Assembly (NCBI GenBank): GCA_013178015.1 | Contig: JABLXR010000030.1 | Coordinates: 51,238-115,237 of the forward strand | Direction: 5' to 3' | Length of the DNA stretch: 64,000 nt | From: Anaerolineae bacterium | GTDB lineage: Bacteria; Chloroflexota; Anaerolineae; DRVO01 | The notes under the pieces: model-generated | The model's input: the letters and a program-made list of their open reading frames with translations, nothing else | Databases searched by the model: none | What the model was told of the DNA's origin: nothing | Position numbers and translations under genes: made by a program | Shown here: positions 1 through 64,000 of the stretch, piece by piece | Position numbering within the stretch: position 1 is the first letter of the stretch | How the letters are laid out: the number at the start of each line of letters is the position of its first letter

Positions 1-976
1 CGCCCTTGCTGCCCCCTGCTTCTTGGACACCACCGAGGTCAGCAAGCTGACTGCGTACTACGCGCTGTATGGCAAGACCGAGTCCTCCTTGGAGGCGGGT
101 GCCCGGGCCCTATTTCGGGAGCTGCCCCTCCGCGGGAAGCCCCCAGTGGACGTGCAGGCGGTCAACTACGAGCTCATTGTGCAGCTGGAGCCGGATCCGG
201 ACCAGGTGATCGAGCTGAGCATCGTCGGTGCTTCAGAGGCGGAGGGAGGCCAGCCGGTGGGGGTGAAGGTAGACAGCGTCATCACCGTGCGCACGGGCGT
301 CATCCTGGACCGCAATGGCAACCCGGTGCCGGATGAGACGCCGGTGGAGTTTCGGCTCTACTACCCCTCAGAGAGCCTGGAGCTACCTCGGCGTAAGGTG
401 ACCACGGTAGGTGGGGTGGCGGAGACGAGCATCAGGCTGGAACGGAGGGGTGAGCTGGAGGTCAGCGCCAGCACAAGCACTGGCACCGCCAGCACCACGC
501 TGGTGGTGTCCATTCGGGGCGACGAGCCTGCCACCTTCGCCACTATCGTGCCGCCCACTCCCACCCCTGAGCCGACCGAGACGCCCACTTCGGAGCCGGT
601 TGTCCAATCCACTGCGACCGGTGCACCCACTCCAGACACGAGCGGCGTTCGCGCGTCGGAGCCGCAGGTTCAGAGACTCCTCGGCGCGGCCGGGGCGTTG
701 GCGGATCGGGGCTTGCTGGCCTGGGCGCTGGCGGGTATCGCCGCCGGAGGTGCGGGGCTGAACCTGGCGCTCGGGCGCCGACTGCGCTCGCCCGAGCGCA
801 GGATGAGGATGACGCTGTGGAGCGTGATCTTCGGACTGGCCGCCTACTGTGGCTATCTGTTGGGGTGGTTGGGCCCGTTGGCGGTGCCAGGATGGCCGCC
901 GGGGGTGGCGGCGCTGGCGGTGGCAGGGGTGGCGGCGCTGGTGCCAGGGCTAGGTTTCGTCACGGCATCCCGGTGA
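1..976 (+). CDS. Hypothetical membrane-anchored protein, 5'-truncated by window edge. Soluble domain, Pro/Thr-rich linker ([16 protein letters not shown]), C-terminal hydrophobic helices
   Basis: The frame is open back to the window start (the listed ORF begins at an internal TTG at 23). It has coding-like composition, a low-complexity PT linker followed by two or three predicted TM helices ([41 protein letters not shown]). No family is recognised. Confidence 0.5.
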
Positions 977-1970
977 AGCGTGGCGGCGGCCAATAGGTGA
1001 GGTAGGTTGCTGCGGCCAGCAAGAGGAGCGCCAGGAGGAGCAGGAGCGCGTTGGAGCGCAGGGCGGCACGCCAGTCGGAGCTGCCCGGCAGGGCGCCGCG
1101 GCCCAAGAGTGCGGCTCGGAACTGGGCGATGGAAGAGGGCCGGTCGTCCGGGTGCATCGCCAGGGCCCAGCAGATGGCGGCATCGGTGCGCTCGGATAAG
1201 CTCGGGTTGAGTTCCTGGGGGGGCGGCAGGGCATCGGGGCGCAGGAAACGGTCCTTGGCAGGAAGCGGGGGCTGGCCGGTGAGCAGGTGATACAGGGTAG
1301 CGCCCAGGCCGTAGATGTCGGCCCTAGTGTCGGTGTGCCCCGTCTCTCCGCCGTACTGCTCCAGGGGAGTGTAGCTGGCGGTGCCCCGTCCGTGCACCAC
1401 AGTGACAGTACGGGTCTGGTCGGGGGCCATGAGCTTGACCAGCCCGAAGTCCACCAGCTTCACCAACCCGCTGGCGGTCAGGCGGATGTTGGCGGGCTTG
1501 ATGTCTCGGTGGAGCACGGGTGGCTCCTGTGAATGCAGGTACTCAAGGGCATCACAAAGCTGCTCTGCCCACTCGAGAACTTGCTTCTCGCTCAGGCGCC
1601 TGCCCTCGGCGTTAGCCTTGTCTACGATGGTCTGCAAGTCCGGACCGGGGACAAAGTCCATTACCAGGTAGTCGCGGTCATTCTCGGAGAAGTGATCGGA
1701 CACCTTGGGCAGGTTGGGGTGGTCGAGACGGGCCAGGGTGCTGGCCTCCCGGTAGAACTGCTCCCGGGCATCTTCAGGATCGGTGAGCCCGTCCTCAGGG
1801 CACATAATCTCCTTGAGGGCGCACTCGCGGCCGCTGAGGCGCAGGTCATCCGCCCGGTACACCGCGCCCATGCCCCCTTGGGCGACGAGCTCCGTTATCC
1901 TGTACCGGGAATGCAGGACAATGCTCCCATCCAGAACCCGGGCCACCCGCTTCTCCTCCCGCGCCCGCAA
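960..1970 (-). CDS. Hanks-type Ser/Thr protein kinase with C-terminal transmembrane anchor
   Basis: Gly-rich loop [13 protein letters not shown], AxK (ALKEI), catalytic loop [14 protein letters not shown] (VDFGLVKL) and APE-like motifs; C-terminal [18 protein letters not shown] segment. Confidence 0.9.
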
Positions 1971-2160
1971 CTCACATCGAAGCCTATCGCAGCCGCGGCG
2001 TCGGTGTCAATAGGACGGGTAGGGGATTTAGGGCTTTCTCAGAGTTGAGCTAGCGTTGGGCGAGCCGCCATCTGGCGCGGGCCAGGAACCACTGCCAGCC
2101 AGCGACCAGACAGGGAACAGAAGCGATGCAGCGTCCGGATAGCGCCCAGCCTGGCTCCGA

Positions 2161-2290
2161 TAGCCATCTCTGGTGGCTTGCCGCAGGACTGTGAGAAAGC
2201 CCCAGCCGTAGGGGCGAACCTCGTGTTCGCCCGCAGTATCCTCCGGTAGTCATCTCTAGTGGCCTGCCCCAGGACTTTGAGAAAGCCCTA
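2161..2290. repeat. Two ~44-bp imperfect direct repeats (2161-2204 and 2247-2290; tagYcatctctRgtggcYtgccNcaggactKtgagaaagcccYa) flanking a 26-bp palindromic element GTAGGGGCGAACCTCGTGTTCGCCCG (2208-2233)
   Basis: Read directly from sequence. The same 26-mer (1-2 mismatches) recurs twice in inverted orientation at 53769-53794 and 53840-53865. It lies in the divergent intergenic region between the kinase and the FHA regulator. Confidence 0.6.
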
Positions 2291-2432
2291 TGTACGGAAC
2301 GGGGCGCATGAGGTAGCGACCGTCTCCTGCAACGGCGTTGCGGTCGTTCTCCCTGCTAGCTGCAGCCTGCCCCTCACTTTGTCCCGGAGGGCGGCTTGCG
2401 GGACAATGGGGGGTACGAAGAGGGGGTCGGCG

Positions 2433-3077
2433 ATGGAGGACGATGCCATCCTGATAGTGAAGGAGGGGCCCGAGCGCGGTCGACGCTGGCCGCTGGTGCG
2501 GGACAGGATCGTCATTGGCCGCAGTCCGGAGGCCGATGTCTGCATACCGGATCGCCGCATTTCCAGCAGCCACGCCGAGATCAGCCGTCGGGATGGGCGG
2601 TACCACTTGCGCGATCTGGGGAGTAAGAACGGCACGTACGTGAACGGCCAGCTTCTGGACTCGGAGCGCGTGCTGACGGACGGCGACGAGATACACCTGG
2701 CTCTGGTAGTAACCCTGACTTTCGTGGATGCAGGGCGGACGATGCCCCTCATTTTCGGCGGTGCTCTGGAGCCGGGCCTCAAGCTGGATCCCCAGTCCCG
2801 GCGGGTCTGGGTGAGTGGCTGTGAGCTGGAGCCTCCGCTGTCCCAGGCGCAGTTCCGGCTGCTCCAGTTGTTGGTGGAGGCCAAGGGCGCGGTGTGCTCC
2901 CGGGACGAGGTCATGGCGGCTGTCTGGCCGGGCGAGGCGGAGGAGGGCATCACGGAGCAGGCCATCGATGCCCTGGTGCGGCGCCTTCGGGAACGACTGG
3001 CAGAGGTGGACCCCGACCACAGTTACGTTCTGACGGTTCGGGGGCACGGTTTCCGGCTGGAGCAGAAGGGGGTGTGA
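2433..3077 (+). CDS. FHA-domain protein fused to a C-terminal OmpR/PhoB-type winged-helix DNA-binding domain (putative transcriptional regulator)
   Basis: FHA signature (RIVIGRSPEADVCIPDRRISSSHAEISRRDGRYHLRDLGSKNGTYVNGQLL). C-terminal trans_reg_C-like segment (LSQAQFRLLQLLVEAKGAVCSRDEVMAAVWPGE...TVRGHGFRLE). The ATG at 2433 is preceded by GAAGAGGGGG; alternative starts are at 2406 and 2259. Confidence 0.8.
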   Translation: MEDDAILIVKEGPERGRRWPLVRDRIVIGRSPEADVCIPDRRISSSHAEISRRDGRYHLRDLGSKNGTYVNGQLLDSERVLTDGDEIHLALVVTLTFVDAGRTMPLIFGGALEPGLKLDPQSRRVWVSGCELEPPLSQAQFRLLQLLVEAKGAVCSRDEVMAAVWPGEAEEGITEQAIDALVRRLRERLAEVDPDHSYVLTVRGHGFRLEQKGV

Positions 3078-3322
3078 CGGCGTGCCAGCTCCGCGGGGCG
3101 ATAGGCTTCGTGGTTGTGGCTGCCACATGATGGTGGTAGAGGGAGCGGGTGCCGCCAGAGTCTGCCGGCAGGCAGGAGACTTGAACCAAACAACAGAATA
3201 TGTGCTAGACTAAGGGCGAACCAAGATAGCCGCAGGGCACGCCGGGAACATTTCAGCAGCGGGCGGAGGCTACGGCTATCGCACAACTGCGGCGTGCCGA
3301 TGCTCCGCCATGGGAGGTCCAC

Positions 3323-3616
3323 ATGGAGGATAGCCTGGGCAAGGTCAATGCTTGGGCCAGCCGCGGGACGCTGGAGCAGTTCCGGACGGAAGCCCGAGCA
3401 CGCCTGGACGCGCAGAGGTTCGACATCGAATTGGTGGGCGATTCGCTCATGTTCTACCAAAAGCGGAAGGAGGGTGGCATTCTCGGCTTGGGTGCCAAGT
3501 GGGTGCGCAAGCCCGTGCTGCGCATCTCCACCACCGAGAACGGGCTGCAAGTACAACCGCAGCCGCTGGACCCTGAGTTCCTCGACTATTTGGCGGCACG
3601 GCTCTCCGTGCACTAA
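3323..3616 (+). CDS. Small hypothetical protein (97 aa)
   Basis: GGGAGG Shine-Dalgarno 5 nt upstream of the ATG; coding-like codon usage; no recognisable family. Confidence 0.5.
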   Translation: MEDSLGKVNAWASRGTLEQFRTEARARLDAQRFDIELVGDSLMFYQKRKEGGILGLGAKWVRKPVLRISTTENGLQVQPQPLDPEFLDYLAARLSVH

Positions 3617-3886
3617 GCGGCATGCCCGACGGGCTCGCGCTTGTCGGAGATGAAGGACGGTGCCACCCCCCGACGTGCCTCTGGCCGGACCGGGCCTTCG
3701 TCACCAGGCTGGCGCTGTTCGTCACCCCGACTTGTCGGCCGTCGGTGATCCAGTCCTGGATCACCGACGGCTATCCCTGTTCCAGCGTCCCCGTGTGCCA
3801 GGAGTTCCGCGACTTCTGACTCCCCCAATGTAGCTGACCGGGGCACGTCACCGGCGGGCGGTTACTGTCGCCTTTCTTCCCCTTAT

Positions 3887-5122
3887 GTGCGACAATACCG
3901 TCACGTGGGCAAGGGGGAACCGGTGTCGGAGCCGCTCGACCGGGATACCGTTCACCAGGCGTTGCTGGCGCTGTACGACAACGTGCAGCTGGCGCAGGCC
4001 CGCCTCGTCGAGCATTTCCCCGGCGTCCAGGCTACCCTGGCTGTGGACGAGCGGGCGGAAGCCACGCGGTCGTTGCTTCTGGAGGCGCTCGACTCGTTGC
4101 GTCCAGCCCGGCCGTTGCCCTTTGGCTCCCCCGGCGCCCGCAGCTATGACGTACTCAGGCTGCGCTACCTGGAGCGCATGCGCATCTCTCGCATCGAGGA
4201 CGAGCTGTCTATCGGGCGCCGGCAAGTCTTCCGGGACCTGGAGGAGGCCGAGGCCAAGCTGGCCGAGGTCCTGACGTCCTGGGCCCGGTCGGGGAAGGAC
4301 GTGGGGGCTCTCGCGTCGGCAGATGATACCCTGAGCGACGAGTTGCTGGCCCTGGTCAGCAGTCCGGGACAGGTGAGCCTGGCCGAGGCGATAGCCGAGG
4401 CCCTGGCGGTGGTGCAGCCCCTGGCGGAAGAGCTGGGGAAGGCAGTGGAAGCCCCAGCCCCCGGCACCGCTGACGACTACGTCCTGGCCGACGCCAGCAT
4501 GCTCCGCCAGGTGTTGGTCCAGCTGCTCTGCTGTGCCGCTCAGGCCAGCTCCGGCCACGTCGAGCTGACGATGGCCGGGGACGGCGACCCCGAGGAGGCG
4601 GTGGTGGAGCTGCGGTTCCAAGGTCGGGTGGATGCCACCCAGGAGCGCCGCCTGGCGGACGCCCGACGAATCGCCCTCTCCCAAGGCATTGGTTGCCACC
4701 TCGGGGGCGGGCCGGAGGATGGCTGGGCCATCAGCCTCCACCTGCGGCGGGGGCGGCCGGTGTCGGTGCTGGTGGTGGAGGACAACCCCGGCGCCATCGA
4801 GCTCTACCGGCGCTACCTCTCTGCCCGTTGCTGGCGAGTGCACAGCCTCTCGGATCCCCGAGTGACGGCGGAAGTGGCCCGCCAGTCTCTCCCTGACGTG
4901 ATCGTCCTCGACATAATGATGCCTCGCCTGGACGGGTGGAGCGTACTGAGGCACCTGCGACAGCAACCGGAGACGGCCAACATCCCGGTGCTAGTCTGTT
5001 CGGTAGTAGAGCAGCCCGAGTTGACGACGATCCTGGGGGCCAATGCCTACCTGACCAAGCCAGTATCGGAGGGAGCCTTCATTGCCGCTCTTCGCCGTTG
5101 CCTGGCGGAGCCGGGGCGGTAG
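3887..5122 (+). CDS. Multi-domain regulator: sigma-70 region-4-like HTH, then a HATPase_c-like segment (no obvious DHp/H-box), then a C-terminal receiver (REC) domain
   Basis: HTH segment YDVLRLRYLERMRISRIEDELSIGRRQVFRDLEEAEAKL resembles ECF sigma region 4. HATPase-like region: LRQVLVQLLCCAAQAS...VELRFQGRVD...GIGCHLGGGPEDGWAISLHL. REC domain: VLVVEDNPGAIELYRRYL...VIVLDIMMPRLDGWSVLRHLR...AYLTKP. The exact start is uncertain. The 3' end overlaps the convergent kinase by 44 nt. Confidence 0.65.
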   Translation: MRQYRHVGKGEPVSEPLDRDTVHQALLALYDNVQLAQARLVEHFPGVQATLAVDERAEATRSLLLEALDSLRPARPLPFGSPGARSYDVLRLRYLERMRISRIEDELSIGRRQVFRDLEEAEAKLAEVLTSWARSGKDVGALASADDTLSDELLALVSSPGQVSLAEAIAEALAVVQPLAEELGKAVEAPAPGTADDYVLADASMLRQVLVQLLCCAAQASSGHVELTMAGDGDPEEAVVELRFQGRVDATQERRLADARRIALSQGIGCHLGGGPEDGWAISLHLRRGRPVSVLVVEDNPGAIELYRRYLSARCWRVHSLSDPRVTAEVARQSLPDVIVLDIMMPRLDGWSVLRHLRQQPETANIPVLVCSVVEQPELTTILGANAYLTKPVSEGAFIAALRRCLAEPGR

Positions 5123-7283
5123 AGCCGCGCAAGGACGTCTCCAGCAGAGCCACCAGCTCCCCGGGACGGAACGTGCCCCGCTTGCTCAGGGAGAAGGCTG
5201 CGCCTTCGGTGGTGAGCTGGTCCTCGCCGGGTGTGGCGGCGCTCACGGCCACTACAGGGATGTGCTCCAGGCCGGGGTCGGTTCGCATCTGCCGGAGTAC
5301 CTCGAAACCGCTGACCTCGGGCATGACCAGATCGAGCAGGACCAGATCCGGCGGGGATTGCCGCAACTTGGCCAGTGCTGCTCGGCCGTTGTAGGCAAAC
5401 TGAAGACTGTAGCGCCGATCGCTCGCTGACTCGATCATGCGGCTGAGAAGCTGCACAAATCCCCGGTCATCGTCAACCAGCAGCAGGCTGGCCTCGGCTG
5501 GCCCTGGCGGCAAGACCTCCGCCAGCACCGCCATCACGTCCTCTTCCGACACGGGCTTCACCAGGGTGGCGGCGAATCCGCTCCCCTGGGCCAGGGACTC
5601 TCTTCTGGGCAAGCTGGCCCGAATGAGGGAAGCGCCCTCGGGCAGGTCGAGGAGGAGCTCGGCACCGGAATACCCGTCCGCTTCGGCGGAGCCCAGGATG
5701 ACCGCCACCGGGCGTAGCCTCTCGGAGGCGGCGGCCAATTCCTCGCGGCTGCGGACGGTGATGAAGTCATAGGCATCGAGGCGACGGCTGAGGTAGGCAG
5801 CGGAGCCGCCTTCACCGTCCAGTACCAGGACCTTGGGCTTCTCCCGCGGCTGGCTCACCGGCAGCGGGGTGACCTGTCCCACTCGAGCGGTGCTCTTATC
5901 CTGGACGGGGAGGGCGAAGGTGAAGGTAGTTCCCTGACCCAGGACGCTCTCCGCCCAGATGCGCCCACCATGAAGCTGCACCAGACGCTTGGCGATGGCC
6001 AGGCCCAGCCCCTTGCCCGCCTCCGGTTCCTCTTTGGGCCGGCCGACCTGATAGAACTCGTTGAAGATGGTGCTCAGTTCCGCCTCCGGGATGCCCCGGC
6101 CGGTGTCGGTCACGCTCACCACCACTTCCCCCGCTTCTAGGGCGGCCCGCACCGTGACCGAGCCCCGATCGGTGAAGCGGATGGCATTGACCAGGAGGTT
6201 GAACAGCACCTGCCGTATGCGCTGGGGGTCTATCAGGAGAGTGGGCAGCTCGGGTGCCAGGTCCACGGCCAGGGTGAGCCCCTTCTCCAGAGCCAAGCTG
6301 CTGACCACCTGGACTACGTCCTGGATGAGAGGCTGCAGGCCGGTGGGCTGGCGTTGGATGGGCATGGCCAGCGCGTCTATGCGGGCCAGGTCCACCACAT
6401 CGTCCACCAGGCGGGAGAGGTAGGCGGCGTTGCTTTGGATCTCGGCCAGGTCGCGCATCAGGGCCTCGCTCCAGGAAGTGTAGCCGTAGAGGTGAGGCTT
6501 GCGGCAGATGAGCTTGCTAAAGCCGAGGATGATGTTGAGGGGAGTACGCAGTTCGTGGCTGAGGTTGGTGGCGAAGCGGTGTCTCAGGTCTCGGAGGAGG
6601 TCGGCCTCATTTCGAGCTAAGGCCAGGTCGTAGTTGGTCTGCTGGAGGAGCTGGTAGGAAGCGTCGAGGTCTCGGATGGTGCGGTTGAGCTTGCCGCGCT
6701 GGTCCTGGAGTTGTTCGGCGAGGACGGTGGACTCCAGGCTTCGCTGCCAGGACCAGTTGAGGAGGTGGTAGAGGGGGCGGAGGACGAGCCAGGTGACGAT
6801 GCCGGTGGCGATGGGGAGAAGGATTAGCGGCCACTCCGGGTGGGGACGCATGACGAAGCTGGCCACGGCCGCGGTACCGATACCCCAGACTGCGGCCCAG
6901 GCGGGGCGGAGGAGGACTCCTGATATGACCACTGGCAGGGTCAGGAAGGCGAGAGCCGACCGGGGCTCACCCAAGCGAACGCCGAGGCAGACCAGAGCCA
7001 CCAGCCCTAGGCACAGAGCTAGGGCAGCCAGCTGCGGGGAACGCTGCTGCAGGGTGTAGCCGGCCACGGCCAGGAAGGAGCCCAACGAAACCAGGGCAAG
7101 CAGGGCCGCATCCGATGGCACGTTGACCAGTCCGTACCATCCAAGGAAGGCTGCCAGCGCCAGGGTGACAAGCAGGGAGTTGAGGACTGGACGCCTCAGG
7201 TCATCATCATGCAGCGCAGGGACAGATCGCTTTCGGGGCTGGCCGAGCTCTCGAGACATGAGCACCGCTTCCCTTCTGATCAA
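5079..7283 (-). CDS. Membrane-bound hybrid sensor histidine kinase (polytopic N-terminal sensor, HisKA, HATPase_c, two receiver-like domains)
   Basis: Multiple N-terminal TM helices. H-box FATNLSHELRTPLNIILGF. G-boxes DTGRGIPEAEL...GKGLGLAIAKRLVQLHGGRIWAESVLGQGTTFTF. C-terminal REC: LLLVDDDRGFVQLL...LVLLDLVMPEVSGFEVLRQMR...VVAVSA, plus an upstream degenerate REC-like segment. Confidence 0.9.
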   Translation of the reverse strand: MIRREAVLMSRELGQPRKRSVPALHDDDLRRPVLNSLLVTLALAAFLGWYGLVNVPSDAALLALVSLGSFLAVAGYTLQQRSPQLAALALCLGLVALVCLGVRLGEPRSALAFLTLPVVISGVLLRPAWAAVWGIGTAAVASFVMRPHPEWPLILLPIATGIVTWLVLRPLYHLLNWSWQRSLESTVLAEQLQDQRGKLNRTIRDLDASYQLLQQTNYDLALARNEADLLRDLRHRFATNLSHELRTPLNIILGFSKLICRKPHLYGYTSWSEALMRDLAEIQSNAAYLSRLVDDVVDLARIDALAMPIQRQPTGLQPLIQDVVQVVSSLALEKGLTLAVDLAPELPTLLIDPQRIRQVLFNLLVNAIRFTDRGSVTVRAALEAGEVVVSVTDTGRGIPEAELSTIFNEFYQVGRPKEEPEAGKGLGLAIAKRLVQLHGGRIWAESVLGQGTTFTFALPVQDKSTARVGQVTPLPVSQPREKPKVLVLDGEGGSAAYLSRRLDAYDFITVRSREELAAASERLRPVAVILGSAEADGYSGAELLLDLPEGASLIRASLPRRESLAQGSGFAATLVKPVSEEDVMAVLAEVLPPGPAEASLLLVDDDRGFVQLLSRMIESASDRRYSLQFAYNGRAALAKLRQSPPDLVLLDLVMPEVSGFEVLRQMRTDPGLEHIPVVAVSAATPGEDQLTTEGAAFSLSKRGTFRPGELVALLETSLRGSTAPAPPGNGEERQ

Positions 7284-7521
7284 TCGTGGGGCGACAGGCG
7301 TTACCGGTTGCTTGCCGCATCGAGTACGGCCGCATGGGCGGGAACATAGGCAAGAATAGCATCTCCACGTCTTTCTGTCATCGATCTACTGCGCCACGGG
7401 GATCAGGTCTCTGTCACCCTTGTGTCACCTCTGCACCATCACACTTGCGGCCGGTAATGGAGTAAGATGGCGCTGTCGGCTCTCCGCTGGTCTCGTGCCT
7501 CTGCCGATTGAGGAGGGAAAG

Positions 7522-8952
7522 ATGAGCAAGGAAGGAAAGGTCTCGCGGCGTTCGTTCGTCCTCGGAGGGTCTAGGCTCGTGGGTGCCGCAGGCGCAATGG
7601 CGGCGCTCTCCGCCTGTGCCGCTACGCCGCAGGTGGTGGAGAAGGTAGTCAAGGAGACCGTGGAGGTCGAGAAGGTCGTCAAGGAAACGGTGGTGGTCGA
7701 GGCCACAACAGCCCCGCGATCGGCTGTAGTCCAGATTCTCATGCCGGAGTTTGGCGAGTACTACGATCAGATCCTGGTGGATACGAGCGACTGGTTCAGG
7801 GAGGATCACCCCGAGGTGACTTTCGAATGGTCATTCGCGCAGCAACACCAGGAGAAGCTGCTGACTCAGATCGCCAGCGGGTTGGCACCCGACATAACGT
7901 ACGTCAACTACATCAACGGTGTCAGCATAGCGTACCGCGGCGTGCTGCTGCCCATGGACGAGTGGTTTGCCGCCGCAGGGCTCAGCACCGATGACTTCCT
8001 CTATGGTGTGATGCACTCCTACATCTGGCGGGGCAGGGCCTATGCTATGCCCATCACTTACGATGCCATGGGCTTCTACTGGAACAAAAATGTCTATGAA
8101 GAGGTAGGGCTGGATCCAGAGCAGCCACCCAGGACCATCGCTGAGCTTGAGGCGCACTCCGACAAGATTCTCTTGAAGGACGACGCTGGCAACATCCAGC
8201 GAATCGGCTACAGCCCCAGCTCGAGCACTTTCGTTCTGTTCGCCTTCATGCGGGGCGGGCAGTTCTACGACGCGGAGAACGACCTCGTCACTGCCGATGA
8301 TCCGCCCAATGTCGAGGACCTGGAGTGGGAGGTAGCTCAAGTCGAGAAGCTGGACGTGGATCGGATGAGTTCGTTCTGGTCGGCAGCTCCTGGCTACTCA
8401 TCTCCAGGGAACCCCTTCACCGTGAATACCCAGGGCCTGGTCTATGGCGGTTGGTGGAACGCTGACTTCTACGAGAAGGTAGAGGGGCTCCGGTATGGGT
8501 TCACCAATGTGCCTTCGCTCACAGGAGATCCCGCAGAGCAGGAGAAGCTGTTCCAGCCATCCTGGGCCGTGGCGGTGCCGCAAGGGGCCAAGGAGCCAGA
8601 ATGGGCCTGGCGGTACATCAAGTACTTCACCGTCGACAACGGGGTGGAGTGCGGCCTGCACGCCGAGCAGTCGTGCTGCTACCTCCCCATCGTGGAGGAG
8701 TGGATAGACCGCTGGGTCGAGGAGAAGATGGCGGGCCAGATCAAGGAGTATGGCAAGGAGTTCTTCACCAATGCCATGCTCTCGGCGCGCTGGTGGCCGG
8801 CCATGCCTGTGGCGGCTATGTACAACACCGAGGTCTCGCGCGCCTACGACTTCGCTATCCACGGCCAGGGGACACCGGCGGAGGTATTGGCCAAGACGAG
8901 GGAGACGGTGCAGGCAGAGCTCGACGGCGTGTTGGCGGCGCTGGGCGGCTAG
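7522..8952 (+). CDS. ABC transporter extracellular solute-binding protein (carbohydrate/CUT1-like) with Tat-type signal
   Basis: AGGAGGG Shine-Dalgarno before ATG 7522. RRSFVLGGS twin-arginine signal. Duplicated lipobox-proximal linker (VVEKVVKETVEVEKVVKETVVVE). Family-1 SBP features. First gene of a long + strand cluster. Confidence 0.85.
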   Translation: MSKEGKVSRRSFVLGGSRLVGAAGAMAALSACAATPQVVEKVVKETVEVEKVVKETVVVEATTAPRSAVVQILMPEFGEYYDQILVDTSDWFREDHPEVTFEWSFAQQHQEKLLTQIASGLAPDITYVNYINGVSIAYRGVLLPMDEWFAAAGLSTDDFLYGVMHSYIWRGRAYAMPITYDAMGFYWNKNVYEEVGLDPEQPPRTIAELEAHSDKILLKDDAGNIQRIGYSPSSSTFVLFAFMRGGQFYDAENDLVTADDPPNVEDLEWEVAQVEKLDVDRMSSFWSAAPGYSSPGNPFTVNTQGLVYGGWWNADFYEKVEGLRYGFTNVPSLTGDPAEQEKLFQPSWAVAVPQGAKEPEWAWRYIKYFTVDNGVECGLHAEQSCCYLPIVEEWIDRWVEEKMAGQIKEYGKEFFTNAMLSARWWPAMPVAAMYNTEVSRAYDFAIHGQGTPAEVLAKTRETVQAELDGVLAALGG

Positions 8953-9180
8953 AGCCCAGGCCAGCGCGCCAGTGTCGTTCCAAGAACGGGTAACCATGCC
9001 TGACCCAGAGCCACTCCAACGGCGGGGATGGGTCCCGCCTTACAGAGAGAAGCCGCTTCACTCTGCTGGCGGACCCCCGTCCAGCAGAGCAGCCGACAGG
9101 CGACCGCCGCTACGGTAGCAGGGCCGTCCCCGGAGGATTGGTCCGATCCTCTGGGGACGGCGGGACCTGAGGAGATAGCC

Positions 9181-10551
9181 TTGACGAGCCAGGATTGGGA
9201 CAGCGAGGAACTCAAGCGAGACGCTCTCCGATACATCCTGCCCAACTTTGCCGACAACGTGGAACTGGGCAAAGAACGTCCCTACATCTTTGTCCGGGGC
9301 GAAGGCTGCTACGTCTACGACATAGACGGCAACCGGTATCTGGACACCTTTGCTTCGCTCCTAACGACCATATCGGGCCACAACCGGCCCGAGGTGGCTC
9401 GAGCGGTGCAGGAGCAAATGAGCCAGCTGGAGTTCTTCCCCAACTACGTTGACGGGTTCACGGTTCCGGCGATCAGGTTGGCCAAGAAGCTGGCGGAGAT
9501 AGCGCCGGGGGACCTCTCGGTGACGTTCTTCGTCAACGACGGATCGGAGGCGTGCGAGACGGCCATCAAGTTGGCCAAGCAGTACTTCTGGGAGAAAGGT
9601 GAGCGGAGCCGGTACAAGATCGTGGCCCGGCGCTACTGCTACCATGGCGCGACCTATGGGGGGCTTTCGGCCACCGGGCTGCCCTGGTTCCGGGAGCCCT
9701 TCCACCCACTCACGCCAGGCTTCGTCCACGTGATGCCCCCATACTGCTATCGCTGCGAGCTGGGTCTGGAGCCTTCTTCCTGCGGCATCGCCTGTCTGCG
9801 TCAAACCGAGGAGGTCATCCGCTGGGAGGGCCCCAAGTCGGTGGCGGCGGTGATAGTAGACCCCATCGCGGGATCGAACACAGGCTATCCGGTACCGCCC
9901 GACGGCTACTTGCAGGGTCTGCGCGAGTTGTGCGACCGGTACGGCATTCTGCTCATCTTCGACGAGGTCCAGACGGGGTTCGGCAAGACGGGGAGAATGT
10001 TCGGCTGCGAGCATTGGGGTGTCGCTCCTGACATCATGGCCATTGCCAAGGGGTTCTCGGGTGGCTACCTTCCCCTGGGGGCGACCCTACTCACTCCTAG
10101 GATAGCAGAGGCTTTCAGCAAGCCGGGCTCAGAATTCAGGCACGGGCACACCTATGCCGGGCACCCCACGGCCTGCGCTGCTGCCCTGGCGAACATCGAG
10201 ATCATCGAGCGAGAAGACCTGGTGGCGCGCGCCGCTCGGATGGGCGATTACCTGAGAAGCCGGCTGGAAGACCTCTACCGCTATCCGGTGGTGGGAGACG
10301 TGCGGGGCATTGGGTTGCTGCTGGCAGTCGAACTGGTGGCCGACAGGGTGAAGAGGACCCCGATCGAGCCCTCAATGGCAGTGGGCAGCTGGATCCGGAA
10401 CCGCTGCTACGAGTTGGGTATCATCCTGCGCAACAACGGCGATATCCTGGTACTGGCACCATCGCTCATCCTTACCAAGGAGCAAGCGGACGAGACGGTG
10501 GATACACTGCACCGGGTGATTCCTGAGGCGATTGATAGGTTCGGGCTGTGA
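9181..10551 (+). CDS. Class-III pyridoxal-phosphate aminotransferase (omega-transaminase family)
   Basis: Conserved DEVQTGFGKTGRMFGCEHWGVAPDIMAIAKGFSGGYLPLGA (PLP-Lys region) and YHGATYGG motifs. Probable TTG start at 9181 (GAGGAG upstream); the ORF is open from 9028. Confidence 0.85.
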   Translation: MTSQDWDSEELKRDALRYILPNFADNVELGKERPYIFVRGEGCYVYDIDGNRYLDTFASLLTTISGHNRPEVARAVQEQMSQLEFFPNYVDGFTVPAIRLAKKLAEIAPGDLSVTFFVNDGSEACETAIKLAKQYFWEKGERSRYKIVARRYCYHGATYGGLSATGLPWFREPFHPLTPGFVHVMPPYCYRCELGLEPSSCGIACLRQTEEVIRWEGPKSVAAVIVDPIAGSNTGYPVPPDGYLQGLRELCDRYGILLIFDEVQTGFGKTGRMFGCEHWGVAPDIMAIAKGFSGGYLPLGATLLTPRIAEAFSKPGSEFRHGHTYAGHPTACAAALANIEIIEREDLVARAARMGDYLRSRLEDLYRYPVVGDVRGIGLLLAVELVADRVKRTPIEPSMAVGSWIRNRCYELGIILRNNGDILVLAPSLILTKEQADETVDTLHRVIPEAIDRFGL

Positions 10552-10674
10552 GGTTTGGTCCGGGGGCAGAACCGTGGACCGCGGGTCGGGTAGACTGCGA
10601 GGGCCGCGGCCGGACGACGTCACTGCTCGCCTGGTGGGGACATGAGGCGGGAAACTAGGGATGGGGCGTAGCGA

Positions 10675-11625
10675 ATGACCACGTTAGGTGACAGGGCCGT
10701 CCTCGGCGGCAAGAGGATGGGCATTGTGCGCTTGAGCCCCAGGGTAAGACGGAAACTGCGGAACGGCCTTCTGTTTACGTCTCCATGGCTCCTTGGCACG
10801 CTCATATTCACCATATACCCCATTGTGGCTTCTCTGTACTACAGCTTCACCGACTACAGCGTTCTCGCGTCCGGCCGGTGGGTTGGTCTCCTGAACTACC
10901 GAGTCATGTTCTTGCGAGACGAACGCTTCTACACTGCGCTCAAGAACACCCTCGTCTATGCTTGCCTTCTCGTGCCCATGAGTCTGACCCTGGGCATCAG
11001 CATCGCGGCCCTTCTGAATCTCAAGCTGAGGGGCATGGGGATATACCGCGCTGCCATCTACCTGCCCACGGTCATCCCGGCCGTAGCGGCCTCCATCGTG
11101 TGGCTGTGGCTCCTGGATCCTCAGTACGGGGTGGCGAACGACATTCTGCGGCGCCTGGGGGCACCGACGATTGGATGGCTGAGCGACCCAAAGTGGGCCA
11201 AACCCTCCCTGGTGCTTATCAGCACGTGGGGGCTGGGGACCACCGTCATCATCTATCTCGCAGGGCTCCAAGATGTACCGGTGTCGCTCTATGAGGCCGC
11301 CGAACTGGACGGTGCTGGCGTGCTGCGGCGATTCCGGCACGTGACCCTGCCCATGCTCAGCCCGACCATCTTCTTCAACTTGGTGATGACGCTCATAGGC
11401 GCGTTTGGCTACTTCACCACTGTGTTCGTGCTCACTCGAGGGCAGGGAGGGCCAGTGGACTCCACGCTGGTCTACTCCCTTCTGCTCTATAACAACGCCT
11501 TCGTCTACTACAAGATGGGCTACGCTTCCGCCATGGCCTGGATTCTCTTCATCATGGTGTCACTGGTCACCTACCTGGTGTTCAGAAGCTCCGGTCGGTG
11601 GGTGTACTACGGGGGTGGCGGGTGA
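10675..11625 (+). CDS. ABC transporter permease (MalF/UgpA-like, binding-protein-dependent inner membrane component)
   Basis: Six TM helices and the EAA loop EAAELDGAGVLRRFRHVTLPMLSP. Adjacent to a second permease. Confidence 0.85.
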   Translation: MTTLGDRAVLGGKRMGIVRLSPRVRRKLRNGLLFTSPWLLGTLIFTIYPIVASLYYSFTDYSVLASGRWVGLLNYRVMFLRDERFYTALKNTLVYACLLVPMSLTLGISIAALLNLKLRGMGIYRAAIYLPTVIPAVAASIVWLWLLDPQYGVANDILRRLGAPTIGWLSDPKWAKPSLVLISTWGLGTTVIIYLAGLQDVPVSLYEAAELDGAGVLRRFRHVTLPMLSPTIFFNLVMTLIGAFGYFTTVFVLTRGQGGPVDSTLVYSLLLYNNAFVYYKMGYASAMAWILFIMVSLVTYLVFRSSGRWVYYGGGG

Positions 11626-12524
11626 GTACCGAACAACTGCGCTCGGCGGAGCAGACGTCATACCTGAAGGTCACCCTGGGCTGGAAGGCGCGGCGGCGGG
11701 CTCGGAGGGCTCTGGAAGCCGTGTTCGGGTATCTGCTTCTCACGCTGGTGGCCGCGGCGTTCCTCGTGCCGTTCGTGCGCATGGCAACTACGTCTCTCAT
11801 GCCTGTGGAGCAGATCCTGGAAGTGCCCCTGACCTGGGTGCCCCGGCGCTACATCTGGTCAAACTACCCCGCTGCACTGATCTACTTCCCCTTCTTTCTC
11901 TTTCTGCGCAACACCATGATCATCTGTGTCTTCACCGTGGTGGCCACGGTGGCGTCGTGTGCCCTGGTGGCCTACGGCTTCTCTCGAATCAGCTGGCCCG
12001 GACGCAACCTGGTGTTCGCCATTCTGATTGCCACCATGATGATCCCATACCATGTCACTCTGATCCCGACCTTCTTGATCTACAAGTGGCTGCGATGGCT
12101 GGACACCCTGAAGCCCCTGACGATCCCTGCTCTCACCGGCAGTGCCTTCTACATCTTCCTCCTCCGCCAGTTCTTCATGACTATCCCCAATGATCTGTCA
12201 GAGATGGCGGAGATGGACGGCGCGGGTGACTTCCGGGTCTTCTGGAACATGATCCTGCCCCTCTCCAAACCGGCGCTGTCTGCGGTGGCGGTGTTCACCT
12301 TCCTGGGAAGCTGGAATGACTTCCTCTGGCCCCTGCTGGTGCTGAACAGCGAGGACAAGTACACGCTGTCGCTGGGGCTCTATCGCTACATCGGTCGCTA
12401 CAGCGCCCAGTGGGGCCTGCTCATGGCTGCCTGCACCATGGTCACCGTGCCGGTGATCGTGCTGTTCTTCGTGGCCCAAAGGTATTTCGTTCAGGGCATC
12501 ACGCTGACCGGCATCAAGGGGTAG
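11622..12524 (+). CDS. ABC transporter permease (MalG/UgpE-like)
   Basis: EAA loop EMAEMDGAGDFRVFWNMILPLSKPAL. GTG start overlaps the upstream stop (GTGA). TM-rich. Confidence 0.85.
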   Translation: MSTEQLRSAEQTSYLKVTLGWKARRRARRALEAVFGYLLLTLVAAAFLVPFVRMATTSLMPVEQILEVPLTWVPRRYIWSNYPAALIYFPFFLFLRNTMIICVFTVVATVASCALVAYGFSRISWPGRNLVFAILIATMMIPYHVTLIPTFLIYKWLRWLDTLKPLTIPALTGSAFYIFLLRQFFMTIPNDLSEMAEMDGAGDFRVFWNMILPLSKPALSAVAVFTFLGSWNDFLWPLLVLNSEDKYTLSLGLYRYIGRYSAQWGLLMAACTMVTVPVIVLFFVAQRYFVQGITLTGIKG

Positions 12525-12674
12525 CCACATAGCCACGGAAGACGCAGAGACTCAGCGCAAAGGAGCCGTGACTCGCCGGAGGGAGGGGGCCCGAGGAATC
12601 AGGGGACGGACAGTGTACCGTGGTCTGCCCCTCTTTGCTGCCTCCCTCTATGGCTCATTCCCCAGGAGGTGGCA

Positions 12675-13463
12675 ATGGCGTCCGTAAGCATGAAAGACGT
12701 AGGTTGGGTATGGGAAGGCCAGGGCATGGACCCGGGCGTCCCTCCCTCGGTGTTCGGCGTGGGCGAAGGAGCGGAGTTCTTCGGTCTGCGCCGGGCGATC
12801 TACATCTTCCACCCCAACGACGACCTCGGGCTGGGGAAACTCAGCCACCTGGACGAAGTCGCGTGCGACATCTCCAAGTGGAAGTTCGAAGAGACGAGTC
12901 GGGGAAGCTGGAAGAACTACATCGACTCCAGACCAGACGTGGTCCGGGCCGAGGCCGAGAACCTGAGCCGGCTGTCCCTCAAGTATCGCAACGTCACCGG
13001 CGGCTTCCACGACGATATGTGGGGCCTGGTCAAGCGAGAGGGCTACACCCCGCAGCAGTACGCGGACATCCACGCCGCCCTGCGCAGCGCCAACCCCGAC
13101 CTCAAGCTGTGGGTGGTGGTCTACACCCACGAGCTAGATCCGGCCAACTGGCAGCCCTTCCTTCCCTACATAGATGTCGTCAACCTGTGGGTGTGGAACG
13201 CGAAGGAGCTGCCGGGCTTGGAGGATGCCGTCAGGCGGTGCCGGGCGATCTTCCCGGGCAGGCCTCTGAACGTGGGCTGCTACCTGCGCGACTACCCCAC
13301 GGCTGCGCCCGTGCCTATGGACCTGCTCAAGCTGCAGTGGGAGTACGTCCGTCGCGGCCTCGATGGGGGCGAGATAGACGGCTTTTCCATCCTCGCGACG
13401 GTGCTGATAGACGGGCAGCAGGAGCAGGCCGAGTGGGTGCGCAGATTCATCGCTGCGCACTAG
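12675..13463 (+). CDS. Hypothetical protein (possible TIM-barrel glycosidase-like fold, unassigned)
   Basis: AGGAGGTGG Shine-Dalgarno before the ATG at 12675 (the ORF is open from GTG 12669). Alternating hydrophobic strand motifs (VVVYTHELDP, IDVVNLWVW, NVGCYL) suggest a beta/alpha barrel. No confident family assignment. Confidence 0.55.
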   Translation: MASVSMKDVGWVWEGQGMDPGVPPSVFGVGEGAEFFGLRRAIYIFHPNDDLGLGKLSHLDEVACDISKWKFEETSRGSWKNYIDSRPDVVRAEAENLSRLSLKYRNVTGGFHDDMWGLVKREGYTPQQYADIHAALRSANPDLKLWVVVYTHELDPANWQPFLPYIDVVNLWVWNAKELPGLEDAVRRCRAIFPGRPLNVGCYLRDYPTAAPVPMDLLKLQWEYVRRGLDGGEIDGFSILATVLIDGQQEQAEWVRRFIAAH

Positions 13464-13541
13464 GCACCCGGTGCTGCGGCGACCTAGGCGTGCTGTGTCC
13501 CCCTGCACAGGAGCGGCGTATCCGGCCACAGGAGGCGTGTT

Positions 13542-14738
13542 GTGACTAGACTGAAGATCGCTGTCGTGGGCGCTGGAGTGGGGAGAGCGCAGAGTTGGAT
13601 GTCCACGCTGCGGAAGCTGTCCCAGCTTAGCGACCTCTACCAGTTCACGGCCTTGTGTGAGGCCATCCCGAAGCGGGCCAGGGAGAACGCCGAGCGCTGG
13701 GGGGTGAAAGGCTTCACCAACCTGCTGGCGATGCTGGACGAGGCGAAGCCCGACGTAGTCCTCAATTGCGCCCCCTCGGACAGCAACTCGATGGTGCTCG
13801 GCCTCTGTGCCCCGCGAGGGGTGAACCTGATCACCGAGATACCCATCGCGCCCACGCTTGGCATCGGTGACTGGATGATGGCCATGGCGAAGGAGCACGG
13901 CATCAAGCTCGAGATCACCGAGCAGGTCTACCTGTGGGCCCGGGAGCAGCTGAAGCGCAAGATACTCGACTCCGGAATCATCGGCGAGATCACGCACGCC
14001 CGGCTCTGGTACGTGAACAAGGCGGACTACCATGGGCTCAATGGCGTGCGTATGCTGATCGGCAGCGAGGCCAGGCGGGTGTTGGGCTATACCGGCAGGG
14101 CTCCGGTGCCCCACTTCGTCGGCTACGAGGGCGACCTGGTGACCGAGGATGCCTGGGACGCGGCCATCATTGAGTTCGACAGCGGAGTCGTCTGTCTCTT
14201 CGAAGACCCGCCCAGGGGGCGGCTTACCGCCCGCTGGGACATCGAGGGGAGTGAAGGCCAGATAGTGGGCAGCGACCTCTACATCGGTCCTCTGGAGGGT
14301 GCGTCTCAGCACTACCCGTTCCGACACGAGTACACTGAAGCCAACGGCACCAGGATTCTTGACCATGTGCGCGTGGACACCTCTCCGCCCATCGTGTTCG
14401 AGAATCCATACAAGGAGTACCAGGCAGCCGATGACGACGAAGTGGCACGCATGCAGCTTCTGGTCGGCTTCCACCGGGCGGTCACCGAAGATACCGAGCC
14501 CGAGTACGGGCCGCAGAACGCGCGCAAGGATCTAGAGCTGCTGTTCGCTCTGCGGGAGAGCGCGCGCCTCGGCAACGCTTGGGTCGAGCTGCCGCTGCGC
14601 GGACCGACGGAACTGGAGAAGCGGCTCGAAGAGGAGTTCCTTCGCCTGTACGGTCACTCGCCATTCGACGCCCAGGCGCTGGCCGGCGTGCGCATCCCCC
14701 GCGGTGGAGTGCGTTGGCGCGTGGCCGGTTGGGACTAG
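13542..14738 (+). CDS. Gfo/Idh/MocA-family NAD(P)-dependent oxidoreductase
   Basis: N-terminal Rossmann motif KIAVVGAGVGRAQ. Family-typical length and a C-terminal alpha/beta domain. GTG start with CAGGAGG Shine-Dalgarno. Confidence 0.85.
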   Translation: MTRLKIAVVGAGVGRAQSWMSTLRKLSQLSDLYQFTALCEAIPKRARENAERWGVKGFTNLLAMLDEAKPDVVLNCAPSDSNSMVLGLCAPRGVNLITEIPIAPTLGIGDWMMAMAKEHGIKLEITEQVYLWAREQLKRKILDSGIIGEITHARLWYVNKADYHGLNGVRMLIGSEARRVLGYTGRAPVPHFVGYEGDLVTEDAWDAAIIEFDSGVVCLFEDPPRGRLTARWDIEGSEGQIVGSDLYIGPLEGASQHYPFRHEYTEANGTRILDHVRVDTSPPIVFENPYKEYQAADDDEVARMQLLVGFHRAVTEDTEPEYGPQNARKDLELLFALRESARLGNAWVELPLRGPTELEKRLEEEFLRLYGHSPFDAQALAGVRIPRGGVRWRVAGWD

Positions 14739-14766
14739 CCAACCACTCACTACGTAGGAGGGCATT

Positions 14767-17532
14767 GTGTCGGAGAATGGGCCCATCGCCAGGAGTGACA
14801 GGCTCTGGTGGCATGATTGCCAGGAAGGACGGAGCGATGCCGTCCTGCCCCCTTGGACACCCCTGGCGGTCTCGCTAGAGGATGGCACAATGACCGTTGA
14901 GGCATGGGGCCGCTGCTATGCCTTCAGCGGGCTGCCCTTCCCCAAGGGCGTCGTTTCCACCGAAAGCGACATCCTCGCCGGGCCGGTACGGCTCGTCACA
15001 GTGGTGGAGGGCAGGGAGCAGTCGTGGTCGGGCCGACGGCTGGAGATCGCCCAGCAGAGCGAGGCCAGGGTGACCCTTCGATCGGCCGCCGAGGCGGCTG
15101 ACCTGGAGCTCGAGGCGCAGGTGAGCGTGGAGTACGACGGCATGGTCCGGGTGGATTGGCAGGCCATCCCCAGGCGTTCGCTCCGCCTCGACCGGCTCGT
15201 CCTCGAGATTCCGTTCAAGCCAGAGCACGCCGGCTACCTGTACTTCTTCCCTGGCCGGTGGGCCAGCACCTATAACGCCATGGCTCTGCCCCCAGAGGGC
15301 AAGGCCATGCCCTTCCAGCCACTCGTCTGGCTGGGGAGCGAGGACCGCGGCCTGGCTTGGTTCTGCGAGAGCGACCACAACTGGCTGAGCGACGAGTCCG
15401 ATGCCGTGACCGAGATCGAGCGCCGGGACGACCGCGTCATCCTCCGGCTGAACATAGTCAAACGGCCGGTGGAACTCGTTCCTGGAGCCCCCAAGCTGGA
15501 CCGGCAGCGGGCGCTCACCCCCACCGAGCCGGTGGGCGAGTTGGCCTACACGTTCGGCTTCCAGGCTACGCCGGTGAAGCAGCCGGACAAGGATGCCTGG
15601 GACTACCGCCTGACGCACAACGGCGACTACGGCATCGAGTCCATCCCGGCCGACTTCGCCACCCTCACCTACAGCGCCTGGGGCAACGTGACCTTGGACC
15701 GGGGTAGCCTGGAGCTGTGGCTGCAGCCGGTCTTCGGCTTCACGTATGACTATGGACAGAGGCGGCCCATCGTCAGCCTCGACCTCCCGGGGGAGGCCGG
15801 TCTAGCGTGGTTCTGGAACCAGAACGACCGCAAGGTGCACTTCCAAGTGCGCGAGCAGGGTCGGGTGGTGGCGGACCTCTCCGGACCGGCCGATTGGCGG
15901 CCGGGCCAGTGGCACCATCTGGCCACCACCTGGGGCGAGGCCCTCAGGCTCTACGTGGACGGGGACCTGGTCTCAGAGACGAAGAGGCGGGGGACGGTGG
16001 AGGCTCCCCTCGCCAACGCCTTGCTGGTGTTCGGTGGCTCGCTGTGCGGGTTTACTCTGGATGAAATCCGCACCTCTTGGATCGCTCGCTCCCCCGAGGA
16101 GATCGAAGCCGCTGCCGGCGGTGCGTTCCCGTACGACAGTGAGGACGTGCACGTCCTTTTGCTGGATCACCTGGACAACACCTATGACCCCGGGAACATT
16201 GAGCACCTGGACAGCTATGGCACCTTCACCCGGCCTGCGATCTTCGGGCGTCGGTTCGGGGGGCAGGCAGGCAGGGACGCCGTCCGCTACGTCAACGGAT
16301 ACACCGGCATGGGCTTGGTGGATGGCGCGGGCCGCTTCGTGCCGGGCAAGTTCGGGCAGGGCCTGCAGCTAGGGGGCTGGCAGGAGCCAGTGCTAGACCG
16401 GCTCGCGCGCGAGGGCGTCAGGGGGGTCTGCTTCCACGAACACTGGACCGACTGGCAATCCTACCCGTGCACGGACAAGTATGCCGCCGAGATGCGCAGC
16501 CTGGTGCAAGGCTGCCACGAGCGGGACATCCAGCTGCTGCTCTACTATGGCTTCGACTTCTCGGCCCTGGCGCCGGAGTTCGAGGCCTACCACGAGGAGT
16601 GCCTGGTGAAGCCGCACCACGGCGGACGCACCTATACCTGCACCCCGGCGCCCTTGCAGCGCACTTTCACCGTCTGCTACCAGAGCGTGTGGCAGGATGC
16701 CATCGTGGCCGGTATCGCCCACATGATGGATGAGTACGACGTGGACGGCGTCTACCTAGACGGCACTGAGTATCCGCACGCCTGCGCCAACCTGGCCCAC
16801 GGCTGCGGGTACGTGCGCGAGGATGGCAGTGTGGCTCAGACGTACCCCATCTTCGCCACCCGGGAGATCATGCGCCGCATCTACACCGTGGTGAAGTCTC
16901 GCAAGCCCGACGGCCAGGTGAACGTGCACAACTCCACCTGCATGACCATCCCCACCATTGCCTGGGCCACCAGCTTGTGGGACGGGGAGCAGTTCGGTCA
17001 CATAGAACCTGGGCCGCACGCGCTGACGGTACTGCCGCTGGACGCCTTCCGCACCGAGTTCATGGGGCACCAGTGGGGCGTGCCGGGGGAGTTCCTCTGC
17101 TACGAACGGCCCTTTACCTACCAGCAGTCGCTCTCGGTGACGCTCCTGCATGATGTCCCAGTGCGGCCCATAGGCGCCGGCCCTAACCTCGACGTGGCGG
17201 GCAAGCTCTGGCGCACCATGGATGCTTTCGGGCGCAAGGAGGCGGAGTGGCTGCCCTACTGGCGCAACCAGGGGTTCGTTCAGGTAAGCCCTGAGGGTGC
17301 CCTGGCCAGCCTGTACCGCCACCCGGAGAACGGCGTCCTGATGGTGCTCTCCAACCTGGGACGCAGGTCAGCGCCGGTCACAGCGCGATTGAACCTGGAG
17401 CAGCTTGGGCTGGGAGTGGGCGCGATTGCCACGGACGCGATGAGCGGCGAGGTGCTCCCCTTGCGCGAGGGGGCCTTGCGGGTGGACTTGCCTTCTATGG
17501 GCTGGGTGCTGGCCTGGCTGAAGCAGCGGTGA
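14767..17532 (+). CDS. Large (921 aa) multidomain protein: N-terminal beta-rich domain, central LamG/concanavalin-A-like domain, C-terminal putative glycoside-hydrolase-like catalytic region
   Basis: The LamG-like pattern WHHLATTWGEALRLYVDGDLVSE...ALLVFGGS is recognisable. The C-terminal half is rich in aromatic and acidic residues, typical of carbohydrate-active enzymes (GVYLDGTEYPHACANLAHGCGY). GTG start with AGGAGGG Shine-Dalgarno. No signal peptide is evident. Confidence 0.7.
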   Translation: MSENGPIARSDRLWWHDCQEGRSDAVLPPWTPLAVSLEDGTMTVEAWGRCYAFSGLPFPKGVVSTESDILAGPVRLVTVVEGREQSWSGRRLEIAQQSEARVTLRSAAEAADLELEAQVSVEYDGMVRVDWQAIPRRSLRLDRLVLEIPFKPEHAGYLYFFPGRWASTYNAMALPPEGKAMPFQPLVWLGSEDRGLAWFCESDHNWLSDESDAVTEIERRDDRVILRLNIVKRPVELVPGAPKLDRQRALTPTEPVGELAYTFGFQATPVKQPDKDAWDYRLTHNGDYGIESIPADFATLTYSAWGNVTLDRGSLELWLQPVFGFTYDYGQRRPIVSLDLPGEAGLAWFWNQNDRKVHFQVREQGRVVADLSGPADWRPGQWHHLATTWGEALRLYVDGDLVSETKRRGTVEAPLANALLVFGGSLCGFTLDEIRTSWIARSPEEIEAAAGGAFPYDSEDVHVLLLDHLDNTYDPGNIEHLDSYGTFTRPAIFGRRFGGQAGRDAVRYVNGYTGMGLVDGAGRFVPGKFGQGLQLGGWQEPVLDRLAREGVRGVCFHEHWTDWQSYPCTDKYAAEMRSLVQGCHERDIQLLLYYGFDFSALAPEFEAYHEECLVKPHHGGRTYTCTPAPLQRTFTVCYQSVWQDAIVAGIAHMMDEYDVDGVYLDGTEYPHACANLAHGCGYVREDGSVAQTYPIFATREIMRRIYTVVKSRKPDGQVNVHNSTCMTIPTIAWATSLWDGEQFGHIEPGPHALTVLPLDAFRTEFMGHQWGVPGEFLCYERPFTYQQSLSVTLLHDVPVRPIGAGPNLDVAGKLWRTMDAFGRKEAEWLPYWRNQGFVQVSPEGALASLYRHPENGVLMVLSNLGRRSAPVTARLNLEQLGLGVGAIATDAMSGEVLPLREGALRVDLPSMGWVLAWLKQR

Positions 17533-17572
17533 GAGTAGCGGTGCTGCTCATCCGGACGCGAGAGGAGATCGC

Positions 17573-19060
17573 ATGGGAGAAGTGCCTGACGAGGTGTACG
17601 AGCTACTGGCGATGACCGGCTCCAGAGCGACGGGGGCCTTCTGTGTCCTGGACCAGTCTGACGTGGACCGCCTGGCAGAGGCGGCGCTCACCATTCTCGA
17701 CCGGCTGGGCATGACCTGTCAGAGCCCCACTCTGCTCAAGGCTCTGGAAAGCTGGGGGGCGCGGGTGGATCTGGCGGCTCAGCAGGTCACCTTCCCCCGC
17801 TCCCTGGTAGAGGATTTCGTCCGTAGGACGCGAGCAGAGGCTCAACCCGACAATGCCGCCCCGGCGTTCTTCCGGGCGCCGCCCATGCCCTGGACCTTCC
17901 ATCCCCTGGCGGTCTACTTCTATGACGACGCCGGGCAGCAGAAGCGGGCTGGCAATCGAGATGACTTCATAGCCATGACCAAACTCGGCGACGTCCTGCA
18001 CCCCGAGCGCGGCGTGGGCCATTCCCTGCTGCTCTCCGACGTTCCCTCCGAGGTGGAGCCGCTCGAGGCAGCCCTCCTGCTGTGCGAGTGGGGGCACCGG
18101 CCGCGCGGGGTCTACGTCCAGGATGTGCGCCAGATCCCCTACCTGCAGGAGATGGAGGACATCGCCGGCATCAGCGACCCATACTGGCACTGGATGGCGA
18201 ACGTGAGCTTCTCCACCCCCTTGCGGCTGGGGCGCGACATCGCCGAACGGTTCGTGCGCATGGTGAGAAGCGGGCACTACCCGGCCCAGGTCTACAACTT
18301 CGCTGTCAGCGGGGTCAATATGCCGGCCACCGTGGCTGGGTGTGCTGCTCTGGCCGGGGCAGAGCTGCTTGCCCTGTGGATGGCGGCCCGAGCGCTGAGC
18401 CCGGATATCTCTCTGGAGGGAGGGCTGGCCTGGATCGCCACGGCGGACATGCGCACCGGGGACATCAGCTACTCCGGATACGACGCCACCATACGCAGCC
18501 TGGCCACCTGTGAGTTCCTCCGTCGCTGGACGGGCGTGACCGTCTCGCCGGGCGGCGGTGAGTACAACCCTTCCAGCATTCCCGGTACCTACACCGCTCT
18601 GGAGAAGGCGTACCGGGCCATGACCGTGGCTGCCTTCACCGGCGTGCACCCGGCGGTGGGGCTGGGGCACGTCGAGGCCGGACTCAGCCTGAGCCCCGTC
18701 CAACTCCTGCTGGACCGCGAGGTCACTGCCGGACTGGGCCTGCTAGAGCATCCGCCGGTGGACGAGGACACCTTGGGTCTGGACACCATCCTCTCGGTGG
18801 GCCATGGCGAGCACGGCACCTATCTGGAGACGGAACACACCCTGCGTCACTTCCGCTCCGCTCTGTGGCAGCCACGCCTCTTCGACCGGGGCGGGTGGGC
18901 TGGCATCGAGTCGGAGCAGGCAGTGCTGGCTCGGGCCCAGGATCGCGTCCGGGAACTGCTCGCCGAATATCGGAAGCCCGAGTTCGACCCGGACCGCTTG
19001 GAGAAGATGCGGGCTGTGGTGGCCCGGGCACGGCGCGAGATGCAGGGGGATCGTGGATAG
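17573..19060 (+). CDS. MttB-superfamily methyltransferase (trimethylamine methyltransferase family, non-pyrrolysine member)
   Basis: Length (~495 aa) and N-terminal pattern (LSDSDVDRLAEAALTILDRLGM...LLKALESWGA) match the MttB/MtgB family. The ORF is continuous with no in-frame amber codon. A paralog lies at 58313-59722 (alignable throughout). Confidence 0.8.
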   Translation: MGEVPDEVYELLAMTGSRATGAFCVLDQSDVDRLAEAALTILDRLGMTCQSPTLLKALESWGARVDLAAQQVTFPRSLVEDFVRRTRAEAQPDNAAPAFFRAPPMPWTFHPLAVYFYDDAGQQKRAGNRDDFIAMTKLGDVLHPERGVGHSLLLSDVPSEVEPLEAALLLCEWGHRPRGVYVQDVRQIPYLQEMEDIAGISDPYWHWMANVSFSTPLRLGRDIAERFVRMVRSGHYPAQVYNFAVSGVNMPATVAGCAALAGAELLALWMAARALSPDISLEGGLAWIATADMRTGDISYSGYDATIRSLATCEFLRRWTGVTVSPGGGEYNPSSIPGTYTALEKAYRAMTVAAFTGVHPAVGLGHVEAGLSLSPVQLLLDREVTAGLGLLEHPPVDEDTLGLDTILSVGHGEHGTYLETEHTLRHFRSALWQPRLFDRGGWAGIESEQAVLARAQDRVRELLAEYRKPEFDPDRLEKMRAVVARARREMQGDRG

Positions 19061-19152
19061 GGCGTGATGGCGAGCGGTGAGTCACTGGCAAAGAGTGCTG
19101 GCTTACGGACCGCTATCCACTCACCACTCACCACTGTCTAGGAGAGAGCAAC

Positions 19153-20136
19153 GTGGGCATGAGCGATGATGGCGCACGACTGGTTGGCATGTTGCGCACG
19201 ATGTACCGCATTCGCTTCTTCGAGGAGCGGGTGAAGGAGCTGTTCGGGCAGAACCTAATCTGGGGCGGAGTGCACCTTTACATCGGCCAGGAGGCGGTGG
19301 CTACGGGTGCGTGCGCCGCCCTGCGCCGCGATGATTACCTGGTGAGCACGCACCGAGGTCATGGCCACTGCCTGGCCAAAGGGGGTGACATCCGACGCAC
19401 TATGGCCGAGCTCATGGGGCGAGACACCGGCTATTGCAGGGGCCGCGGCGGCTCCATGCACCTCTTCGACCCAGAGATCGGACTGCTGGGCGGCAACGGC
19501 ATCGTGGGCGCGGGACTTCCCATTGCTCTAGGGGCCGCCCTCTCCGCCCAGTACCGAGGCAGTGACCAGGTCTGTGCATGCTTCTTCAGCGACGGGGCGT
19601 CCAATCAGGGCACCTTCCACGAGTCGCTCAACCTGGCTGCGCTGTGGAAGCTGCCTTTGGTATACATCTGCGAGAACAACCTCTATGCCGCCACCACCCC
19701 GGCCTCCAAGACGCTGCCCTTGCCGGACATCTACGTCCGGGCAGCCGCTTACGGGATCCCCGGAGTGTCAGTGGACGGCAACGACGTAGAAGCGGTGTAC
19801 CAGGCGGTCAGCCAAGCGGTGACGCGGGCCCGGGGTGGGGAGGGGCCATCACTGGTGGAGTGCAAGACCTACCGCATCGAGGGGCACTGCATGGTGCTGG
19901 ATTGCCACCGCGATCCCGAGGAGCTGGCAGCCTGGAAGGAAAGGGATCCCATCCGAATGTTCGAGGGCCGTCTGCTGGAGATGGGCGTCATAGCCACTGA
20001 TGACATCGCTGAGCTGCGCTCGCAGGCGGAGGCAGACGTCCGGGAGGCAGTCGAGTACGCCCAGGCCAGTCCCTTCCCTTCGGCGGATGACCTGGGATTG
20101 GCGGATCTTCCTGCCGCCGTGGTCGCCGGGTTCTAG
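19153..20136 (+). CDS. Thiamine-diphosphate-dependent 2-oxoacid/acetoin dehydrogenase E1 component, alpha subunit
   Basis: TPP-binding region GGNGIVGAGLPIALGAALSAQYRG...CFFSDGASNQGTFHESLNLAALWKLPLVYICENNLYA. The phospho-loop-like YRIEGH is present. Confidence 0.9.
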   Translation: MGMSDDGARLVGMLRTMYRIRFFEERVKELFGQNLIWGGVHLYIGQEAVATGACAALRRDDYLVSTHRGHGHCLAKGGDIRRTMAELMGRDTGYCRGRGGSMHLFDPEIGLLGGNGIVGAGLPIALGAALSAQYRGSDQVCACFFSDGASNQGTFHESLNLAALWKLPLVYICENNLYAATTPASKTLPLPDIYVRAAAYGIPGVSVDGNDVEAVYQAVSQAVTRARGGEGPSLVECKTYRIEGHCMVLDCHRDPEELAAWKERDPIRMFEGRLLEMGVIATDDIAELRSQAEADVREAVEYAQASPFPSADDLGLADLPAAVVAGF

Positions 20137-20192
20137 CGGCCTGGTGCCTAGCTGGGGCCGGATACTTCGCTCATGGATAGAGGTGTGACCAA

Positions 20193-21170
20193 GTGCGCGA
20201 GTTGATGTACGTCCAGGCTCTCAATGAGGCTCTCGTCGAGGAGATGGGGCGTGACGCCTCGGTGTTTCTCATAGGAGAGGACATCGGCTACTCCGGCGGA
20301 GGTGTCTTCCGGGTCACCACCGGGCTGGCGGACAGGTTTGGCGACGGGCGAGTCAGGGAGACGCCCATATCGGAGTCGGCCATCATTGGCACGGCCGTGG
20401 GGGCCGCAGCAACCGGCCTCAGGCCCGTAGCCGAGATCATGTATATGGACTTCATTACCTGCGGCATGGACCAGGTGGCGAACCAGGCTGCCAAGATTAG
20501 CTTCATGTCCGGGGGACAGGTGAGGCTACCGCTGGTGATCAGAACACCCTCGGGGATGGGAACGCGGGAGGCGGCCCAGCACAGCCAGAGCCTCGAGGCC
20601 TGGTTCGTGCACACTCCTGGCCTGAAGGTGGTCATGCCGGCGACGGTGTATGACGCCAAGGGGCTGCTCAAGTCTAGCATCCGCGACGATGGCCCGGTGC
20701 TCTTCATCGAGAACCGTATGCTTTACTATGAGAAGGAGAGCGTGCCGGAGGGCGAGTGGGTGGTGCCGCTGGGCCAGGCTGCCATCAGGCGGGAGGGCGA
20801 TCAGCTCACCGTCGTGGCCACCGCCTACGCTCTGCACAAGGCTCTGAAGGCGGCGGAGATGGTGGCGGGCGAAGTCAGCGTAGAGGTCATAGATCCCCGC
20901 ACTCTAGTGCCCCTGGACATGGAAGCCATCACCCGCTCTCTAGAGAAGACGGGTCGCCTGCTGGTGGTACACGAAGCCCCCGTTCGGGGAGGCTTTGGGG
21001 CTGAGGTGGTGCGCCGGGCGATGGAGAGCGCGTTCGAGTACCTGGACTGCGCTCCCCGGGTGCTGGGTGGCGCCGCCACGCCCATGCCCTACAGCCCGCC
21101 GCTGGAGGATGCCTGCGTGCCGCAGGTGGAGGACATCGTGGCGGCCATGCGGGCCATGGTTGGCAGGTAG
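20193..21170 (+). CDS. 2-oxoacid/acetoin dehydrogenase E1 component, beta subunit (transketolase-like)
   Basis: FLIGEDIGYSGGGVFRVTTGLADRFG...RVRETPISESAIIGTAVGAAATGLRP is typical of E1 beta. It follows E1 alpha after a 56-nt gap. No E2 or E3 in the window. Confidence 0.9.
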   Translation: MRELMYVQALNEALVEEMGRDASVFLIGEDIGYSGGGVFRVTTGLADRFGDGRVRETPISESAIIGTAVGAAATGLRPVAEIMYMDFITCGMDQVANQAAKISFMSGGQVRLPLVIRTPSGMGTREAAQHSQSLEAWFVHTPGLKVVMPATVYDAKGLLKSSIRDDGPVLFIENRMLYYEKESVPEGEWVVPLGQAAIRREGDQLTVVATAYALHKALKAAEMVAGEVSVEVIDPRTLVPLDMEAITRSLEKTGRLLVVHEAPVRGGFGAEVVRRAMESAFEYLDCAPRVLGGAATPMPYSPPLEDACVPQVEDIVAAMRAMVGR

Positions 21171-21257
21171 TGGTTAGGGGGTGGCGGCTAGTTTGGTGGA
21201 AGACGCCGCTCGCTCTCCACTGCTCATCAACCGCTATCCACTCCTCAGGAGGGTTAC

Positions 21258-22334
21258 GTGACGCCACGAGAGAGGTTGCTGGCCGCCATCAACCGCAGGA
21301 AGCCGGACAGGCTGCCGAAGGCCATATCGTTCACCGAGCCAGCGCTGAGGGTATTCCGGGAGAAGACCGGGGCGACCGATCCTCAGGAGTACTTCGGGGT
21401 GGAGACCAGGTGGGTGAGCTTCGGCCCAACTAAGGTCAAGACAGACTGGACGCGGTTCCTGCCTGATCTGCCTGAGGGCGCCGAGTTCAGCGAGTGGGGG
21501 GTCGGATACCTCAAACGTCCCGACACCCACTACTTCCGATACGCGGGGCCCATGCGCAGCTTCACCACAGTGGAGCAGATCCGCTCCTATCCCTATCCGG
21601 ACATCACCGCCGACTACCGCCATGCCGACCTGGAAGAACGGGTGGCAGCCCTGCAGGACCGGGGCTACGCCGTGGCCGGAAGCGTGACCCCCGAGGGTGG
21701 TGCCTTCTTCGAGGCCGCCTGGGTACTACGCGACTTGGATCAGCTTCTGGTTGATTTCGCCGCCAACCCCGAGATGGCCGACGCGTTGCTGGACGAGGTG
21801 TCGGAGCGCAGCGCCTTCATGTCCCGGCGGTTTGCCGAAGCCGGCGTGGACCTCATCTACACTGGTGACGACGTCGGCACGGAGCGGGCCATGCTCATCA
21901 GCCCGGCCACCTGGCGCCGGTTCATCAAGCCCCGGTTCGCCCGGGTCATCGCGGCGGCGCGGGAGGTGCGGCCCGACATCCCCGTGTTCTACCACTGCGA
22001 CGGCTACTGCGAGCCCATCATCCCGGAGCTGATCGAGATCGGGGTGACCATCCTCAACCCGGTGCAGCCGGAGTGCATGGACCCCATCAAGCTCAAGCGG
22101 CGGTACGGCGACCAACTGGCGTTCTGGGGCACCATCGGCACCCAGACTACCATGCCTTTCGGCACCCCCGATGAGGTGCGGGCGGCGGTGAAGCGCATGT
22201 TCGAGACGGTGGGCGAGGGAGGGGGGTTGGTCATCGCCCCCACGCAGGTGATCGAGCCCGACGTCCCGTGGGAGAACATCGTCGCCTTCGCCGAAGCCGT
22301 GGCGGAGTGCGTTTATACGGTCGCTGACGCTTAG
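21258..22334 (+). CDS. Uroporphyrinogen-decarboxylase (URO-D) family protein, MtaA/CmuA-like methyltransferase-type
   Basis: N-terminal ERLLAAINRRKPDRLP and overall URO-D-like length (~358 aa). The genomic context (MttB-family neighbour) fits the methylcobamide-type methyltransferase subfamily rather than HemE. GTG start with AGGAGGG Shine-Dalgarno. Confidence 0.7.
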   Translation: MTPRERLLAAINRRKPDRLPKAISFTEPALRVFREKTGATDPQEYFGVETRWVSFGPTKVKTDWTRFLPDLPEGAEFSEWGVGYLKRPDTHYFRYAGPMRSFTTVEQIRSYPYPDITADYRHADLEERVAALQDRGYAVAGSVTPEGGAFFEAAWVLRDLDQLLVDFAANPEMADALLDEVSERSAFMSRRFAEAGVDLIYTGDDVGTERAMLISPATWRRFIKPRFARVIAAAREVRPDIPVFYHCDGYCEPIIPELIEIGVTILNPVQPECMDPIKLKRRYGDQLAFWGTIGTQTTMPFGTPDEVRAAVKRMFETVGEGGGLVIAPTQVIEPDVPWENIVAFAEAVAECVYTVADA

Positions 22335-22341
22335 GCCAGGT

Positions 22342-23979
22342 GTGAGACCCCTGCCGTTCTTCGACATCAATGGAGCTATCGGCGAGCCTGTGTACTCCGC
22401 CGCCACCGGGCAGTTCGCCGGCTACCGCAGCGCCTCCGACTTGTTGGCGGAGATGGACCGCTGTGGGGTAGAGCGGTCGCTGGTCTGCCACTGGGAGGCG
22501 CTCAAGGTGCACCCCGCCTCGGGCAACGCACGCCTCATCGAGGAGGCGGGCGGGCACGAGCGACTCTTACCTTGCTGGGTGGTGCTGCCCCACTACACCG
22601 GCGAGATGTCCCGGCCGGCGGACCTGCTGAGCCGCATGCGCACCCTCGGCGTGAGGGCGGTGCGGCTGGTGCCGCACCTGTTCGGCTTCAGCCTGGACGA
22701 CTGGTGTTCGGGAGAGCTCCTCGCCGTCTTGGAGAAGGAGCACATCCTCACCATAGTGGAGGCGACGCCGGCCGAACTGGCATTCTTGTGCGAACGATTC
22801 CCTCGTCTGCCGCTGGCGGGCACGGACACCAACCTGCGCCAGATGTACCCCCTGCTGGCTCGATACTCCAACCTCTACCTGAGCCTCGAGGGCGCCTCTC
22901 ACCCGGAGATGGTGGAGGATGTGTGCCGGCGCTTCGGGCCCGGGCGTCTGCTCTTCGGTAGCCAGCGTCAAGCGCCCGTGTTTCCCACTGGAGACGTGGT
23001 GTATGAGCCGGGGGCATGGCGCTTGGGGCCTTCGTTGGCCACGGTGGCGTACGCCCGGGTATCCCGGAAGGCAAAGGAAGCCCTCGCCGGCAATACCCTG
23101 GCGACGCTCCTGGGGCTGCCCGCGGGTCGAGGCATGGCGCCCCAGGGCGAGGGAGAGATCATCGCTGCCGGGGCTGCTGGAGTCCCGGTGCCGGCCCGGG
23201 TGCTTGACGCCCACTTCCACCTGGGGCCGTGGGCCTACGGCCACCAGCCGGGAACTGACGTTGACGCCGCCCTGGCCATGATGGACGCAGCCGGGGTAGA
23301 GGTGGCCTGCGTCAGTTCAGCGTCGGCCGTGCAGGGCGGCGATCACTACCGCGGAAACCGGGAAGTGGCCCTGGTGTGCCGGGACCATCCCGACCGGTTC
23401 GTGGGCTTCGGCGTCATCAACCCGCATTTCCCGGACACCAGGGACGAGATTCGACGCTGCACAGAGCTCTACGGCTTCCGGGGACTGAAAGTGCACCCGC
23501 GCACTCACCAATGCAGCCTGGCCGATCCGAAGTACGTGCCTGTGTGGGAGGCGGCGGAGGACCCGGGGGTGCTGGTGCAGGCCCACACCGGCGAGCGCCA
23601 GACCGGCGCCAGCCCGAGGGCCTTCGAGGAGATCGCCAGCCGCTACCCTCGAGGCGTCTTTCACTTGGTACACTCCGGGGACAACCTGGAAGGGCTGCGC
23701 GTGTGTCTCGACCTCGCTTCCAAGCACCCGAACCTGTATCTCGGCACGTCGGACGTAGCCTTCATGTATGAGGGCATGCTGGAACACGCCGTTCGGCGAC
23801 TGGGAGCTGACCGCATAGTGTTCGAGTCCGACTGTGCCACCATTGGCCTCAATCACTCCCTCGGGATCGTGCTGTTCTCGGCTCTGAGCGACCGCGACAA
23901 GGCTCTAATCCTCGGCGGCAACCTGGCCCGACTTCTTGGTCGCGGATGCCCGGACGCGCCGGCGGGCCGGAGCGCATAG
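22342..23979 (+). CDS. Tandem-duplicated amidohydrolase-2 (PF04909-like TIM-barrel metal-dependent hydrolase) fusion protein
   Basis: The second half carries the HxH metal motif (VLDAHFHLGP) and ...VHPRTHQ...QAHTGE. The first half is alignable to the second (CHWEALKVHPASG / RGLKVHPRTH). Total 545 aa, about twice the single-domain size. Confidence 0.7.
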   Translation: MRPLPFFDINGAIGEPVYSAATGQFAGYRSASDLLAEMDRCGVERSLVCHWEALKVHPASGNARLIEEAGGHERLLPCWVVLPHYTGEMSRPADLLSRMRTLGVRAVRLVPHLFGFSLDDWCSGELLAVLEKEHILTIVEATPAELAFLCERFPRLPLAGTDTNLRQMYPLLARYSNLYLSLEGASHPEMVEDVCRRFGPGRLLFGSQRQAPVFPTGDVVYEPGAWRLGPSLATVAYARVSRKAKEALAGNTLATLLGLPAGRGMAPQGEGEIIAAGAAGVPVPARVLDAHFHLGPWAYGHQPGTDVDAALAMMDAAGVEVACVSSASAVQGGDHYRGNREVALVCRDHPDRFVGFGVINPHFPDTRDEIRRCTELYGFRGLKVHPRTHQCSLADPKYVPVWEAAEDPGVLVQAHTGERQTGASPRAFEEIASRYPRGVFHLVHSGDNLEGLRVCLDLASKHPNLYLGTSDVAFMYEGMLEHAVRRLGADRIVFESDCATIGLNHSLGIVLFSALSDRDKALILGGNLARLLGRGCPDAPAGRSA

Positions 23980-24358
23980 CCCCGGTCTTCCGTCCCACTC
24001 CTAGAAGCATCTCCACAGTCGACCTGGACCTGCGAGGGCGACAGGGTGAAGCCACCGCTGGGAGCCAGCGCCCCCTTCGGCAGCCGGAAGCTGGCCGTAC
24101 AGTGACGGCGACAGAGGCGGGCCCCTTCTTGTCGAGCCCGGCGAACGATCAGCTCCACGGAGGAGTTTGGTGCCGCCTGGGCGGCCCGCACGGCCCACTT
24201 GGGGATGAAGCTGGTAAGCTGACCCAGAGGCCCGAGTGAGAGCGCCGCGAGGGCGACCCTGGTAGGCGGGGTGGTCCAGGTTGGCCATTTGGGCTATATT
24301 GGAGCAGCGCATTGGGTAGTCCAACCTAGGTGGACACACGACAGGGGAAGGAGGAGAC

Positions 24359-25312
24359 ATGAGCTCGAATCGCCGCCTGATTAGGGTCCCATCCGAGACG
24401 TACGTGTATGCCGAGATAGACCCTGATGACCTCCAGAAGAGTGCCTCCAACATCATGCTGAAGCTGGCCGGCTTCCGCAGTTTCACCTACCTGCATCCCT
24501 ACGAGGAAGTAGATCCGGCCGCTGCCCCCGAGGACATCCGCGAGCAGTATGAGAGCGGCAACTTGGCGCGGCAGTTCCCCTTGGAGGAGGAGCCTTCGGA
24601 GGACGACGAGGAGGAGCCTATCGAGCTCAGCTTCACCGACGGAGCCCAGCCGCAGGCTGGCATGGCGGTATGCCGACTCCATTCCGCCACCTATGTGGCC
24701 ATCGAGGCCCCGGAAGACCCGGAGAAGACCTGGGAGGCGGTCCGAGCGCTTCTGGGCACGCAGAAAGCGGTGTCAGTGGCAGAGGCGGAGGTGCAGGTGG
24801 TGCCTTTGGAGCGGGCCCCGGAGGACGTTCGGCTCTGGGTGTACTACGCTGCCGCCGATCGGGTGGTGGTGCCGCTATGGCCGGAGGAGCAGATAGAGGA
24901 CCCCGAGCGGGTGATGGCGTGGAAGGACATGCCCCGGAAGTTGGCTCAGCCTGAGCCCTACACCGGACCCTACGTGAGAGTGGTGGCCGTCCATCCCGAG
25001 CATGTGCGGGGGATGCTCTGCCGAATGTGGCATCAGCGTCGGGACGAGAGCTCAGGCATCGGTACCGTACGGGGGAAGTACCCGGTAGATGTCGCTGTGT
25101 CCGTGCCCAGCGAAAAGCGTACGCCTCACATACACTCCTTCTCCTCGGTGGCGACGCGCGACTGGCGCCCGGGCCTGGTGTTCTACAGCAGGACAGACGA
25201 GGACGGTTGTCCACTCTCCTACGTGGGGGAGCGGCTGGAGCAGTACTGCGTGCCCCGCGGCTGGGTGTCGGAGAAGGTGTGGCGCTCCTGGCTGAAGGAT
25301 GAGGGCAAGTAG
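24359..25312 (+). CDS. Hypothetical protein with central acidic tract (EEEPSEDDEEEP)
   Basis: Strong Shine-Dalgarno (GGAAGGAGGAGAC) before the ATG; coding-like composition; no recognised domain. Confidence 0.6.
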   Translation: MSSNRRLIRVPSETYVYAEIDPDDLQKSASNIMLKLAGFRSFTYLHPYEEVDPAAAPEDIREQYESGNLARQFPLEEEPSEDDEEEPIELSFTDGAQPQAGMAVCRLHSATYVAIEAPEDPEKTWEAVRALLGTQKAVSVAEAEVQVVPLERAPEDVRLWVYYAAADRVVVPLWPEEQIEDPERVMAWKDMPRKLAQPEPYTGPYVRVVAVHPEHVRGMLCRMWHQRRDESSGIGTVRGKYPVDVAVSVPSEKRTPHIHSFSSVATRDWRPGLVFYSRTDEDGCPLSYVGERLEQYCVPRGWVSEKVWRSWLKDEGK

Positions 25313-25327
25313 CAGCAATGAGAGGAG

Positions 25328-26611
25328 ATGAGTCACGAGACCACTAGCGGCCAGGCGGTGAAGGCCGGGGACGGCGGAGTGGCCAAGGGCTGCAGACCGG
25401 ACGCATCCCAAGTGGGGGCGCTGAGGGTGGCGTCGCCGAGCCGTGGGACGTCGGTGGAGCGCGTCGCTCTGGTGGCGCCGTACGACTACGCCTACCGGGG
25501 AGGGGTCAACACCCACATCTCCAGCTTGGCACGTACCTACCAGGGGCTCGGCCTGCACGTGCGGGTGATTGCTGCCTGCTCGGAGACGGAGAACCCCCCC
25601 GAGCTGCTCATCAGCGCCTCTAGCAGCACCATTCCCATCCAGTACAGCGGCAGCACCGCCTACGTTAGCCTCTCGGCTCGCGCTTACGGTCGCATTCGGG
25701 ACGTGCTTCGCACTGAGGCATTCGATGTCATCCACCTCCACGAGCCGTTGACGCCGACCATCCCTTTCTACGCCCTTCTTCACTCCCAGACCCTGAATGT
25801 GGGGACGTTTCACGCTTACCGCGACTCGCGCTTCAGCTTGTACCAGGCAGCAGTGGCACTGCGGCCGCTGATGGATAAGCTGGACGGGCGGGTGGCCGTC
25901 AGCCCGGCGGCTCGGGACTACGTAGCCCGCTTCTTCCCTGGTGAGTACGTCATCATACCCAACGGGATCAACTACGAGTTCTTTGCCGCCGAGGGGGTGA
26001 GCCGCGTGCAGCGCTTCGGCGATGGGCGGCCCAACATCCTCTTCGTAGGACGGTTGGACAAGCGCAAGGGGTTCAAGTTCTTGCTGCGGGCCTACGAACA
26101 GGTGAAGCGAGCTTGCCCGGAGGTTCGGCTACTGGCGGTCGGAGGGTTTGATCAGGAAGAGGCAAGCGAGTTTTTGGATTTCGCCGAGGAACGGCGGCTA
26201 CCCGATGTTCACATGATCGGCTACGTGAGCGACGAAGAGCTCCGGGCCTACTACAACACCAGTGACGTGGTATGCGTGCCCTCTACCGGGTTCGAGTCTT
26301 TCGGGTACGTGCTGATAGAGGCCATGGCGGTGGGCAAGCCGGTGGTCGCCTCTGACATCGCTGGCTACCGGTTCGTCCTTGAGCATGGGCGTCAGGGCCT
26401 TCTCGTGCCGCCGGAGGACCCGGGAGCGCTGGCGGAGGCGCTCATCCGCCTCCTGCGCCAGCCGGAGCAGCGACGAGCGATGGGCCAGGCGGGTAAGGCG
26501 CGGGCTGCCGAGTTTTCCTGGAAGCGGGTGGCGCGGTCTTTGGTGGACTACTACGAAGAACTGCTACAACGTCGCCGGAAGAGGGCCAGCGCATGGTATC
26601 AGATCGGCTGA
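25328..26611 (+). CDS. GT-B glycosyltransferase, family 4 (PimA-like mannosyltransferase-type)
   Basis: C-terminal GT1/GT4 signature FVGRLDKRKGFKFLL...VVCVPSTGFESFGYVLIEAMAVGKPVVASDIAGY (E-x7-E). Immediately followed by a CDP-alcohol phosphatidyltransferase gene. Confidence 0.85.
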   Translation: MSHETTSGQAVKAGDGGVAKGCRPDASQVGALRVASPSRGTSVERVALVAPYDYAYRGGVNTHISSLARTYQGLGLHVRVIAACSETENPPELLISASSSTIPIQYSGSTAYVSLSARAYGRIRDVLRTEAFDVIHLHEPLTPTIPFYALLHSQTLNVGTFHAYRDSRFSLYQAAVALRPLMDKLDGRVAVSPAARDYVARFFPGEYVIIPNGINYEFFAAEGVSRVQRFGDGRPNILFVGRLDKRKGFKFLLRAYEQVKRACPEVRLLAVGGFDQEEASEFLDFAEERRLPDVHMIGYVSDEELRAYYNTSDVVCVPSTGFESFGYVLIEAMAVGKPVVASDIAGYRFVLEHGRQGLLVPPEDPGALAEALIRLLRQPEQRRAMGQAGKARAAEFSWKRVARSLVDYYEELLQRRRKRASAWYQIG

Positions 26612-27189
26612 GGGCTCTCCTCAGCCCCGTGCTCAACAGCATCGCCGGGCGCTTGGCCCGGCTGGGCCTGACCCCCAACAGCCTGACCGTCATTGGGCTG
26701 GTCCTCAACGTCGGCGTGGCCCTCGTGCTGGCTTCCGGGTGCCTCCGGTGGGGGGGCGTGCTCATCCTGGTGGCCAGCCTGGCCGACGGGCTGGACGGGG
26801 CGCTGGCACGTCATACTGGCAGTGTGACTCGGTTTGGAGCCTTCTTTGACTCTACGCTGGACCGCTACGCTGAGGCCGCCCTGTTCACGGGCCTGGTGTG
26901 GCACTTCGCCACGGTCGGAGCGCGCACAGAGGCGGTTCTGGCGGTGGTGGCCCTGTTCGGCAGCCTGGCCGTGTCCTACGCTCGGGCCCGAGCCGAGGGG
27001 CTGGGCATCTCCTGCACGGTGGGGCTCCTGACCAGAGCGGAGAGGATGATAGTGCTGGCGCTGGGCCTGGCGGCAGGGCTGACGCTCGCGACTCTGTGGG
27101 TGTTGGCCGTCTTCACCCACATCACCGCTATCCAGCGCATTCTGCACGTGCACAAGGTGGCCGCAGCGGAGGGGCAGACGCTCCGGTAG
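26593..27189 (+). CDS. CDP-alcohol phosphatidyltransferase (phosphatidylinositol-phosphate synthase-like)
   Basis: Canonical D-x2-DG-x2-AR-x8-G-x3-D-x3-D motif (DGLDGALARHTGSVTRFGAFFDSTLDRYAE). Six TM helices. Overlaps the upstream GT4 gene by 19 nt. Confidence 0.85.
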   Translation: MVSDRLRALLSPVLNSIAGRLARLGLTPNSLTVIGLVLNVGVALVLASGCLRWGGVLILVASLADGLDGALARHTGSVTRFGAFFDSTLDRYAEAALFTGLVWHFATVGARTEAVLAVVALFGSLAVSYARARAEGLGISCTVGLLTRAERMIVLALGLAAGLTLATLWVLAVFTHITAIQRILHVHKVAAAEGQTLR

Positions 27190-27374
27190 GGCCATCGGTG
27201 CTGGCCACCTCTTTCCCTCATTCCGCCGGAGGCCACCGGGACTTCGGCAGCATCGGGGGCAGCAGAGTCCACGGCACTGCCGGATCGGCCTGCCCGGCCG
27301 CTCTCTACCGATCGAGCCGGTCGCCTTTCATCCGCAGGTTGCCGGCGGTGTCCTTCCTGGGGGCTTGTGCCTCC

Positions 27375-28289
27375 CTACCTACCCGGCAAGGGGTGCTCCT
27401 GGAAGAACTCCCACATGGTCTGGGTGGCGTCTATGTCGTACGTGGTGCGGTTGGCGATCAACTCGGGCAGAGCTATGCCTCCCGGCCAGGTGTGTCCCCC
27501 GCCGGCGATCACGTAGAAGACTACGTCTGCCTCGCAGTCAGTGAACTGACGGCCGGTTACCTCGTCGCTGATGGAGAGCTCCCTCGGCGGCCCGTTACAG
27601 CCGTTTCGCCTGGCCAGGGTTTCGACCCACTCGGGAACATTGGGGAAGGGTGAGCCGAAAGGCCGACTCGGTCCTCCGTCAAAAGGCACTATGGGATCAT
27701 CGGTGCCGTGGAAGACGATGGCGGGCACCGGACGCGCCGGGTTGCATTCCTCCCAAGGGAGGACGTAGGCACCGGCGACCATGCCTACAGCCGCGATACG
27801 CTCCGACAAGGCACAGGCCAGTAAGAAGGACATCCCGCCCCCGTTTGACAGCCCGTTCACGTATATGCGGTCAGGAGCGATGTTGTACTTGCTCTCCAAG
27901 TGGGCGATGAGATCGGAGACAAACCTGACGTCCACCTGAGGATCGTCTCCAGCGGCGGAGACGCCCCCCGCCCGCCAGCGGCGGGGGAAGCCGGTCCCGG
28001 AGGGGTACACCACGATGAACCCATGCTGGTCGGCTAGGGCGTTCCATCGGCTTAGCTGCATCTGGTGGGCGGGCCACTGGGCGAAGCCGTGGATGGTGAT
28101 GACGAGAGAGGTAGGGGTGGCAGGGTCGTAGCTGTCGGGAACATAGAGCAGGTACGTCCGCTCCTGGCCCGACGACACCAAGGACCCGTTGGTTTGGTCA
28201 AGCAGCCGGAACCCCACCGCTGCTGCGAGGAAGAGAAGGGCGAGGAGTCCCATTAGCACCAGAGCAGGTCTGGCCAGGCGCCTCATCAT
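27375..28289 (-). CDS. Secreted alpha/beta-hydrolase esterase (polyhydroxybutyrate depolymerase / feruloyl-esterase-like family)
   Basis: N-terminal signal/TM (LVLMGLLALLFLAAAVG). GxSxG nucleophile elbow (VNGLSNGGGMSF). LLYVPDSY...ITIHGF pattern typical of esterase/PHB depolymerase family. Confidence 0.8.
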   Translation of the reverse strand: MMRRLARPALVLMGLLALLFLAAAVGFRLLDQTNGSLVSSGQERTYLLYVPDSYDPATPTSLVITIHGFAQWPAHQMQLSRWNALADQHGFIVVYPSGTGFPRRWRAGGVSAAGDDPQVDVRFVSDLIAHLESKYNIAPDRIYVNGLSNGGGMSFLLACALSERIAAVGMVAGAYVLPWEECNPARPVPAIVFHGTDDPIVPFDGGPSRPFGSPFPNVPEWVETLARRNGCNGPPRELSISDEVTGRQFTDCEADVVFYVIAGGGHTWPGGIALPELIANRTTYDIDATQTMWEFFQEHPLPGR

Positions 28290-28392
28290 CTATCTGTCCA
28301 CTCCATGTTTGGCCTGGATGCCGGCCGAGGCAGCGGAGGCGGCCCGAAGCGCATCTCCCGCAGCGCTCGGGCTACCGGGGAGACGGGCTGAG

Positions 28393-28977
28393 TCATCGAG
28401 ATCGGAGGATCTCCTTGATCTCGCGGACCTCCTTGAGCAACTGACCCAGCGCACGGTCGATCTCCGGCTCGGGGGCGCCTTCGGTGGTGGTGGCGCCACT
28501 GATCCGGCGGTAGCGACGCAACTCCTCTCGCACCAGTTCGTGCACGGCTTCGTAGTCGCGCAGCCCCGAAAGTACGGCCTCAGAGGCAGTCTGCCCAGAC
28601 AATCCGGCCGTTTCGACTTTGAGCGTCCCCATCCCCAGCAGCCTGTCGAGCGGACCGCGGGCCAGATGGAGGTTGGTGACCGTCCGGTAGGGCACTACCT
28701 TCACTGAGCGGGTGATGATGCCCTTGAACACCACGATCTCATCTTCTCTCAGTTCGTAGCGAATGGACCGGAAGTATAGGGGCAGTAGGATAGAGGTGGG
28801 CACCAGCCAGAGGGCATTAGCGATCAGGAACAGGATCACGTAGGCCCAGCCCAGCTCGGGAATGAGCCCCAGCAAGACAAGGGGGAAGATGAACACCAGG
28901 AAGATGAGCAAGGTGTTCAGGTAGAGCTTGACCAGGTAGGCCCGGTCGGGGAGTACCACTCTCGTGGCCTGGCTCAT
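28393..28977 (-). CDS. Bacterial PH-domain (bPH_2/YdbS-like) membrane protein
   Basis: Two N-terminal TM helices followed by the LREDEIVVFKGIITRSVKVVPYRTVTNLHLARGPLDRLLGMGTLKVETAG pattern characteristic of bPH_2. Confidence 0.7.
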   Translation of the reverse strand: MSQATRVVLPDRAYLVKLYLNTLLIFLVFIFPLVLLGLIPELGWAYVILFLIANALWLVPTSILLPLYFRSIRYELREDEIVVFKGIITRSVKVVPYRTVTNLHLARGPLDRLLGMGTLKVETAGLSGQTASEAVLSGLRDYEAVHELVREELRRYRRISGATTTEGAPEPEIDRALGQLLKEVREIKEILRSR

Positions 28978-29073
28978 CGGTTTCTCCTTGGCCTGCCGAG
29001 TGGATAGCAGCTAGCGGTGCCGAACTAGCGGGCCGTGCCTCAATGACTGCCCACCGTCCGGCATCCGCTGCCG

Positions 29074-30033
29074 CTAGTACGCGAACAGAGGCGCCACCGA
29101 CTCGCCGGTAAGGTTGCGCCGGATGGCCTCGCCAAACACGGGCGCCACCGACAGGACCTTCATGTTGGGGAGGCGCCTCTCCGGGGGGATGGGAACGGTG
29201 TTGGTGACCACGATCTCGGCGATCTCAGGTATGTTCGCCAGGCGCTCGATCGCGGGACCGCTGAAGAGGCCGTGAGTACAGGTGACGTAGAACTCCTCCG
29301 CCCCCTCTTCCCGGAGCAGCCGGATGATCTCTACCATGGACCCAGCAGTGGCGATCTCGTCATCGTAGACGATGCAGCGCCTGGTGTGGACGGTGCCGAT
29401 AAGGCCGTGTACCTCCACTCGATCGTCGCTCACCCTCTCCTTGTTGCCGGCGACCAGGGGCAGGCCCAGTGCACGGGCGAATTTGCTGGCTCGCTTGGCG
29501 TTGCCGATGTCCGGGGTGACCACGCAGGTGTCGGATAGGTCCTTGCCCTGGAAGTACTGCACGAAGGTGGTCTGGGCGGAGAGGTGGTCCATGGGGACGC
29601 TGAAGAAGCCGTGCACCTGAGGAGAGTGCAAGGTCATGGTCATGACGTGCTGCGCGCCTGCAGTGACCAGCAAGTCGGCCACCAGACGGGCGGCGATGGA
29701 TATGCGGGGTTCATCCTTCTTGTCGGAGCGGGCGTAGGAGAAGTAGGGGATGACAGCATTGATCCGGTGGGCCGAAGTGCTGCGGGCCGCGTCTAGCAGA
29801 AGCAGCAATTCCATGAGGTGCTCCTGTGCCGGGGGCGAGAGGGTCTGCACGATGAAGACCTCGCCCTCGCGCACCGTTTCCAGGAGCTGCACGTACAAGT
29901 TGTCGTTGCTGAATCGGACGATGCGGCAAGGGCTCACTTCCAGGCCCAGGTAGCTGGCAATCTCCTGAGCCAGCTCGGGATGGGATGAGCCGCTGAAGAT
30001 GCGCGGACGGCGACCCTCACTGCTCGTCGGCAC
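29074..30033 (-). CDS. prs: Ribose-phosphate pyrophosphokinase (PRPP synthetase)
   Basis: RIFSGSSHPELAQEIASYLG N-terminus. PRPP-binding loop VYDDEIATAGSM. Probable GTG start at 30033; the ORF is open to 30135 with a non-conserved Arg-rich extension. Confidence 0.9.
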   Translation of the reverse strand: MPTSSEGRRPRIFSGSSHPELAQEIASYLGLEVSPCRIVRFSNDNLYVQLLETVREGEVFIVQTLSPPAQEHLMELLLLLDAARSTSAHRINAVIPYFSYARSDKKDEPRISIAARLVADLLVTAGAQHVMTMTLHSPQVHGFFSVPMDHLSAQTTFVQYFQGKDLSDTCVVTPDIGNAKRASKFARALGLPLVAGNKERVSDDRVEVHGLIGTVHTRRCIVYDDEIATAGSMVEIIRLLREEGAEEFYVTCTHGLFSGPAIERLANIPEIAEIVVTNTVPIPPERRLPNMKVLSVAPVFGEAIRRNLTGESVAPLFAY

Positions 30034-30409
30034 TTTCCCTCGCCTCCCATTCCGCCAGTGTCTGTCGGTACTCCTCCTCACTGATGATCGTGCCGCCCTG
30101 GGCCTGCTGTGACTCCGGGCGCTTCTGCTTGTCAAAGGTAAGGTCCACCTCGATGGGGACGTAGCAGCGGCGGCTGCCGATCACCGTCTTGTGGCTGCTG
30201 TAGTAGTCGGGGTAGTCGGAACCGCCTGCCGACGTGCTGTGCCACTCGGGGCTGAGGTCGTTGCGCAAGTCGACCCGGAGGGCCAGGGGCTCGCCGCAGG
30301 TGTTGCAGCGGAGATACACGGTGTGCGTCTGGCTCTCGGAGGAGCGAGGTCCACCGGAGAACAGCGCCTTCAGCTTGTCGAGGAAACCCACGTCCTCCCT
30401 CCTACCCAT
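30017..30409 (-). CDS. Small zinc-ribbon protein (Cys-x2-Cys...Cys), hypothetical
   Basis: ATG overlaps the upstream stop (TAATG at 30407-30411). Contains CNTCGEP...RRC and an acidic C-terminus. Lies between the GT39-like gene and prs on the same strand. Confidence 0.55.
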   Translation of the reverse strand: MGRREDVGFLDKLKALFSGGPRSSESQTHTVYLRCNTCGEPLALRVDLRNDLSPEWHSTSAGGSDYPDYYSSHKTVIGSRRCYVPIEVDLTFDKQKRPESQQAQGGTIISEEEYRQTLAEWEARESADEQ

Positions 30410-31887
30410 TACAGGAACCGGCTGACGTAGTATAGCGCCCCGGCCAGGTCTAGTGCCCACAGCGCCAGCAGCGGCAGGGCCGATACCGCCGGCCATCGCC
30501 GTAAGGCCCACCGCCAGACGAAGAGGCCGGCCGCCGCGGCGGCCAGCAGCGCCAGGAGCAGGCCAGGCACATCTCCCCGGGCCCACCCGAGGGCGAACAG
30601 CGCCGCGCCCAGCAGGCCCAGGCCGGCGCAGGCCGCCAGGGGGCGCTCCCGCGCCGTTACCATACCCACCACCATGGCCGCGCTCCACACTGGCAGGGCG
30701 GCGTAGAGGTAACGGCCCTGGTACTGCACGAACTTCATATTATACCAAAGCAAGCCGCAGATCGAGAACGAACCCCAGGCAGCGAGCAGAATGACGTGAG
30801 CTCGCCGACGAACACCCGGCCCGCCCCCGGAGCCGGCAAGCTGCCGCAACAGGTGCGGCGCTCCCGCAATCACCAACCCCAGGACGGCGGTGGCGGACAC
30901 CACGGCCAGGAGCAGGTAGACCGGCTCGTGCATGGGGACGCCCATCCAGCCGAACACGCCCCAGAAGCTCTTGAAGGTGAGGGTAGTGCCCTCGGTAAGA
31001 ACGCGCACCGGACTGAACTCCGCCAGGAGTTCGGCGGTAGTGAGCTGGCTGGCGGCGATGGCGTCGTGACGGGTCAGGCCCAGGGGGTCGCGCAGCCCGT
31101 AGGTGACCAGGTTGCGGGCCACCCAAGGCAGCCAGAGGATGGCGGCCGGCAGGGCGACCCTGGCGCCGGACCTCAGGACCCTCGCCCACGGGGGACGGTG
31201 CAGCCGACGGTGCAACAGCAGGCCAGCCAGCACCAGGGGCACTGCGATGTAGGCGGTGGTCTTGGTGAGGAGGCACAGGCCGAGGAGGATGCCCAAGATC
31301 GTGAGGCGCTTGGGTGCAGGGGCGGGGGAGTGGACGAGGGCGCGCAAGGTCAGCAGGGTCACCGAAGCGGTGAGGGCCTCGGCCAGGACGTCGTTGTTGA
31401 TGCCGGCGCTCATGGCGGTGTGCATGGGTATGAAAGCGACCGTCGCTGCCAGAGCCGCCGCCCGGCCCTGCCGCCGCGGCCAGAGGGCCAGCCCCAAGGA
31501 GTAGGCCATGGCGAGGGCGGCCACGCCGTTGGTGACGGTGAAGAGGCGCAACGCGCGAACCTGGAGGGGTACGGGATCGCCGGCGAAGGCCGTCAGCACC
31601 GGGGCCGCCAGCAGGTAGTAGAGGGGCGGCTGGTGGCTCTCGTAGCGGATGGCACTGACGTCGCTCCCCTCGGGGAAGCCAGCGGCCTTCAGTTGGTCCA
31701 GGTAGCGGGACGGGAAGTCTCCCATCTGGAGCACGGGCAGGGAGCCCTCGATCACCAGATGACGGATGTAGTTGTAGTGGGCCGGCTCGTCGGCCGCCTG
31801 CCACGTCGGGGTGATGACGGCATAGGCGAGGGCAGCGGCTAGGTAGGCCGCCAAGGTCATCGCTATGGGAAGCGTCTGCCTAGTCAC
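30409..31887 (-). CDS. GT-C fold glycosyltransferase, family 39/83-like (ArnT/PMT-like)
   Basis: First-loop DE motif (ADEPAHYNY), PPLYY motif and about 11-13 TM helices, typical of the ArnT/PMT_2 family. Confidence 0.75.
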   Translation of the reverse strand: MTRQTLPIAMTLAAYLAAALAYAVITPTWQAADEPAHYNYIRHLVIEGSLPVLQMGDFPSRYLDQLKAAGFPEGSDVSAIRYESHQPPLYYLLAAPVLTAFAGDPVPLQVRALRLFTVTNGVAALAMAYSLGLALWPRRQGRAAALAATVAFIPMHTAMSAGINNDVLAEALTASVTLLTLRALVHSPAPAPKRLTILGILLGLCLLTKTTAYIAVPLVLAGLLLHRRLHRPPWARVLRSGARVALPAAILWLPWVARNLVTYGLRDPLGLTRHDAIAASQLTTAELLAEFSPVRVLTEGTTLTFKSFWGVFGWMGVPMHEPVYLLLAVVSATAVLGLVIAGAPHLLRQLAGSGGGPGVRRRAHVILLAAWGSFSICGLLWYNMKFVQYQGRYLYAALPVWSAAMVVGMVTARERPLAACAGLGLLGAALFALGWARGDVPGLLLALLAAAAAGLFVWRWALRRWPAVSALPLLALWALDLAGALYYVSRFL

Positions 31888-32279
31888 TTCCGTCGTCTCC
31901 GGTGCACGCCAGTGCCCGCCGGGGAAAGGGCGGGCGCCCCCGTGGCCCGATGATACACGGGCCGGGCCGTGGGGGTAAACCGGGAGCCTCTTCGGTGCGG
32001 ACCCAAGGGAACTGCAGCTTCTTCAGCCCCGCGGCTGCCACTGGCGAGTGTCATATGCCGCTGCCCCACCTGTCCCGAAGCCATGTCAGGTGTGCGATGC
32101 GGGCGGGTCCCAGCCTCGGCCCAGGGCAGGCGCGGTGGCCTGCCCCCACCGGCGGGAGTCTGAGCGCTGGATGCAGTCGCCCTGGGTGCCGGTGATGCAG
32201 ACGTGCCGGAGACGGGTGACTCGGGTACAATGGCGGGCGCCCCTGTGCCCGACAGGCGAATACACGCCGCGCGAGGTGG

Positions 32280-33164
32280 TTGTTGGCCGGCATCGCAGCC
32301 ATTATGGTGCTCGTCTCCGCCTTCATTCACGCTTCCTGGAACATACTGGCCCGGCGTAGTCGTGCCGAGACTCACTTCATCGGCCGGATGCTCCCCATAC
32401 TAGCCGGAACGGGGCTGGCGCCGGCGCTGGTGGGCCAGTACCTGACCGGAACCATGAGCGCACGGGTGTGGCTCTACGTGATAGGCTCCGGCCTCTGCTG
32501 CGGCTTCTACTTCATCTCGCTGGGGCGAGCGTACGAGGCCGCCGACTTCACCACCGTGTACCCAGTGGCCAGGGCCCTACCGGTACTGCTGGTGGCGGTG
32601 GGGGACAGCCTGCGCGGCGCCGTGCCCAGCGTCGCAGGCTGGCTGGGGATGACCCTGGTGGTGGCTGGATGCGTGATGGCGCCCCTGCGCACCCGACGTG
32701 ACCTGCGCCTGGACCGCTACTGGAACCGTGCCAGCCTGTGGATGGTCCTCACCGCCCTGGGAACGGTGGGCTACTCGCTCCTGGACAAGCAGGCGGCCGA
32801 TCTGCTTCGCCCCGGGCCGGTGTCGGCGGTGATCTACTGCTACTTTTTCTACCTCTTTGCCTACGTCGGCTATGGGATCTTCTCCCGCCTCCTGCTTCCG
32901 TCGGCGAAGGCAACGAACCCACCGAACACGTCGGTGTGGCTTCCCACCGCCGCCGGGTTCATGAGCTTCGCCGCCTACTTCCTGGTGGTATGGGCTTACC
33001 AGATCGTACCTCATGCCAGCTACGTGGTGGCCTTCCGGCAATCTAGCCTGATCATCGCCGTGCTCATGGCTTTCGCCCTCTACCGGGAGGAGCGGCACCG
33101 GTCGCGGCTGGCCTCGGTACTGGTGATCACTGCTGGCCTGGTGCTTATCACCGTAGGAGGGTGA
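32280..33164 (+). CDS. DMT-superfamily (EamA-like) transporter
   Basis: Ten predicted TM helices in a duplicated 5+5 arrangement, ~294 aa. Confidence 0.7.
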   Translation: MLAGIAAIMVLVSAFIHASWNILARRSRAETHFIGRMLPILAGTGLAPALVGQYLTGTMSARVWLYVIGSGLCCGFYFISLGRAYEAADFTTVYPVARALPVLLVAVGDSLRGAVPSVAGWLGMTLVVAGCVMAPLRTRRDLRLDRYWNRASLWMVLTALGTVGYSLLDKQAADLLRPGPVSAVIYCYFFYLFAYVGYGIFSRLLLPSAKATNPPNTSVWLPTAAGFMSFAAYFLVVWAYQIVPHASYVVAFRQSSLIIAVLMAFALYREERHRSRLASVLVITAGLVLITVGG

Positions 33165-33314
33165 TGGGCCTGGCGGTGGAACGCAAGCAACGCTATACTG
33201 ATGTGACGCTCAGTCCCACCCCCAGGGCCGTCCGAGCTTCTGGGCCCGCCTGTGGCTTCGTTGTGTCGGGCGTGATGGGGCTGCTTGCGGCGCACCTCCT
33301 CCGAGGAGACAAGA

Positions 33315-33566
33315 ATGGAGTGCCCGAACTGCGGCACCTACAACCCGGAAGATCGCACTCAGTGCTGGAAGTGCGACGAGCTGCTTCCCACCAAGAAGGA
33401 AGAGCGGCCAAAGCGTAACGAGCAGGGCAGGCTCAGCCCCTGGACCTGGCTGGTGCTGATAGTGCTGGGAGGAGTGTGGTTCTTCACCCAGTGCAGCAGC
33501 CCCCTGCGGCAGGAGCCGACCACGCGTCACCAGCCCCCACCGCCCGTGGTTCGCCCCCTGATCTAG
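33315..33566 (+). CDS. Small zinc-ribbon membrane protein (CPNCG...CWKC plus one TM helix)
   Basis: MECPNCGTYNPEDRTQCWKCDELLP zinc ribbon followed by WTWLVLIVLGGVWFF TM and a Pro-rich tail. The ORF is open from 33285. Confidence 0.45.
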   Translation: MECPNCGTYNPEDRTQCWKCDELLPTKKEERPKRNEQGRLSPWTWLVLIVLGGVWFFTQCSSPLRQEPTTRHQPPPPVVRPLI

Positions 33567-33644
33567 CCGGCAGGAACGAGCTCGAAGCCTGGCAGCGACC
33601 ACTACGGATCGGGCACCAGCGGGGTCCAGCGGCCGCCGTCAGCC

Positions 33645-34784
33645 TCAGAGGGCGCTGCGCAGCAGGTTCACCACGTCTTCCTCGGTCATGCGCCGCGGAT
33701 TGTGCTCCATGCTAGATGACATCGATTGGCGCGCTACCTCTTCCAGGTCTATCCGCGTCACCCCGGCGTCTCTGAGCCTGCCCGGTATCCCTAGTTGGGT
33801 CAGCAACTCCCGTACCCAGTCCACCGCCGCCCGGGCTGCCTGAGCTTCGCTCTGCCCGGCGGTGTCCAGGCCCAGGAGCGAGGCCACCTCGGCGTAGCGA
33901 GGGGCGGCGACGGGCAGGTTCCACTCCATGACGTAGGGCAGGAGTAGCCCGCACACCAGCCCGTGAGGGAGACTGTGATGGCAGCCGAGCGGGTGGGCCA
34001 TCCCGTGTACCGCCCCCAGCCGGGCATTGGCTAGAGCCATCCCCGCCATCAGGCTGCCGTAATGCAGATCGCGTCGGTAGGCGATCTGGGCGCCATCGCG
34101 GTAGGCGGGCAAAAGGGATCGGCCGATGAGCCGGATGGCATCCCGGCACAGGGCATCGGTGACAGGCATGGCTCCCACCGACACGAAGGACTCGATGGCT
34201 TGGGTAAGGGCATCGGCCCCCGTGTAGGCGGTGACGGAGGGGGGCAGGCTGAGGGTCAGCGTGGGGTCTACCAGCGCCACCTGGGCGAACCACGAGCGTC
34301 CGCGGATGCTCTTCTTGGTGCCGCTATCGGGGTCAATGAGGACGGCGTTCATGGTGACCTCGGCCCCAGTGCCGCTGGTGGTGGGTATGGCCACCCAGGG
34401 CAGAGGATCGCCGTCCAGCGGGCGTCCTTCCAGGTATTCCCTGGGCGAGCCAGCGAGCGGGGCCAGCCCGGCGATGGCCTTGGCTGCATCCATGGCGCTG
34501 CCCCCGCCCAGGCCCACCAGCACGTCGGCGGCTCGGCCCCTAGCACAGGCGATGCCCTCGGCCACCACTTGGAGCGTGGGCTCTCCCCGCACGCGGTCGA
34601 ACACCTCAGCGGCGACGCCCGCCTGGTTCAGGGAGTCGAGGGCGCGGCCAAGGGTGCCGGAGGCGCGGGCGGAGGCGCCACAGACTAGAAGCGCTTGCGT
34701 CCCCAGAGGGGCCACCTGGGCACCCAACTGGGCGATGCAGCCATCGCCGGTGACGACTGTGACCGGGAGATGGAAGCTTTTCAT
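33645..34784 (-). CDS. Iron-containing (group III) alcohol dehydrogenase
   Basis: GGGSAMDAAKAIA NAD-binding motif. Metal-binding His cluster (HGMAHPLGCHHSLPHG). ATG at 34784 overlaps the upstream stop (ATGA). Confidence 0.85.
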   Translation of the reverse strand: MKSFHLPVTVVTGDGCIAQLGAQVAPLGTQALLVCGASARASGTLGRALDSLNQAGVAAEVFDRVRGEPTLQVVAEGIACARGRAADVLVGLGGGSAMDAAKAIAGLAPLAGSPREYLEGRPLDGDPLPWVAIPTTSGTGAEVTMNAVLIDPDSGTKKSIRGRSWFAQVALVDPTLTLSLPPSVTAYTGADALTQAIESFVSVGAMPVTDALCRDAIRLIGRSLLPAYRDGAQIAYRRDLHYGSLMAGMALANARLGAVHGMAHPLGCHHSLPHGLVCGLLLPYVMEWNLPVAAPRYAEVASLLGLDTAGQSEAQAARAAVDWVRELLTQLGIPGRLRDAGVTRIDLEEVARQSMSSSMEHNPRRMTEEDVVNLLRSAL

Positions 34785-35392
34785 ACGGCCTGATCCAGGT
34801 GCCCGCCCGGCATGCAAACGATCTCCACCACTCCCAGGTCGAAGAAGCGCATGGCATTGGCGGCCCGGAGCACCACGGCGGTGTCGGCTCCGCGCCCGGT
34901 GCCGGCTATGGCCATCACCTCCTCGCCTGTGTGGACTAGCCCGGCGTCGGCTGCCATGAGGGTGATCTCGACCGCCACCTTCATCCCCTCGCCGAACAGG
35001 CGGAGGGTGTAAGCCACGATCTCATCGAGCTCGTAGGTGCCAAGCTTCATGCGCACCGCGCGCCCCACCCCGCCGAAGGCGTGCTGGCAGGTGAGCACCG
35101 CAGCCCCCTCGTCGCGGATGGCCTGCAATACGTCCGAGGGAGCCTCCTGCATGTTGGGTTGGCGGAAGCCAGTGGAATGGGTGACGGCCACCACGCTGTA
35201 GCCGCGGAAGGTTCGAGCGGCCTGGAGGCCGGTCTGGCCGGTGGTGGTGGCCACCAGCACGCTGCGGAGGCCGAGGGCGGCCATCCGCTCGCGAGCCAGT
35301 GCGAGCGTCTTGTCCGTGTTGTTGGGTCCCGGTGGAGTGAAATAGGTGATCTCGCGCTGCAGAGTAGCCATCTCGATACGACCTCCGGTCAA
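34781..35392 (-). CDS. Pyruvate-kinase C-terminal (alpha/beta) domain-like protein
   Basis: VLVATTTGQTGLQAARTFRGYSVVAVT resembles the PK_C fold motif. Translationally coupled to the downstream Fe-ADH. Confidence 0.55.
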   Translation of the reverse strand: MTGGRIEMATLQREITYFTPPGPNNTDKTLALARERMAALGLRSVLVATTTGQTGLQAARTFRGYSVVAVTHSTGFRQPNMQEAPSDVLQAIRDEGAAVLTCQHAFGGVGRAVRMKLGTYELDEIVAYTLRLFGEGMKVAVEITLMAADAGLVHTGEEVMAIAGTGRGADTAVVLRAANAMRFFDLGVVEIVCMPGGHLDQAV

Positions 35393-35440
35393 TAGGTTAC
35401 CGGTTGCAGGGAACAGGGGGCGAGGAGTGCCCTCCTGAGC

Positions 35441-36502
35441 CTACTCCCGTCTGAGCAGGTAGATGTTGGCGGTCATCTGGCGATCTCGGTATGGGATGCG
35501 GACGGGAACGACACGGTCGAGGAACCACGCACCTCCTTCCTGTTGCAGCGCCGAGCGGAAAACACGTGTGGCGGCAGTGACGGCCACCAGCACCGCGCGC
35601 GGGGCAGCCAGTCGGGCCGCCTCGCGCAGGAGAGCGGGATATAGCTGCCGGTTCTCCTCGCTGCTACCCACTAGCATGCCGTAGGGCAGGTCCACCACCA
35701 TCGTGTCCACCGATCCTGAAGCCAGCGGCACCCGAGTGACGTCGCCGCGTATCAGAGCGACCTGGGCCAGGTGTCCGCTCGCCCGCAGGTTGGCCTCGGC
35801 GCACTCGATCGCCCCGGCGCTGGCGTCCACGCCCAGGGCGAACCGCGCGGGCAGATGCTCCAGCCGTTCCACGAGGAGCGTTCCCGAGCCGCAGGCCAGG
35901 TTCAGGAAGCGATCATGGCGGCGCGGGCCCGCCAATCGGATCATAGCATGGGCAATAGTAGCGTTGAGGGCGCCGGGCATGCTGCACACGCGCCAGGCTC
36001 GGGCTGACAGAGGACGGGGAGTGGTCCGGGCCAGCACCTCCCAGCCAGGCGATCCGTCCGCGGGGCGACGTACTGACACTAGGAGATCGCCTTCCCCGCC
36101 GGTAGCTGCCAGGCCGAGCGCCCGCTCCAACTCCTCTTTCAGCCGAATGAAGACCGAGGAGCCCGAGCCGGCGGCACTGATCCTCACCGAGGCGAAAGCT
36201 CCCCGAGGCTGGCGGGAGACGATGCTGCTCAAAAGGGCTGCAAGCCGGGTGAAGTGCTGGTGACCTAGGAGGGCGCGCGGCCTGGGCACGTCGAACCGGG
36301 CTAGGAGATGCACAGCCACGGCGCAGCGCAGGCGCTCCAGTATCCACGGCTCTCCCAGGATCCTCACCGCTATCCGACCCGGTGCGGGACGGCCAATCAC
36401 GTGCCTCCTGCTCGCCATGAGCCCGGCCAGCTCTTCCTCAACGATACTTTCGAGGCCGGGCAAGACCTCGATCTCAACGTCCTGCCATTCCTCCATGGTC
36501 AA
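35441..36502 (-). CDS. THUMP-domain class-I SAM-dependent RNA methyltransferase (N2-G/N6-A type, RlmL/Trm14-like)
   Basis: N-terminal THUMP-like region. SAM-binding LNLACGSGTLLVE. Catalytic DLPYG (D/N-PP-Y-like) motif. Confidence 0.8.
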   Translation of the reverse strand: MTMEEWQDVEIEVLPGLESIVEEELAGLMASRRHVIGRPAPGRIAVRILGEPWILERLRCAVAVHLLARFDVPRPRALLGHQHFTRLAALLSSIVSRQPRGAFASVRISAAGSGSSVFIRLKEELERALGLAATGGEGDLLVSVRRPADGSPGWEVLARTTPRPLSARAWRVCSMPGALNATIAHAMIRLAGPRRHDRFLNLACGSGTLLVERLEHLPARFALGVDASAGAIECAEANLRASGHLAQVALIRGDVTRVPLASGSVDTMVVDLPYGMLVGSSEENRQLYPALLREAARLAAPRAVLVAVTAATRVFRSALQQEGGAWFLDRVVPVRIPYRDRQMTANIYLLRRE

Positions 36503-36656
36503 ACTGCCGGTTACAGGTCACAGGAGATGTGCGATAGGGCAACACCCGCACCGGAGCGGTGGGGCTCCACTGCCGTGCGCCGGAAGCGGAACCGCCCCGT
36601 TTCCTATTCCCCGTGACCTATCCCCTGCGCTCCACTTGTGGTATGCTGTCGCCGCC

Positions 36657-37691
36657 ATGATGCCGAAGCGGGATCAAGAGGCAGCTCGCCACAAGCTAAC
36701 ATCTCTGCTGGCGCTTGCCAAGGGCAATCGCCGGGTGCTCATCGTTACCCACAACGATCCGGACCCGGATGCAATTGGTTCGGCCCTGGGCCTGGGGGAG
36801 CTATTGCAGCGCCGAGCTGGCCTGGAGACGGTTCTGGCTTACAGCGGCATCGTGGGCCGGGCAGAGAACAAGGCCATGGTGGCGGAGCTGAACATACCGC
36901 TTCGGCCGCTTTACACTCTGGATTGCGACCAGTTTGACTTGGTTGCACTGGTGGACACGCAGCCGGGCCACGGTAACCAGCCCTTCAGCTCAGGGTGCCC
37001 GCCTCACATTGTGGTGGACCATCACCGCCTGCGGCCGGAGACCGCCTCTGCTGCCTTCTACGACGTCCGAGAGGACTACTCTGCCACTTCCACCATAGTC
37101 ACCTGGTACCTGCGAGATGCCCGGGTGCGCATCACCCCCCGGATTGCCACAGCGCTGTTCTACGGGATCAAGGCTGATACCTTGGGCCTGGCCCGGCCCT
37201 CGCACCCGGATGACGCTCGGGCCTACGTCTTCCTACAACAACGGGTGGACCCGCAGGCGCTGGTACGCATCGAGAGCGCCAGCCTGTCTCCAGAGTACTA
37301 CCAGACGCTGGATAAGGCTCTCCACCACACCCGCCTGTACGATGGCCTGGTGGTGGCACGGCTGGGGGAGATGCGCTACCCGGACATGGCGGCTGAGGTG
37401 GCGGACTTCCTGCGACGTCTAGAGGACGTGAAGATCGTGCTGGCGGTAGGCAACTACGCCGGAGACGTGATCGTGTCTCTGAGATCGCCGGAGCGGGGGA
37501 TGCGGCTGGACGAGCTGATTCAGCAGGTGATCACGCACGATGGCGCTGCTGGGGGGCACGACTACATGGCGGCCGGCCGGGTACGCGCTTCCTTAGCCGG
37601 AGCGGTGGAGGAGACCGAGATGGAGATTGTGCGCCGCTTCACCCAGGCCCTGGGTGTGGATCCTCACCGCGGCCGCCCCCTGCTAGACTGA
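36657..37691 (+). CDS. DHH/DHHA1 phosphoesterase (NrnA-like oligoribonuclease / pAp phosphatase)
   Basis: DHH motifs VTHNDPDPDAIGSA and DHH (VVDHHR). DHHA1-like C-terminus with GGH (AAGGHDYMAAG). Confidence 0.85.
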   Translation: MMPKRDQEAARHKLTSLLALAKGNRRVLIVTHNDPDPDAIGSALGLGELLQRRAGLETVLAYSGIVGRAENKAMVAELNIPLRPLYTLDCDQFDLVALVDTQPGHGNQPFSSGCPPHIVVDHHRLRPETASAAFYDVREDYSATSTIVTWYLRDARVRITPRIATALFYGIKADTLGLARPSHPDDARAYVFLQQRVDPQALVRIESASLSPEYYQTLDKALHHTRLYDGLVVARLGEMRYPDMAAEVADFLRRLEDVKIVLAVGNYAGDVIVSLRSPERGMRLDELIQQVITHDGAAGGHDYMAAGRVRASLAGAVEETEMEIVRRFTQALGVDPHRGRPLLD

Positions 37692-37733
37692 TTCCGTAAG
37701 CTCGGCCCACCCAGGCCTGCCTCGCTCTGGGAA

Positions 37734-38375
37734 CTACTTGCTCTCGGCCCGACGGCGGCGGTAGAAGCGCCGGGCCTTAGCCCGGTTGCCGCAGTCTGAC
37801 ATGGCGCACCAGCGACGGCTGCGGTTGCGGCTCCGGTCGAGGAACAGCCAGCCGCATGGGTCTCCGGCGCACTGCCGCACCCGTCCTAGGTCTCCCTGGG
37901 TGAGCAGATCGGCGGCGGACCGGACCACCGGCCAGAGGACCCGGTCCAGCGGCGGCTGATCGGACCAGCCCCAGACGTAGCCTCCCCCGACGAAGACAAT
38001 CCGGGCCTGAGCCATGGCCTCCCCCAGGAAGGCGTTCACCGTCTCCAGGTCTTGAGCCGGCGGGGTACCCTCATGGGCCACGGCGGCGAAAACGCGGTAG
38101 ATGGACTCGCGCAGCCGGAGAGCGCGCTGCAGAGCGGCGGCGGCCTCCTCCGGCCGACGCTCTGCGTGTCGCAGCAGCTCTTGGGCCTGCTCGGGTTCTA
38201 GAGCTCCGGCATGCTGTCCCCAGGCGATCAGGTCCCCGTAGGTCTTCAGCCACTCGATGGGCGCCTCGCTCAGCCGCCAGTCCACGGTGTTGGCGAAATC
38301 CAGGCAGAGCTGCCCGCCCAGCAGTTGCAGATCTACTACGCGCCTGTCGGACGTCGAATCAGCCATCATAACCAC
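37734..38375 (-). CDS. ABATE-domain / CGNR zinc-finger protein
   Basis: C-terminal CxxC...CGNR motif (CAGDPCGW...CAMSDCGNRAKARRFYRRRR). Confidence 0.85.
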   Translation of the reverse strand: MVMMADSTSDRRVVDLQLLGGQLCLDFANTVDWRLSEAPIEWLKTYGDLIAWGQHAGALEPEQAQELLRHAERRPEEAAAALQRALRLRESIYRVFAAVAHEGTPPAQDLETVNAFLGEAMAQARIVFVGGGYVWGWSDQPPLDRVLWPVVRSAADLLTQGDLGRVRQCAGDPCGWLFLDRSRNRSRRWCAMSDCGNRAKARRFYRRRRAESK

Positions 38376-38504
38376 CTAAACGCTCTTGACAGGTTAGGCC
38401 AGCTGTACTACACTCTAACCACTGTAGAGAGAATAGCCGGTCATCACGCAGGTGGCAAACTCCGAGCATCGCATGGCAGGCCGACAGCGGGGGCAGGAGG
38501 GGGA

Positions 38505-38801
38505 ATGATCAACCTCTACGCACTGGAGGAGTTGGCGAGGCAGAAGCGGGAGCGGTACGAAGAGGAGGCCCGGCGCGAGCGCTGGCTACGCCAGGTTGCC
38601 CCCGACCGTGCGTCCCTGTGGCGGTGGGCGTTCAACAGGGCCGGTCAGGTCCTGGTGGTGCTGGGCTTATGGCTGGAGCTCAGGTCCGGGGCTCTCGTGC
38701 CACCGTCTGCGATAGCCGATCACGCACACATCCCAGACTACCTCGATGCCGTTCTCTCGGCAGAACCGAACCGCCTCCGCAGACTCCGCCCCTGGCTGTA
38801 G
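38505..38801 (+). CDS. Questionable small ORF (98 aa) with C-terminal hydrophobic segment
   Basis: Good Shine-Dalgarno (GGCAGGAGGGGGA) before the ATG, but the 3' half is antisense to the CoA-binding gene, whose antisense frame is also open in its paralog. Possibly spurious. Confidence 0.25.
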   Translation: MINLYALEELARQKRERYEEEARRERWLRQVAPDRASLWRWAFNRAGQVLVVLGLWLELRSGALVPPSAIADHAHIPDYLDAVLSAEPNRLRRLRPWL

Positions 38802-39086
38802 CCACACTCGAGTCAGACCGAGATCGGCGCACTGGCGGAGGACCGGCTCGGCCTCCGCGGGAGGCACGACCATACTGACTACTTCGGGCTTGACCGGGAG
38901 GTGGGCCAGCGTGGGGTAGACTGGGCGTCCTAGGATCTGGTCAGCGTTGGGGTTCACCCCGTATACCTCGTATCCGGCCCGGAGCAGAGAGGCGTAGACC
39001 CGATGTCCGTACTTGTTCGGGTCCCGACTGGCCCCCACCACCGCCCAGCGCCTCCGGGCAGTGAAGTCCTCGACGCGCTCGATCAT
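38667..39086 (-). CDS. CoA-binding domain protein (YccU-like)
   Basis: RRWAVVGASRDPNKYGHRVY...GYEVYGVNP Rossmann-like CoA-binding motif, ~139 aa. Confidence 0.8.
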   Translation of the reverse strand: MIERVEDFTARRRWAVVGASRDPNKYGHRVYASLLRAGYEVYGVNPNADQILGRPVYPTLAHLPVKPEVVSMVVPPAEAEPVLRQCADLGLTRVWLQPGAESAEAVRFCRENGIEVVWDVCVIGYRRRWHESPGPELQP

Positions 39087-39135
39087 GCCGTGGACATCTA
39101 CCAACGCTGCCTCCCAGCAGGAGATGAGGGCACCA

Positions 39136-39531
39136 TCAGTCCCAGGAGCGGCGCCGGTGCACCATGGCACAGGCATCCCAGACCACCTGAATACCGTTCT
39201 CCAGGCAGAAGCGGATGGCCTCCTCCGATTCGGCCCCTGGCTGCATCCAAACCCGGGTCAGGCCCAGCTCGGCGCACTGGCGCACGATCTGCTCAGTGAT
39301 CGAGGGAGGGACGACCACGTTCACCACGTCCGGCTTCTCCGGCAGGTCGGCCAGGGTGGGGTAGATGGTCTGGCCCAGTACCTCGCCGCCTTTGGGGTTC
39401 ACGCCCTGGACCCAGTAGCCCGATTCGAGAAGCACAGAGAAGACCTTGTGTCCGTATTTCGCCGGGTCCTGGCTGACGCCCACCACCGCCCAGCGGCGGC
39501 GGGAGATGAAATCCTCTATCCGAGCCGCCAT
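39136..39531 (-). CDS. CoA-binding domain protein, tandem paralog
   Basis: RRWAVVGVSQDPAKYGHKVF...GYWVQGVNP; alignable throughout with the downstream copy. Confidence 0.8.
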   Translation of the reverse strand: MAARIEDFISRRRWAVVGVSQDPAKYGHKVFSVLLESGYWVQGVNPKGGEVLGQTIYPTLADLPEKPDVVNVVVPPSITEQIVRQCAELGLTRVWMQPGAESEEAIRFCLENGIQVVWDACAMVHRRRSWD

Positions 39532-39690
39532 CTCGTTCACCGTCTGCTCCCAGGTGGCGCGCCACCGGCACCACCTACTCATCCAGATGACCGACGTCCA
39601 TGTAGACTACCGCAGAGCCGCGGCATACACCAGCCCAGCCCCGGTCTGCCATTCGCTCCAGCAGCGGACTCAGAAGGGCAAGCCGGACCC

Positions 39691-40116
39691 CTAAGAGGAG
39701 AGGGCCTGCCCGGGGATGGCCGCGTCCAGGCCATCTGGCCAGCCCCACCCGCAGACGAGTTTCTCCAGCCCCGCCTCATCCATGGCTATCGCGTCGGCCT
39801 GGTCGGCGGCGAGATCGTGCCAGAGGTTGCCCCAGGCCAGTGCCTCCCGCGAGAGGCGGTGCAAACCCTACGCATCGCCAGTCCGCACTCGATGAGCCAG
39901 CACCCTGCTCTGGCCGGAGCCGATGCGGGCCACCCATCTGCCCACCTGCCGCTGGCCCTGGGAGCGACTGAGCCAGAGGAGGCCGCCGCATCGGGGGCCG
40001 CCACGCTCAAACCGTGCCACGACGTGGCGACAGAGAGAGGTCTTGCCGCTGCCGGGCTCACCTGTGACCAGGACGGTTGGGTCAGGGTCTGCCCCTCCAG
40101 ACGGCCGCCGCCTCAA
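39691..40116 (-). pseudogene. THEP1-like P-loop NTPase interrupted by an in-frame TAG (39868-39870)
   Basis: Walker A VTGEPGSGKTSL sits upstream of the TAG. In the same frame downstream come the Walker B-like AIAMDEAGLEKL and the rest of the domain, ending at TAG 39691-39693. The ATG overlaps the upstream gene stop (ATGA). Confidence 0.55.
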
Positions 40117-41081
40117 GGTCCGCCCTCCCGGAGGCGACGAACCAGGTCGGGGTAAGCTCGAACGAGCCGACGCTTCCTCAGGTTCTCCCTCAGGATCCAG
40201 GCCAGGTCCCGGTCCTGGGAGCGGGCCAACCTGGCCAGGAGAGCCGGTCCGCTCTCCGGATGAGCTACGGCAACCACGCTGATGGTGTATCCGAGAGCTT
40301 GCCGGAAAACACGGAAATCACCTGTCCGATCTTCGGCTGTCTCCACCTGGTCCAGCAACCGCTGGTGCAGAGCTACGGCCTCTGCCGCCACCCAGGGTCG
40401 GGCAAGCACGACGGGATCGGCGACCCCGGCCGCCACCGCCCTCATCTCCAGCCACGCTCCCGAACCGATCCAGGAGCTCAGCGCCTCCAAGGTCTCCTGT
40501 GGGCGCGCCGTCAGCAAGGCCTGGAGCCCGTTGGCCACCGCCTCGCGCAGACGCCAGCGCTGGTCACGGGAGAGCGCCTTCAGTCGCTCCCGGGCCTCCT
40601 CTACGCGCTGGCCAGTGACGGCGGCGATGGAGCCGAGGGCCCAGGCTCCGCAGAAGGGCAGGAGCTCCAGTGGGTCACCCGTGGGGGCCAGGGAGTGATG
40701 GATCCCCGTCCAGCTCAGGGAGAGTGACCACGTCCGGTCGAGCTCGTGATGGGCGGCTTGTGTGGCCTCCTGGACGAAGGCGGCGGCCAGCTCCAGGTTG
40801 CCCCGAGGACCGGGGAGGCCGCTGTGCTGCATCAGATAGGCGCGGAGAGGACCCTCGTCTCCCGCATGGAGGCAGTGACACACCAAGGGTTCTAGCTCCC
40901 GGCGAAAGGCCTGCCGCCGGCTACCGACTGCTGCCATGGTCGCTCCCGGGCTCGCGTCCGCGGACTCTGGGCAAGTGTAGCTGAGGGCTGCTCCTCCGTC
41001 ACGTGCTTTGGCTCCGACGGCCGTAGACCTGGCGGTGGGGGACAGCGGCCTTGGTTGCCGGAAGCCCTTGACTTCTGCCAC
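40113..41081 (-). CDS. Hypothetical alpha-helical (HEAT/ARM-like) repeat protein
   Basis: Repetitive helical segments (LELAAAFVQEA..., LREAVANGLQALL..., LAWILRENL). Alternative ATG at 40937. No confident family. Confidence 0.5.
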   Translation of the reverse strand: MAEVKGFRQPRPLSPTARSTAVGAKARDGGAALSYTCPESADASPGATMAAVGSRRQAFRRELEPLVCHCLHAGDEGPLRAYLMQHSGLPGPRGNLELAAAFVQEATQAAHHELDRTWSLSLSWTGIHHSLAPTGDPLELLPFCGAWALGSIAAVTGQRVEEARERLKALSRDQRWRLREAVANGLQALLTARPQETLEALSSWIGSGAWLEMRAVAAGVADPVVLARPWVAAEAVALHQRLLDQVETAEDRTGDFRVFRQALGYTISVVAVAHPESGPALLARLARSQDRDLAWILRENLRKRRLVRAYPDLVRRLREGGP

Positions 41082-41148
41082 AATGTCACCTTAGGCGGGC
41101 AGGAATGCAGCTACAGGCGGGAAGAAGGCCCCGCCGCACAAAGAAGGG

Positions 41149-41937
41149 ATGATGTCTTACACGATTGCGGTTAGCGGCAAAGGAGGCACCGGCAAGACTG
41201 CGGTGGCGGCTCTCTTGATTGACACTCTGCTGCGGTCCACCGAGGCGACCTTGTTGGCGGTGGACGCTGACCCGGCCAGCAACCTCCATCTGGCACTGGG
41301 CATGCCCTTGCACCGGACGGTGGGCGACATACGGGAGGAGGCCCTCGGCCTGACGCGAAGTGGATCCTTCCCGGTGGGTATGAGCAAGCAAGACTATCTG
41401 GAGTACCAGATAGAGGACCTGCTGGTGGAGGGCGAGCGGGTGGACCTACTGGCCATGGGTCGCCCAGAAGGCCAGGGATGCTACTGCGCCGCCAACAACA
41501 TGCTCCGGGCCATCCTGGATCGGATGGCGCGGTCGTACGACTACGTGGTGATAGACACCGAGGCGGGCATGGAGCACCTGAGTCGCCACACTACCCGGGA
41601 TGCCGATTACCTGCTGTTGGTGTCCGATCCCATAGTACGGGGGATAGCCTCGGCTGGGGTGATGGCCCGTATGGTGCCCCAGCTGGAGATCTCGGTCGGC
41701 CGGATCGGGTTTGCCCTCAACCGGGTGCCGGGTGGAGAGTTGGCCAACTTGCCTGATGAGGTGCGGGAGGCGATCGAACGGGAGGGATTGGAGCTGGTGG
41801 CCGTGTTGCCAGCGGACCCGCTGGTGGGTCAATTCGATGCCGTCGGTCGACCGCTGGCGCAGCTTCCGCAGGACTCCCCTTTCCGACTGGCGGTCGAAGC
41901 GCTGGTGCGCCGGGAGTTCGTGCCCTCGCCGCCATGA
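41149..41937 (+). CDS. CooC/AcsF-like nickel-insertion ATPase (MinD/ParA superfamily)
   Basis: Deviant Walker A VSGKGGTGKT, plus the CxC metal motif (GCYCAANNMLR) characteristic of CooC-type maturases. AAGAAGGG Shine-Dalgarno. Confidence 0.75.
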   Translation: MMSYTIAVSGKGGTGKTAVAALLIDTLLRSTEATLLAVDADPASNLHLALGMPLHRTVGDIREEALGLTRSGSFPVGMSKQDYLEYQIEDLLVEGERVDLLAMGRPEGQGCYCAANNMLRAILDRMARSYDYVVIDTEAGMEHLSRHTTRDADYLLLVSDPIVRGIASAGVMARMVPQLEISVGRIGFALNRVPGGELANLPDEVREAIEREGLELVAVLPADPLVGQFDAVGRPLAQLPQDSPFRLAVEALVRREFVPSPP

Positions 41938-42136
41938 CCCACCACTCAACCGGGCCATGGCGCAGCAGCTCAGCATGGAGGGTACGAGTGTAGACAGCCG
42001 GCAGTTGCACGGGGTGGGGCAGCGCAGCGATTCTCTCATGGGCTCCCAGGGCAGACCTTTCGCCTGGCTCCGAGGGAAAGGCGATGGCGTTCGAGTCCTC
42101 CTTGAGGATTGAACGTCCCCAGGCGCGGCAGGCACA

Positions 42137-42310
42137 CATGCACAGGGCGCGCGTGGGCGCGCGCACTCCTCGAACGGGGGGTGCTCCGGGCGGGGTGGCA
42201 TATGTGCAGGGCGCGCGCACTCCTCGGGCGAGGGTGCTCCGCGCGCGGTGGGCACCTGTGCAGGGCGCGCGTGGGCGGGCGCACTCCTCGAGGGAGGGTC
42301 TAGTGCAGCG
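42137..42310. repeat. Intergenic GC-rich tandem repeat, ~55-65-bp unit in ~3 copies (core tgtgcagggcgcgcg[tgggcgNgcg]cactcctcgRRSgRgggtgctccgNgcgNggtgggcaY)
   Basis: Read directly: copies at about 42137-42202, 42201-42255 and 42256-42300, with a partial fourth start (tagtgcag). Located between the CooC-like gene and the ABC exporter. Confidence 0.7.
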
Positions 42311-42418
42311 AAGGACCTGAGCGGCGGTGCCGGCCAGAATCCACGCCCGCGATCCTGAGCGGTCACACGGTTGGCTCGGCGAAGGTACTACCGTATACTG
42401 GAGACAATACAGAAAGGC

Positions 42419-44350
42419 ATGGGCGCCGCAGAGCCGCGGCGCCCGAACGGCGTCCGGACTTGCCACGGGCGTCTCGTCGGTCTTGGCCGTCCGGCTGAGC
42501 GCGTGAGGGACGCAGGGACAGGGTCGGAGGCGGCGTCAGAGGCGGTTTCCCCGGAGGATCGGGACTTGAGTACCCTCAAGTTTGTGTTTTCGTATGCCCG
42601 CAACTACTCGAAGGCCATGGCGCTCACTATAGGGGCCATGGTGGCGCTTGTCGGACTGGACCTGGTGGGTCCGCTGGTGATTCGCCGGCTCATCTCCGTG
42701 GTGGGGGACCCGGCCATGGGGGCACGGGCCGTGGGCGGGGTGGCGCGCCTGGCCTTGCTCTACCTCGGCGTCTCGGCCCTTCGGGGGGTCTTCGAGTTCG
42801 TGAGCAGCTACATGGGGCACGTGGCCGGCTGGGGCGTGGTGGCGGACACCCGCCGGCTCACGTACCAGCACGTGCAGCGGCTGTCCCTTCGCTTCTACGA
42901 GGACCAGAAGACGGGCGAGCTGATGTCTCGGGTGGTCAACGATACAAACCTGTTCGAAGCCATCATCGCCCATGCTGTTCCCAACACGCTGGTCAACGTG
43001 CTCACCTTGATCGGGATCAGCGCCATACTGACGGTGCTGAACTGGAGGTTGATGCTGCTGACGTTGGTACCGGTACCTCTTGTTGTCGTGGCCATGCGCG
43101 CCTTCGCCAAATACGTGCGTCCTGCCTTCCGCGATCGGCAGAAGGAATTGGCCGAGCTCAATGCCTCCATCAACGACAACCTGTCGGGCATCCGGGAGAT
43201 CAAGGCCTTCAGCCGCGAGGAGTCGGAGGCGGCGCGGGTAGGGCGGCACATAGATCGCTACCGGGATTCGTTGCTCCGGGCACTCCGGCTTATGGCGACG
43301 TTCAATCCCTTCGTTCAGTTCTCGTCCCAGATTGGCTACATCATCGTGATCTACTTCGGCGGTCGCCTGGCCTTTCAGAACGTACTGCCGGTGGCCGACC
43401 TGATCACCTTCTTCCTCTACCTGGAGCGGTTCTACCAGCCGGTCCGGATGTTGGCGGGAAGCTGGGAGCAGGTGCAGGAAGCTCTGGCGGGGGCCGATAG
43501 GGTAGCGGAGCTACTGCAGCAGGAGCCCGAGGTGAGCGAGCGGCCGGGAGCGGTGGCTCTCGCTCGTCGGGCCGAGGGGCACATCCAATTCCACAACGTC
43601 AGCTTCCGGTATGACAAGGGCGAGATGGTACTGCGTCACGTAGACCTCGATATCCCTGCCGGGACGGTAGTGGCCCTGGTGGGGCCAACGGGCGTAGGCA
43701 AGACCACACTCGCGAGTCTCATCCCGCGCTTCTACGACGTGACGGAAGGGTCCATCACTCTTGACGGGCACGATCTGCGGGACCTAACGCTCAAGAGCCT
43801 GCGCGAGCAGATCAGCATGGTGCTCCAGGACGTGTTCTTGTTCCACGGCACGGTGAGGGAGAATATCCTCTTTGGCCGCCCCAACGCTACCGACGCCGAG
43901 GTGATCGAGGCGGCCAAGGTGGCCAACGCTCACGACTTCATCGTCAACGACCTGTCGGATGGCTACGACACCATCATCGGCGAACGCGGGGTGAAGCTGT
44001 CAGGCGGACAGAAGCAACGCATCTCCATCGCTCGGGCAGTGCTCAAGGATGCACCCATCCTGATCCTGGACGAAGCTACCTCGAGCGTGGACACCGAGAC
44101 CGAGTTGCTCATCCAGCAGGCCCTGGATCGCCTTACCGAAGGCCGGACTACGCTGATCATCGCCCATCGGCTCTCCACTATCCGCAATGCGGATCAGATC
44201 GTGGTTCTGGCTGAGGACGGCATCGCGGAGATGGGCACACACGCGGAGCTGATGGCCCGGGACGGCCTCTACCGACACCTGTGCGAGATTCAGACGCGCG
44301 TGGCCCAGGGCGACCTCGCTGCAGCCAGGAGTCAGCGCCGCACGGCATAG
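42419..44350 (+). CDS. ABC exporter, fused transmembrane and ATP-binding domains (MsbA/multidrug-type)
   Basis: Six TM helices followed by the NBD with Walker A (GPTGVGKTT), signature LSGGQKQRISIARA and Walker B ILILDEATS. Start uncertain (ORF is open from 42371; the ATG at 42419 has a GAAAGG Shine-Dalgarno). Confidence 0.85.
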   Translation: MGAAEPRRPNGVRTCHGRLVGLGRPAERVRDAGTGSEAASEAVSPEDRDLSTLKFVFSYARNYSKAMALTIGAMVALVGLDLVGPLVIRRLISVVGDPAMGARAVGGVARLALLYLGVSALRGVFEFVSSYMGHVAGWGVVADTRRLTYQHVQRLSLRFYEDQKTGELMSRVVNDTNLFEAIIAHAVPNTLVNVLTLIGISAILTVLNWRLMLLTLVPVPLVVVAMRAFAKYVRPAFRDRQKELAELNASINDNLSGIREIKAFSREESEAARVGRHIDRYRDSLLRALRLMATFNPFVQFSSQIGYIIVIYFGGRLAFQNVLPVADLITFFLYLERFYQPVRMLAGSWEQVQEALAGADRVAELLQQEPEVSERPGAVALARRAEGHIQFHNVSFRYDKGEMVLRHVDLDIPAGTVVALVGPTGVGKTTLASLIPRFYDVTEGSITLDGHDLRDLTLKSLREQISMVLQDVFLFHGTVRENILFGRPNATDAEVIEAAKVANAHDFIVNDLSDGYDTIIGERGVKLSGGQKQRISIARAVLKDAPILILDEATSSVDTETELLIQQALDRLTEGRTTLIIAHRLSTIRNADQIVVLAEDGIAEMGTHAELMARDGLYRHLCEIQTRVAQGDLAAARSQRRTA

Positions 44351-44358
44351 AACGATAG

Positions 44359-44485
44359 GTGATGCGTGATGCGTGATGCGTGATACGTGATACGTGATGC
44401 GTGAAGAGTGATGCGTCACTCATGGTGCAATGTTTCACGCATCACGTATCACGCATCACGCATCACGTATCACTCTTCACGTATC
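44359..44485. repeat. Long imperfect inverted repeat built from tandem heptamers GTGATRC (left arm) and GYATCAC (right arm), forming a ~55-bp stem with ~16-nt loop
   Basis: Read directly from sequence. Lies between the convergent ABC exporter (stop 44350) and FrhB-like gene (stop 44470). The right arm overlaps the last ~5 codons of the FrhB-like gene. Confidence 0.75.
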
Positions 44486-45651
44486 GCCTTCCGTCGTGCG
44501 GTGCCCCGCTCGCGCTTGAGCCGGGAGAAGTGGGCAATCTTGGCCAGGATGCCTGCCTTCCGGTCCTGCATCTCGGCTGCATCCCGGTAGGTCTCTTCCT
44601 CCACGTAACCGGCCCGCATCGCCTCGGTGTAGAGGCGGCGTCCCCTCTCGGTGCGCACCACCAAGGTAGTGTAGCCGCGATTTGAGCCCAGGCCGCCGGC
44701 GGACAAATCGGCGTACTCGTTGGCGAACTCGACGCAGGCCAGGCAGGCAGGCCGCGCCCATTCCTCCAGCTGAGCCAGGGGAAAGCTTAGCTCCCGGCCA
44801 TCGCGGAGGGTGACCAGAAACTCGTCCTTGACGTTGATCCCGGCCACGTCGGCCTCGCTGATGCCCAGCCGAGCCTGGAAGTCCTCAGGGGTGAAAGAGA
44901 AGCTCTCCAGGCAGAAGAGCCCGATGGCGTAGGTTATGGCATCCGCCGGCACGATGCCCAGACACTGCATCTTGCGCATGGCGATGACCTGACAGGGGGT
45001 ACCGACCAGGGCCACTCGATGCAGCCGATCGCCCTCCAGGCTCTTCACGGCCGAGATCGAAGGGGTGTAGGTGGTGTAGCGGGATCCCAGCTGCTCCAGG
45101 TGAGCGGTGCCGGAGAAGTGGGAGCCGGCCGCCGCGACGATCTGGGCCCTGGTGGTGGCCACTGTCGGTGTCCGGCCGCCGGACTCGGTCCTGGTGGATA
45201 CTATGGCCCCGTCAATGAGCCGCTTATCCAGCAGGTAGAGCAGCAGAGAGGTGACCACACCCCCGTCGGTGGCCACTTGACGCACCGCAGGGTCGGTTGC
45301 CCGTGCTGAAGCGACGGTGCCGCTGTCGGCTGCCCCTCTGGAACGAGCGAACCTTTCCTGAAGCTCGCCATCCAACTCGTGGGTCACAGGGCAGACGAGG
45401 TAGCAGAGGCCACAGGCGAGGCACCTGCGGCGGTCGGTGAAGCGCGGCAGGCCCCTCTCGTCCAGGGCAAGGGCGTGGAGCTGCCCCGCGGAGCAGAATG
45501 AGACACACCCTCCGCACTGAGCACAGAGGCCTGGCTTCACCACCTCGCTCTCGAGCTCGACGAACGTCTTCACCATCGCTGGCTGTAGGGTCAACTCCCC
45601 TCCTGTGATGGTGGGGTGGCACCGGAGGCGGGACACGAGCTTTTCCACCAT
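44470..45651 (-). CDS. FrhB/FdhB-family protein (coenzyme F420 hydrogenase/dehydrogenase beta-subunit-like) with N-terminal 2x[4Fe-4S] ferredoxin domain
   Basis: Two CxxCxxCxxxCP motifs (CAQCGGCVSFC, CLACGLCYLVCP) followed by the FrhB-like N and C domains. Confidence 0.75.
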   Translation of the reverse strand: MVEKLVSRLRCHPTITGGELTLQPAMVKTFVELESEVVKPGLCAQCGGCVSFCSAGQLHALALDERGLPRFTDRRRCLACGLCYLVCPVTHELDGELQERFARSRGAADSGTVASARATDPAVRQVATDGGVVTSLLLYLLDKRLIDGAIVSTRTESGGRTPTVATTRAQIVAAAGSHFSGTAHLEQLGSRYTTYTPSISAVKSLEGDRLHRVALVGTPCQVIAMRKMQCLGIVPADAITYAIGLFCLESFSFTPEDFQARLGISEADVAGINVKDEFLVTLRDGRELSFPLAQLEEWARPACLACVEFANEYADLSAGGLGSNRGYTTLVVRTERGRRLYTEAMRAGYVEEETYRDAAEMQDRKAGILAKIAHFSRLKRERGTARRKAIREE

Positions 45652-45961
45652 GATGCCACAACCCTCGCACCGCAGCCATAAGGAGCCTAACCGGCTGCAT
45701 TCGCGACTACCTGCTGTCTCTGAAGGCGCCCTGCGGCCACCGCGCTGGCGGCACCGCCAAGCTAGGGTTTCACAGGTTCTTTACGAGGGTCGGTGGCTGG
45801 GCCGTCTTAAGCCAACACCGGAGGCTGCCGATACCTGTGGTAGAGCACGGGCGCCGGGCCTCCAACACCGCGCCTGCAGTGGCGGAGGCGCATTCCGGTC
45901 TCTGCCGACGACCATTCGCTTAGGGACGAACTCCATGCGAAGGGCTGATCCTTAGTTCTAG

Positions 45962-46510
45962 ATGGGCGAGGGTGGCGGATTGCTGACCCAGGGGGCTTAT
46001 GACGATGCCGCCGGTGCTGACGCCGACCGCCGGCGGGTGCGGTCGGTGGGGCCGGGGCAGATGTTGGTCACTACTGACCCAGAGGAAGTGCTGGCGGCCT
46101 ATGGCTTGGGCTCATGTATTGCAGTGCTAGGGTATGAGCCCAAGGCCGGGGTGGGCGGGCTGCTGCATGCACTGCTGCCTCAGAGCTGCCCTGGCGAAGG
46201 CGATGCAGCCAAGTTCGCTGACACCGGGATTCGCCTCCTGGTGGGCGAGATGGAACGCCTGGGATCCGACCGCGACGCCACCGCCTGGTACCTGGTGGGC
46301 GGTGCGGACGTGTTGCAGGGATCGAAGACGACCGCAGGCCTGAACATCGGCAGAGGGAACGTCGCCATGGCGGAGTCCGTCATGAGGGAAGAAGGTATGG
46401 CCATCCGGAGCCGTGAGGTCGGGGGCTCTGTGGCTCGCACGGTCAGATTGAGCATGCGGGACGGTACAGTAACAGTGACGCCGGTAGGCGGAGATGAGCA
46501 GACACTGTGA
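45962..46510 (+). CDS. cheD: Chemoreceptor glutamine deamidase CheD
   Basis: CheD signature GLGSCIAVLGY...GGLLHALLP, ~180 aa. Confidence 0.85.
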   Translation: MGEGGGLLTQGAYDDAAGADADRRRVRSVGPGQMLVTTDPEEVLAAYGLGSCIAVLGYEPKAGVGGLLHALLPQSCPGEGDAAKFADTGIRLLVGEMERLGSDRDATAWYLVGGADVLQGSKTTAGLNIGRGNVAMAESVMREEGMAIRSREVGGSVARTVRLSMRDGTVTVTPVGGDEQTL

Positions 46511-46692
46511 GGGTCGCCGGCAGGCCAGCTTCAGCTTCGCCAGGGGCGGCTCCGGTATCGGAGGCGAACACCGGTGGCCGGACGTCAGCAGGATGGGGCA
46601 CATCGACCAAGGTGTCCGCTGAGGCCCTGAGGGCAGAAGGGAGCGCTCGACGGGCCGTGCAGAGAGACTGTTCGCCCTGGACGAGGAGGCCA

Positions 46693-47754
46693 ATGTCCAC
46701 AACTCGCGTGGTGGTGGCAGATGACTCCGCCTTCGTGCGGTACACCGTCAGCCATCACCTCTCCTGCCAGCCCGACCTGGAAGTAGTGGGGCTGGCGTCC
46801 AACGGGGTAGAGGCGGTGGAGCAGGTGGAGGCCCTGCGCCCCGACGTGGTGGTTCTGGACGTGGAGATGCCGCTAATGGACGGGCTGTCGGCGCTGCGGC
46901 AGGTCATGTCTCGACGTCCGACGCCGGTCGTGATGATGATGAACGGACTCGCCCGCGAGGGAGCTGCTAGCACGGTAGAGGCCCTCGTGTCAGGAGCGGT
47001 GGACTTCATCACCAAACCTGGCCAGCTCACTGGCGTGCATCAGGTGCTGGGCGAGCTGGGCCACAAGGTGCGCCAGGCGGCAGGCGCGCGGGTGCGAGCT
47101 CACCGTCCGCTGCGGCAGCGAGCGTTGTCGCGAGAGGGGGAGAGTGCGGGGCCCTCGGAGCATCTGGTTCTAGTCGGTACCTCGGGCGGAGGACCGGCGG
47201 CGCTAGGCGAGGTGATCGGCAGGTTGCCTGCGGACCTGGACGCGTGCGTGGTGGTGGTGCAGCACATGGGTGCCCCCTTCACCCGGGCGCTGGCCGAGCA
47301 GCTCGACCGCATCTCCCTCCTGCCAGTGAGGGAAGCCGCCGCGGGTGACCGGGTGGAAAGGAGGCAGGTGCTGATCGTACCCGGAGGGAGGTACTTGACG
47401 CTGACCGAGGAGAGAGAACTGTGCCTGACCGCCGGACCGCCAGGCGGCGGGAGGCGGCTGACCCTGGATCTCGCTCTGGAATCGGCGGCGCAAGTGTTCG
47501 GGCGACGGGCGCTGGCGGCGATCCTCACCGGGCTAGGACGCGACGGGCTGGCGGGAGCCCGAGCTCTCAAGGAGCGGGGTGGTCGGGTCCTGGCCCAGGA
47601 TGAGGCCACCAGCGTGTTCTACGAGATGCCGGGCAGCGTCGTAGAGGCGGGCCTGGCCGATGAGGTGGTGCCGCTGGACCTGATGGCCGACACCATAGCG
47701 GAGATGGTGAAAGCGACGGAGCCGCGGCCGGGAGCGAAAGGGCCGGCTGGGTGA
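46693..47754 (+). CDS. cheB: Chemotaxis response regulator protein-glutamate methylesterase CheB
   Basis: REC domain (VVVADDSAFVR...VLDVEMPLMDG). Methylesterase domain (LVLVGTSGGGPAAL...VVVQHM). GAGGAGG Shine-Dalgarno before the ATG. Confidence 0.9.
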   Translation: MSTTRVVVADDSAFVRYTVSHHLSCQPDLEVVGLASNGVEAVEQVEALRPDVVVLDVEMPLMDGLSALRQVMSRRPTPVVMMMNGLAREGAASTVEALVSGAVDFITKPGQLTGVHQVLGELGHKVRQAAGARVRAHRPLRQRALSREGESAGPSEHLVLVGTSGGGPAALGEVIGRLPADLDACVVVVQHMGAPFTRALAEQLDRISLLPVREAAAGDRVERRQVLIVPGGRYLTLTEERELCLTAGPPGGGRRLTLDLALESAAQVFGRRALAAILTGLGRDGLAGARALKERGGRVLAQDEATSVFYEMPGSVVEAGLADEVVPLDLMADTIAEMVKATEPRPGAKGPAG

Positions 47755-48596
47755 ACGACAGCGAGTTCCGCTCTATCACCGCCTACCTGGATCGTGTGCA
47801 CGGGCTGGACCTGAGTGCCTACAAGAGCACGGCCATGAAGCGGCGCCTGGAGGCGTACTTGACGCGAATGCGGGCCGGCAGCTGGGCCGAATACGTGGTC
47901 AGGCTCGAGCGGGAGCCGGAGGAAGGGCACCGCCTGAGGGATTACCTCACCATCAGCGTCACTAGCTTCTTCCGCGATGCCGACAGGTACGAGGTGCTGC
48001 GCCGGGAGATCCTGCCGGAGCTGCTTGACACTACCCGCAGCCTGGCCGCGTGGAGCGCGGGCTGCTCCGATGGGCCGGAGCCCTACACGCTGGCCATGCT
48101 TTTCCACTCCCTGGCGCCCCGGAGACGTGTGCGCATTTGGGCTACAGACATAGACCGGCAGGGACTGGCCAGGGCCAGGGCAGGCGGGCCGTATTCAGCT
48201 TCCGCCATCCAACTGCTGCCGTCTGACCTGTCGTCGCGGTACCTGGTGCCTATGGCCGGCGGATTTGGGGTGGTGCCCTCCCTGGTGAGGCGCGTCACCT
48301 TCCAGGAGCATGACGTGCTGCGGGATCCGATCTCTGGCAGCTTTGACCTGATCGCGTGTCGCAACGTGATCATATACCTCACCGAGGAGGCCAGGACGAG
48401 GCTGTTTGATCGCCTTGCCTCTAGCCTTCGGCCGGGGGGCGTGCTCTTCGTCGGCGCCGCCGAGAGTGTCCCCATGGATCAGGCGCGAGCCTTGGGGTTG
48501 GAGCGGCTGCGGATGTCCTTCTACCGCCGTGTGACGGCAGGAGACAACATCGTCTCCCCCAACCTGTGGGTTGGGATGGGTGTATCTGACGGCTAG
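47751..48596 (+). CDS. cheR: Chemotaxis protein methyltransferase CheR
   Basis: CheR N-terminal helical and SAM-MTase domains (AWSAGCSDGPEPYTLAMLF, IACRNVIIYL). GTG overlaps the cheB stop (GTGA). Confidence 0.9.
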   Translation: MNDSEFRSITAYLDRVHGLDLSAYKSTAMKRRLEAYLTRMRAGSWAEYVVRLEREPEEGHRLRDYLTISVTSFFRDADRYEVLRREILPELLDTTRSLAAWSAGCSDGPEPYTLAMLFHSLAPRRRVRIWATDIDRQGLARARAGGPYSASAIQLLPSDLSSRYLVPMAGGFGVVPSLVRRVTFQEHDVLRDPISGSFDLIACRNVIIYLTEEARTRLFDRLASSLRPGGVLFVGAAESVPMDQARALGLERLRMSFYRRVTAGDNIVSPNLWVGMGVSDG

Positions 48597-48690
48597 ACCG
48601 ATGTGGTGCCGTCCCGCGGCGCGTCCTGGCTCCGGCTTCTAACCAGAACGGCCTGCCGGGCGCCCAACCGCCCCAACCGACCACCGCCAG

Positions 48691-49272
48691 TCACCCCTCT
48701 TCCAGGGAGATGGCGTCGTAGCGCCAAGGCTGTCGCCAGACGAGACCGGAATGGCCCTCCCAGAGGGCGCCCATGTTCGCGGCCAGGCTCAGAATCCGGT
48801 TCGTGACTTGAGCATCGAGCCTGGCATCCCAACTCAGCCGATCGGCCACCCAGTCGCAGTGGAAGAAGATGCGACAGAGCACTGGGCGAACGGTGTATAC
48901 CTGACAGCGTCCATCCAGGCTGAGGAAGGGGCAACTGGTGGCCTTACCATGCGCCCCGACATCACCATGGCCCTCACCGGTGAGCATGTACGTGCCGGTG
49001 AATGGGCTGAGAGAGCAGTATCTCTCCACTGTCTGTTCCACGGCGCCGCGGAGCGAGGCGAAGTTGCGGGGGCGCTCCAGATACCCGGCCAGGGCGATCA
49101 AGTCGGGCAGAGTGACGGCCACCACCCGGCCTCCGGTGTTCTCAAGAGCGCGGCAGCAGTCGCTCCCGCACTGACGCTGCCGGGTCGGGGGGCAGAGTCC
49201 GGCGGCCTGGCGTTCCAGTTCTTGGACGGCGTCCCAGAGGGTATACGAGGCGGAGGCTCTAGTCTGCCCCAA
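48691..49272 (-). CDS. YkgJ/UPF0153-family putative Fe-S/zinc-chelating protein (CxxCxxCC-type)
   Basis: QCGSDCCR and C..L.GRCQVYTVRPVLCRIFF motifs. Start chosen as TTG at 49272, because all earlier in-frame positions lie inside the LysM gene. The ORF is open to 49467. Confidence 0.6.
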   Translation of the reverse strand: MGQTRASASYTLWDAVQELERQAAGLCPPTRQRQCGSDCCRALENTGGRVVAVTLPDLIALAGYLERPRNFASLRGAVEQTVERYCSLSPFTGTYMLTGEGHGDVGAHGKATSCPFLSLDGRCQVYTVRPVLCRIFFHCDWVADRLSWDARLDAQVTNRILSLAANMGALWEGHSGLVWRQPWRYDAISLEEG

Positions 49273-50722
49273 GGTAGAAGTCTTGTGGCTCCGTGCGAGG
49301 ACCGGCCGACTCGAAGCGGGGCTGGCCGGCGCCAGCGACAGCGATCTCGCGGCCGATGCCCACGTCCCAAAACAGGTGAGCGCCCGCGCCCCAGCGGGCG
49401 ACCAGATCTTCGGTAGATCGCCAGGAAGTAGCCCGAGTCCAGCCTGTGAGGGTATCGCCGGGCTCACCCACGCGCCAGATGTGGACCACGTACCACAGGT
49501 CCGGGGCGAGATCGCCCACTCCGGTCCACATCAGGATGAGCTCGCGGGGGACGACCCTGGCACCGCCCCGCGGCGAGAGAGGCTCCAGGGCTCGAGGCTG
49601 GGCCGGCCCGCCCAGGGACAGCAGGGAGGCGGTGGCCGTGGGGGCGGCCGCCAAGGCGGTGGCTCCGGCGGTGGGGACAGCCTCGGCCGCCGCCGCGGTA
49701 GGGGTGGGATCCGGGCCGCCCGACTGCGAGGGCACGGGAACTCTCACTTTCTGGCCCACGCTCAATATGGTGTACTTGGTAAGCCCGGGGTTCGCAGCCA
49801 GGATCTCCTCCAAGGTGGTACCGTACTTGTTGGCCAGATAACCCAGAGTATCGCCCCGCTCGATGGCGTGCTCGATGAACTGGGGCTCGGGGGTGGCAGT
49901 GGGCTCTGGTTCAGGTGCAGCTGAGGCCGTTTCCGCAGTCGGCGTGGGGACAACGATCTTCTGCCCCAGGCTCAGGATGCTGTTGCGGGTGAGCCCGGGG
50001 TTGGCAGCTATGATGTCGCTAACGGTGGTACCGTACTTATCGGCCAGATACAGGAGGTTGTCACCCGTTTCAACGGTGTGTACGAGGGGCTCGGCAACCG
50101 GGAGGGGCTCCTGGTCGGCAGCCTCGCCGGATGCTGAAGCAGGTATGACGATCTCCTGCCCCACCCGCAGGATGGAGCGCTCCGTCAGGCCCGGGTTGGC
50201 AGCTAGGATGTCCTGCACCTCCAAGTCGTACTGGAGGGCGATGGAGCCCAGCACGTCTCCCGATTGAACCACGTGGACCCTAGGCCCGGTCGTGGGGGCA
50301 GGGGTGTCCAGCGGCTCTGGAGTTGGGGTCTGCGTCCCGGTAGGAGAGGACGTGGCCGTAGGGGTAGGGGGGACTGGAGTGGACGTGACCAATCGGACCG
50401 TCCCAGGGGAGGGTGTGGCCGCGTCCACAGCTTGCTGTGCCGTTTCCTTCGCCGGGGGCGAGAGGGCCGCCATGGCCACAGCGGCTGGCTTCCCTGGCGT
50501 CGCGTTCGGAGCGCCGGACGAAGGCTCTGCGCTCCCCGACCTATCGCGCAACCCGGCCAGCACCGCTCCTGCTACCATCGCCAGTGCCACCAGAGCCAGG
50601 GCCGGCTGAAGGTAGCTGGGTGACCGCAGTTCCTGTCCGCACAGGAGGCAGGACCGAGCCTGCTGGGCGACGCGAGCCCCACAACGGGGGCACCGACGAG
50701 GCTCTCGGTTAATGGTTGCCAT
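49259..50722 (-). CDS. LysM-repeat protein with N-terminal zinc ribbon and TM anchor (three LysM domains, Pro/Thr-rich linkers, C-terminal globular domain)
   Basis: N-terminal CPRCG...CLLCG zinc ribbon then TM. Three LysM motifs (VQSGDVLGSIALQY, VETGDNLLYLADKYGTT, IERGDTLGYLANKYGTT). Confidence 0.8.
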   Translation of the reverse strand: MATINREPRRCPRCGARVAQQARSCLLCGQELRSPSYLQPALALVALAMVAGAVLAGLRDRSGSAEPSSGAPNATPGKPAAVAMAALSPPAKETAQQAVDAATPSPGTVRLVTSTPVPPTPTATSSPTGTQTPTPEPLDTPAPTTGPRVHVVQSGDVLGSIALQYDLEVQDILAANPGLTERSILRVGQEIVIPASASGEAADQEPLPVAEPLVHTVETGDNLLYLADKYGTTVSDIIAANPGLTRNSILSLGQKIVVPTPTAETASAAPEPEPTATPEPQFIEHAIERGDTLGYLANKYGTTLEEILAANPGLTKYTILSVGQKVRVPVPSQSGGPDPTPTAAAAEAVPTAGATALAAAPTATASLLSLGGPAQPRALEPLSPRGGARVVPRELILMWTGVGDLAPDLWYVVHIWRVGEPGDTLTGWTRATSWRSTEDLVARWGAGAHLFWDVGIGREIAVAGAGQPRFESAGPRTEPQDFYLGAD

Positions 50723-52442
50723 GGGGATTCCTGCTAGTATGATCCCGCCCGGGCGACAGGCCTAGAACGGCAATGCCCATCACTGCTGCTAGACTAACCC
50801 AATCTGAGGCCAGGCGCAAGGGGGTCTCACCGAAATGGATGGTGACCCGGTGTTCGCCCGCCGGCAGGTCGAGGGCGATGACCCCTAGGGGGCCTGCTGG
50901 GCGGACCGGTGCAGGAACCCCGTCCACGTAAGCCCGCCATCCCGGGTAGTAGTACGTGTGGAAACGAAGCTCCCCCGCCGTCTCCGAGCGCACCCGGACG
51001 ATCTGCACGTGTCCCCCCAGGTGGAGGGGCTCGACCGAGGCGCCCGGTGCGTCTGTCTCCGCCAGAGGTAGCGCCTCTCCGGCCAGGTAGGCGGCAACTT
51101 TGGGCGAATCCTGAGGCATGTGCTGGGTCCAGGCGGTCATGCCTCGCATGTCGGTGTACTCGAGCTCGAACTCCACCGTGCCCACTGGCTGTTCGGCGCG
51201 GGGGTCGGGGGCGGTATGCTGGGGGCGGGCGTAGGGCAGGCTCGCGACCACGACGGCCAGCGCCAGCAGCAATGCGCTCCCCTGCCCCGCTCGATCGGCC
51301 AGGCGGGCACCGGCGATGGCGGCCAGGCCGGCGGCACAGAGCGCAACTATCCCGAGCAGGCGCCAGGGGAACTGCGCCAGCGACAATAGGGACACGGCGC
51401 GCCATATCGCCCCACTGGCTCCGGTCATCAGGAAGGTGTAGGTCACGAGCCCGAGACCGAGCAGCACCGCCGCAGGGCGGAAGCAGCGACTGCGAGTCCC
51501 CAGGGCCAGGCCCGCCAGGGACAGGGCTACGGGGGCGAGGCCCTGCTGGAACGGCATGGTATCTTCAGGGCCAGCCACAGCGTAGCCGTAATCCCACAGT
51601 GGCGACAACAGCTGGCCCGGGTAGACGAAGTGATCGGTGAGGTTGTAGGTGGCCCTGGTCCACTGCTCCTGCCTGATGTAACCGCGCTCGGCCAGCGAGG
51701 GGATGAGGGAGAAGGCTGCCAGAGCGACCCCTAGAGCCCCGGCCGCGATCGGCCCCAGCCACGCTCTCGCCGACGGCAGGCGGCCGGAGGCAGCCAGGGC
51801 GATGATGATGGCGGCTCCCAGGAGAGGGGTGAAGAGCAAGGCGGTGACGTTGTGGGCCGCCAGCAGCAGCCCGTAGGTGGCGGCGGCAGCGGCGATTCGA
51901 CGGCGTGAGGGAGCCGTCGCCAGTGACCAGAAAGCCCACAAAGCCCAGGGGAAGAGGGAGAGGGCCCAGGACTCGGCCAGGGCGGCGCGAACGTAGATGT
52001 CCACGAATCGGTAAGGAGCATAGGTGTAGACGACGGCAGCCACCGCCGCCGCGGCGCCGAACCCTCTCGAATCGGTCGGTGCCTGACGTAGCAGCGCTTC
52101 GGCCAGGAGGAACATGCCCACGCAGGACACCAGGATAGACAGGGCGAAAGCCGCTTTGATGGCAGCGGCGATCCCCAGGCCGGTCAGGTGGAACCCCTCA
52201 GCCACGTAGTAGGCCAGGGGGGAGTAGAAGACGAAGGTGGGGTAACCGTAGCCCAGGGCATGGTCGGGCCCCCAGCGGGGGATGAGTACGCCGTCGGCGA
52301 CGGCCCGGTCGAACTGGACCAGGAAGAACAGGGTATGGGGTCCGTCGTGGGCGCCCAGAAAGTAGCCCGGGGCCAGCAGAGGCCAGGCGGCGAAGACGGC
52401 CAGGATGAGGGCCAGGCCTAGGTAACGGCGGCGCTCGCTCAT
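50709..52442 (-). CDS. Polytopic GT-C-like membrane protein, paralog 1 of 3 (putative envelope glycosyltransferase; PTPS-related/DUF-type)
   Basis: Many TM helices. Conserved N-terminal block shared with paralog 2 (PGYFLGAHDGPHTLFFLVQFDRAVADGVLIPRWGPDHALGYGYPTFVFYSPLAYY). Probable ATG at 52442 overlapping the upstream stop (ATGA). Confidence 0.7.
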   Translation of the reverse strand: MSERRRYLGLALILAVFAAWPLLAPGYFLGAHDGPHTLFFLVQFDRAVADGVLIPRWGPDHALGYGYPTFVFYSPLAYYVAEGFHLTGLGIAAAIKAAFALSILVSCVGMFLLAEALLRQAPTDSRGFGAAAAVAAVVYTYAPYRFVDIYVRAALAESWALSLFPWALWAFWSLATAPSRRRIAAAAATYGLLLAAHNVTALLFTPLLGAAIIIALAASGRLPSARAWLGPIAAGALGVALAAFSLIPSLAERGYIRQEQWTRATYNLTDHFVYPGQLLSPLWDYGYAVAGPEDTMPFQQGLAPVALSLAGLALGTRSRCFRPAAVLLGLGLVTYTFLMTGASGAIWRAVSLLSLAQFPWRLLGIVALCAAGLAAIAGARLADRAGQGSALLLALAVVVASLPYARPQHTAPDPRAEQPVGTVEFELEYTDMRGMTAWTQHMPQDSPKVAAYLAGEALPLAETDAPGASVEPLHLGGHVQIVRVRSETAGELRFHTYYYPGWRAYVDGVPAPVRPAGPLGVIALDLPAGEHRVTIHFGETPLRLASDWVSLAAVMGIAVLGLSPGRDHTSRNPHGNH

Positions 52443-54478
52443 GGCCGCATGGCTCCGGGGCGGCAGAGGATGCGGGCCACCGCGGCCAGGCCGTACGCCA
52501 TCCCCGTGAGCAAGGTCAGACCGGTTCCCAGCCGCCGGACGGGCGTGTCCTCGAATACCAGAAGCAGGACATGGCGGCCTTGGGGCACAGGCACGCTGAT
52601 GAGCCCCAGTTCTCCCTCCGGCACGACCGGGGCCGTGCCGGAGACCTCGCCTGTGTCCTCGTCCAGGATGTAGGCGTTCCAGCCGGGGTGGTAGAAGGTG
52701 TGGAAGCGGATGACCTGAGCGTCGTCTTCGGCCTGGAACCACACCCTCTCGTAGGTGGTACCCATCTCCAGCGAATGCACCGCCAGGCGACCGGTAGCGT
52801 AGGCTTGGACGTAGTCCACCTTGGTGGTGATCTCGATCCCGGCCATGATCTGATCTGCCAGCGGCGACCAGCGGGGGATCTCCTGCACCCAGGCGGTGGA
52901 GCCGGTCATCTCATCGGCGCTCTGTTGGAAGCGCATCAGTCCCTGAAGGGACACGGGTCCCTCAGGTGGGGGCCGGACCTCGCTGTGCAAATAGGGGTAG
53001 ACCGGCAGGATGACCAGCAGGGCCCAGAGCCCGGTGAGGGCCAGGGCGCTGCGATCGGGGTGCCAGCGGGTGAAAGGGCCCGTTCCTAGGAAGGCAAGGC
53101 AGACGATGGTGAGCGCCAGCAGTCGCCAGGGGAACTGAGCGAACCTCACTAGCCCCAGGGCATCCCACACTGGTTCGGAGAGGGGGAGCATCAGGAAGAC
53201 GACGCCGAGGGTGACGGCGCCTAGGTACAGGGCACTCCGGCGCCACGCCTGCGGCAGCCGCGGCCAGTAAAGAAGGCTAAGCGCTGCCAGCGTCAGAGGG
53301 GCCAGGCCCAGCTGGAAGGACATGCCATCGTCCGGTCCCGGGAGGCTCACTCCGAACCCCCAGTCGAGGCGGAAGAGCTGGAAGGGATAGACGAAGTGGT
53401 GGCGATACTCGTAGTAGCCACCGACCCACTGGTCGGTGCGGACGTAAGCGTACTCCAGGAAGGCGGGCAGCCAGAAGATGGCGCTCAGCCCCAACCCCAG
53501 GAGCACGGCGCCGGCAGCAGGCGCCATGGTATGGATGGCGTGACCCAGAACCGAGGGCCAGGACTGGCGGGAGAGCGGCCGCCACGTCGGGGTCGAGCGG
53601 CAGAGGTGCCAGGCTCGGAGCAGAGTGTAGCCGCCCAGGATGGGAGAGAAGAGCAGCGCCACCAGGTTGCTGCTCAGCATCAGCCCGGCGTAGGCTAGCC
53701 CAGCCAGCAGAACCCCCGTGACGTTCGGGAGACGATGGGCTCGTCCCAGATCTGCCTGGGCCCCTGCCGTAGGGGCGAACCTTGTGTTCGCCCGTTTCAA
53801 CGCCATGTTCGCCCGCTTGTGCCTCAAGCGGATGCGTTGCGGGCGAACACAAGGTTCGCCCCTACGGTCGGTGGGCCGGGGTGTGGGTTCGGCCGTATGG
53901 TCGCTGGGGTGGGGTGCCATGGGTGGCGCCGGGGAGCGTTGGCGCAGGCCCGGGTAGAGGCGCCCGAAGGCCCAGAGGCACAGGGGCACAAAGGCCAGGG
54001 CCACCGTCTCTGCCAGGGAAGCCCGCACGTAGAGGTCGGCCAGATGATAGGGAGCGTAAAGGTACAAGAGGGCCCCCAGCAGCGCCCCGGGCGGATGGCT
54101 GTAGAGGCGAAGCCACAGGTAGGCCGTGAGGGCCGAGGCCACCGCTGCCAGGCCGAACACCCCCTTGACGGCCTCTACCAGACCCAGACCAAGCAGATGC
54201 AGGGCCTCGCCCAGGTAGGAGGACAGTGGGCCGTAGATGTTGAAGAAGGGATAGCCGTAGCCGAAGGTGAAGTCTGGCGCCCACCGGGGATAGAGGATGC
54301 CGTCCTGGATGGCGCGGTCGAACTGATGCAGGAAGTAGACGCTGTGGCGGGCGTCCTGGGCGCCCCAGTGGTAGCCGGGCATGAACAGGGGCCCGACGCT
54401 GAATAGGGAGAGGGCCAGGAGGAGTAACACCCAGACCCACTCCGGCACCGCCTCTATCGCGGTCCGATCAGTCCTCAC
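52439..54478 (-). CDS. Polytopic GT-C-like membrane protein, paralog 2 of 3, with ~70-aa lineage-specific insertion
   Basis: N-terminal block PGYHWGAQDARHSVYFLHQFDRAIQDGILYPRWAPDFTFGYGYPFFNIYGPLSSY is homologous to paralog 1. The insertion (…PTDRRGEPCVRPQRIRLRHKRANMALKRANTRFAPTAG…) coincides with the palindromic repeat at 53769-53865. Confidence 0.7.
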   Translation of the reverse strand: MRTDRTAIEAVPEWVWVLLLLALSLFSVGPLFMPGYHWGAQDARHSVYFLHQFDRAIQDGILYPRWAPDFTFGYGYPFFNIYGPLSSYLGEALHLLGLGLVEAVKGVFGLAAVASALTAYLWLRLYSHPPGALLGALLYLYAPYHLADLYVRASLAETVALAFVPLCLWAFGRLYPGLRQRSPAPPMAPHPSDHTAEPTPRPTDRRGEPCVRPQRIRLRHKRANMALKRANTRFAPTAGAQADLGRAHRLPNVTGVLLAGLAYAGLMLSSNLVALLFSPILGGYTLLRAWHLCRSTPTWRPLSRQSWPSVLGHAIHTMAPAAGAVLLGLGLSAIFWLPAFLEYAYVRTDQWVGGYYEYRHHFVYPFQLFRLDWGFGVSLPGPDDGMSFQLGLAPLTLAALSLLYWPRLPQAWRRSALYLGAVTLGVVFLMLPLSEPVWDALGLVRFAQFPWRLLALTIVCLAFLGTGPFTRWHPDRSALALTGLWALLVILPVYPYLHSEVRPPPEGPVSLQGLMRFQQSADEMTGSTAWVQEIPRWSPLADQIMAGIEITTKVDYVQAYATGRLAVHSLEMGTTYERVWFQAEDDAQVIRFHTFYHPGWNAYILDEDTGEVSGTAPVVPEGELGLISVPVPQGRHVLLLVFEDTPVRRLGTGLTLLTGMAYGLAAVARILCRPGAMRP
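53769..53865. repeat. Perfect 26-bp inverted repeat pair (GTAGGGGCGAACCTTGTGTTCGCCCG ... CGGGCGAACACAAGGTTCGCCCCTAC) flanking a 45-bp partly palindromic core; MITE/REP-like element embedded in-frame in a coding sequence
   Basis: Read directly. Same 26-mer family as at 2208-2233. Each arm is itself a small hairpin (GGGCGAAC...GTTCGCCC). Confidence 0.7.
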
Positions 54479-56018
54479 GGCCCAGCTCCACCGCGGTGGT
54501 TCCGTCCGACAGGGTCAGCCGTTCCCCCGTTCCCAGGTCATACAGACCCACTAACACCCGATAGCCCTCCCGAGGGCCATCGAGGTCCACGTGGACGAGA
54601 TGGTCGTCCACCACCACTTCGCCCGGGCGCCAGGACGTGGTCGGGCGGGTGCCGTCCACGGGCCAGGAATCGCGCTGGCCCCACTTGCGATCGGCCTGAT
54701 CCACCACGTGCACGAACACGGTGTAGTTGCGCTCCAGGGGCTGGGTGGCTTGCCAGAACAGACGCAGCCTGGGAGTAGCCCCGTGGCGCAAGGGGCCGTG
54801 GAGCTCGGCTCGTACCAGGAGTATGCGTCCGTCGTCGAAGGCCGCCAGGGGGCGGGCGGCCGGCGTCACTGGGCTCAGGGGGACATCCAGAAAGGGCAGG
54901 GCCAGAAGGAGGGCGAGGAGAGCCAGGGCCCCTCCGGAGAGCGCCTGGGTGGGCAAGAGCTGGACCACGGGCGGGGCGGAGGCCCACAGGAGCACGAAGG
55001 AAGCAAGGGCCACCAACTGCCAGGGACCGTCCAGGGCCCATGCGAGGCGCCCTTCCCACAGCGGGCGCGCTAACTCGGTGGACAGGAGCAGCAGCACGAC
55101 AGCGACCGCCCCCACCACGACACACCGGGCGCGGAGACCGGGCTGCACGAGCAGGCACGCGGCGGCGAAGAGCCCGACGGGGAGGAGGCCCAGTGTCAGG
55201 GGAGCGGGTACGCCCGGACCCCAGGGGGCGCTGTGCGCGGCGTAGCCGGCCGTGTGCCCGAGCCACTGGTAAGGCCAACTGAACTGGCGGAACGATGCCG
55301 ACGCAGTGCCCGGTGCGGCGATTAGACCAGCAGTTCCGGTCAGGAGCAGCCCGACCAGTGGCCGCAGGTTCACGCGGCGGTGGGCTACCAGGGCGACGGC
55401 TGCCAGAACCGCCCCGGCGATAAGGGCGAACCCGGGATGGGCTAGCCCCAGCGCCAGGCCCGGCAGTATCGGGGCCACCGAGCGCCACGAGGTTGCGCCC
55501 CCAGGCGCTGGGTAAGCCAAAGCCAGCGCCAGCCAGGGCAGCATCCCGAGGGCGAGGGACCCCCCTGGCCAACCGCGCACGTAGATGGACGCCAGTACCA
55601 TAGGCGAGCCGGCCCAGGCCAAAGCTAACCCAAGCGCAATGCTGCCCCCGGTCGCACCGCTCCGGTGGCCTCGGAAGAGGGCGAGCGCTCCGCCGACGGC
55701 CAAGAGCACGGCCAGGGCGTAGACCGCCTTCACGGCGCTCGGTCCGTCGGCGCCCATCAGGCGGAAGAGGAATGCCAGGCAGTAGGACAGGACGCCGTCG
55801 CCACCTGCAGAGCCAGTTAGGGAGGATGCGGGCAAGCCGTCAATGGGCCGGCCAGCGGCTTCCCAGGCGTAGAGGGTGTACACCGGCTGGAAGCCGGAGT
55901 GGGGCTGGAAGTACCCGGGGTAGCCCAGGGGTGCCAGCAGGAAGCCACTGAGCAGGAGCAGGGAGGCGGCGACGCGCCATCCCTGGCCCGACGCCCTGCG
56001 GTCCGCGGTTGCGCTCAC
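54468..56018 (-). CDS. Polytopic GT-C-like membrane protein, paralog 3 of 3 (more divergent)
   Basis: TM-rich. Shares the GYPGYF...Y..W N-terminal theme. Start chosen as GTG at 56018 to avoid overlap with the HD gene; the ORF is open to 56231. Confidence 0.6.
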   Translation of the reverse strand: MSATADRRASGQGWRVAASLLLLSGFLLAPLGYPGYFQPHSGFQPVYTLYAWEAAGRPIDGLPASSLTGSAGGDGVLSYCLAFLFRLMGADGPSAVKAVYALAVLLAVGGALALFRGHRSGATGGSIALGLALAWAGSPMVLASIYVRGWPGGSLALGMLPWLALALAYPAPGGATSWRSVAPILPGLALGLAHPGFALIAGAVLAAVALVAHRRVNLRPLVGLLLTGTAGLIAAPGTASASFRQFSWPYQWLGHTAGYAAHSAPWGPGVPAPLTLGLLPVGLFAAACLLVQPGLRARCVVVGAVAVVLLLLSTELARPLWEGRLAWALDGPWQLVALASFVLLWASAPPVVQLLPTQALSGGALALLALLLALPFLDVPLSPVTPAARPLAAFDDGRILLVRAELHGPLRHGATPRLRLFWQATQPLERNYTVFVHVVDQADRKWGQRDSWPVDGTRPTTSWRPGEVVVDDHLVHVDLDGPREGYRVLVGLYDLGTGERLTLSDGTTAVELGRED

Positions 56019-56074
56019 GGCCCAGACCGGCGACAGGCGTGGGCAGGAGACGCCAGAGTGTCCAAGCAGGCAGC

Positions 56075-56662
56075 CTAGCCGGGCTCGCCCGCCAGGCCCA
56101 GATCGTCGGCGATGCCCTGCATAGCCTCGAGCACGACGGCTATGTGCTCGTTGAGTTCCACCCCCAGCTCGGCAGCGCCTTGCTCGATGTCCTGCCGGTT
56201 GATGGCGGCAGCGAAGGCTTTGTCCTTCCACTTGTTGCGCACGGACTTCACCTTGACGTCCATGATGGACTTAGAGGGGCGCACCAGGGCCACGGCCGAG
56301 ATGAGCCCGGTAAGCTCGTCCACGGCGAAGAGGGCCTTGCGTAGCAGGGTGTCCCGGGGAACGCCAGCGTACTGAGCGTGGGAGAGGACATCCTGGACGA
56401 CCTCCTCCGGGTAGCCGCGTTCGCGCAGGATGCGGGCCCCGGCGAAGCAGTGCCACCTTTCCTGCGGCAGGTCGCCGCCCATCTCCGGGTGCTGCTCGAA
56501 GTCGAAGTCGTGGACCAGGCCGATAGCGCCCCAGTATTCCTCGTCCTCGCCGAACCGGCGAGCGTAAGCGCGCATAGCTGCCTCCACGGCGAGCATGTGC
56601 CGGCGCAGGCTAAGGCTTTGAATGTGCTCGGTCACCAGGCTCCAGGCCTCGTCACGGGTCAT
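56075..56662 (-). CDS. HD-domain metal-dependent phosphohydrolase
   Basis: H...HD motif (LRRHMLAVEAAM...GLVHDFDF) and downstream conserved His/Asp (HCFAGARIL, AVDEL). Confidence 0.8.
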   Translation of the reverse strand: MTRDEAWSLVTEHIQSLSLRRHMLAVEAAMRAYARRFGEDEEYWGAIGLVHDFDFEQHPEMGGDLPQERWHCFAGARILRERGYPEEVVQDVLSHAQYAGVPRDTLLRKALFAVDELTGLISAVALVRPSKSIMDVKVKSVRNKWKDKAFAAAINRQDIEQGAAELGVELNEHIAVVLEAMQGIADDLGLAGEPG

Positions 56663-56730
56663 GTCTGCTGCTCCGCATGGGATAGGCTATTATGTTCGCC
56701 GCCCGCGGCCCGGGCAACCAGGGGAATGGA

Positions 56731-56807
56731 ACGCTGATGGCGCTGATGGTACGCTGATTTACGCTGATAGATAAAGAGATGACATGGAAGGGTCAGCGGA
56801 GATCAGC
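56731..56807. promoter_or_regulatory. Four phased direct repeats of CGCTGAT(R) at ~10-bp spacing (56732, 56741, 56752, 56762) plus an inverted copy (ATCAGCG ~56801) upstream of the HD-domain gene
   Basis: Read directly (acgctgatgg cgctgatggt acgctgattt acgctgatag). Helical-turn phasing suggests a multimeric regulator binding site. No cognate regulator identified. Confidence 0.4.
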
Positions 56808-56822
56808 GTCCCATCCTCGTCA

Positions 56823-57992
56823 TCAGCGCCCTATGTCCGAGACGTCCATCAGGTACACTTGGCGCTCGCCTTCGTGGGCGGAGTCGAAGCAGACCTGGGT
56901 CCCGTCGCGGCTCCAGCGGGGGTGCAGGTCGGTACGGAACTCGCCGTCCAACTCCGGAGGAGCGTAGAAGCGGCCCACGTCCACGCGGGTGTTGCTCTCT
57001 GGATGGTAGAGCATGAGGGTGCGCTCGCGGGTCTCCCGGTCGGGGTAGGTGTCGTTGAGGATCCACTGCCGGTCGGGGCTGTAGGAGCAGTGGCCATCCT
57101 GAGGCAGTGTGTCGGCTCCTACCACCTCCACTTGGTCGGAACGGTCGCGGTAGAGGTGAAAGTGAGCCTCGCCCCGGTGGCGGGACCAGGCCAGGATGTG
57201 GTCGTCGTCGCGCCAGTCGAAGTGAGAGACGAGCCCCGAGCGCTCCAGTAGCACCAGGTCGCTGCCATCGGGGCGAGCGGTATAGAGTCGAGTCTGGCGG
57301 AAGGGGCCACCGCGGGGGTCGCGCCAGCGATGCAGGAAGAGGAAGCGGCTGCCGGAGGGGTTGAACTGGAGGTGGTTGAACCAGTGCTCGGCGCCATCCA
57401 TGTCCGGCTCCGGCTCGATCTGGCTGATCTGCCGCAGACTGACGATCAGGCGCGACTCCCCGGACTCAAGGTCCATCCAGTAGATGCCGTCCTCAGCGGG
57501 AGCCCGGTCGCCGGCCCAGGGGTCGGGCACGCCGACGTAGCCGTAGCCGGGGCGGGTGCGGGCCACGCGGGAGAAGTTGAGCGTGACCGCCTGTCTGCCA
57601 TCGGCGGAGAGGGCGTAGATGGGCCGGGGAAGCAGGCGGGACTCGCCGCTGTGGACGTCGAGGACGCAGGCGGCGTAGTGATCGCGCTGGCGGGTGTTGA
57701 ACGCGATCAAGCGGTCGGGGGCCGACCCCAACCACTGGAGGTGAGTGCCCTGTTGCCAGTTCCAGGCGGTGGTCTCGGCCAAGGGGCGCCAGGCTCGGTC
57801 TCGCTCCAGGTCCACCATTCCGATGACGGCGATGTCTTCCGGCGTGGGAGGGCGGTGCATGAAGGCTACGCGCAGGGAGAGCAGGTAGCGTCCGGTGGCG
57901 TCCCAGGGGCACTTGTCATAGTAGCCGAAGAAGTGGTACAGGGGGCCCTGGGTGGCCCGCTGAGCGGGGCGGAGAGAGGTAAGGATGGGCAT
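56823..57992 (-). CDS. TolB-like beta-propeller protein, oligogalacturonate-lyase (PL22)-like family
   Basis: N-terminal YHFFGYYDKCPWDATGRYLLSL and C-terminal DLHPRWSRDGTQVCFDSAHEGERQVYLMD blades resemble the Ogl/TolB fold. The internal ATG (ORF-frame arithmetic) removes a non-conserved 106-aa extension. Confidence 0.6.
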   Translation of the reverse strand: MPILTSLRPAQRATQGPLYHFFGYYDKCPWDATGRYLLSLRVAFMHRPPTPEDIAVIGMVDLERDRAWRPLAETTAWNWQQGTHLQWLGSAPDRLIAFNTRQRDHYAACVLDVHSGESRLLPRPIYALSADGRQAVTLNFSRVARTRPGYGYVGVPDPWAGDRAPAEDGIYWMDLESGESRLIVSLRQISQIEPEPDMDGAEHWFNHLQFNPSGSRFLFLHRWRDPRGGPFRQTRLYTARPDGSDLVLLERSGLVSHFDWRDDDHILAWSRHRGEAHFHLYRDRSDQVEVVGADTLPQDGHCSYSPDRQWILNDTYPDRETRERTLMLYHPESNTRVDVGRFYAPPELDGEFRTDLHPRWSRDGTQVCFDSAHEGERQVYLMDVSDIGR

Positions 57993-58312
57993 GGGTGCGC
58001 CTCCTGTGCGGGCATGACCGGACGCGGCTTCGCGCGGCACCCTCCTGCCCCTGGCCGGGTGCCACATGCGTAAGCGGGCGCAGTCAACCGGAGGGCCCAC
58101 GGGAGACCGTCGGCGAGAGGTGCAGGACAAGACACCTTCTGCTGCCGGATCCGCCTCAAGTATAGCGCGGGCAAGGGGATCCCGCAGCTCGAGAGCCATC
58201 GAGCTCACCGCCTGGAGCGAGGGCGGCCGGCGGAGTATAGTATGACCCCGGACAGATGCGGACCGGGACAGCCGGTGCCCGCTCGTCAAGGTGGGTACCA
58301 GGGGAGGCAACG

Positions 58313-59722
58313 ATGTTTCAGAGGGCCCTGCTCAGCGATTCCGATGTGCCAGTACTGGCGGACGCGGTCACGGAGATACTGGAACGCGTGGGGGTGCTGT
58401 GTCAGAACGACGAGATGATGGAGGCGCTGGAAGCGTGGGGCGCTACCGTGGACCGGGGGCGGCAGGAGGTGCGCTTCCCCCGTCGCCTGGTGGAGGAGTT
58501 CGCCTCGGGGCTCCGGGCGGAGTACGGCGGTCGCGACGAGGGGCAGCCCCGACTGAAGGCGCCGGAGCGCCCCGGCCTGGGCACCCAGGTGGCCCAGTTC
58601 TATCTCGATGACGAGACGGGGGAGCGCCGTGGGGGAACGCGCCAGGACCTGATCCGCCTGACCAAGTTCGGCGCCGTCTTGCACCCGGAGCACGCCGTGG
58701 GGCATTCGCTGCTGTTGCAGGACGTACCTCCCCTGGTGGAGCCCCTGGAAGCCGGCCTCATCCTGGCCGAGTACGCCCCCATCCCAGGGGAGCCCTTCGC
58801 CTGGGAGGCGCGGCAGGTGCCCTATCTGCTGGAGATGGGGCACGAGCTGGGGATAGAGAACTGGTTCACGCTAGGAGCCATCTGCTTCTCCCATCCGCTG
58901 CGCTTCGACAAGGACGTGACCGACCGGTTCGTGCTGATGGCCAGGCTGGGCCACCCGATCGGGCTGACGGGCATGCAGGTGGCGGGGGCCACCACGCCTG
59001 TCACCGTGGCCGGCTTCGTGGCCGTGAGTGCAGCCGAGTACGTGGCCACCTGGATCGCGGGGCGGGCTCTCAACCCGTCGGTGCCGCTGAGAGGCAGCAT
59101 CTGGGCAGCCACTCTGGACATGCGCGGAGGCGACGCCAGTTACAGCGCTCCGGACGCCATGCTCCGCGCCTTCGCCCTCAACGAGTTCCTCCGGCGCTGG
59201 TGTGGGTTGGCGGTCTACATCGGAGGCGGGGAGTACGCCAGCGCCAAGGTGCCGGGCCTGTACGCCACCCTGGAGAAAGCCTACAAGGCCCTGACCATCG
59301 CGGCCTTCAGCGGCCACCACCCGCCGATCGGGCAGGGGATGGTGGAGACGGGCAAGAGCATCAGCCTGGTGCAGCTGCTGCTCGATTACGAGATGACTAC
59401 TGCCCTAGAAAGCCTGACGCAGGAGTTCGAGGTCAACGCAGAGACCATCGGGATGGACACCATCCTCGCGGTAGGCTATGGCCTGCAGGGCAGCTACCTG
59501 ACCACCGAGCACACTCTCAGGCATTACCGGGCCAACACCTGGATGCCTCGCTTCGCCGATCGCAGCGGCTATCAGGGCAGCAAGACGGAGGAAGAGGCCC
59601 TGGCCAAGGCGCGGGCGCGGATACAGGAGCTGCTGTCGCAGTATCGCAAGCCGGAACGCGACCCGGCGGTCTTGGAACGGATGCGCGCCGTGGCGGAGCG
59701 GGCACGGCGGGAGCTGCTATAG
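58313..59722 (+). CDS. MttB-superfamily methyltransferase, second paralog (non-pyrrolysine)
   Basis: Alignable along its full length with the 17573-19060 product (e.g. EALEAWGATVD / KALESWGARVD; HSLLLQDVP / HSLLLSDVP). GGGGAGG Shine-Dalgarno before ATG 58313. No internal TAG. Confidence 0.8.
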   Translation: MFQRALLSDSDVPVLADAVTEILERVGVLCQNDEMMEALEAWGATVDRGRQEVRFPRRLVEEFASGLRAEYGGRDEGQPRLKAPERPGLGTQVAQFYLDDETGERRGGTRQDLIRLTKFGAVLHPEHAVGHSLLLQDVPPLVEPLEAGLILAEYAPIPGEPFAWEARQVPYLLEMGHELGIENWFTLGAICFSHPLRFDKDVTDRFVLMARLGHPIGLTGMQVAGATTPVTVAGFVAVSAAEYVATWIAGRALNPSVPLRGSIWAATLDMRGGDASYSAPDAMLRAFALNEFLRRWCGLAVYIGGGEYASAKVPGLYATLEKAYKALTIAAFSGHHPPIGQGMVETGKSISLVQLLLDYEMTTALESLTQEFEVNAETIGMDTILAVGYGLQGSYLTTEHTLRHYRANTWMPRFADRSGYQGSKTEEEALAKARARIQELLSQYRKPERDPAVLERMRAVAERARRELL

Positions 59723-59725
59723 ACC

Positions 59726-59911
59726 GTGGTCACGGACCTGGGAGTGGACCTGCCCGACCCGACCCCCGGCGCACAGGAGCGTCCGGATATGGAGGTACGG
59801 GCGCGTGAAGGCAGGAAGAGCCTGCGGCTGCTGCCGCCCGCTGGCCGGCCGGACAGGGGGAAGAAGGCGAAGCGCAAGCAGGCGAAAAAGTCACGGCGCC
59901 GCAACCGCTAG
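59726..59911 (+). CDS. Questionable small basic protein (61 aa, Lys/Arg-rich C-terminus)
   Basis: GTG start immediately after the MttB stop, no clear Shine-Dalgarno. The AAG/AAA-rich tail is unusual for this GC-rich DNA, which weakly argues for real coding. Confidence 0.25.
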   Translation: MVTDLGVDLPDPTPGAQERPDMEVRAREGRKSLRLLPPAGRPDRGKKAKRKQAKKSRRRNR

Positions 59912-60200
59912 CGGCTTGCCCGGGATACGCCTCTGGCGATTTCCCTGCCGCGGAACTGCCGCACCTGCAGGGCCGGCGGAAGCTCTGCGTCGGAGCCGGT
60001 GGCACGCCGGGCGGCGGGCCGAGCGCCGGTATCGAGTCACCGCCAGCGGGGGCACGAGAAATGGCGCTATGTACCGCGAGTCCTGAACGCGCTGGGGCGG
60101 TGGAGTGCCGGCAGACCTGGTGGGCTCGCCGCTTGCCACTGGCTGCTGGTTGTCTTACTCTTGTGGGGCAATGGGTAAGGTGCTGGCTGGGGGTGGCAAG

Positions 60201-60449
60201 ATGCTGACAACCCTTTCCTCGAAGGGGCAGGTCGTAATACCGAAGGACATCAGGAAGGCCTTGAGGCTTAGCCCAAGGACCAGGTTCCACGTCAGGGTCG
60301 TTGACGGCAGTATCGTCCTGGACCCCATCGGCACCTCGGCGATTGACGCGGCCTGTGGCATGTTCCAGGGGGTGGACCTGCTGTCGGACCTGGAGGAGGA
60401 GCACCGCAGAGAGGTCGCCGCCGATGAGCAAGAGCCGCTTCATCCTTGA
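60201..60449 (+). CDS. AbrB/MazE/SpoVT-family antitoxin
   Basis: Swapped-hairpin motif LSSKGQVVIPKDIRKALRL. Followed by, and overlapping, a PIN-domain gene. Confidence 0.7.
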   Translation: MLTTLSSKGQVVIPKDIRKALRLSPRTRFHVRVVDGSIVLDPIGTSAIDAACGMFQGVDLLSDLEEEHRREVAADEQEPLHP

Positions 60450-60849
60450 CACCTGGGCGATCCTGGCGTTTCTCCAGTCCGAAGAGCCCGCCGTAGCTCG
60501 CGTCAGGGAGCTGCTGACAGATGCCGAAGCGGGCGTGGCCGACGCCTGCATGTCGCTCATCAGCCTGGGCGAGGCGTTCTACATCGTCGCCAGGCGGCGG
60601 GGACGCAAACAGGCGAGAGCCACCGTAGCCGCCATCCGCAGCCTTCCGATCGGCCTTCTGGACGTGGCCGAGGAGCCAGTGCTCGCCGCCGCAGAAGTGA
60701 AGTCCAGGTACGCCATCTCCTATGCAGACGCCTTCGCGGTGGCAGCGGCGGCGGAGTTGGCGGGGACACTCGTCACCGGAGACCCGGAGATCGTGCGTTG
60801 GTGTCACGGGATCGTCGGGATCGAGCCTCTGCGCCGGGCGGGTCGGTAG
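60424..60849 (+). CDS. PIN-domain ribonuclease toxin (VapC-like)
   Basis: Conserved acidic residues in ILDTWAIL..., ...SYADAFAVAAA... and LVTGDPE; 141 aa. Overlaps the antitoxin by 26 nt. Confidence 0.8.
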   Translation: MSKSRFILDTWAILAFLQSEEPAVARVRELLTDAEAGVADACMSLISLGEAFYIVARRRGRKQARATVAAIRSLPIGLLDVAEEPVLAAAEVKSRYAISYADAFAVAAAAELAGTLVTGDPEIVRWCHGIVGIEPLRRAGR

Positions 60850-60913
60850 CCCGCAGCGTGGCGTAACGGACAGCCATTCGCCGGCGCACGCTGTGCCGGG
60901 GCCGGCCGCCTGC

Positions 60914-61195
60914 CTACAGCGTCTCCAACTGGAAGATGCGCTGCTTGTCCGGTTCGGTACGGGTGCTGAGCGCGAGCACCTCAATGCCGACGAGGCACCC
61001 TTCCTCGTCGAAATCGAGGATCACGCCCGACTCGAAGATCGGTGCCTCATCCAGGCGGAGGTAGAGGGTATCACTCTCCCTGTCTGTCTTTGGCTTCACA
61101 GCTCTCTCCGTAGCCTCCGGCCGCAGGGGAACGGTTCGCTGCGAAAGGGCCACGGTCACGGAAGCAGGCAACGCATCTGCATGACGCGGCATCAT
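60914..61195 (-). CDS. DUF2283-family small protein
   Basis: DTLYLRLDE...SGVILDFDEEGCLVGIEVLA matches the DUF2283 pattern. Confidence 0.6.
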   Translation of the reverse strand: MMPRHADALPASVTVALSQRTVPLRPEATERAVKPKTDRESDTLYLRLDEAPIFESGVILDFDEEGCLVGIEVLALSTRTEPDKQRIFQLETL

Positions 61196-61276
61196 ACGTC
61201 ACTGCACGGCTCCACAGCCATACGCCTGCTCGAACAGAAGGCTGAGGAGAGCCGTCGGCACAGTCTGGGCCCGGCG

Positions 61277-62560
61277 CTACTGCTTCAGCGGCCAGCGGGT
61301 GCGGTAGTAGGCGCTGCCCCAGTTCGCATCCTCTTTGAGCAGGAAGCAGCCGCCCCCGCGGAAGCGCCCTCCCGCCTCCAAGTGGGCGGCGAAGGCCCGC
61401 TGCATGGTGGTGCGGCGGGGCAGCCGAGCCAGATCCTCGGGGGACACGGTGCCGTCCCTCTCCTCGAAGCCGTAGCCGAAGACCCGGTGGATGAGCCCGC
61501 CCCCTCGGGGGATGGGGAAGAGGTACACCTCCCGCTGGAAGCGCACCAGATTGGACGAGGGGGGGAGCAAGTCGGGGAACTGGGAGTCCAGGATCCAGGA
61601 GTGGCAGGCGAAGCCCACGAAGGGCTTGTCGGGGAAGTGCCGGGGGAAGAAGTCCAGCGCTTGCCGGATCGAATCCCCGCAGCGGTCGAAGTCCATGGGC
61701 TCGCCGGCGGGAATGTGGATGTCGAGCACGGGGTGGCCGGGTGCCAGGGCCAGGGCCCACTCGGCCTCGGGCAGGGACACCGGCTCCGGCAGAGCGTACC
61801 CCCAGGGCGAGATGGGGTACCCGATGACCTCGCCCGCCCTCACTTCTAGGGTGGTGGTCCAGCGACCCTCCGGGTCGTACACGCCGGCGGAGCCGTCCCG
61901 CTGCCCGTCGGAGCGGTAGGTGAGGCCGGGCTCGGACAGGGCGACGACGGCGCCGGTCTGCTGGTGTCGGTAGGCCCGCAGGGGGCTGCGGAACTCGGAG
62001 GGCACGAACTGCAGCCGCCCCAGCCGATAGAGCTGACCCCACCAGTGAAGCAGGAGCCAGCCGAGGATGCCGGTGCCGATCCCCCAGCGCCCATGTTCCA
62101 GGCGGTAATCGCCCGTCTCCAGGTGCAGCTTGAGGTCCAGCACGGTAGCGCGGACGACCTCGGCGGGGATGCCGCGAGCGCGGTGAACTTCCTGCATGGC
62201 GGGCGTGCCCGACAGGAGCAGCAGCAGGTTGAACAGCCCGGCGTCGGCGCCCAGGGCCTGGGTGAGGAGGGGCCAGTCGCGAGGGTTGGGTCTGGTTTCG
62301 CCGGGGGCGAAGAGGCGGCAGTGGCAGTACCAGGCCAAGGCACGCAGGGCGGGCTGGGCGGCGATGCGGCCGGCGGCGGCCTGGGCCAGGTGGGTGACCT
62401 CGGGGGGCAGGTAGGCCTGCTCGCAGGCCCAGCGCACGTAGTCCGGCTCGAGGAAGGGGATCGTCTCCGGCAGGCGGGCGGTGATGCGGTCCCACCCGGG
62501 GGCGAGGGCCTCCTCCCAGTCGGCGATGCCCAGGGAGTGGAGGACGTGACGCCGGTTCAC
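61277..62560 (-). CDS. Hypothetical protein (427 aa), no confident family
   Basis: Long ORF with coding-like composition, upstream of and co-directional with DUF2283. Heavily overlapped by GC-driven antisense ORFs. Confidence 0.5.
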   Translation of the reverse strand: MNRRHVLHSLGIADWEEALAPGWDRITARLPETIPFLEPDYVRWACEQAYLPPEVTHLAQAAAGRIAAQPALRALAWYCHCRLFAPGETRPNPRDWPLLTQALGADAGLFNLLLLLSGTPAMQEVHRARGIPAEVVRATVLDLKLHLETGDYRLEHGRWGIGTGILGWLLLHWWGQLYRLGRLQFVPSEFRSPLRAYRHQQTGAVVALSEPGLTYRSDGQRDGSAGVYDPEGRWTTTLEVRAGEVIGYPISPWGYALPEPVSLPEAEWALALAPGHPVLDIHIPAGEPMDFDRCGDSIRQALDFFPRHFPDKPFVGFACHSWILDSQFPDLLPPSSNLVRFQREVYLFPIPRGGGLIHRVFGYGFEERDGTVSPEDLARLPRRTTMQRAFAAHLEAGGRFRGGGCFLLKEDANWGSAYYRTRWPLKQ

Positions 62561-62803
62561 GCCGGCGCCCCCGTGCCGCGCTGGCGGGCGTTGATGCAGG
62601 TGGCGGCGCTGCCCCGGCGGGGGAGGACGGCAGGCGATAGCGAGGCGAATTCGGTCATGGCGTGGTGTTCCCGAAGAGTGGCGTGCTGGGGGGAATGGTA
62701 CCCCGGAGGAGGGCGGCGGGCCAGTGGGGCCGGGGCAGGAGAAACCCCTCTCCTGAGAGGAGAGGGGTCAGGGGTGAGGTTGGTCCAGAAGCAGACGGAG
62801 GCG

Positions 62804-63097
62804 CTAGCGCCAGCCGCGACCGCCGCCGCGGCCTCCACCACCACCGCCGCGCTCGGGGCGGGGACGGGCCTCATTCACGGTCAGGTTGCGGTTGTTGAAC
62901 GGCTGGCCGTTCAGCCCCTGGATGGCGGCCTGGGCTTCGTTGTTGTTGGGCATCTCCACGAAAGCGAAGCCCTTGGACTGCCCCGTGTCCCGGTCCCGTA
63001 TCATCTGGACCGACTCCACTTCGCCGTAACCCTCGAACAGCTCCCGGAGATCCGACTCGGCGGCAGTGTACGGCAGGTTCCCTACGTAGATCCTCAT
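62804..63097 (-). CDS. RRM-type RNA-binding protein with Gly/Arg-rich tail
   Basis: RNP-2 IYVGNL and RNP-1 KGFAFVEM. C-terminal RGG repeats. Confidence 0.9.
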   Translation of the reverse strand: MRIYVGNLPYTAAESDLRELFEGYGEVESVQMIRDRDTGQSKGFAFVEMPNNNEAQAAIQGLNGQPFNNRNLTVNEARPRPERGGGGGGRGGGRGWR

Positions 63098-63639
63098 GTC
63101 ACCCTCTCTCAACCAGATTCGAGACCGGCGGCCTGACCTGTGCCGGCGTGTACTGACACTCGATACGGGCCGCTCTCGCTCGAACCCTTCGCAAGTGACA
63201 CTACCGACCTCGCCCTACCGTCACGCAGGGCGCCACCCGGCACCTTGTAGTGATCATAGCACGAATGGGGGCGGTTTGCTAGTGGGTAAGGCAGGTTTTA
63301 CGCTAAGTTGATGGGGGTATCCTCAAGGGGAGGTCGCCGCCTGCCGACAGACAGGTGTGGCGGGCCGGAGGGGAGCGGCGGGGGAAGGGACCTGATGAGA
63401 GAGCGACTTCAGCCGACGTGTGCCACGAACTCCCTGCCGTCGCCGGTGCTCTGGCCCGCCCGTCTGGCATTCACGGTCACCTCTCCGCAGTCGCACCGCC
63501 GTAGCTGCGGGCCCGGCAGGGGCGCGGCCTTGCCGGGCATGCATCGCCGCCGGCGAGCCTGTACCTCTCGGCGGCGCGTGGGGCAGTGGAGGCAGAAGTC
63601 TTGCCGGCCGACGGTGTCTTGAGTGATCAGGGAGGAGGC

Positions 63640-64000
63640 ATGAGGAGGGCAGCGACTGCGCCGGCAAGTGCGCGCGTGTGGCTCTTTCTGGAGTCCCGCC
63701 TCACGCTCGATCTGCTATGGACTCTGGTTGTTCCAGTGGCTCTGCTTGTGAGCCTGAACCTGAAGGTTGTCCACCCGAACGACTTCTGGTGGCACCTTCG
63801 CATGGGTGAGATCGTGTTGGAGGAAGGCCGAGTTCCCACCACCGATCGCTTCTCGTTCACTCACCATGGCGAGGCCTGGGTGGACCAGAATTGGCTCATG
63901 CAGGTGTTCATGTTTGCGGTGTACCGGCTGGGGGGCCTACCGCTCAACATCGCCGCGCACGCCCTGATGGTGACGGCGGGGTACTGCTGGCTGCTCGTTG
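63640..64000 (+). CDS. Polytopic membrane protein, 3'-truncated by window end (GT-C-like N-terminus?)
   Basis: GGGAGGAGG Shine-Dalgarno before the ATG. Two TM helices flank the HPNDFWWHLRMGE loop. The frame is open to the end of the window. Confidence 0.55.
   Translation, partial: MRRAATAPASARVWLFLESRLTLDLLWTLVVPVALLVSLNLKVVHPNDFWWHLRMGEIVLEEGRVPTTDRFSFTHHGEAWVDQNWLMQVFMFAVYRLGGLPLNIAAHALMVTAGYCWLLV

Follow-up and report, generated by a model that had tools for sequence, protein, structure and literature searches.

Two pyrrolysine-free MttB-superfamily paralogs from an Anaerolineae genome belong to an uncharacterised clade found in glycan-degradation loci

Results

Two MttB-like genes and their surroundings

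The window, which is the whole 64-kb stretch of DNA that was analysed, contains two MttB-like genes, copy 1 and copy 2 (Table 1). A first-pass annotation had placed copy 1 in a catabolic operon, a description that is upheld and extended by synteny. The GH123_N protein occupies the same position upstream of the MttB-like gene in two other loci, L001 and L002, and the E1 alpha gene directly follows the MttB-like gene in several phyla. The aminotransferase encoded upstream has no NCBIfam equivalog above cut-off. TAG is the common stop codon in the copy 1 operon. Neither pyl genes nor tRNA-Pyl were found in the 64-kb window.

Table 1. Genes of the copy 1 operon and of the copy 2 locus (positions within the window)
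Feature	Position	Strand	Evidence and remarks
ABC solute-binding protein, carbohydrate type	7420..8952	+	SBP_bac_1; weak UgpB / sugar-binding-protein matches
Class-III (omega-type) aminotransferase	9028..10551	+	Pfam Aminotran_3, 356 bits
Two ABC permease genes	10675-11625 and 11598-12524	+	BPD_transp_1 in both; syntenic in L001 and L002
Conserved ~262-aa protein, predicted small glycoside-hydrolase-like (beta/alpha)8 barrel	12669..13463	+	No Pfam model; structure predicted
Gfo/Idh/MocA oxidoreductase	13542..14738	+	Pfam GFO_IDH_MocA; family recurs beside clade members
921-aa GH123_N + Laminin_G_3 + GHL-like protein	14767..17532	+	Pfam domains; ends 40 bp upstream of copy 1
MttB-like copy 1	17573..19060	+	495 aa; ATG start; non-Pyl; subclade 3
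TPP-dependent E1 alpha, PDH/acetoin-dehydrogenase type	19153..20136	+	Pfam E1_dh, 280 bits; TIGR03182, 371 bits (cut-off 394)
E1 beta subunit	20193..21170	+	Transket_pyr, Transketolase_C; NF006667, 353 bits; syntenic
URO-D/MtaA-family protein	21258..22334	+	Pfam PF01208, 90 bits; NCBIfam MtaA/CmuA, 69 bits (cut-off 235)
Amidohydro_2 protein with unassigned N-terminal extension	22342..23979	+	Pfam, 124 bits over C-terminal half; recurs in module
389-aa protein, divergent from copy 2	56823..57992	-	Pfam and PDB sequence searches negative
MttB-like copy 2	58313..59722	+	469 aa; non-Pyl; subclade 1; monocistronic, divergent from upstream gene

Copy 2 was assigned a start at 58313 rather than at the upstream ATG at 58256 because database protein P0082, which is 99.8% identical, is 469 aa long. 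The protein divergent from copy 2 had been labeled an Ogl/TolB-like beta-propeller. The label is unsupported, as no Pfam match was found at E ≤ 1e-3 and no PDB sequence match at E ≤ 1. Close homologs of this protein lie beside subclade-1 MttB-like genes, in the same divergent position, in the Anaerolineae MAGs L030 and L051. A promoter and terminator scan around copy 2 yielded nothing informative.

Family and fold

Paralogy of the two genes, proposed in the first-pass annotation from end-to-end alignment, was confirmed: the products share 49% identity over 468 aligned residues (E 2e-155). Both ORFs had also been read as uninterrupted, and a stop-codon check found no in-frame TAG, TGA or TAA in either. 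Membership of the MttB family survives HMM search. Pfam PF06253 (MTTB; cut-off 25 bits) matches copies 1 and 2 end to end, with 149.8 and 155.2 bits over profile positions 28-499 and 33-498 of 500. Scores against TIGR02369, which describes the Pyl-dependent trimethylamine methyltransferase, are 122 and 164, respectively, versus a cut-off of 525.

The structure of copy 1 was modeled with AF2 (pLDDT 88.3, pTM 0.86). A Foldseek search of the PDB with this model at E ≤ 1e-3 matched only MttB, MtgB and 4yyc, with TM 0.70-0.75. The model superposes on MttB and MtgB, and the predicted fold is a TIM barrel with an N-terminal helical part and a C-terminal extension.

A small clade with a conserved gene module

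Copies 1 and 2 belong to a small clade that was found only in MAGs and metagenomes and that splits into two subclades. Its carriers are uncultured Anaerolineae, Armatimonadota, Planctomycetota, Verrucomicrobiota, Kiritimatiellota, Lentisphaerota and Omnitrophota, and the genes lie within glycan-degradation loci. The clade is distinct and uncharacterised within the MttB superfamily, and a literature search for the clade or its module found no description of either. The copies are not simple duplicates: they fall in the two subclades and differ in pocket residues and gene neighborhood. That copy 2 is a relocated form of the second in-operon paralog of Anaerolineae MAGs was considered and rejected: identity to proteins P0006 and P0007 is 57-61% for copy 1 but only 45-47% for copy 2, and copy 2 belongs to a different subclade.

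In the copy 1 subclade a module recurs in at least six phyla, consisting of a class-III aminotransferase, a Gfo/Idh/MocA oxidoreductase, an Amidohydro_2 protein, the MttB-like protein, E1 alpha and beta, and a URO-D-like protein. The gene order SDR-UROD-UROD-AT3-Amidohydro_2-GFO-MTTB-E1a-E1b is found in Anaerolineae, Desantisbacteria, Omnitrophota, Verrucomicrobiota, Kiritimatiellota, Pirellulales and Lentisphaerota. Across the clade the aminotransferase gene (Aminotran_3) always shares the orientation of the MttB-like gene, with a median gap of 224 bp, and URO-D-like genes are the commonest neighbors (32/105 non-redundant loci, 30%). Because the aminotransferase/E1/URO-D neighborhood is conserved across phyla, its association with the MttB-like gene is not accidental. 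Genes of the copy 2 subclade are mostly solitary, or lie beside GH123-like or URO-D-like genes.

Corrinoid proteins in the window and among relatives

The first-pass annotation reported no B12-binding protein in the window and no corrinoid partner in cis for either copy, which is correct. Pfam scans detected neither PF02310 nor PF02607 among all called genes of the window, and a six-frame HMM scan for the B12-binding domain returned nothing at E ≤ 10. The probe for the latter, a MetH B12-domain fragment, picks up MttC, MtaC and MtmC in the PDB. Together with a regex scan, the six-frame HMM scan ruled out that any unassigned ORF of the window hides a corrinoid protein. A candidate partner of the methyltransferase type does lie in cis: the URO-D/MtaA-family gene three genes downstream of copy 1 had been missed, although the annotation suggested searching the rest of the genome for a partner of this kind.

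A corrinoid protein is encoded in cis in 3/105 non-redundant loci, both subclades being represented; the 105 loci are those with 3 kb or more of flanking sequence on one side, and the count covers this clade only. It is missing from every complete copy of the multi-phylum module outside the lineage with a pyl cluster. In L095, L096, L143 and L172 a protein with B12-binding_2 and B12-binding domains is encoded directly downstream of the clade member, which belongs to subclade 3 and is 47.6-47.9% identical to copy 1. In L044 and L147 the corrinoid protein is one gene further downstream, and the clade members belong to subclade 1 with 52% identity to copy 2. In this clade a missing cis-encoded corrinoid protein is the rule and not a feature of this one genome, and rare linked relatives occur in both subclades, which speaks for a partner supplied in trans and against a loss of corrinoid chemistry.

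The copy-1-type MttB-like gene of L096 and L172 lies inside a pyl cluster, with PylS on one side and the corrinoid protein on the other. Also present in the cluster are tRNA-Pyl, MtbB with an in-frame TAG, PylB, PylC and PylD. The genes immediately upstream, E1a, E1b, URO-D, SDR and GFO, are those that surround copy 1 as well. L174 has the same module with MtbB and a corrinoid protein, and its MttB-like gene is a decayed remnant. Neither a RamA-type activase nor a pterin-type methyltransferase was identified; a 620-aa ORF upstream of the L147 cluster was considered as a RamA-type activase and rejected, as it is a PabB-PabC-like fusion. An Ace Lake clade, described as an MttB/MtgB homolog with split MetH, was rejected as the same family because its context differs (homocysteine methyltransferase, corrinoid protein and activation domain).

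The URO-D/MtaA-family neighbor

The URO-D/MtaA family is the source of the second methyltransferase in the methylamine systems of methanogens, where MttB works with MtbA. Among solved structures the best match to the URO-D-like protein of the window is MtaA (PDB 4AY7; E 9e-10). The MtaA zinc ligands, His-x-Cys...Cys, are not conserved among 28 URO-D partners: the first Cys is replaced by Ser, Thr or Ala and the second by His, Asn, Glu or Gln. Since an MtaA-type zinc site is not conserved in these partners, a CoM-type thiol acceptor is unsupported. The product of 21258-22334 is a candidate for the second methyltransferase or for some other partner.

Pocket residues and the pyrrolysine position

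Residue roles in the MtgB and MttB pockets were taken from published work (PMC13080624, PMC9842639). In a profile alignment MtgB Y97, part of a 2-residue insertion, and H348 fall in insertions that are missing from the clade. The R312 column is variable (S/P/A); copy 1 has S325 there and copy 2 has Y. MtgB F356 aligns with G370, which is invariant in the clade and corresponds to MttB G372, a corrinoid-contacting residue (PMC13080624, PMC9842639). The clade therefore has neither the basic residues that bind the acid group (MtgB R312 and H348) nor the cation-pi aromatic pair at the positions of Y97 and F356. Judging from conservation, the aromatics Y/W331, W319, Y347 and W269 might stand in for this pair. 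Many Asp, Glu and His residues are invariant in the clade, and acid-base or metal catalysis in an enzyme other than a methyltransferase could equally be conceived from them.

Pyl334 of MttB aligns with Y331. Among 89 sequences, ~98% have Tyr or Trp here, and in 88% the residue before it is Glu. The position of MttB Y364 is Val or Ile in the clade. The corrinoid-linked members of subclade 3 share with copy 1 F109-H110, GEY at 329-331, H359, GH-x-D/E and L371, while L044 and L147, the corrinoid-linked members of subclade 1, share the GGGEY and GQGM-x-E-x-GK motifs with copy 2.

Discussion

Proposed function and its alternatives

With moderate confidence we infer that both copies are corrinoid-dependent demethylases, that they act on a methylamine which is non-acidic and probably linked to a sugar, and that their corrinoid protein is supplied in trans. 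The MttB-like protein would be the substrate-specific first methyltransferase, binding the methylated amine in the cavity of the TIM barrel and passing one methyl group to the Co(I) of a corrinoid protein whose gene must then lie beyond the 64 kb. A cationic methylamine that has neither carboxylate nor phosphate is the probable substrate, and it probably carries a sugar or polyol or is released from one. In the copy 1 pathway the ABC transporter and the GH-like enzymes would deliver the compound, the MttB-like enzyme would demethylate it, and the class-III aminotransferase would then take off the resulting primary amine. The carbon skeleton would pass to the Gfo/Idh/MocA oxidoreductase, the Amidohydro_2 protein and the TPP-dependent E1 alpha/beta. 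The URO-D/MtaA-like protein is a candidate for unloading the methyl-corrinoid. Copy 2, from the sister subclade and with a different pocket, probably has a substrate that is related to that of copy 1 but distinct from it.

The first-pass annotation considered methylamine or betaine as inducing substrates. Neither free methylamines nor glycine betaine are favored; the glycine-betaine-binding residues of MtgB are missing on alignment. Its statement that the substrates of both copies are unassigned holds. What most MttB homologs without pyrrolysine do is acknowledged to be an open question. Six members of the superfamily have an identified substrate, and, trimethylamine aside, each of these substrates is a quaternary amine that bears an acidic group (PMC12155760). 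It is very improbable that the copies are ordinary quaternary-amine methyltransferases of the glycine betaine, proline betaine, carnitine or phosphocholine type, serving osmolyte catabolism with the sugar genes merely nearby. They do share their superfamily with MtgB, MtpB, MtcB, MtyB and MthB and, like these, have no Pyl. However, they are only ~21% identical to MtgB, the positions of H348 and Y97 are deleted, and a variable small residue replaces R312, which is conserved in enzymes with carboxylate substrates and essential in MtgB (PMC13080624). The conserved neighborhood described above also argues against a chance association.

A doubtful but more serious alternative is that the clade has been repurposed, the MttB-fold and URO-D-like barrels acting without a corrinoid on an amino-sugar intermediate of a new catabolic pathway, as an isomerase, lyase, hydrolase or decarboxylase, with the few corrinoid-linked loci coincidental or ancestral. 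Consistent with such a change, only 3% of the loci encode a corrinoid protein in cis although the module is compact and conserved in at least six phyla, and the neighbors are sugar enzymes (GH123-like proteins, GH-like barrels, Gfo/Idh/MocA, split transketolase, ROK, DUF4432 and sulfatases). The many invariant acidic and His residues, the loss of the MtaA zinc ligands from the URO-D partners and the absence of all four glycine-betaine-binding residues of MtgB point the same way. Conversely, corrinoid-linked members of both subclades share their pocket residues with the window copies, and the E1/URO-D/SDR/GFO genes accompany MtbB, the corrinoid protein and pyl genes in L096/L172 and L174. G370 is invariant, matching the corrinoid-contacting G372 of MttB, and a partner in trans has a precedent in Eubacterium limosum, where several MttB homologs share one corrinoid protein, MtqC (PMC12155760). 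O-Demethylation of methylated sugars by a corrinoid-dependent enzyme, acting on O-methyl hexoses or deoxyhexoses freed by the adjacent glycosidases while the aminotransferase serves another step, is improbable. The clade does lie in glycan-degradation loci, where GH-like genes directly precede its members, and most of its lineages are anaerobic or microaerobic. URO-D-family proteins serve as methyl-ether methyltransferases in anaerobic O-demethylases, which fits this alternative, and the invariant His, Asp and Glu could hold a metal that activates the ether oxygen. Nevertheless, the tightest partner is an aminotransferase, in one lineage the gene lies among Pyl-dependent methylamine genes, and all characterised members of the MttB superfamily act on N-methyl groups (PMC12155760, PMC13080624).

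A broader idea, which we offer as speculation and think unlikely, is that MttB-like and URO-D-like barrels without a dedicated corrinoid protein form the core of an undescribed cross-phylum catabolism of amino or methylamino sugars in uncultured glycan degraders. The reaction would be either a new one that is not methyl transfer, or a Pyl-free demethylation of protonated secondary or tertiary methylamines by the Glu-Tyr pair at the Pyl position.

If the copies are demethylases as proposed, a clade without acid-binding residues that is tied to aminotransferase, E1 and URO-D genes points to a new class of substrate for corrinoid-dependent demethylation and to an unrecognised route for methylated nitrogen in polysaccharide degraders. 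In one lineage a clade member fills the MttB slot of a bacterial pyl cluster. L096/L172 and L044/L147, which have their own corrinoid protein, are ready systems for testing the proposal with cob(I)alamin assays.

Comparison with known systems

MtgB, the glycine betaine:corrinoid methyltransferase of Desulfitobacterium hafniense (PDB 2QNE, 9YCE), is likewise a non-Pyl TIM barrel of the MttB superfamily, of similar length and extended at its C terminus. Superposition of the copy 1 model on it gives TM 0.72-0.75, and the clade profile aligns with it end to end. In contrast to this likeness in fold, sequence identity is low and the pocket residues Y97, R312, H348 and F356 are deleted or replaced in the clade. 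The window copies also lack an adjacent corrinoid protein or pterin methyltransferase and lie in sugar-catabolic loci.

The best structural match to the copy 1 model is MttB, the Pyl-dependent trimethylamine methyltransferase of Methanosarcina barkeri (PDB 7XCL, 7XCN; E 5e-22, TM 0.74). Its GAGMLELG around G372 resembles the clade motif G-x-G-[HM]-[LV]-[ED]-x-G. The window copies differ from it in having no in-frame UAG, and the clade has a Tyr or Trp after Glu at the Pyl334 position and Val or Ile in place of Y364.

The phosphocholine methyltransferase MthB and the shared MtqC/MtqA system of Eubacterium limosum offer further parallels, namely a non-Pyl homolog whose substrate is prepared by accessory enzymes and a corrinoid protein common to several MttB homologs (PMC12155760). 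The partners differ, being aminotransferase, E1 alpha/beta and URO-D in the clade rather than a kinase and a pterin methyltransferase, and the characterised non-Pyl substrates are acidic whereas the clade is without acid-binding residues. Finally, the URO-D-like protein of the window resembles the methylcobamide:CoM methyltransferases MtaA/MtbA of the URO-D family, matching both the MtaA structure and the MtaA/CmuA model, but it falls well below the cut-off of that model (69 vs 235 bits) and the zinc ligands are not conserved among the URO-D partners.

Intact MttB-like genes of a small clade

Both MttB-like open reading frames (copies 1 and 2; table) were found exactly where the first-pass annotation had placed them, and its description of them as uninterrupted paralogs lacking an in-frame UAG held up. 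Both frames are free of internal stops of every type, and the products share 49% identity across 468 residues (E 2e-155). For copy 2, an ATG further upstream at 58256 is possible; the start at 58313 is backed by P0082, a database protein of 469 aa that is 99.8% identical. The family assignment survived an HMM search, with Pfam MTTB (PF06253; cut-off 25 bits) matching the two copies at 150 and 155 bits over the whole profile. TIGR02369, the equivalog for pyrrolysine-containing (Pyl) MttB, gave just 122 and 164 bits against a cut-off of 525. The fold agrees: the only solved structures on which an AlphaFold2 model of copy 1 (pLDDT 88.3, pTM 0.86) can be superposed are those of MttB, MtgB and a Sinorhizobium homolog, 4YYC (TM 0.70-0.75, identity 18-22%). 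By HMM and structure, the copies belong to the MttB superfamily as divergent members of the family. They lie outside MttB proper because they are without Pyl. Since eight of the 11 operon genes (7420-22334), copy 1 among them, terminate in TAG, as does copy 2, this codon serves as a normal stop here. The 64-kb window contains no tRNA genes detectable by ARAGORN and no homologs of MtbB, PylS, PylB or PylC.

The close homologs (44-93% identity) were found in metagenomes and in MAGs labeled Anaerolineae, Planctomycetota, Armatimonadota, Omnitrophota, Lentisphaerota, Latescibacterota and Poribacteria. Searching 185,579 species-representative genomes yielded 88 relatives, 80 of which were kept (L010-L089); all 80 are MAGs, with no cultured isolate among them. 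A few matches of this search carry archaeal labels (Brockarchaeota, Nitrososphaerota). In a library of 1.84 billion representative proteins clustered at 50% identity, 2,426 match at E<=1e-3 and just 87 at E<=1e-30, with about six at least 39% identical. These counts make the clade a minor branch within a large superfamily. Three main subclades emerged when 89 members were grouped by average-linkage clustering, with copy 1 in subclade 3 and copy 2 in subclade 1.

MttB-like genes and other features of the window
Feature	Coordinates	Strand	Product	Remark
Ser/Thr kinase	960-2006	-		near histidine kinase
FHA + Trans_reg_C regulator	2250-3077	+		near histidine kinase
Response-regulator protein	3749-5122	+		near histidine kinase
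Hybrid histidine kinase	5079-7385	-		directly upstream of operon, divergent
Sugar-type ABC binding protein	7420-8952
Class-III aminotransferase	9028-10551
Two permeases	10675-12524
262-aa unknown	12669-13463		262 aa
Gfo/Idh/MocA	13542-14738
GH123_N/LamG/GHL-like	14767-17532		921 aa
MttB-like, copy 1	17573-19060	+	495 aa
E1 alpha	19153-20136
E1 beta	20193-21170
URO-D-like	21258-22334
Amidohydro_2	22342-23979	+
389-aa protein	56823-57992	-	389 aa	divergent from copy 2
MttB-like, copy 2	58313-59722	+	469 aa	monocistronic

Gene neighborhoods

Copy 1 sits in a co-directional string of genes extending from 7420 to 23979, which may be controlled by the adjacent histidine kinase and the regulators and kinase near it. 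The Amidohydro_2 protein is extended at its N terminus by about 300 aa that match no family, an architecture also seen at a Desantisbacteria locus (L011, 11437-12720). Two Anaerolineae MAG contigs are syntenic with the whole of 7420-22334 and carry two MttB-like paralogs inside the operon. The second of these (P0006, P0007) are copy-1-like, which rules out copy 2 as a relocated paralog of that type.

Across subclades 2 and 3, the order SDR, URO-D, URO-D, class-III aminotransferase (Aminotran_3), Amidohydro_2, Gfo/Idh/MocA, MttB-like, E1 alpha, E1 beta recurs in Verrucomicrobiota, Kiritimatiellota, Pirellulales and Lentisphaerota, with variants in Omnitrophota and Desantisbacteria; some of these loci add a split transketolase. 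The minimal unit, in Planctomycetota, is a Gfo/Idh/MocA or GH109-like gene, MttB-like, Aminotran_3. Genome and metagenome loci were pooled, and 175 clade genes collapsed into 141 groups at 90% identity, 105 of which are flanked by 3 kb or more on one side. Within 6 kb, the neighbors are URO-D-like (32/105, 30%), Gfo/Idh/MocA (29/105, 28%), Aminotran_3 (17/105, 16%), E1 beta (13/105, 12%), GH123_cat-like and the 262-aa unknown (each 12/105, 11%) and a corrinoid protein (3/105, 3%, a frequency uncalibrated by a control set). Aminotran_3 is invariably co-directional with the MttB-like gene, with a median gap of 224 bp. Aminotran_3 and E1 alpha are never near subclade 1 genes, which are often solitary or adjoin GH123-like, URO-D-like, DUF1559 or sulfatase genes. 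Close homologs (~790-810 bits) of the 389-aa protein beside copy 2 occupy the same divergent position beside subclade 1 MttB-like genes in two Anaerolineae MAGs (L030, L051), which also puts the source organism of the window close to the Anaerolineae; the protein itself matches no Pfam family and no PDB sequence.

Corrinoid partners

Genes were called across all 64 kb and scanned with Pfam, revealing no B12-binding (PF02310) or B12-binding_2 (PF02607) domain among them. A six-frame HMM scan of the window, using a profile of MetH B12 domains, produced no match at E<=10; a MetH fragment of the set behind this profile retrieves MttC (2.8e-11), MtaC and MtmC in the PDB. The first-pass annotation was thus correct that a B12-binding protein is absent. 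Its broader statement that there is no corrinoid partner in cis stands for the corrinoid protein, and had overlooked a URO-D-family gene three genes downstream of copy 1 (Pfam 90 bits). In methanogen systems, the second methyltransferase (MtbA/MtaA) comes from the URO-D family. The gene product's closest solved relative is MtaA (PDB 4AY7), and it scores 69 bits against NCBIfam MtaA/CmuA, under the cut-off of 235. URO-D partners of the clade are without the MtaA zinc ligands: in most, the His is kept, the first Cys is Ser, Thr or Ala, and the second is His, Asn, Glu or Gln. These partners may represent a URO-D subfamily of their own, with a different acceptor or function. URO-D-like genes are often tandem or duplicated around the MttB-like gene (L027, L032, L013, L044/L147).

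At five loci, forming three groups at 90% identity, a canonical B12-binding_2 plus B12-binding protein of 210-224 aa adjoins the MttB-like gene. In L044 and L147 (subclade 1; 52% identity to copy 2) the order is URO-D, MttB-like, AP_endonuc_2, corrinoid protein, URO-D. In L095, L096, L143 and L172 (subclade 3; 47.6-47.9% identity to copy 1) the corrinoid protein is directly downstream. Both window subclades therefore have members in classical arrangements of substrate methyltransferase (MT1) and corrinoid protein. The L172 cluster reads E1 alpha, E1 beta, URO-D, SDR, Gfo/Idh/MocA (opposite strand), tRNA-Pyl, MtbB, PylS core, MttB-like, corrinoid protein, PylB, PylC, PylD. Its MtbB has an in-frame TAG at codon 354, and its MttB-like gene, between PylS core and corrinoid protein, encodes 488 aa with no stop. 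ARAGORN found tRNA-Pyl (anticodon CTA) in L096, a JGI contig overlapping L172. The pyl cluster spans 5508-11194 in L096 and 1-15639 in L172 and also occurs in L095 and L143; the sources are lake and other metagenomes. A non-Pyl MttB-like gene fills the slot expected for Pyl-MttB in this bacterial pyl cluster, whose MtbB contains Pyl and which is flanked by sugar-type E1 alpha/beta, URO-D, SDR and Gfo/Idh/MocA genes. In L174, from a related lineage, E1 alpha, E1 beta, URO-D, SDR, DUF4432 and Gfo/Idh/MocA adjoin MtbB, PylS, corrinoid protein and PylBC. The spacer between PylS and corrinoid protein (9387-10001) holds only fragments matching MttB-like residues 2-61 and 207-232, so the MttB-like gene has decayed to a pseudogene in a cluster that retains MtbB and the E1/URO-D module. 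The E1, URO-D, SDR and Gfo/Idh/MocA genes flanking copy 1 travel with methylamine-type corrinoid genes elsewhere.

Substrate pocket

The clade profile was aligned to solved structures, with residue roles from PMC13080624 and PMC9842639. In MtgB, Y97 and F356 make cation-pi contacts and H348 and R312 bind the carboxylate; R312 is essential and is conserved in MtcB, MtpB, MthB and MtyB (PMC13080624, PMC9842639). Alignment and pocket inspection, as the first-pass annotation had proposed, showed all four absent or replaced. Y97 and H348 lie within insertions absent from the clade, R312 corresponds to a small residue that varies (S325 in copy 1), and F356 aligns with an invariant G370 that matches the corrinoid-contacting G372 of MttB. 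As aligned, the copies fail the defining substrate-binding features of characterized non-Pyl enzymes. MttB Pyl334 aligns with Y331, a column occupied by Tyr or Trp in roughly 98% of the 89 sequences and preceded by Glu in 88%. Residues at least 90% conserved include D118, R125, D131, H150, E162, E172, Q187, Y190, E193, T253, E264, W269, R273, D292, D304, W319, E344, K345, Y347 and Q377. The pocket loops read F-H at 109-110, H at 366 and L at 371 in subclades 2 and 3, and G-T, M and K in subclade 1. Corrinoid-linked members have the same diagnostic residues as the window copies. Judged from the alignment, the pocket is acidic and aromatic and contains no basic residues, suggesting a cationic substrate that lacks an acid group.

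Proposed function

What was observed directly is the fold, the intact reading frames, the synteny, the linkage of relatives to corrinoid proteins and the divergent pocket. From these we propose that the MttB-like enzymes would demethylate a methylated amine and pass the methyl group to a Co(I) corrinoid protein whose gene lies elsewhere. The primary amine unmasked in this way would next be removed by the aminotransferase. A sugar-like skeleton would be handled by Gfo/Idh/MocA, E1 alpha/beta and Amidohydro_2, whose family includes sugar lactonases, and the URO-D-like proteins would unload the methyl-corrinoid. The weak points are a corrinoid protein in cis at 3% of loci, the failure to find an activase, and URO-D partners without MtaA zinc ligands. 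The leading alternative, repurposing of the barrel for a corrinoid-independent reaction in amino-sugar catabolism, is one we consider unlikely. We favor methyl transfer that depends on a corrinoid carrier supplied in trans, mainly because both subclades have corrinoid-linked relatives, these share the pocket residues, and the flanking genes co-travel.

Full-text literature searches returned no account of the clade, its module, or a pyl cluster in which a non-Pyl MttB takes the place of MttB. The partners and ecological setting are new, and the substrate class is likely new as well, applied to what is likely familiar chemistry. The in-trans carrier has a precedent in Eubacterium limosum, where one corrinoid protein, MtqC, serves MtpB, MtcB and MtyB (PMC12155760).

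Follow-up and report, generated by a model that had tools for sequence, protein, structure and literature searches.

The described bacterial elements that come closest to the one reported here include the REP/BIME elements and the heptanucleotide microsatellites (SSRs). REP and BIME elements are hairpin-forming inverted repeats that are found 3' of genes, between convergent genes as well as inside operons, where they block 3' exonucleases and attenuate transcription without a U-tract. Among the heptanucleotide repeats, the STRR arrays of cyanobacteria represent a related precedent. An excess of heptameric SSRs in bacteria and a slippage hypothesis are both on record, as cited in PMC4692102 and PMC4679880. 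Xanthomonas and Nostoc carry G-rich heptamers (GGGAATC/GGGGATT), and some of the GGGAATC arrays in Xanthomonas form inverted pairs between convergent genes (PMC4692102). The TAACTGA repeats of the Beggiatoaceae are common to distant phyla; in the forward orientation they contain stops in all frames, so that the arrays overlap gene ends only (PMC4679880). The heptanucleotide elements of Geobacter are another related precedent (PMC2700814). As for 3' stem-loops, they mark transcript ends for both classes of terminators, according to PMC13613805.

The element considered here lies in an Anaerolineae contig, within a 64-kb window (the whole stretch of DNA that was analysed), and is a heptanucleotide microsatellite quasi-palindrome, namely (GTGATRC)8, an 18-nt loop and (GYATCAC)7. 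In common with heptanucleotide SSRs and STRR-like arrays, it consists of at least three head-to-tail 7-nt units per arm (8.3 and 7.3), beyond what is expected by chance, and its copy number is polymorphic between close relatives (the window and the locus L122, see below). In common with REP elements, arrays of this kind are extragenic, lie 3' of genes, including positions inside operons (L046, L095), and have the potential to form hairpins. The window contains one array locus of this heptamer; other genomes contain many. By its ABC orthologs, the source organism is an Anaerolineae-like member of the Chloroflexota.

A heptamer quasi-palindrome between two convergent genes

The layout of the locus is given in Table 1. 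Tandem Repeats Finder describes positions 44359-44416 as a period-7 repeat of 8.3 copies (88% matches, consensus GTGATGC) and positions 44435-44485 as a period-7 repeat of 7.3 copies (79% matches, consensus TCACGCA), the latter also with a 21-nt super-period (score 81). The left arm is built, in this order, of three GTGATGC units, two GTGATAC units, GTGATGC, GTGAAGA and GTGATGC; the right arm consists of GTGATRC units on the minus strand and, on the plus strand, reads TCAC GCATCAC GTATCAC GCATCAC GCATCAC GTATCAC TCTTCAC GTATC. These values agree with an earlier note on this DNA, which had described arms of about 8 and about 7 heptamers around a loop. When the window was searched for the pattern GTGATRCGTGATRC with at most one mismatch, every one of the 10 matches fell here (0.05 matches expected from shuffles). 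This is the single heptamer array locus of the window, and its hairpin is by far the longest inverted repeat there, the next unrelated one having 28-nt arms.

Table 1. Features of the heptamer locus and of the genes that flank it (window positions)
Feature	Position	Strand	Basis
ABC exporter (ABC_membrane + ABC_tran)	42371..44350	+	Pfam; orthologs
Full predicted hairpin including flanking pairs	44345..44499	.	60 pairs round central loop; RNA folds on either strand
Left (5') arm, 8.3 tandem heptamers	44359..44416	+	TRF score 88, sequence, pattern search
Central spacer/loop, 18 nt (GTCACTCATGGTGCAATG...)	44417..44434	.	sequence; alignment with L122
Right (3') arm, 7.3 inverted heptamers	44435..44485	-	TRF score 67; inverted repeats I1-I11
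FrhB/FdhB-like Fe-S protein gene	44470..45651	-	Pfam

Folding of the segment 44345-44500 as RNA yields -96.1 kcal/mol (z -10.7) for the plus strand and -90.9 kcal/mol (z -9.8) for the minus strand, and folding as single-stranded DNA yields -59.1 kcal/mol (z -10.7); in all three cases alike, none of 200 shuffles matched the native energy. The minimum-energy structure of the plus strand comprises 63 pairs (30 G-C, 26 A-U and 7 G-U), with 60 of them around the central loop, so that the stem of at least 50 bp that had been proposed earlier withstood the folding check. The hairpin is real and, as a single strand, very stable on both strands. A search of the window against Rfam gave no match at the gathering threshold; the sub-threshold matches were to miRNA-precursor models only and reflect the shape of a long hairpin.

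The hairpin fills the 119-nt gap between the stop codons of the two convergent genes. The ABC exporter ends with TAG at 44348-44350, and the left arm begins 8 nt later; the true start of this gene is probably downstream of 42371, as judged from the length of its orthologs (594-613 aa). The FrhB-like gene ends with a TGA (44470-44472) inside the right arm, and its last five codons (AIREE) are made of repeat units too; the C-terminal tail of the protein is not conserved among homologs. The placement between convergent stops and the overlap with the 3' end of the FrhB-like gene are thus as the earlier note had described them. In the GTGATGC orientation, the array contains TGA in all three frames every 21 nt and, therefore, may adjoin or replace the stop codon of the preceding gene harmlessly, the FrhB-like gene being an example of an array unit that supplies the stop codon. 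The antisense array (GCATCAC) contains neither a stop nor a start codon, so that spurious ORFs cross it on the opposite strand, for example 44000-44419(-) and 44178-44438(-), which justifies the original warning against annotating such frames.

The sense array (44356-44416) is dense in translation signals: AGGTGAT, 5 nt past the ABC stop, is complementary to the 3' tail of 16S RNA, and each 21 nt contains a mini-ORF ATG-CGT-GAT-GCG-TGA (M-R-D-A-stop). Other repeats are also present in the window. The spacer upstream of the ABC exporter (42155-42271) contains 2.2 copies of a GC-rich 54-nt unit with 85% matches, the units being internally palindromic (GGGCGCGCGCACTCC...GGGTGCTCCGCGCGC). The region 53767-53916 contains a perfect 28-nt inverted repeat (CCGTAGGGGCGAACCTTGTGTTCGCCCG and its complement, with 45 nt between them) that overlaps a 33-nt tandem repeat at 53853-53916; a small hairpin of this region, GGGCGAAC-N5-GTTCGCCC, recurs at 2212-2232 and may be a REP-like dispersed element of the source genome.

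Several known types of elements were considered as candidate identities and rejected. A canonical intrinsic terminator would have a short GC-rich stem with a U-tract within 0-2 nt of it; the flanks are free of T-runs (no U-tract follows on either side: CGCCUUCCGU on the plus strand, CCUAUCGUUCUAUG on the minus strand) and a consensus scan for terminator-like sequences did not pick up this locus, in line with the earlier note. A REP, BIME or REPIN element in the sense of a fixed 20-40-nt dispersed palindrome does not match an element that consists of variable 7-nt units and has no further copy in the window. A CRISPR array would consist of 23-50-nt repeats with unique spacers, and the 7-nt units here are contiguous and spacer-free. 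The R''(RYYYAAC)...R'(GTTRRRY) boxes of an integron attC site are absent from the sequence, and the flanks are housekeeping or operon genes, not cassettes. In a phase-variation SSR contingency locus, the gain or loss of a unit would shift a reading frame or the spacing of a promoter. Here the stop codon of the ABC gene lies 8 nt ahead of the array, and translation of the FrhB-like gene ends with the first TGA that the right arm offers in frame; the units past this TGA are untranslated and, hence, a change in copy number alters neither protein.

The same locus in relatives

An independent short-read contig (Logan SRR6186653, L121) carries the identical FrhB gene and ends within the right arm, at 11179-11200, with identical sequence; the sequence of the right arm is thus independently supported. 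In the closest relative, L122 (94% identity for the ABC exporter and 91% for FrhB), the same convergent gene pair is separated by a 49-nt spacer with approximately 3+2 units (aacgataa GTGACAC GTGAAGA GCGATGC gcaaatcattgtgctatgc GTCACGC ATCGCGT ATCA), and the FrhB gene likewise ends at the right-arm TGA (MIRDA). The MAFFT alignment of the window with L122 contains two gaps of exactly 35 nt (5 units), one per arm, with the flanks and the loop conserved (TCATKGTGCWATG). The two alleles are present in the sequencing runs SRR6186653 and SRR24635347. Since L122 keeps the gene pair, the loop and fewer units in each arm, the heptamer element was already present in the common ancestor of the two, and a symmetric change of ten units, with both genes intact, has occurred after their split. 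The shorter hairpin of L122 is of low stability (-23 and -29 kcal/mol, z -1.5 and -2.2). An assembly artefact was rejected as well: distinct real genes lie on both sides of the array, L122 has the same core and L121 matches the right arm.

This comparison of copy number between relatives, which the earlier note had called for, speaks for the microsatellite origin that it had envisaged, with the window exceeding L122 by five units in each arm, and the repeat is one that expands fast. The note had also held that an array variable in relatives with no effect on the neighbouring genes would count against a role; this objection applies in part, inasmuch as the copy number does vary and the genes are intact, and variable copy number with intact neighbours fits either a tolerant hairpin role or no role.

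The ABC orthologs with 81-90% identity (L126-L132, L156-L159) lack the heptamers, and all of them have a compact GC-rich hairpin just past the ABC stop; at seven more distant orthologous loci, this hairpin, terminator-like in appearance, takes the place of the heptamer hairpin. Folded alone, the ortholog hairpins tested yield approximately -31 to -36 kcal/mol (z -5 to -6), and the whole ortholog spacers fold to -45 to -48 kcal/mol; one of the hairpins is followed by GGUUUUACG and another by GUGUUUCAUU, and a UUUU run comes after one of them. With a compact hairpin at every other orthologous locus, the heptamer hairpin holds a conserved terminator position.

The 81-90% orthologs have another gene downstream, either cheW or a convergent CxxCxxCC gene. 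Synteny is lost at the hairpin (window 44350-46510 versus L126 5785-9785 and L128 5788-6411): the ABC exporter is followed in these relatives by cheW-cheA-cheC-cheD or by the convergent CxxCxxCC gene, and in the window and L122 by the inverted FrhB-like gene and then cheD-cheB-cheR. The hairpin thus sits at a rearrangement junction. A metagenome scan with the FrhB protein returned a single distant locus, at 29% identity.

Heptamer arrays in other genomes

A scan for three consecutive GTGATGC units in 185,579 species genomes yielded at least 120 loci; among the matches listed, assigned by record title, 54 come from Chloroflexota, 21 from Verrucomicrobiota, 6 each from Vulcanimicrobiota and Desulfobacterota, 5 from Nitrospirota and 5-6 from Acidobacteriota, with other groups making up the remainder. 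GTGATGC arrays are, therefore, not private to the source genome and occur in many phyla. Viral contigs, which were scanned for the same triple unit and for three heptamers of the same composition, contained 17 GTGATGC loci versus 2, 2 and 2 for the composition-matched heptamers, an approximately 8-fold excess. The array-bearing loci listed (808 kb) contain 261 arrays of period 7, as compared to at most 16 for periods 5, 6 and 8-11, so that the array-bearing genomes show the known bacterial excess of heptameric repeats; these 261 arrays are built of approximately 97 different unit sequences. Within arrays, units differ from one another mostly at positions 5 and 6 (and 3), so that CGTGA remains as their core.

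Inverted pairs of arrays recur in Caldilineales, Oscillochloris, Blastocatellia, Verrucomicrobiae, Desulfococcaceae and others, and their polarity is nearly fixed: among the matches listed, the order (GTGAnnC)n-loop-(GnnTCAC)n was found in 34 pairs and the opposite order in 2, and in viral contigs the counts were 3 and 0, in the same direction. These polarity counts are independent of gene calls. As the ORF-based caller is unreliable in GC-rich DNA, the weight is placed on them and on flanking genes verified with Pfam. By the ORF-based calls, the flanks of the inverted pairs, among the matches listed, are tandem in 16 cases, convergent in 6 and divergent in none. Pfam confirms 21 of the 27 ORFs upstream of inverted pairs as real genes of unrelated functions, including FUR, an HlyD-family protein, Amidase_3, a RimK/LysX-type ATP-grasp protein, AlaDh, glyoxalase, BacA and FtsX. 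With the two genes of the window included, 20 of the 22 verified genes have their ends in the range of -18 to +8 nt relative to the 5' arm, and the offsets of -4, -11 and -18 mean that the TGA of a unit is the stop codon. Some pairs lie inside operons, a location known for REP elements as well: between a RimK/LysX-type ATP-grasp gene and a semialdehyde dehydrogenase gene (L046) and between a methylmalonyl-CoA mutase gene and MeaB (L095).

For single arrays at the 3' ends of genes, crude ORF calls gave 28 in the sense orientation and 9 in the antisense orientation; an alternative analysis with the arrays masked gave the conflicting result of 37 antisense versus 11, because open frames run through the stop-free antisense array. 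The arms of the family members are often mismatched and unequal, e.g. 3 versus 13 or 16 versus 3 units, and a comparison of sense and antisense fold energies of 21 family hairpins showed no RNA strand asymmetry (13 of 21, p = 0.31); strong selection on pairing is thus not evident.

A second type of adjacent arrays, (TGCGGAG)n-loop-(CTTCGTC/CGTCGTC)n, is present at three loci of a Chloroflexia MAG, SMAG_U8985 (L037 250-336 and 3252-3338; L068 116-210). These hairpins fold on one strand only, through G-U pairs (-30, -42 and -41 kcal/mol versus -12, -19 and -23 kcal/mol on the opposite strand), the hallmark, for heptamer-array hairpins in Chloroflexota, of a structure at the RNA level.

Some family members are more elaborate. 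On the viral contig IMGVR_UViG_3300009667_000015 (L146 1807-2014), there is a nested hairpin with outer arms of GTGATGC/GTGAAAC units and their complements; the inner arms that they enclose consist of units from another heptamer family (GCTACGA... / ...CTCGTGG). In Desulfococcaceae HSG8 and in a Chloroflexia MAG, where the motif is dense, unlike in the window, very long arrays in one orientation reach 30 units and several arrays cluster within approximately 1 kb (L060 4913-5122, L073 7563-7674 and L040 6774-7998).

Possible functions and comparison with known systems

What could be the function of such a hairpin? The reading that we favor, and to which we give an even chance of being correct, is that the heptanucleotide microsatellite quasi-palindrome functions, like REP elements, as a hairpin at the 3' ends of transcripts from both directions. 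The transcripts of either convergent gene would end in the heptamer hairpin or be trimmed back to it, so that it would be a bidirectional transcription barrier as well as a block to 3' exonucleases, in a manner resembling that of REP/BIME elements and of 3' stem-loops that have no U-tract. Replication slippage would lengthen and shorten the arrays 7 nt at a time, and either intra-strand template switching between the arms or selection for pairing would keep them roughly in step. Such a role gains from the 34:2 polarity, the abutment to stop codons, the complete lack of divergent flanks, the intra-operon cases and the one-strand hairpins of the second array type. The transcription barrier or stability element contemplated in the earlier note finds indirect support in the terminator-like hairpins at orthologous loci and in the similar hairpins that, in other phyla, adjoin the stop codons of verified genes; termination or stabilisation proper is suggested by position. 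Counting against the transcript-end role, the U-tract is absent, the window contains just one such array in its 64 kb, and L122 manages with a weak hairpin, so that the locus can do without a strong stem. In addition, a stem of approximately 50 bp of near-perfect double-stranded RNA is an expected substrate of RNase III, and the outcome might be cleavage rather than protection. The unequal or mismatched arms of the family, together with the lack of strand bias, argue against strong selection on pairing.

These last observations, along with the strong difference in unit number between close relatives with both genes intact, are what would be expected if the element were a by-product without any function, that is, a heptamer microsatellite that was seeded in the spacer and expanded by slippage, its hairpin being incidental. 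Such an expansion would be tolerated because a convergent 3' spacer contains no promoter and the array supplies its own stops. A general slippage bias fits the 261 period-7 arrays of approximately 97 sequences in the 808 kb of loci listed, and the excess of heptameric SSRs and polymerase slippage have already been described (as cited in PMC4692102 and PMC4679880). We nevertheless consider this account, though a serious rival, somewhat unlikely: it does not tell us why 34 pairs have one polarity and 2 the other, why divergent spacers are avoided or why the pairs lie so close to stop codons, and it leaves unexplained the 8-fold excess over composition-matched heptamers as well as the equal five-unit difference in both arms and the presence of a hairpin at this spot in every ortholog.

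A more far-reaching possibility, which we regard as unlikely, is that the CGTGA-core arrays make up an undescribed cross-phylum class of stop-codon-anchored 3'-end elements that is upheld by a shared factor or mechanism and not by slippage. The class would span Chloroflexota, Verrucomicrobiota, Vulcanimicrobiota, Nitrospirota, Acidobacteriota, Desulfobacterota and some phage contigs, with a fixed polarity, a stop codon often provided by the array, and RNA hairpins of adjustable length, the hairpin of the window being a recently expanded member. It could be maintained by an RNA-binding or termination factor, by an interaction with ribosomes or by an active copying process.

It seems still less probable that the two arms are independent single-strand elements, each a sense (GUGAUGC)n tract at the 3' end of its own convergent gene to which an RNA-binding protein or ribosomes would bind, with the hairpin again incidental. 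The composition of the unit, with its GUG/AUG starts and UGA stop (the M-R-D-A-stop mini-ORF) and with GGUGAU complementary to the 16S 3' tail, is in keeping with this idea, as are the position of AGGTGAT 5 nt past the ABC stop, the conservation of the CGTGA core with variation at unit positions 5 and 6, the 28:9 preference of single arrays for the sense orientation (by crude ORF calls), and the polarity of the pairs, which is the one expected from two sense 3' tracts of convergent genes. However, of the 22 inverted pairs with typed flanks, 16 separate genes that run in one direction, and the second arm of such a pair follows no gene of its own; the single-array counts are crude and conflict with the masking analysis, and the tract is not known to have a protein partner.

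Finally, a DNA-level element, be it a set of iteron-like sites for a DNA-binding protein (three units of 7 bp make 21 bp, i.e., two helical turns) or a hairpin or cruciform with a part in replication, recombination or supercoiling of the sort suggested for BIMEs, would suit the single-stranded DNA fold of -59 kcal/mol (z -10.7), the 21-nt super-period of the right arm and the finding that RNA folds of the family show no strand bias, but appears improbable as well, given that the polarity and the adjacency to stop codons point to gene expression and not to chromosome mechanics, and that the one-strand G-U hairpins of the (TGCGGAG)n/(CTTCGTC)n arrays argue for RNA. Cruciform extrusion in duplex DNA is disfavored by the 18-nt spacer and the imperfect arms, which makes the double-stranded DNA cruciform the least likely among the readings of the earlier note.

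If the hairpin indeed marks transcript ends, as in the transcript-end role that we prefer, the strength of a terminator or stabiliser would be tunable in 7-nt steps by ordinary replication slippage. Slippage-tuned heptamer hairpins, in parallel to REP elements, would then offer Chloroflexota and other little-studied phyla a simple substitute for fixed terminators, and an evolvable one. The arrays also matter for genome annotation: they create false antisense ORFs, shift the apparent C-termini of real genes and break short-read assemblies (as in L121), so that they are undercounted in MAGs, and annotation pipelines should, therefore, recognise them. The cross-phylum family with its fixed polarity and adjacency to stop codons, which the earlier note had missed, offers, through these shared features, a concrete way to test what lies behind the excess of heptameric repeats in bacteria, long noted but unexplained.

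How does this element compare to the known ones? In the literature searched, we found no relevant description of the unit GTGATGCGTGATGC / GCATCACGCATCAC and no description of CGTGA-core arrays, of the fixed polarity of the pairs or of their close association with stop codons; on Chloroflexi and their heptanucleotide repeats, the search gave general SSR and satellite work only. As in other bacterial heptanucleotide SSRs, the 7-nt units are in tandem, are mostly intergenic and vary in copy number between relatives, and, as with the TAACTGA repeats, one heptamer is common to distant phyla. Unlike the known heptamer SSRs, however, the GTGATGC arrays have another unit, with the CGTGA core, and do not form G-quadruplexes; the TAACTGA repeats are found for the most part directly before start codons, whereas the GTGATGC pairs abut stop codons, and neither a fixed pair polarity nor such abutment has been described for the known heptamer families. 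The REPs of proteobacteria are fixed units of 20-40 nt in hundreds of dispersed copies that are mobilised by RAYT transposases, in contrast to the variable number of 7-nt units and the one copy in the window. Intrinsic and bidirectional terminators are found, as here, immediately past the stop codons of convergent genes; the heptamer stem is approximately 5 times longer than the usual one, is rich in AU and GU pairs, and lacks a U-tract whichever strand is read. Thus, the element is a heptameric SSR combined with a REP-like 3' hairpin.

Follow-up and report, generated by a model that had tools for sequence, protein, structure and literature searches.

A probable in-frame REP dimer insertion, apparently read through as a basic loop extension, in the gene for a predicted GT-C-fold membrane protein of an Anaerolineae bacterium

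MITEs, such as Correia/NEMIS, Nezha and ERIC, originate from insertion sequences with a DDE transposase and duplicate their target site. Rickettsia palindromic elements (RPEs), reportedly described by Ogata and colleagues in 2000, are selfish palindromic DNAs that lie in-frame in protein genes and are translated into surface-exposed or loop segments. Two of them, RPE-4 and RPE-6, have been treated as CGTC-type REPs (Di Nocera, De Gregorio, Rocco 2013, PMC3733652). The same study described intragenic, in-frame REPs, single or as dimers, in the uvrA, uvrB, recB and dnaE2 genes of Opitutus terrae, Thauera and Xanthomonas, where the intragenic dimers encode 20–30 residues, and proposed that they are placed in flexible loops. 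In-frame REP dimers are also known from within RayT/TnpA_REP genes of subclass 2.4 (Quentin 2018, PMC6006769), the “canonical long REP” type that corresponds to RAYT group 4 of Bertels et al. 2017. REPs of the GTAGGGGC type were assigned to this subclass in the supplement of the Quentin paper; subclass 2.4 REPs carry a 5′ GTAG and a hairpin whose bottom three pairs are G-C, form inverted dimers, and are scattered across phyla.

The locus considered here lies in a 64-kb stretch of DNA from an Anaerolineae metagenome-assembled genome (MAG), referred to as the window. Our overall reading, which we hold to be quite probable, is that a subclass 2.4-type REP dimer was inserted in-frame into a loop of a GT-C-fold protein and is read through as an Arg/Lys-rich extension. 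The inverted repeat itself has arms of 28 nt each (53767-53794 and 53840-53867) that are 100% complementary and separated by 45 nt, giving a whole element of 101 nt (53767..53867) that codes for residues ~204-238 of its host protein. The first-pass annotation had placed a 26/26-bp pair around a 45-bp core at 53769-53865; the repeat and its 45-nt interior are real, 26 is a slight undercount of arms that match at 28 of 28 positions, and the interval given is the GTAG-to-CTAC span of the dimer.

In each arm, GTAG is followed by a stem of 8 bp with a GC foot, closed by a CTTGT loop. Unit 1 (53769..53793, + strand) reads GTAG followed by GGGCGAAC, CTTGT and GTTCGCCC, exactly matches a consensus 25-mer known across phyla, and scores 45.3 bits (E = 5e-12) with our covariance model, R1; unit 2 (53841..53865, − strand), the second arm of the inverted repeat, also scores 45.3 bits and is inverted relative to unit 1, with the GTAG heads facing outwards. 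In the frame of the host gene, unit 1 translates as RGEPCVRP and unit 2 as ANTRFAPT. The spacer (53795..53839, as read from the sequence) contains a re-duplicated REP half-arm, TGTTCGCCCG, at 53806-53815 and an inner hairpin, CCGCTTG/CAAGCGG, at 53813-53819 and 53825-53831, the stem of which is present in the computed fold; moreover, spacer positions 9-23 give short BLAST matches to the 3′ arms of REPs at other loci. Computed folding energies for the region are −60.4 kcal/mol for the DNA (z = −13.4) and −91.3 kcal/mol for the sense-strand RNA, with a 28-bp perfect duplex possible in the latter. The hallmark of GTAG-type REPs is a conserved 5′ GT[AG]G directly next to the base of a GC-rich hairpin (20–40 nt), which is present here twice, and that of a REPIN is two inverted REPs able to form one long hairpin; the palindrome is a REPIN-like dimer of canonical GTAG-type REPs. 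Such RayT-associated families are further characterized by many copies dispersed through one genome and by a cognate RayT gene, typically with the same REPs on its flanks. It departs from the extragenic location expected of REPs, lying as it does inside an intact 679-aa ORF, which is a documented exception and not disqualifying.

The dimer resembles MITEs in being small (~100 nt) and non-autonomous, with inverted termini and a location in or near genes; unlike them, its arms are self-folding GTAG hairpins. A MITE is ruled out by these REP hairpins and by the lack of a direct repeat at the borders (...CCCCTG / element / TCGGTG...). The resemblance to RPEs, as selfish palindromic DNA that lies in-frame in protein genes, is one of behavior only, with RPEs being either CGTC-tagged or, as for RPE-1, longer, and belonging to the Rickettsiales. 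An intrinsic terminator is ruled out as well, with no T-run following the hairpin on either strand, and a search of Rfam for known structured RNAs returned only sub-threshold miRNA-hairpin models (18-21 bits versus gathering cutoffs of 56-114). An intein or intron was likewise discarded, given that the ~68 extra residues of the host protein contain no such domains and are predicted to be disordered.

A second locus of the same family occurs in the window. As the first-pass annotation had proposed for 2208-2233, a single intergenic REP lies at 2208..2232 (+ strand), where it differs from the dimer units by one mismatch in its loop (CTCGT) and scores 44.3 versus 45.3 bits with R1. The 22-mer core occurs three times in the window versus 0.00 expected from shuffles, and the 64 kb holds three REP units at two loci versus 0.00 to 0.02 expected; these three are the only strong covariance-model copies, all at 44-45 bits. 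Weak model matches at 49698-49721 and 22211-22243 were set aside as chance, being without a hairpin on reading. A tblastn search with three RayT probes and an E. coli YafM sequence found no RayT homolog within the 64 kb.

Beyond the window, the motif was found in at least 120 stretches spanning more than 10 phyla. Among the matches listed there are 161 REP copies, of which 104 have exactly the CTTGT loop. Heads-out dimers, their units separated by 8-76 nt, are frequent among these copies and occur in many genomes. All-against-all ORF clustering found no conserved neighbor gene at 120 REP loci, with the largest shared cluster present in 10 of them. The family both adjoins and lies within RayT genes, as do subclass 2.4 REPs: the RayT genes at loci L040, L131/L132 and L129 have REPs of this family within them and no more than 60 nt away, while RayT-like genes at L065, L070 and L084, at 2.5-4 kb from the REP, were not counted as associated. 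Moreover, 87 of 120 RayT homologs encode the peptide RGEPCVRP...GEHKVRPY about 10 residues past the HUH motif. These likenesses identify the window element as belonging to the REP type associated with the RayT/TnpA_REP tyrosine (HUH-Y1) transposases of subclass 2.4. It differs from the described subclass 2.4 REPs in that the window copy is intragenic, in a translated frame, with no RayT within 64 kb.

In-frame dimers of the same family also occur in a FeoB gene and in a YfhO-family gene, and a count over about 120 random loci gave three in-frame cases beyond that of the window. The view of the first-pass annotation that an in-frame insertion is a notable exception was therefore overstated, with intragenic in-frame REPs already published (PMC3733652, PMC6006769) and three more found here. 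The present case agrees with those of PMC3733652 in that the REP lies within an ORF whose frame is unbroken, and differs from them in that its host gene encodes a GT-C membrane protein rather than a repair or replication function and its source is an Anaerolineae MAG. A check of the PMC3733652 supplementary lists for the peptides that this REP family encodes gave zero matches, as did a full-text literature search with the REP 12-mer.

The host gene (52439..54478, − strand) is annotated by NCBI as one protein of 679 aa (NPV08779.1 / HPY83_12570), with the REP dimer inside it and zero stops or frameshifts over its 2 kb. AlphaFold models the protein with a confident GT-C fold (pTM 0.87), and Foldseek against the PDB matches it to AftA, AglB, PglB, STT3, ALG12, ArnT and DPY19 with probabilities of 0.96-1.00, at TM-scores of only about 0.23-0.38. 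Residues D42, D69 and E91 are invariant. The model has the features by which we recognized a GT-C glycosyltransferase fold, namely a multi-helix membrane domain, a long first external loop with conserved acidic residues, a C-terminal soluble domain, and structural likeness to GT-C proteins; the protein is thus predicted to be of this fold and a putative enzyme, in keeping with the earlier description of it as GT-C-like. At the sequence level it shows a weak PTPS_related/GT39-like signal, with its match to Pfam PTPS_related (18.4 bits) falling below the cutoff and that of the downstream paralog (31.5 bits) above it.

This paralog (50709..52442, − strand; orthologous genes encode 566-568 aa) is PTPS_related and 34-46% identical to the host protein, and its likely start, an ATG at 52442, overlaps the host stop codon (ATGA). 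Upstream, with an 11-nt overlap, lies another membrane-protein gene (54468..56231, − strand) that forms an operon-like cluster with the host gene in a conserved gene order. The three genes had been described as tandem paralogs, which is apt for the downstream gene; the upstream one is merely a distant relative of the other two (local E about 1e-5 to 1e-6).

Comparison with orthologs places the dimer within a larger, lineage-specific segment. Affine-gap pairwise DNA alignments and codon alignments against three closest orthologs (L001, L004 and L003), together with a census of loop lengths, delimit a loop-coding segment at approximately 53714..53951 (− strand) that amounts to ~204 nt, or about 68 codons, more than in these orthologs. 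The ~70-aa extra segment of the first-pass annotation is thereby upheld in its size, although not in its attribution to the palindrome, which supplies only about 34 of the ~68 codons, i.e., half. The remaining ~100 nt (53714-53766 and 53868-53951) is non-palindromic, Pro/Arg-rich coding sequence for which a short-word BLAST search of the window and of all the loci gave zero matches, and in which the covariance model, run with filters off, detected no degenerate REPs up to E = 10; that these flanks came from a BIME-like cluster or from a duplicated source is accordingly unsupported. Since this ~100 nt has neither REP likeness nor a detectable source, either the event was more complex than a 101-nt insertion or the loop had already expanded. 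No empty-site allele of the dimer was found.

Five orthologs at 78-81% identity, and over 100 that are more distant, do not have the segment, with gene order conserved; in orthologs that are 65-81% identical and share this gene order, the ~68 codons are absent from the insert site. A short ancestral loop is present in 59 of 71 scorable homologs, and the insert in one genome among about 1,070 homologs. The ortholog alignment rules out a native ancestral loop and bears out the proposal that the insertion is lineage-specific. The loop is nevertheless variable in length, with 5 to 32 extra residues among orthologs, and several others have expansions of 14-29 residues; no REP remnants were found in the longer loops of orthologs P0007, P0013, P0015 and P0016. 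One ortholog, P0011, carries a decayed REP doublet in the same loop, in a gene still under purifying selection. This doublet, of opposite dimer geometry, represents an insertion independent of that in the window genome, and as the older case it indicates that REP inserts can persist in a constrained gene.

It could be objected that the palindrome, or the join at a repeat, was made by metagenome assembly or binning. The source is indeed a MAG, and repeats and inverted repeats are classic misassembly sites. This objection is scarcely credible, however, because the two flanks are parts of one gene, share its frame and orientation and are collinear with orthologs, the identical 679-aa protein is on record in the NCBI and Logan assemblies, and heads-out REP dimers are common in many independent genomes.

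In the AlphaFold model, the insert sits between helices 155-172 and 253-269 and is placed peripherally, with pLDDT below 50 at residues 202-225 and 230-238 and 43-55 over the insert as a whole. It is therefore predicted to be an unstructured loop, modelled at low confidence, that joins membrane helices four and five. The loop has 16 K+R versus 5 D+E, as expected from its earlier description as basic and Arg-rich, and, judged by helix count and by the positive-inside rule, probably faces the cytoplasm. Tryptic digestion of a translated insert would yield peptides specific to it, such as GEPCVRPQR and FAPTAGAQADLGR.

Under the preferred reading, the REP dimer would have arrived by RayT-mediated mobilization of single-stranded DNA and entered the stretch that encodes a short loop linking membrane helices four and five of a GT-C-fold protein. 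The extra sequence preserves the frame, and no stop codon occurs in the frames used (RGEPCVRP...ANTRFAPT), such that the gene would have stayed one ORF, with the dimer apparently translated into an unstructured, Arg/Lys-rich loop extension. Because the arms are still identical, this arrival may well have been recent. The first-pass claims that the palindrome was inserted in-frame and apparently exonised, and that the reading frame was preserved, agree with its absence from orthologs, with a frame open on both sides of the insert within the single ORF, and with the GT-C fold of the product.

The insertion might instead have inactivated the gene, by killing it or silencing its mRNA, with the frame left open by luck in a very young pseudogene whose loss is covered by two neighboring paralogs. 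Arms that are 100% identical would have left little time for decay to appear, and two of three frames through a REP are without stops, which makes an open frame not improbable. A 28-bp RNA duplex is long enough to be cut by RNase III or to obstruct ribosomes, and the sense RNA may form just such a perfect duplex (−91 kcal/mol). A paralog lies directly downstream, and the dN branch of the window lineage is somewhat longer, at about 0.07 versus 0.04. The 2-kb gene is free of stops and frameshifts, though, and its dN/dS relative to the nearest ortholog (0.16) is no higher than that between two insert-free orthologs (0.18), a value that mostly reflects pre-insertion history given that the insertion is apparently recent. 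The insert, moreover, occupies a length-variable and peripherally modelled loop; the P0011 gene has remained intact and constrained long after a similar insertion; and RayT, FeoB and YfhO genes with a REP are likewise intact. On this evidence, we regard inactivation as unlikely.

A further idea is that of a selected function, whether as an mRNA hairpin tuning translationally coupled genes or as an Arg-rich cytoplasmic loop giving a new interaction. REPs are known to stabilize upstream mRNA and to modulate translation, a literature precedent that fits the overlaps of the three genes (ATGA and 11 nt); moreover, two independent REP-doublet insertions have occurred in the same loop in different lineages, and the 16 K+R in the loop agree with the positive-inside rule. 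Yet the recurrence is explained equally well by the loop’s tolerance of insertions, just one genome has the insert among about 1,070 homologs, its peptide, predicted to be disordered, follows necessarily from the REP consensus when translated, and the lack of a T-run leaves no intrinsic terminator. Such a function appears highly improbable. A wider conjecture, which we consider distinctly doubtful, is that the loop between the fourth and fifth helices is a recurrent landing site for subclass 2.4-type REP dimers, with REP exonisation giving rise to novel cytoplasmic loops of positive charge that selection retains, and possibly to an mRNA-level switch in the coupled three-gene cluster. Returning to the in-frame insertion that is read through, we infer that its effect on the protein was neutral or mildly deleterious rather than adaptive.

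The locus calls for no new mechanism, since both REPs lying in-frame and the RayT subclass with such REPs have been published before. For annotation, it serves as a warning that the peptides RGEPCVRP, GEHKVRPY, ANTRFAPT, VGANLVFA and GRTQGSPL are marks of translated REPs, and that REP inserts break Pfam matches, with the host protein and the L040 RayT both falling under their family cutoffs. For the organism and the protein family, the case appears to be one of selfish palindromic DNA turned into protein sequence, previously un-noted for the Chloroflexota (Anaerolineae) and for GT-C membrane enzymes.

The palindrome that the first-pass annotation reported at 53769-53865 as an in-frame insertion is real, and its arms are 100% complementary around a spacer of 45 nt. 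The positions first assigned captured the outer GTAG...CTAC boundaries, but the full 28-nt arms are wider, at 53767-53794 and 53840-53867. Each arm forms its own hairpin, consisting of GTAG and an 8-bp stem (GGGCGAAC/GTTCGCCC) with the loop CTTGT. Judged by sequence, this layout is that of a textbook GTAG-type repetitive extragenic palindrome (REP), and the two inverted REPs, heads outwards, constitute a REP dimer of REPIN-like form. As single-stranded DNA, the 126-nt element region is predicted to fold at -60.4 kcal/mol (z = -13.4), and as sense-strand RNA at -91.3 kcal/mol. The spacer contains a re-duplicated half-arm, TGTTCGCCCG, at 53806-53815, together with a small inner hairpin. Neither a direct repeat flanking the dimer nor a T-run beside it was seen in the sequence, and an Rfam scan of the element region gave no matches above threshold.

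Shuffles give an expectation of 0.00 for the 22-nt core GGGGCGAACCTTGTGTTCGCCC, of which the window has three copies. A covariance model of the REP hairpin, trained on 46 variants and run with filters off, found exactly three strong copies in the whole window (44-45 bits), namely the two arms and a singleton at 2208, and no further credible copies; two weak matches were attributed to chance on reading the sequence. The singleton (2208-2232) differs by one loop base and belongs to the same family, as had been proposed. It is intergenic and bracketed by a 48-nt direct repeat (2155-2202 and 2241-2288, 88% identical, 86 nt apart), an inverted partial copy of which (15-17 nt) lies at 2029-2045. These repeats form a second, small family that has no relation to the REP.

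The dimer lies within a minus-strand gene (52439-54478) whose 679-aa ORF is identical to NPV08779.1, recorded as 'MAG: hypothetical protein HPY83_12570 [Anaerolineae bacterium]' from a 137-kb contig. The protein sequence is recorded in Logan assemblies too, and it is highly improbable that the insertion arose through misassembly. The host gene occupies the middle position among three membrane-protein genes that overlap one another, and a LysM gene comes after them; this order is kept in relatives. The three had been described as tandem paralogs; paralogy is clear for the downstream gene (34-46% identical to the host protein), but the upstream gene is only distantly related. An 11-nt overlap of the upstream and middle genes (54468-54478) and an ATGA stop/start overlap of the middle and downstream genes (52439-52442) suggest that translation of the genes is coupled. 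For the downstream gene, the mechanically called ORF (677 aa) is ~100 codons too long, and the start is likely the ATG at 52442. Pfam PTPS_related is matched above cutoff by the downstream paralog and only below threshold by the host protein. For an AlphaFold model of the latter (97 sequences; mean pLDDT 83.9, pTM 0.87), the top Foldseek matches in the PDB are all GT-C enzymes (AftA, AglB/PglB/STT3, ALG12, ArnT and DPY19), and the 'GT-C-like' label originally given is justified at the level of the predicted fold.

Among 1,072 homologs, the extra segment is found in the window protein only, and the conserved protein resumes in the same frame on both sides of it, bearing out a lineage-specific insertion with a preserved reading frame. 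From landmark to landmark, the window protein has 105 residues versus 36-37 in its five closest orthologs (78-81% identity), and the stretch is 32 residues long in 59 of the 71 scorable homologs. In DNA and codon alignments, the extra sequence falls at ~53714-53951, an excess of ~204 nt (68 codons) over the orthologous loci L001 and L004. The ~70-aa segment initially described is therefore close to the mark in length, but the REP dimer (101 nt) accounts only for residues ~204-238, with the peptide D-RRGEPCVRP-QRIRLRHKRANMALK-RANTRFAPT-A. The remaining ~100 nt (53714-53766 and 53868-53951) encode PAPPMAPHPSDHTAEPTPRPT on one side and GAQADLGRAHRLPN on the other. This companion sequence is lineage-specific and Pro/Arg-rich in its coding, and the longer flank is rich in G-runs on the plus strand. 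The covariance model found no REP character in it, and searches of the window and of all fetched loci gave no matches to it. Either the loop was already enlarged in this lineage when the REP dimer arrived, or additional DNA came in with the same event; other orthologs have unexplained expansions of 5 to 29 residues in the same loop.

The insert is the only long low-confidence stretch of the structural model (pLDDT 43-55), joining helix 155-172 to helix 253-269. By helix counting, with the N-terminus set inside the cell and the first loop, with its invariant acidic residues, outside, the insert loop would lie on the cytoplasmic side. It is basic, as first noted, with 16 K+R versus 5 D+E, which fits the positive-inside rule, as does an Arg conserved in the short loop of the ancestral form. 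The host ORF has no stops and no frameshifts, and its dN/dS is 0.16 against the nearest ortholog, compared with 0.18 between two insert-free orthologs. The arms have not diverged from each other, so the insertion is probably recent, and the low dN/dS would therefore mostly reflect earlier history and be no proof of present function. The 28-bp RNA duplex could be a target for RNase III or make ribosomes stall, and a very young pseudogene or silencing at the mRNA level is a conceivable but unlikely account of the gene's state.

Scanning one genome per species for the exact pattern GTAGGGGCGAAC-N5-GTTCGCCC gave matches in at least 120 stretches. Among the matches listed, hosts include Armatimonadota, Desulfobacterota, Deinococcota, Chloroflexota, Planctomycetota, Acidobacteriota, cyanobacteria, Bacteroidota and one Asgard MAG. 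In the same set, the loop CTTGT is identical in 104 of 161 copies, many copies form heads-out dimers (spacers 8-76 nt), and there are some 'double-foot' units (GTAG...CTAC). No neighbour gene is common to the REP loci among the matches listed, which fits the expectation for dispersed non-autonomous elements. The exact 25-mer GTAGGGGCGAACCTTGTGTTCGCCC, loop included, is common to more than 10 phyla (L005-L124), including a Promethearchaeota (Asgard) MAG (L027); such cross-phylum identity is unusually strong for a REP, and is probably due to the sequence being carried within a RayT gene that moves horizontally. In distant phyla, the 3' half-arm (TGTTCGCCC plus ~10 nt) is re-duplicated in tandem after many REP copies (L005, L009, L017, L086 and L093), and the window spacer has one half-arm of this kind. 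The pattern suggests that the hairpin undergoes slippage at its 3' foot, or is repeatedly cleaved and rejoined there.

RayT (TnpA_REP) is the HUH-Y1 tyrosine transposase associated with REPs, and no RayT homolog lies within the 64-kb window. At another REP locus, L040, a RayT-like gene is preceded at a distance of 46 nt by the same REP and contains an in-frame REP dimer (843-949) just past the HUH motif. Its protein matches NF047646 at 70.8 bits in a match split in two, and was pushed under the NCBIfam cutoff by the REP insert. Queried without that insert, it has 4,667 homologs, many named 'REP element-mobilizing transposase RayT'. Among the best 120 of these, 87 carry RGEPCVRP...GEHKVRPY or stem-covarying variants ~10 residues after HUH, including compensatory changes such as GDHKDRPY. 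In-frame dimers were also found at the DNA level in two more RayT loci: L131 2473-2579 (L131/L132), with a second dimer ~30 nt upstream of the gene, and L129 4265-4322, with a weak REP-like match (14.3 bits) directly downstream. Immediately downstream of the L040 RayT gene, at 1245-1290, is a different GTAG palindrome, GGGTGGGCATGGCCC...GGTGGGCGATGCCCACCCTAC, which shows a single RayT gene surrounded by several REP families. TnpA_REP subclass 2.4 (RAYT group 4) has both double-foot REPs and canonical long REPs with a foot of three G-C pairs, is spread patchily across phyla and, uniquely, carries REPs in-frame inside the tnpA_REP gene; many GTAGGGGC-type REPs are listed under it in a supplementary table (Quentin et al. 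2018, PMC6006769). The element's family matches this subclass exactly, being long and GC-footed, double-foot, cross-phylum and in-frame in RayT.

The first-pass annotation had presented an in-frame coding palindrome as a notable exception, a view that is overstated: intragenic GTAG and CGTC REPs have already been catalogued, more than half of them dimers or groups coding 20-30 residues, with a flexible-loop location argued for them and some equated with Rickettsia RPEs (Di Nocera et al. 2013, PMC3733652). Precedents within the same family were drawn from about 120 random loci. A REP dimer is in-frame in the FeoB iron transporter gene of a Tepidisphaeraceae MAG (L061 1831-1903), encoding VGANLVFA...GRTQGSPL between the FeoB_N and Gate domains, and a double-foot REP is in-frame in the gene for a 977-aa YfhO-family membrane protein of a Chloroflexi MAG (L072 4333-4361). 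Most pertinently, the host-protein ortholog P0011 (66% identical; L003 1280-1342, ENA ERZ27247683 k141_359734) has a decayed REP doublet in-frame in the same loop, heads-in with GTAG heads 11 nt apart (29.4 and 15.4 bits), encoding GEHAGLPLP...VGADLGVRP; its gene is intact, with dN/dS of 0.22-0.30. Because closer relatives of both proteins are without any REP, the two insertions are independent events.

The best-supported reading, and in our estimate a quite likely one, is that a RayT-type REP dimer was copied into the DNA for a short, permissive and probably cytoplasmic loop of the host protein. Mobilization would have proceeded through HUH-Y1 cleavage and joining of single-stranded hairpin DNA at GTAG, a step established for E. 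coli TnpA_REP and inferred for the window element from its REP family. On each strand, two of the three reading frames through the REP consensus lack stop codons, and the insertion as a whole added a multiple of three nucleotides; therefore, the gene stayed open. The element would now be translated as a disordered, basic loop extension, the effect of which is likely neutral or mildly costly, and a selected regulatory or structural role for the dimer is very unlikely. The original interpretation of an in-frame palindromic insertion was thus essentially right, although it can be made more precise and the case is less unusual than was assumed. Modest extra interest lies in the recurrence in the same loop of P0011, in the unexplained ~100 nt of companion sequence beside the dimer, and in the striking cross-phylum identity of the REP 25-mer.
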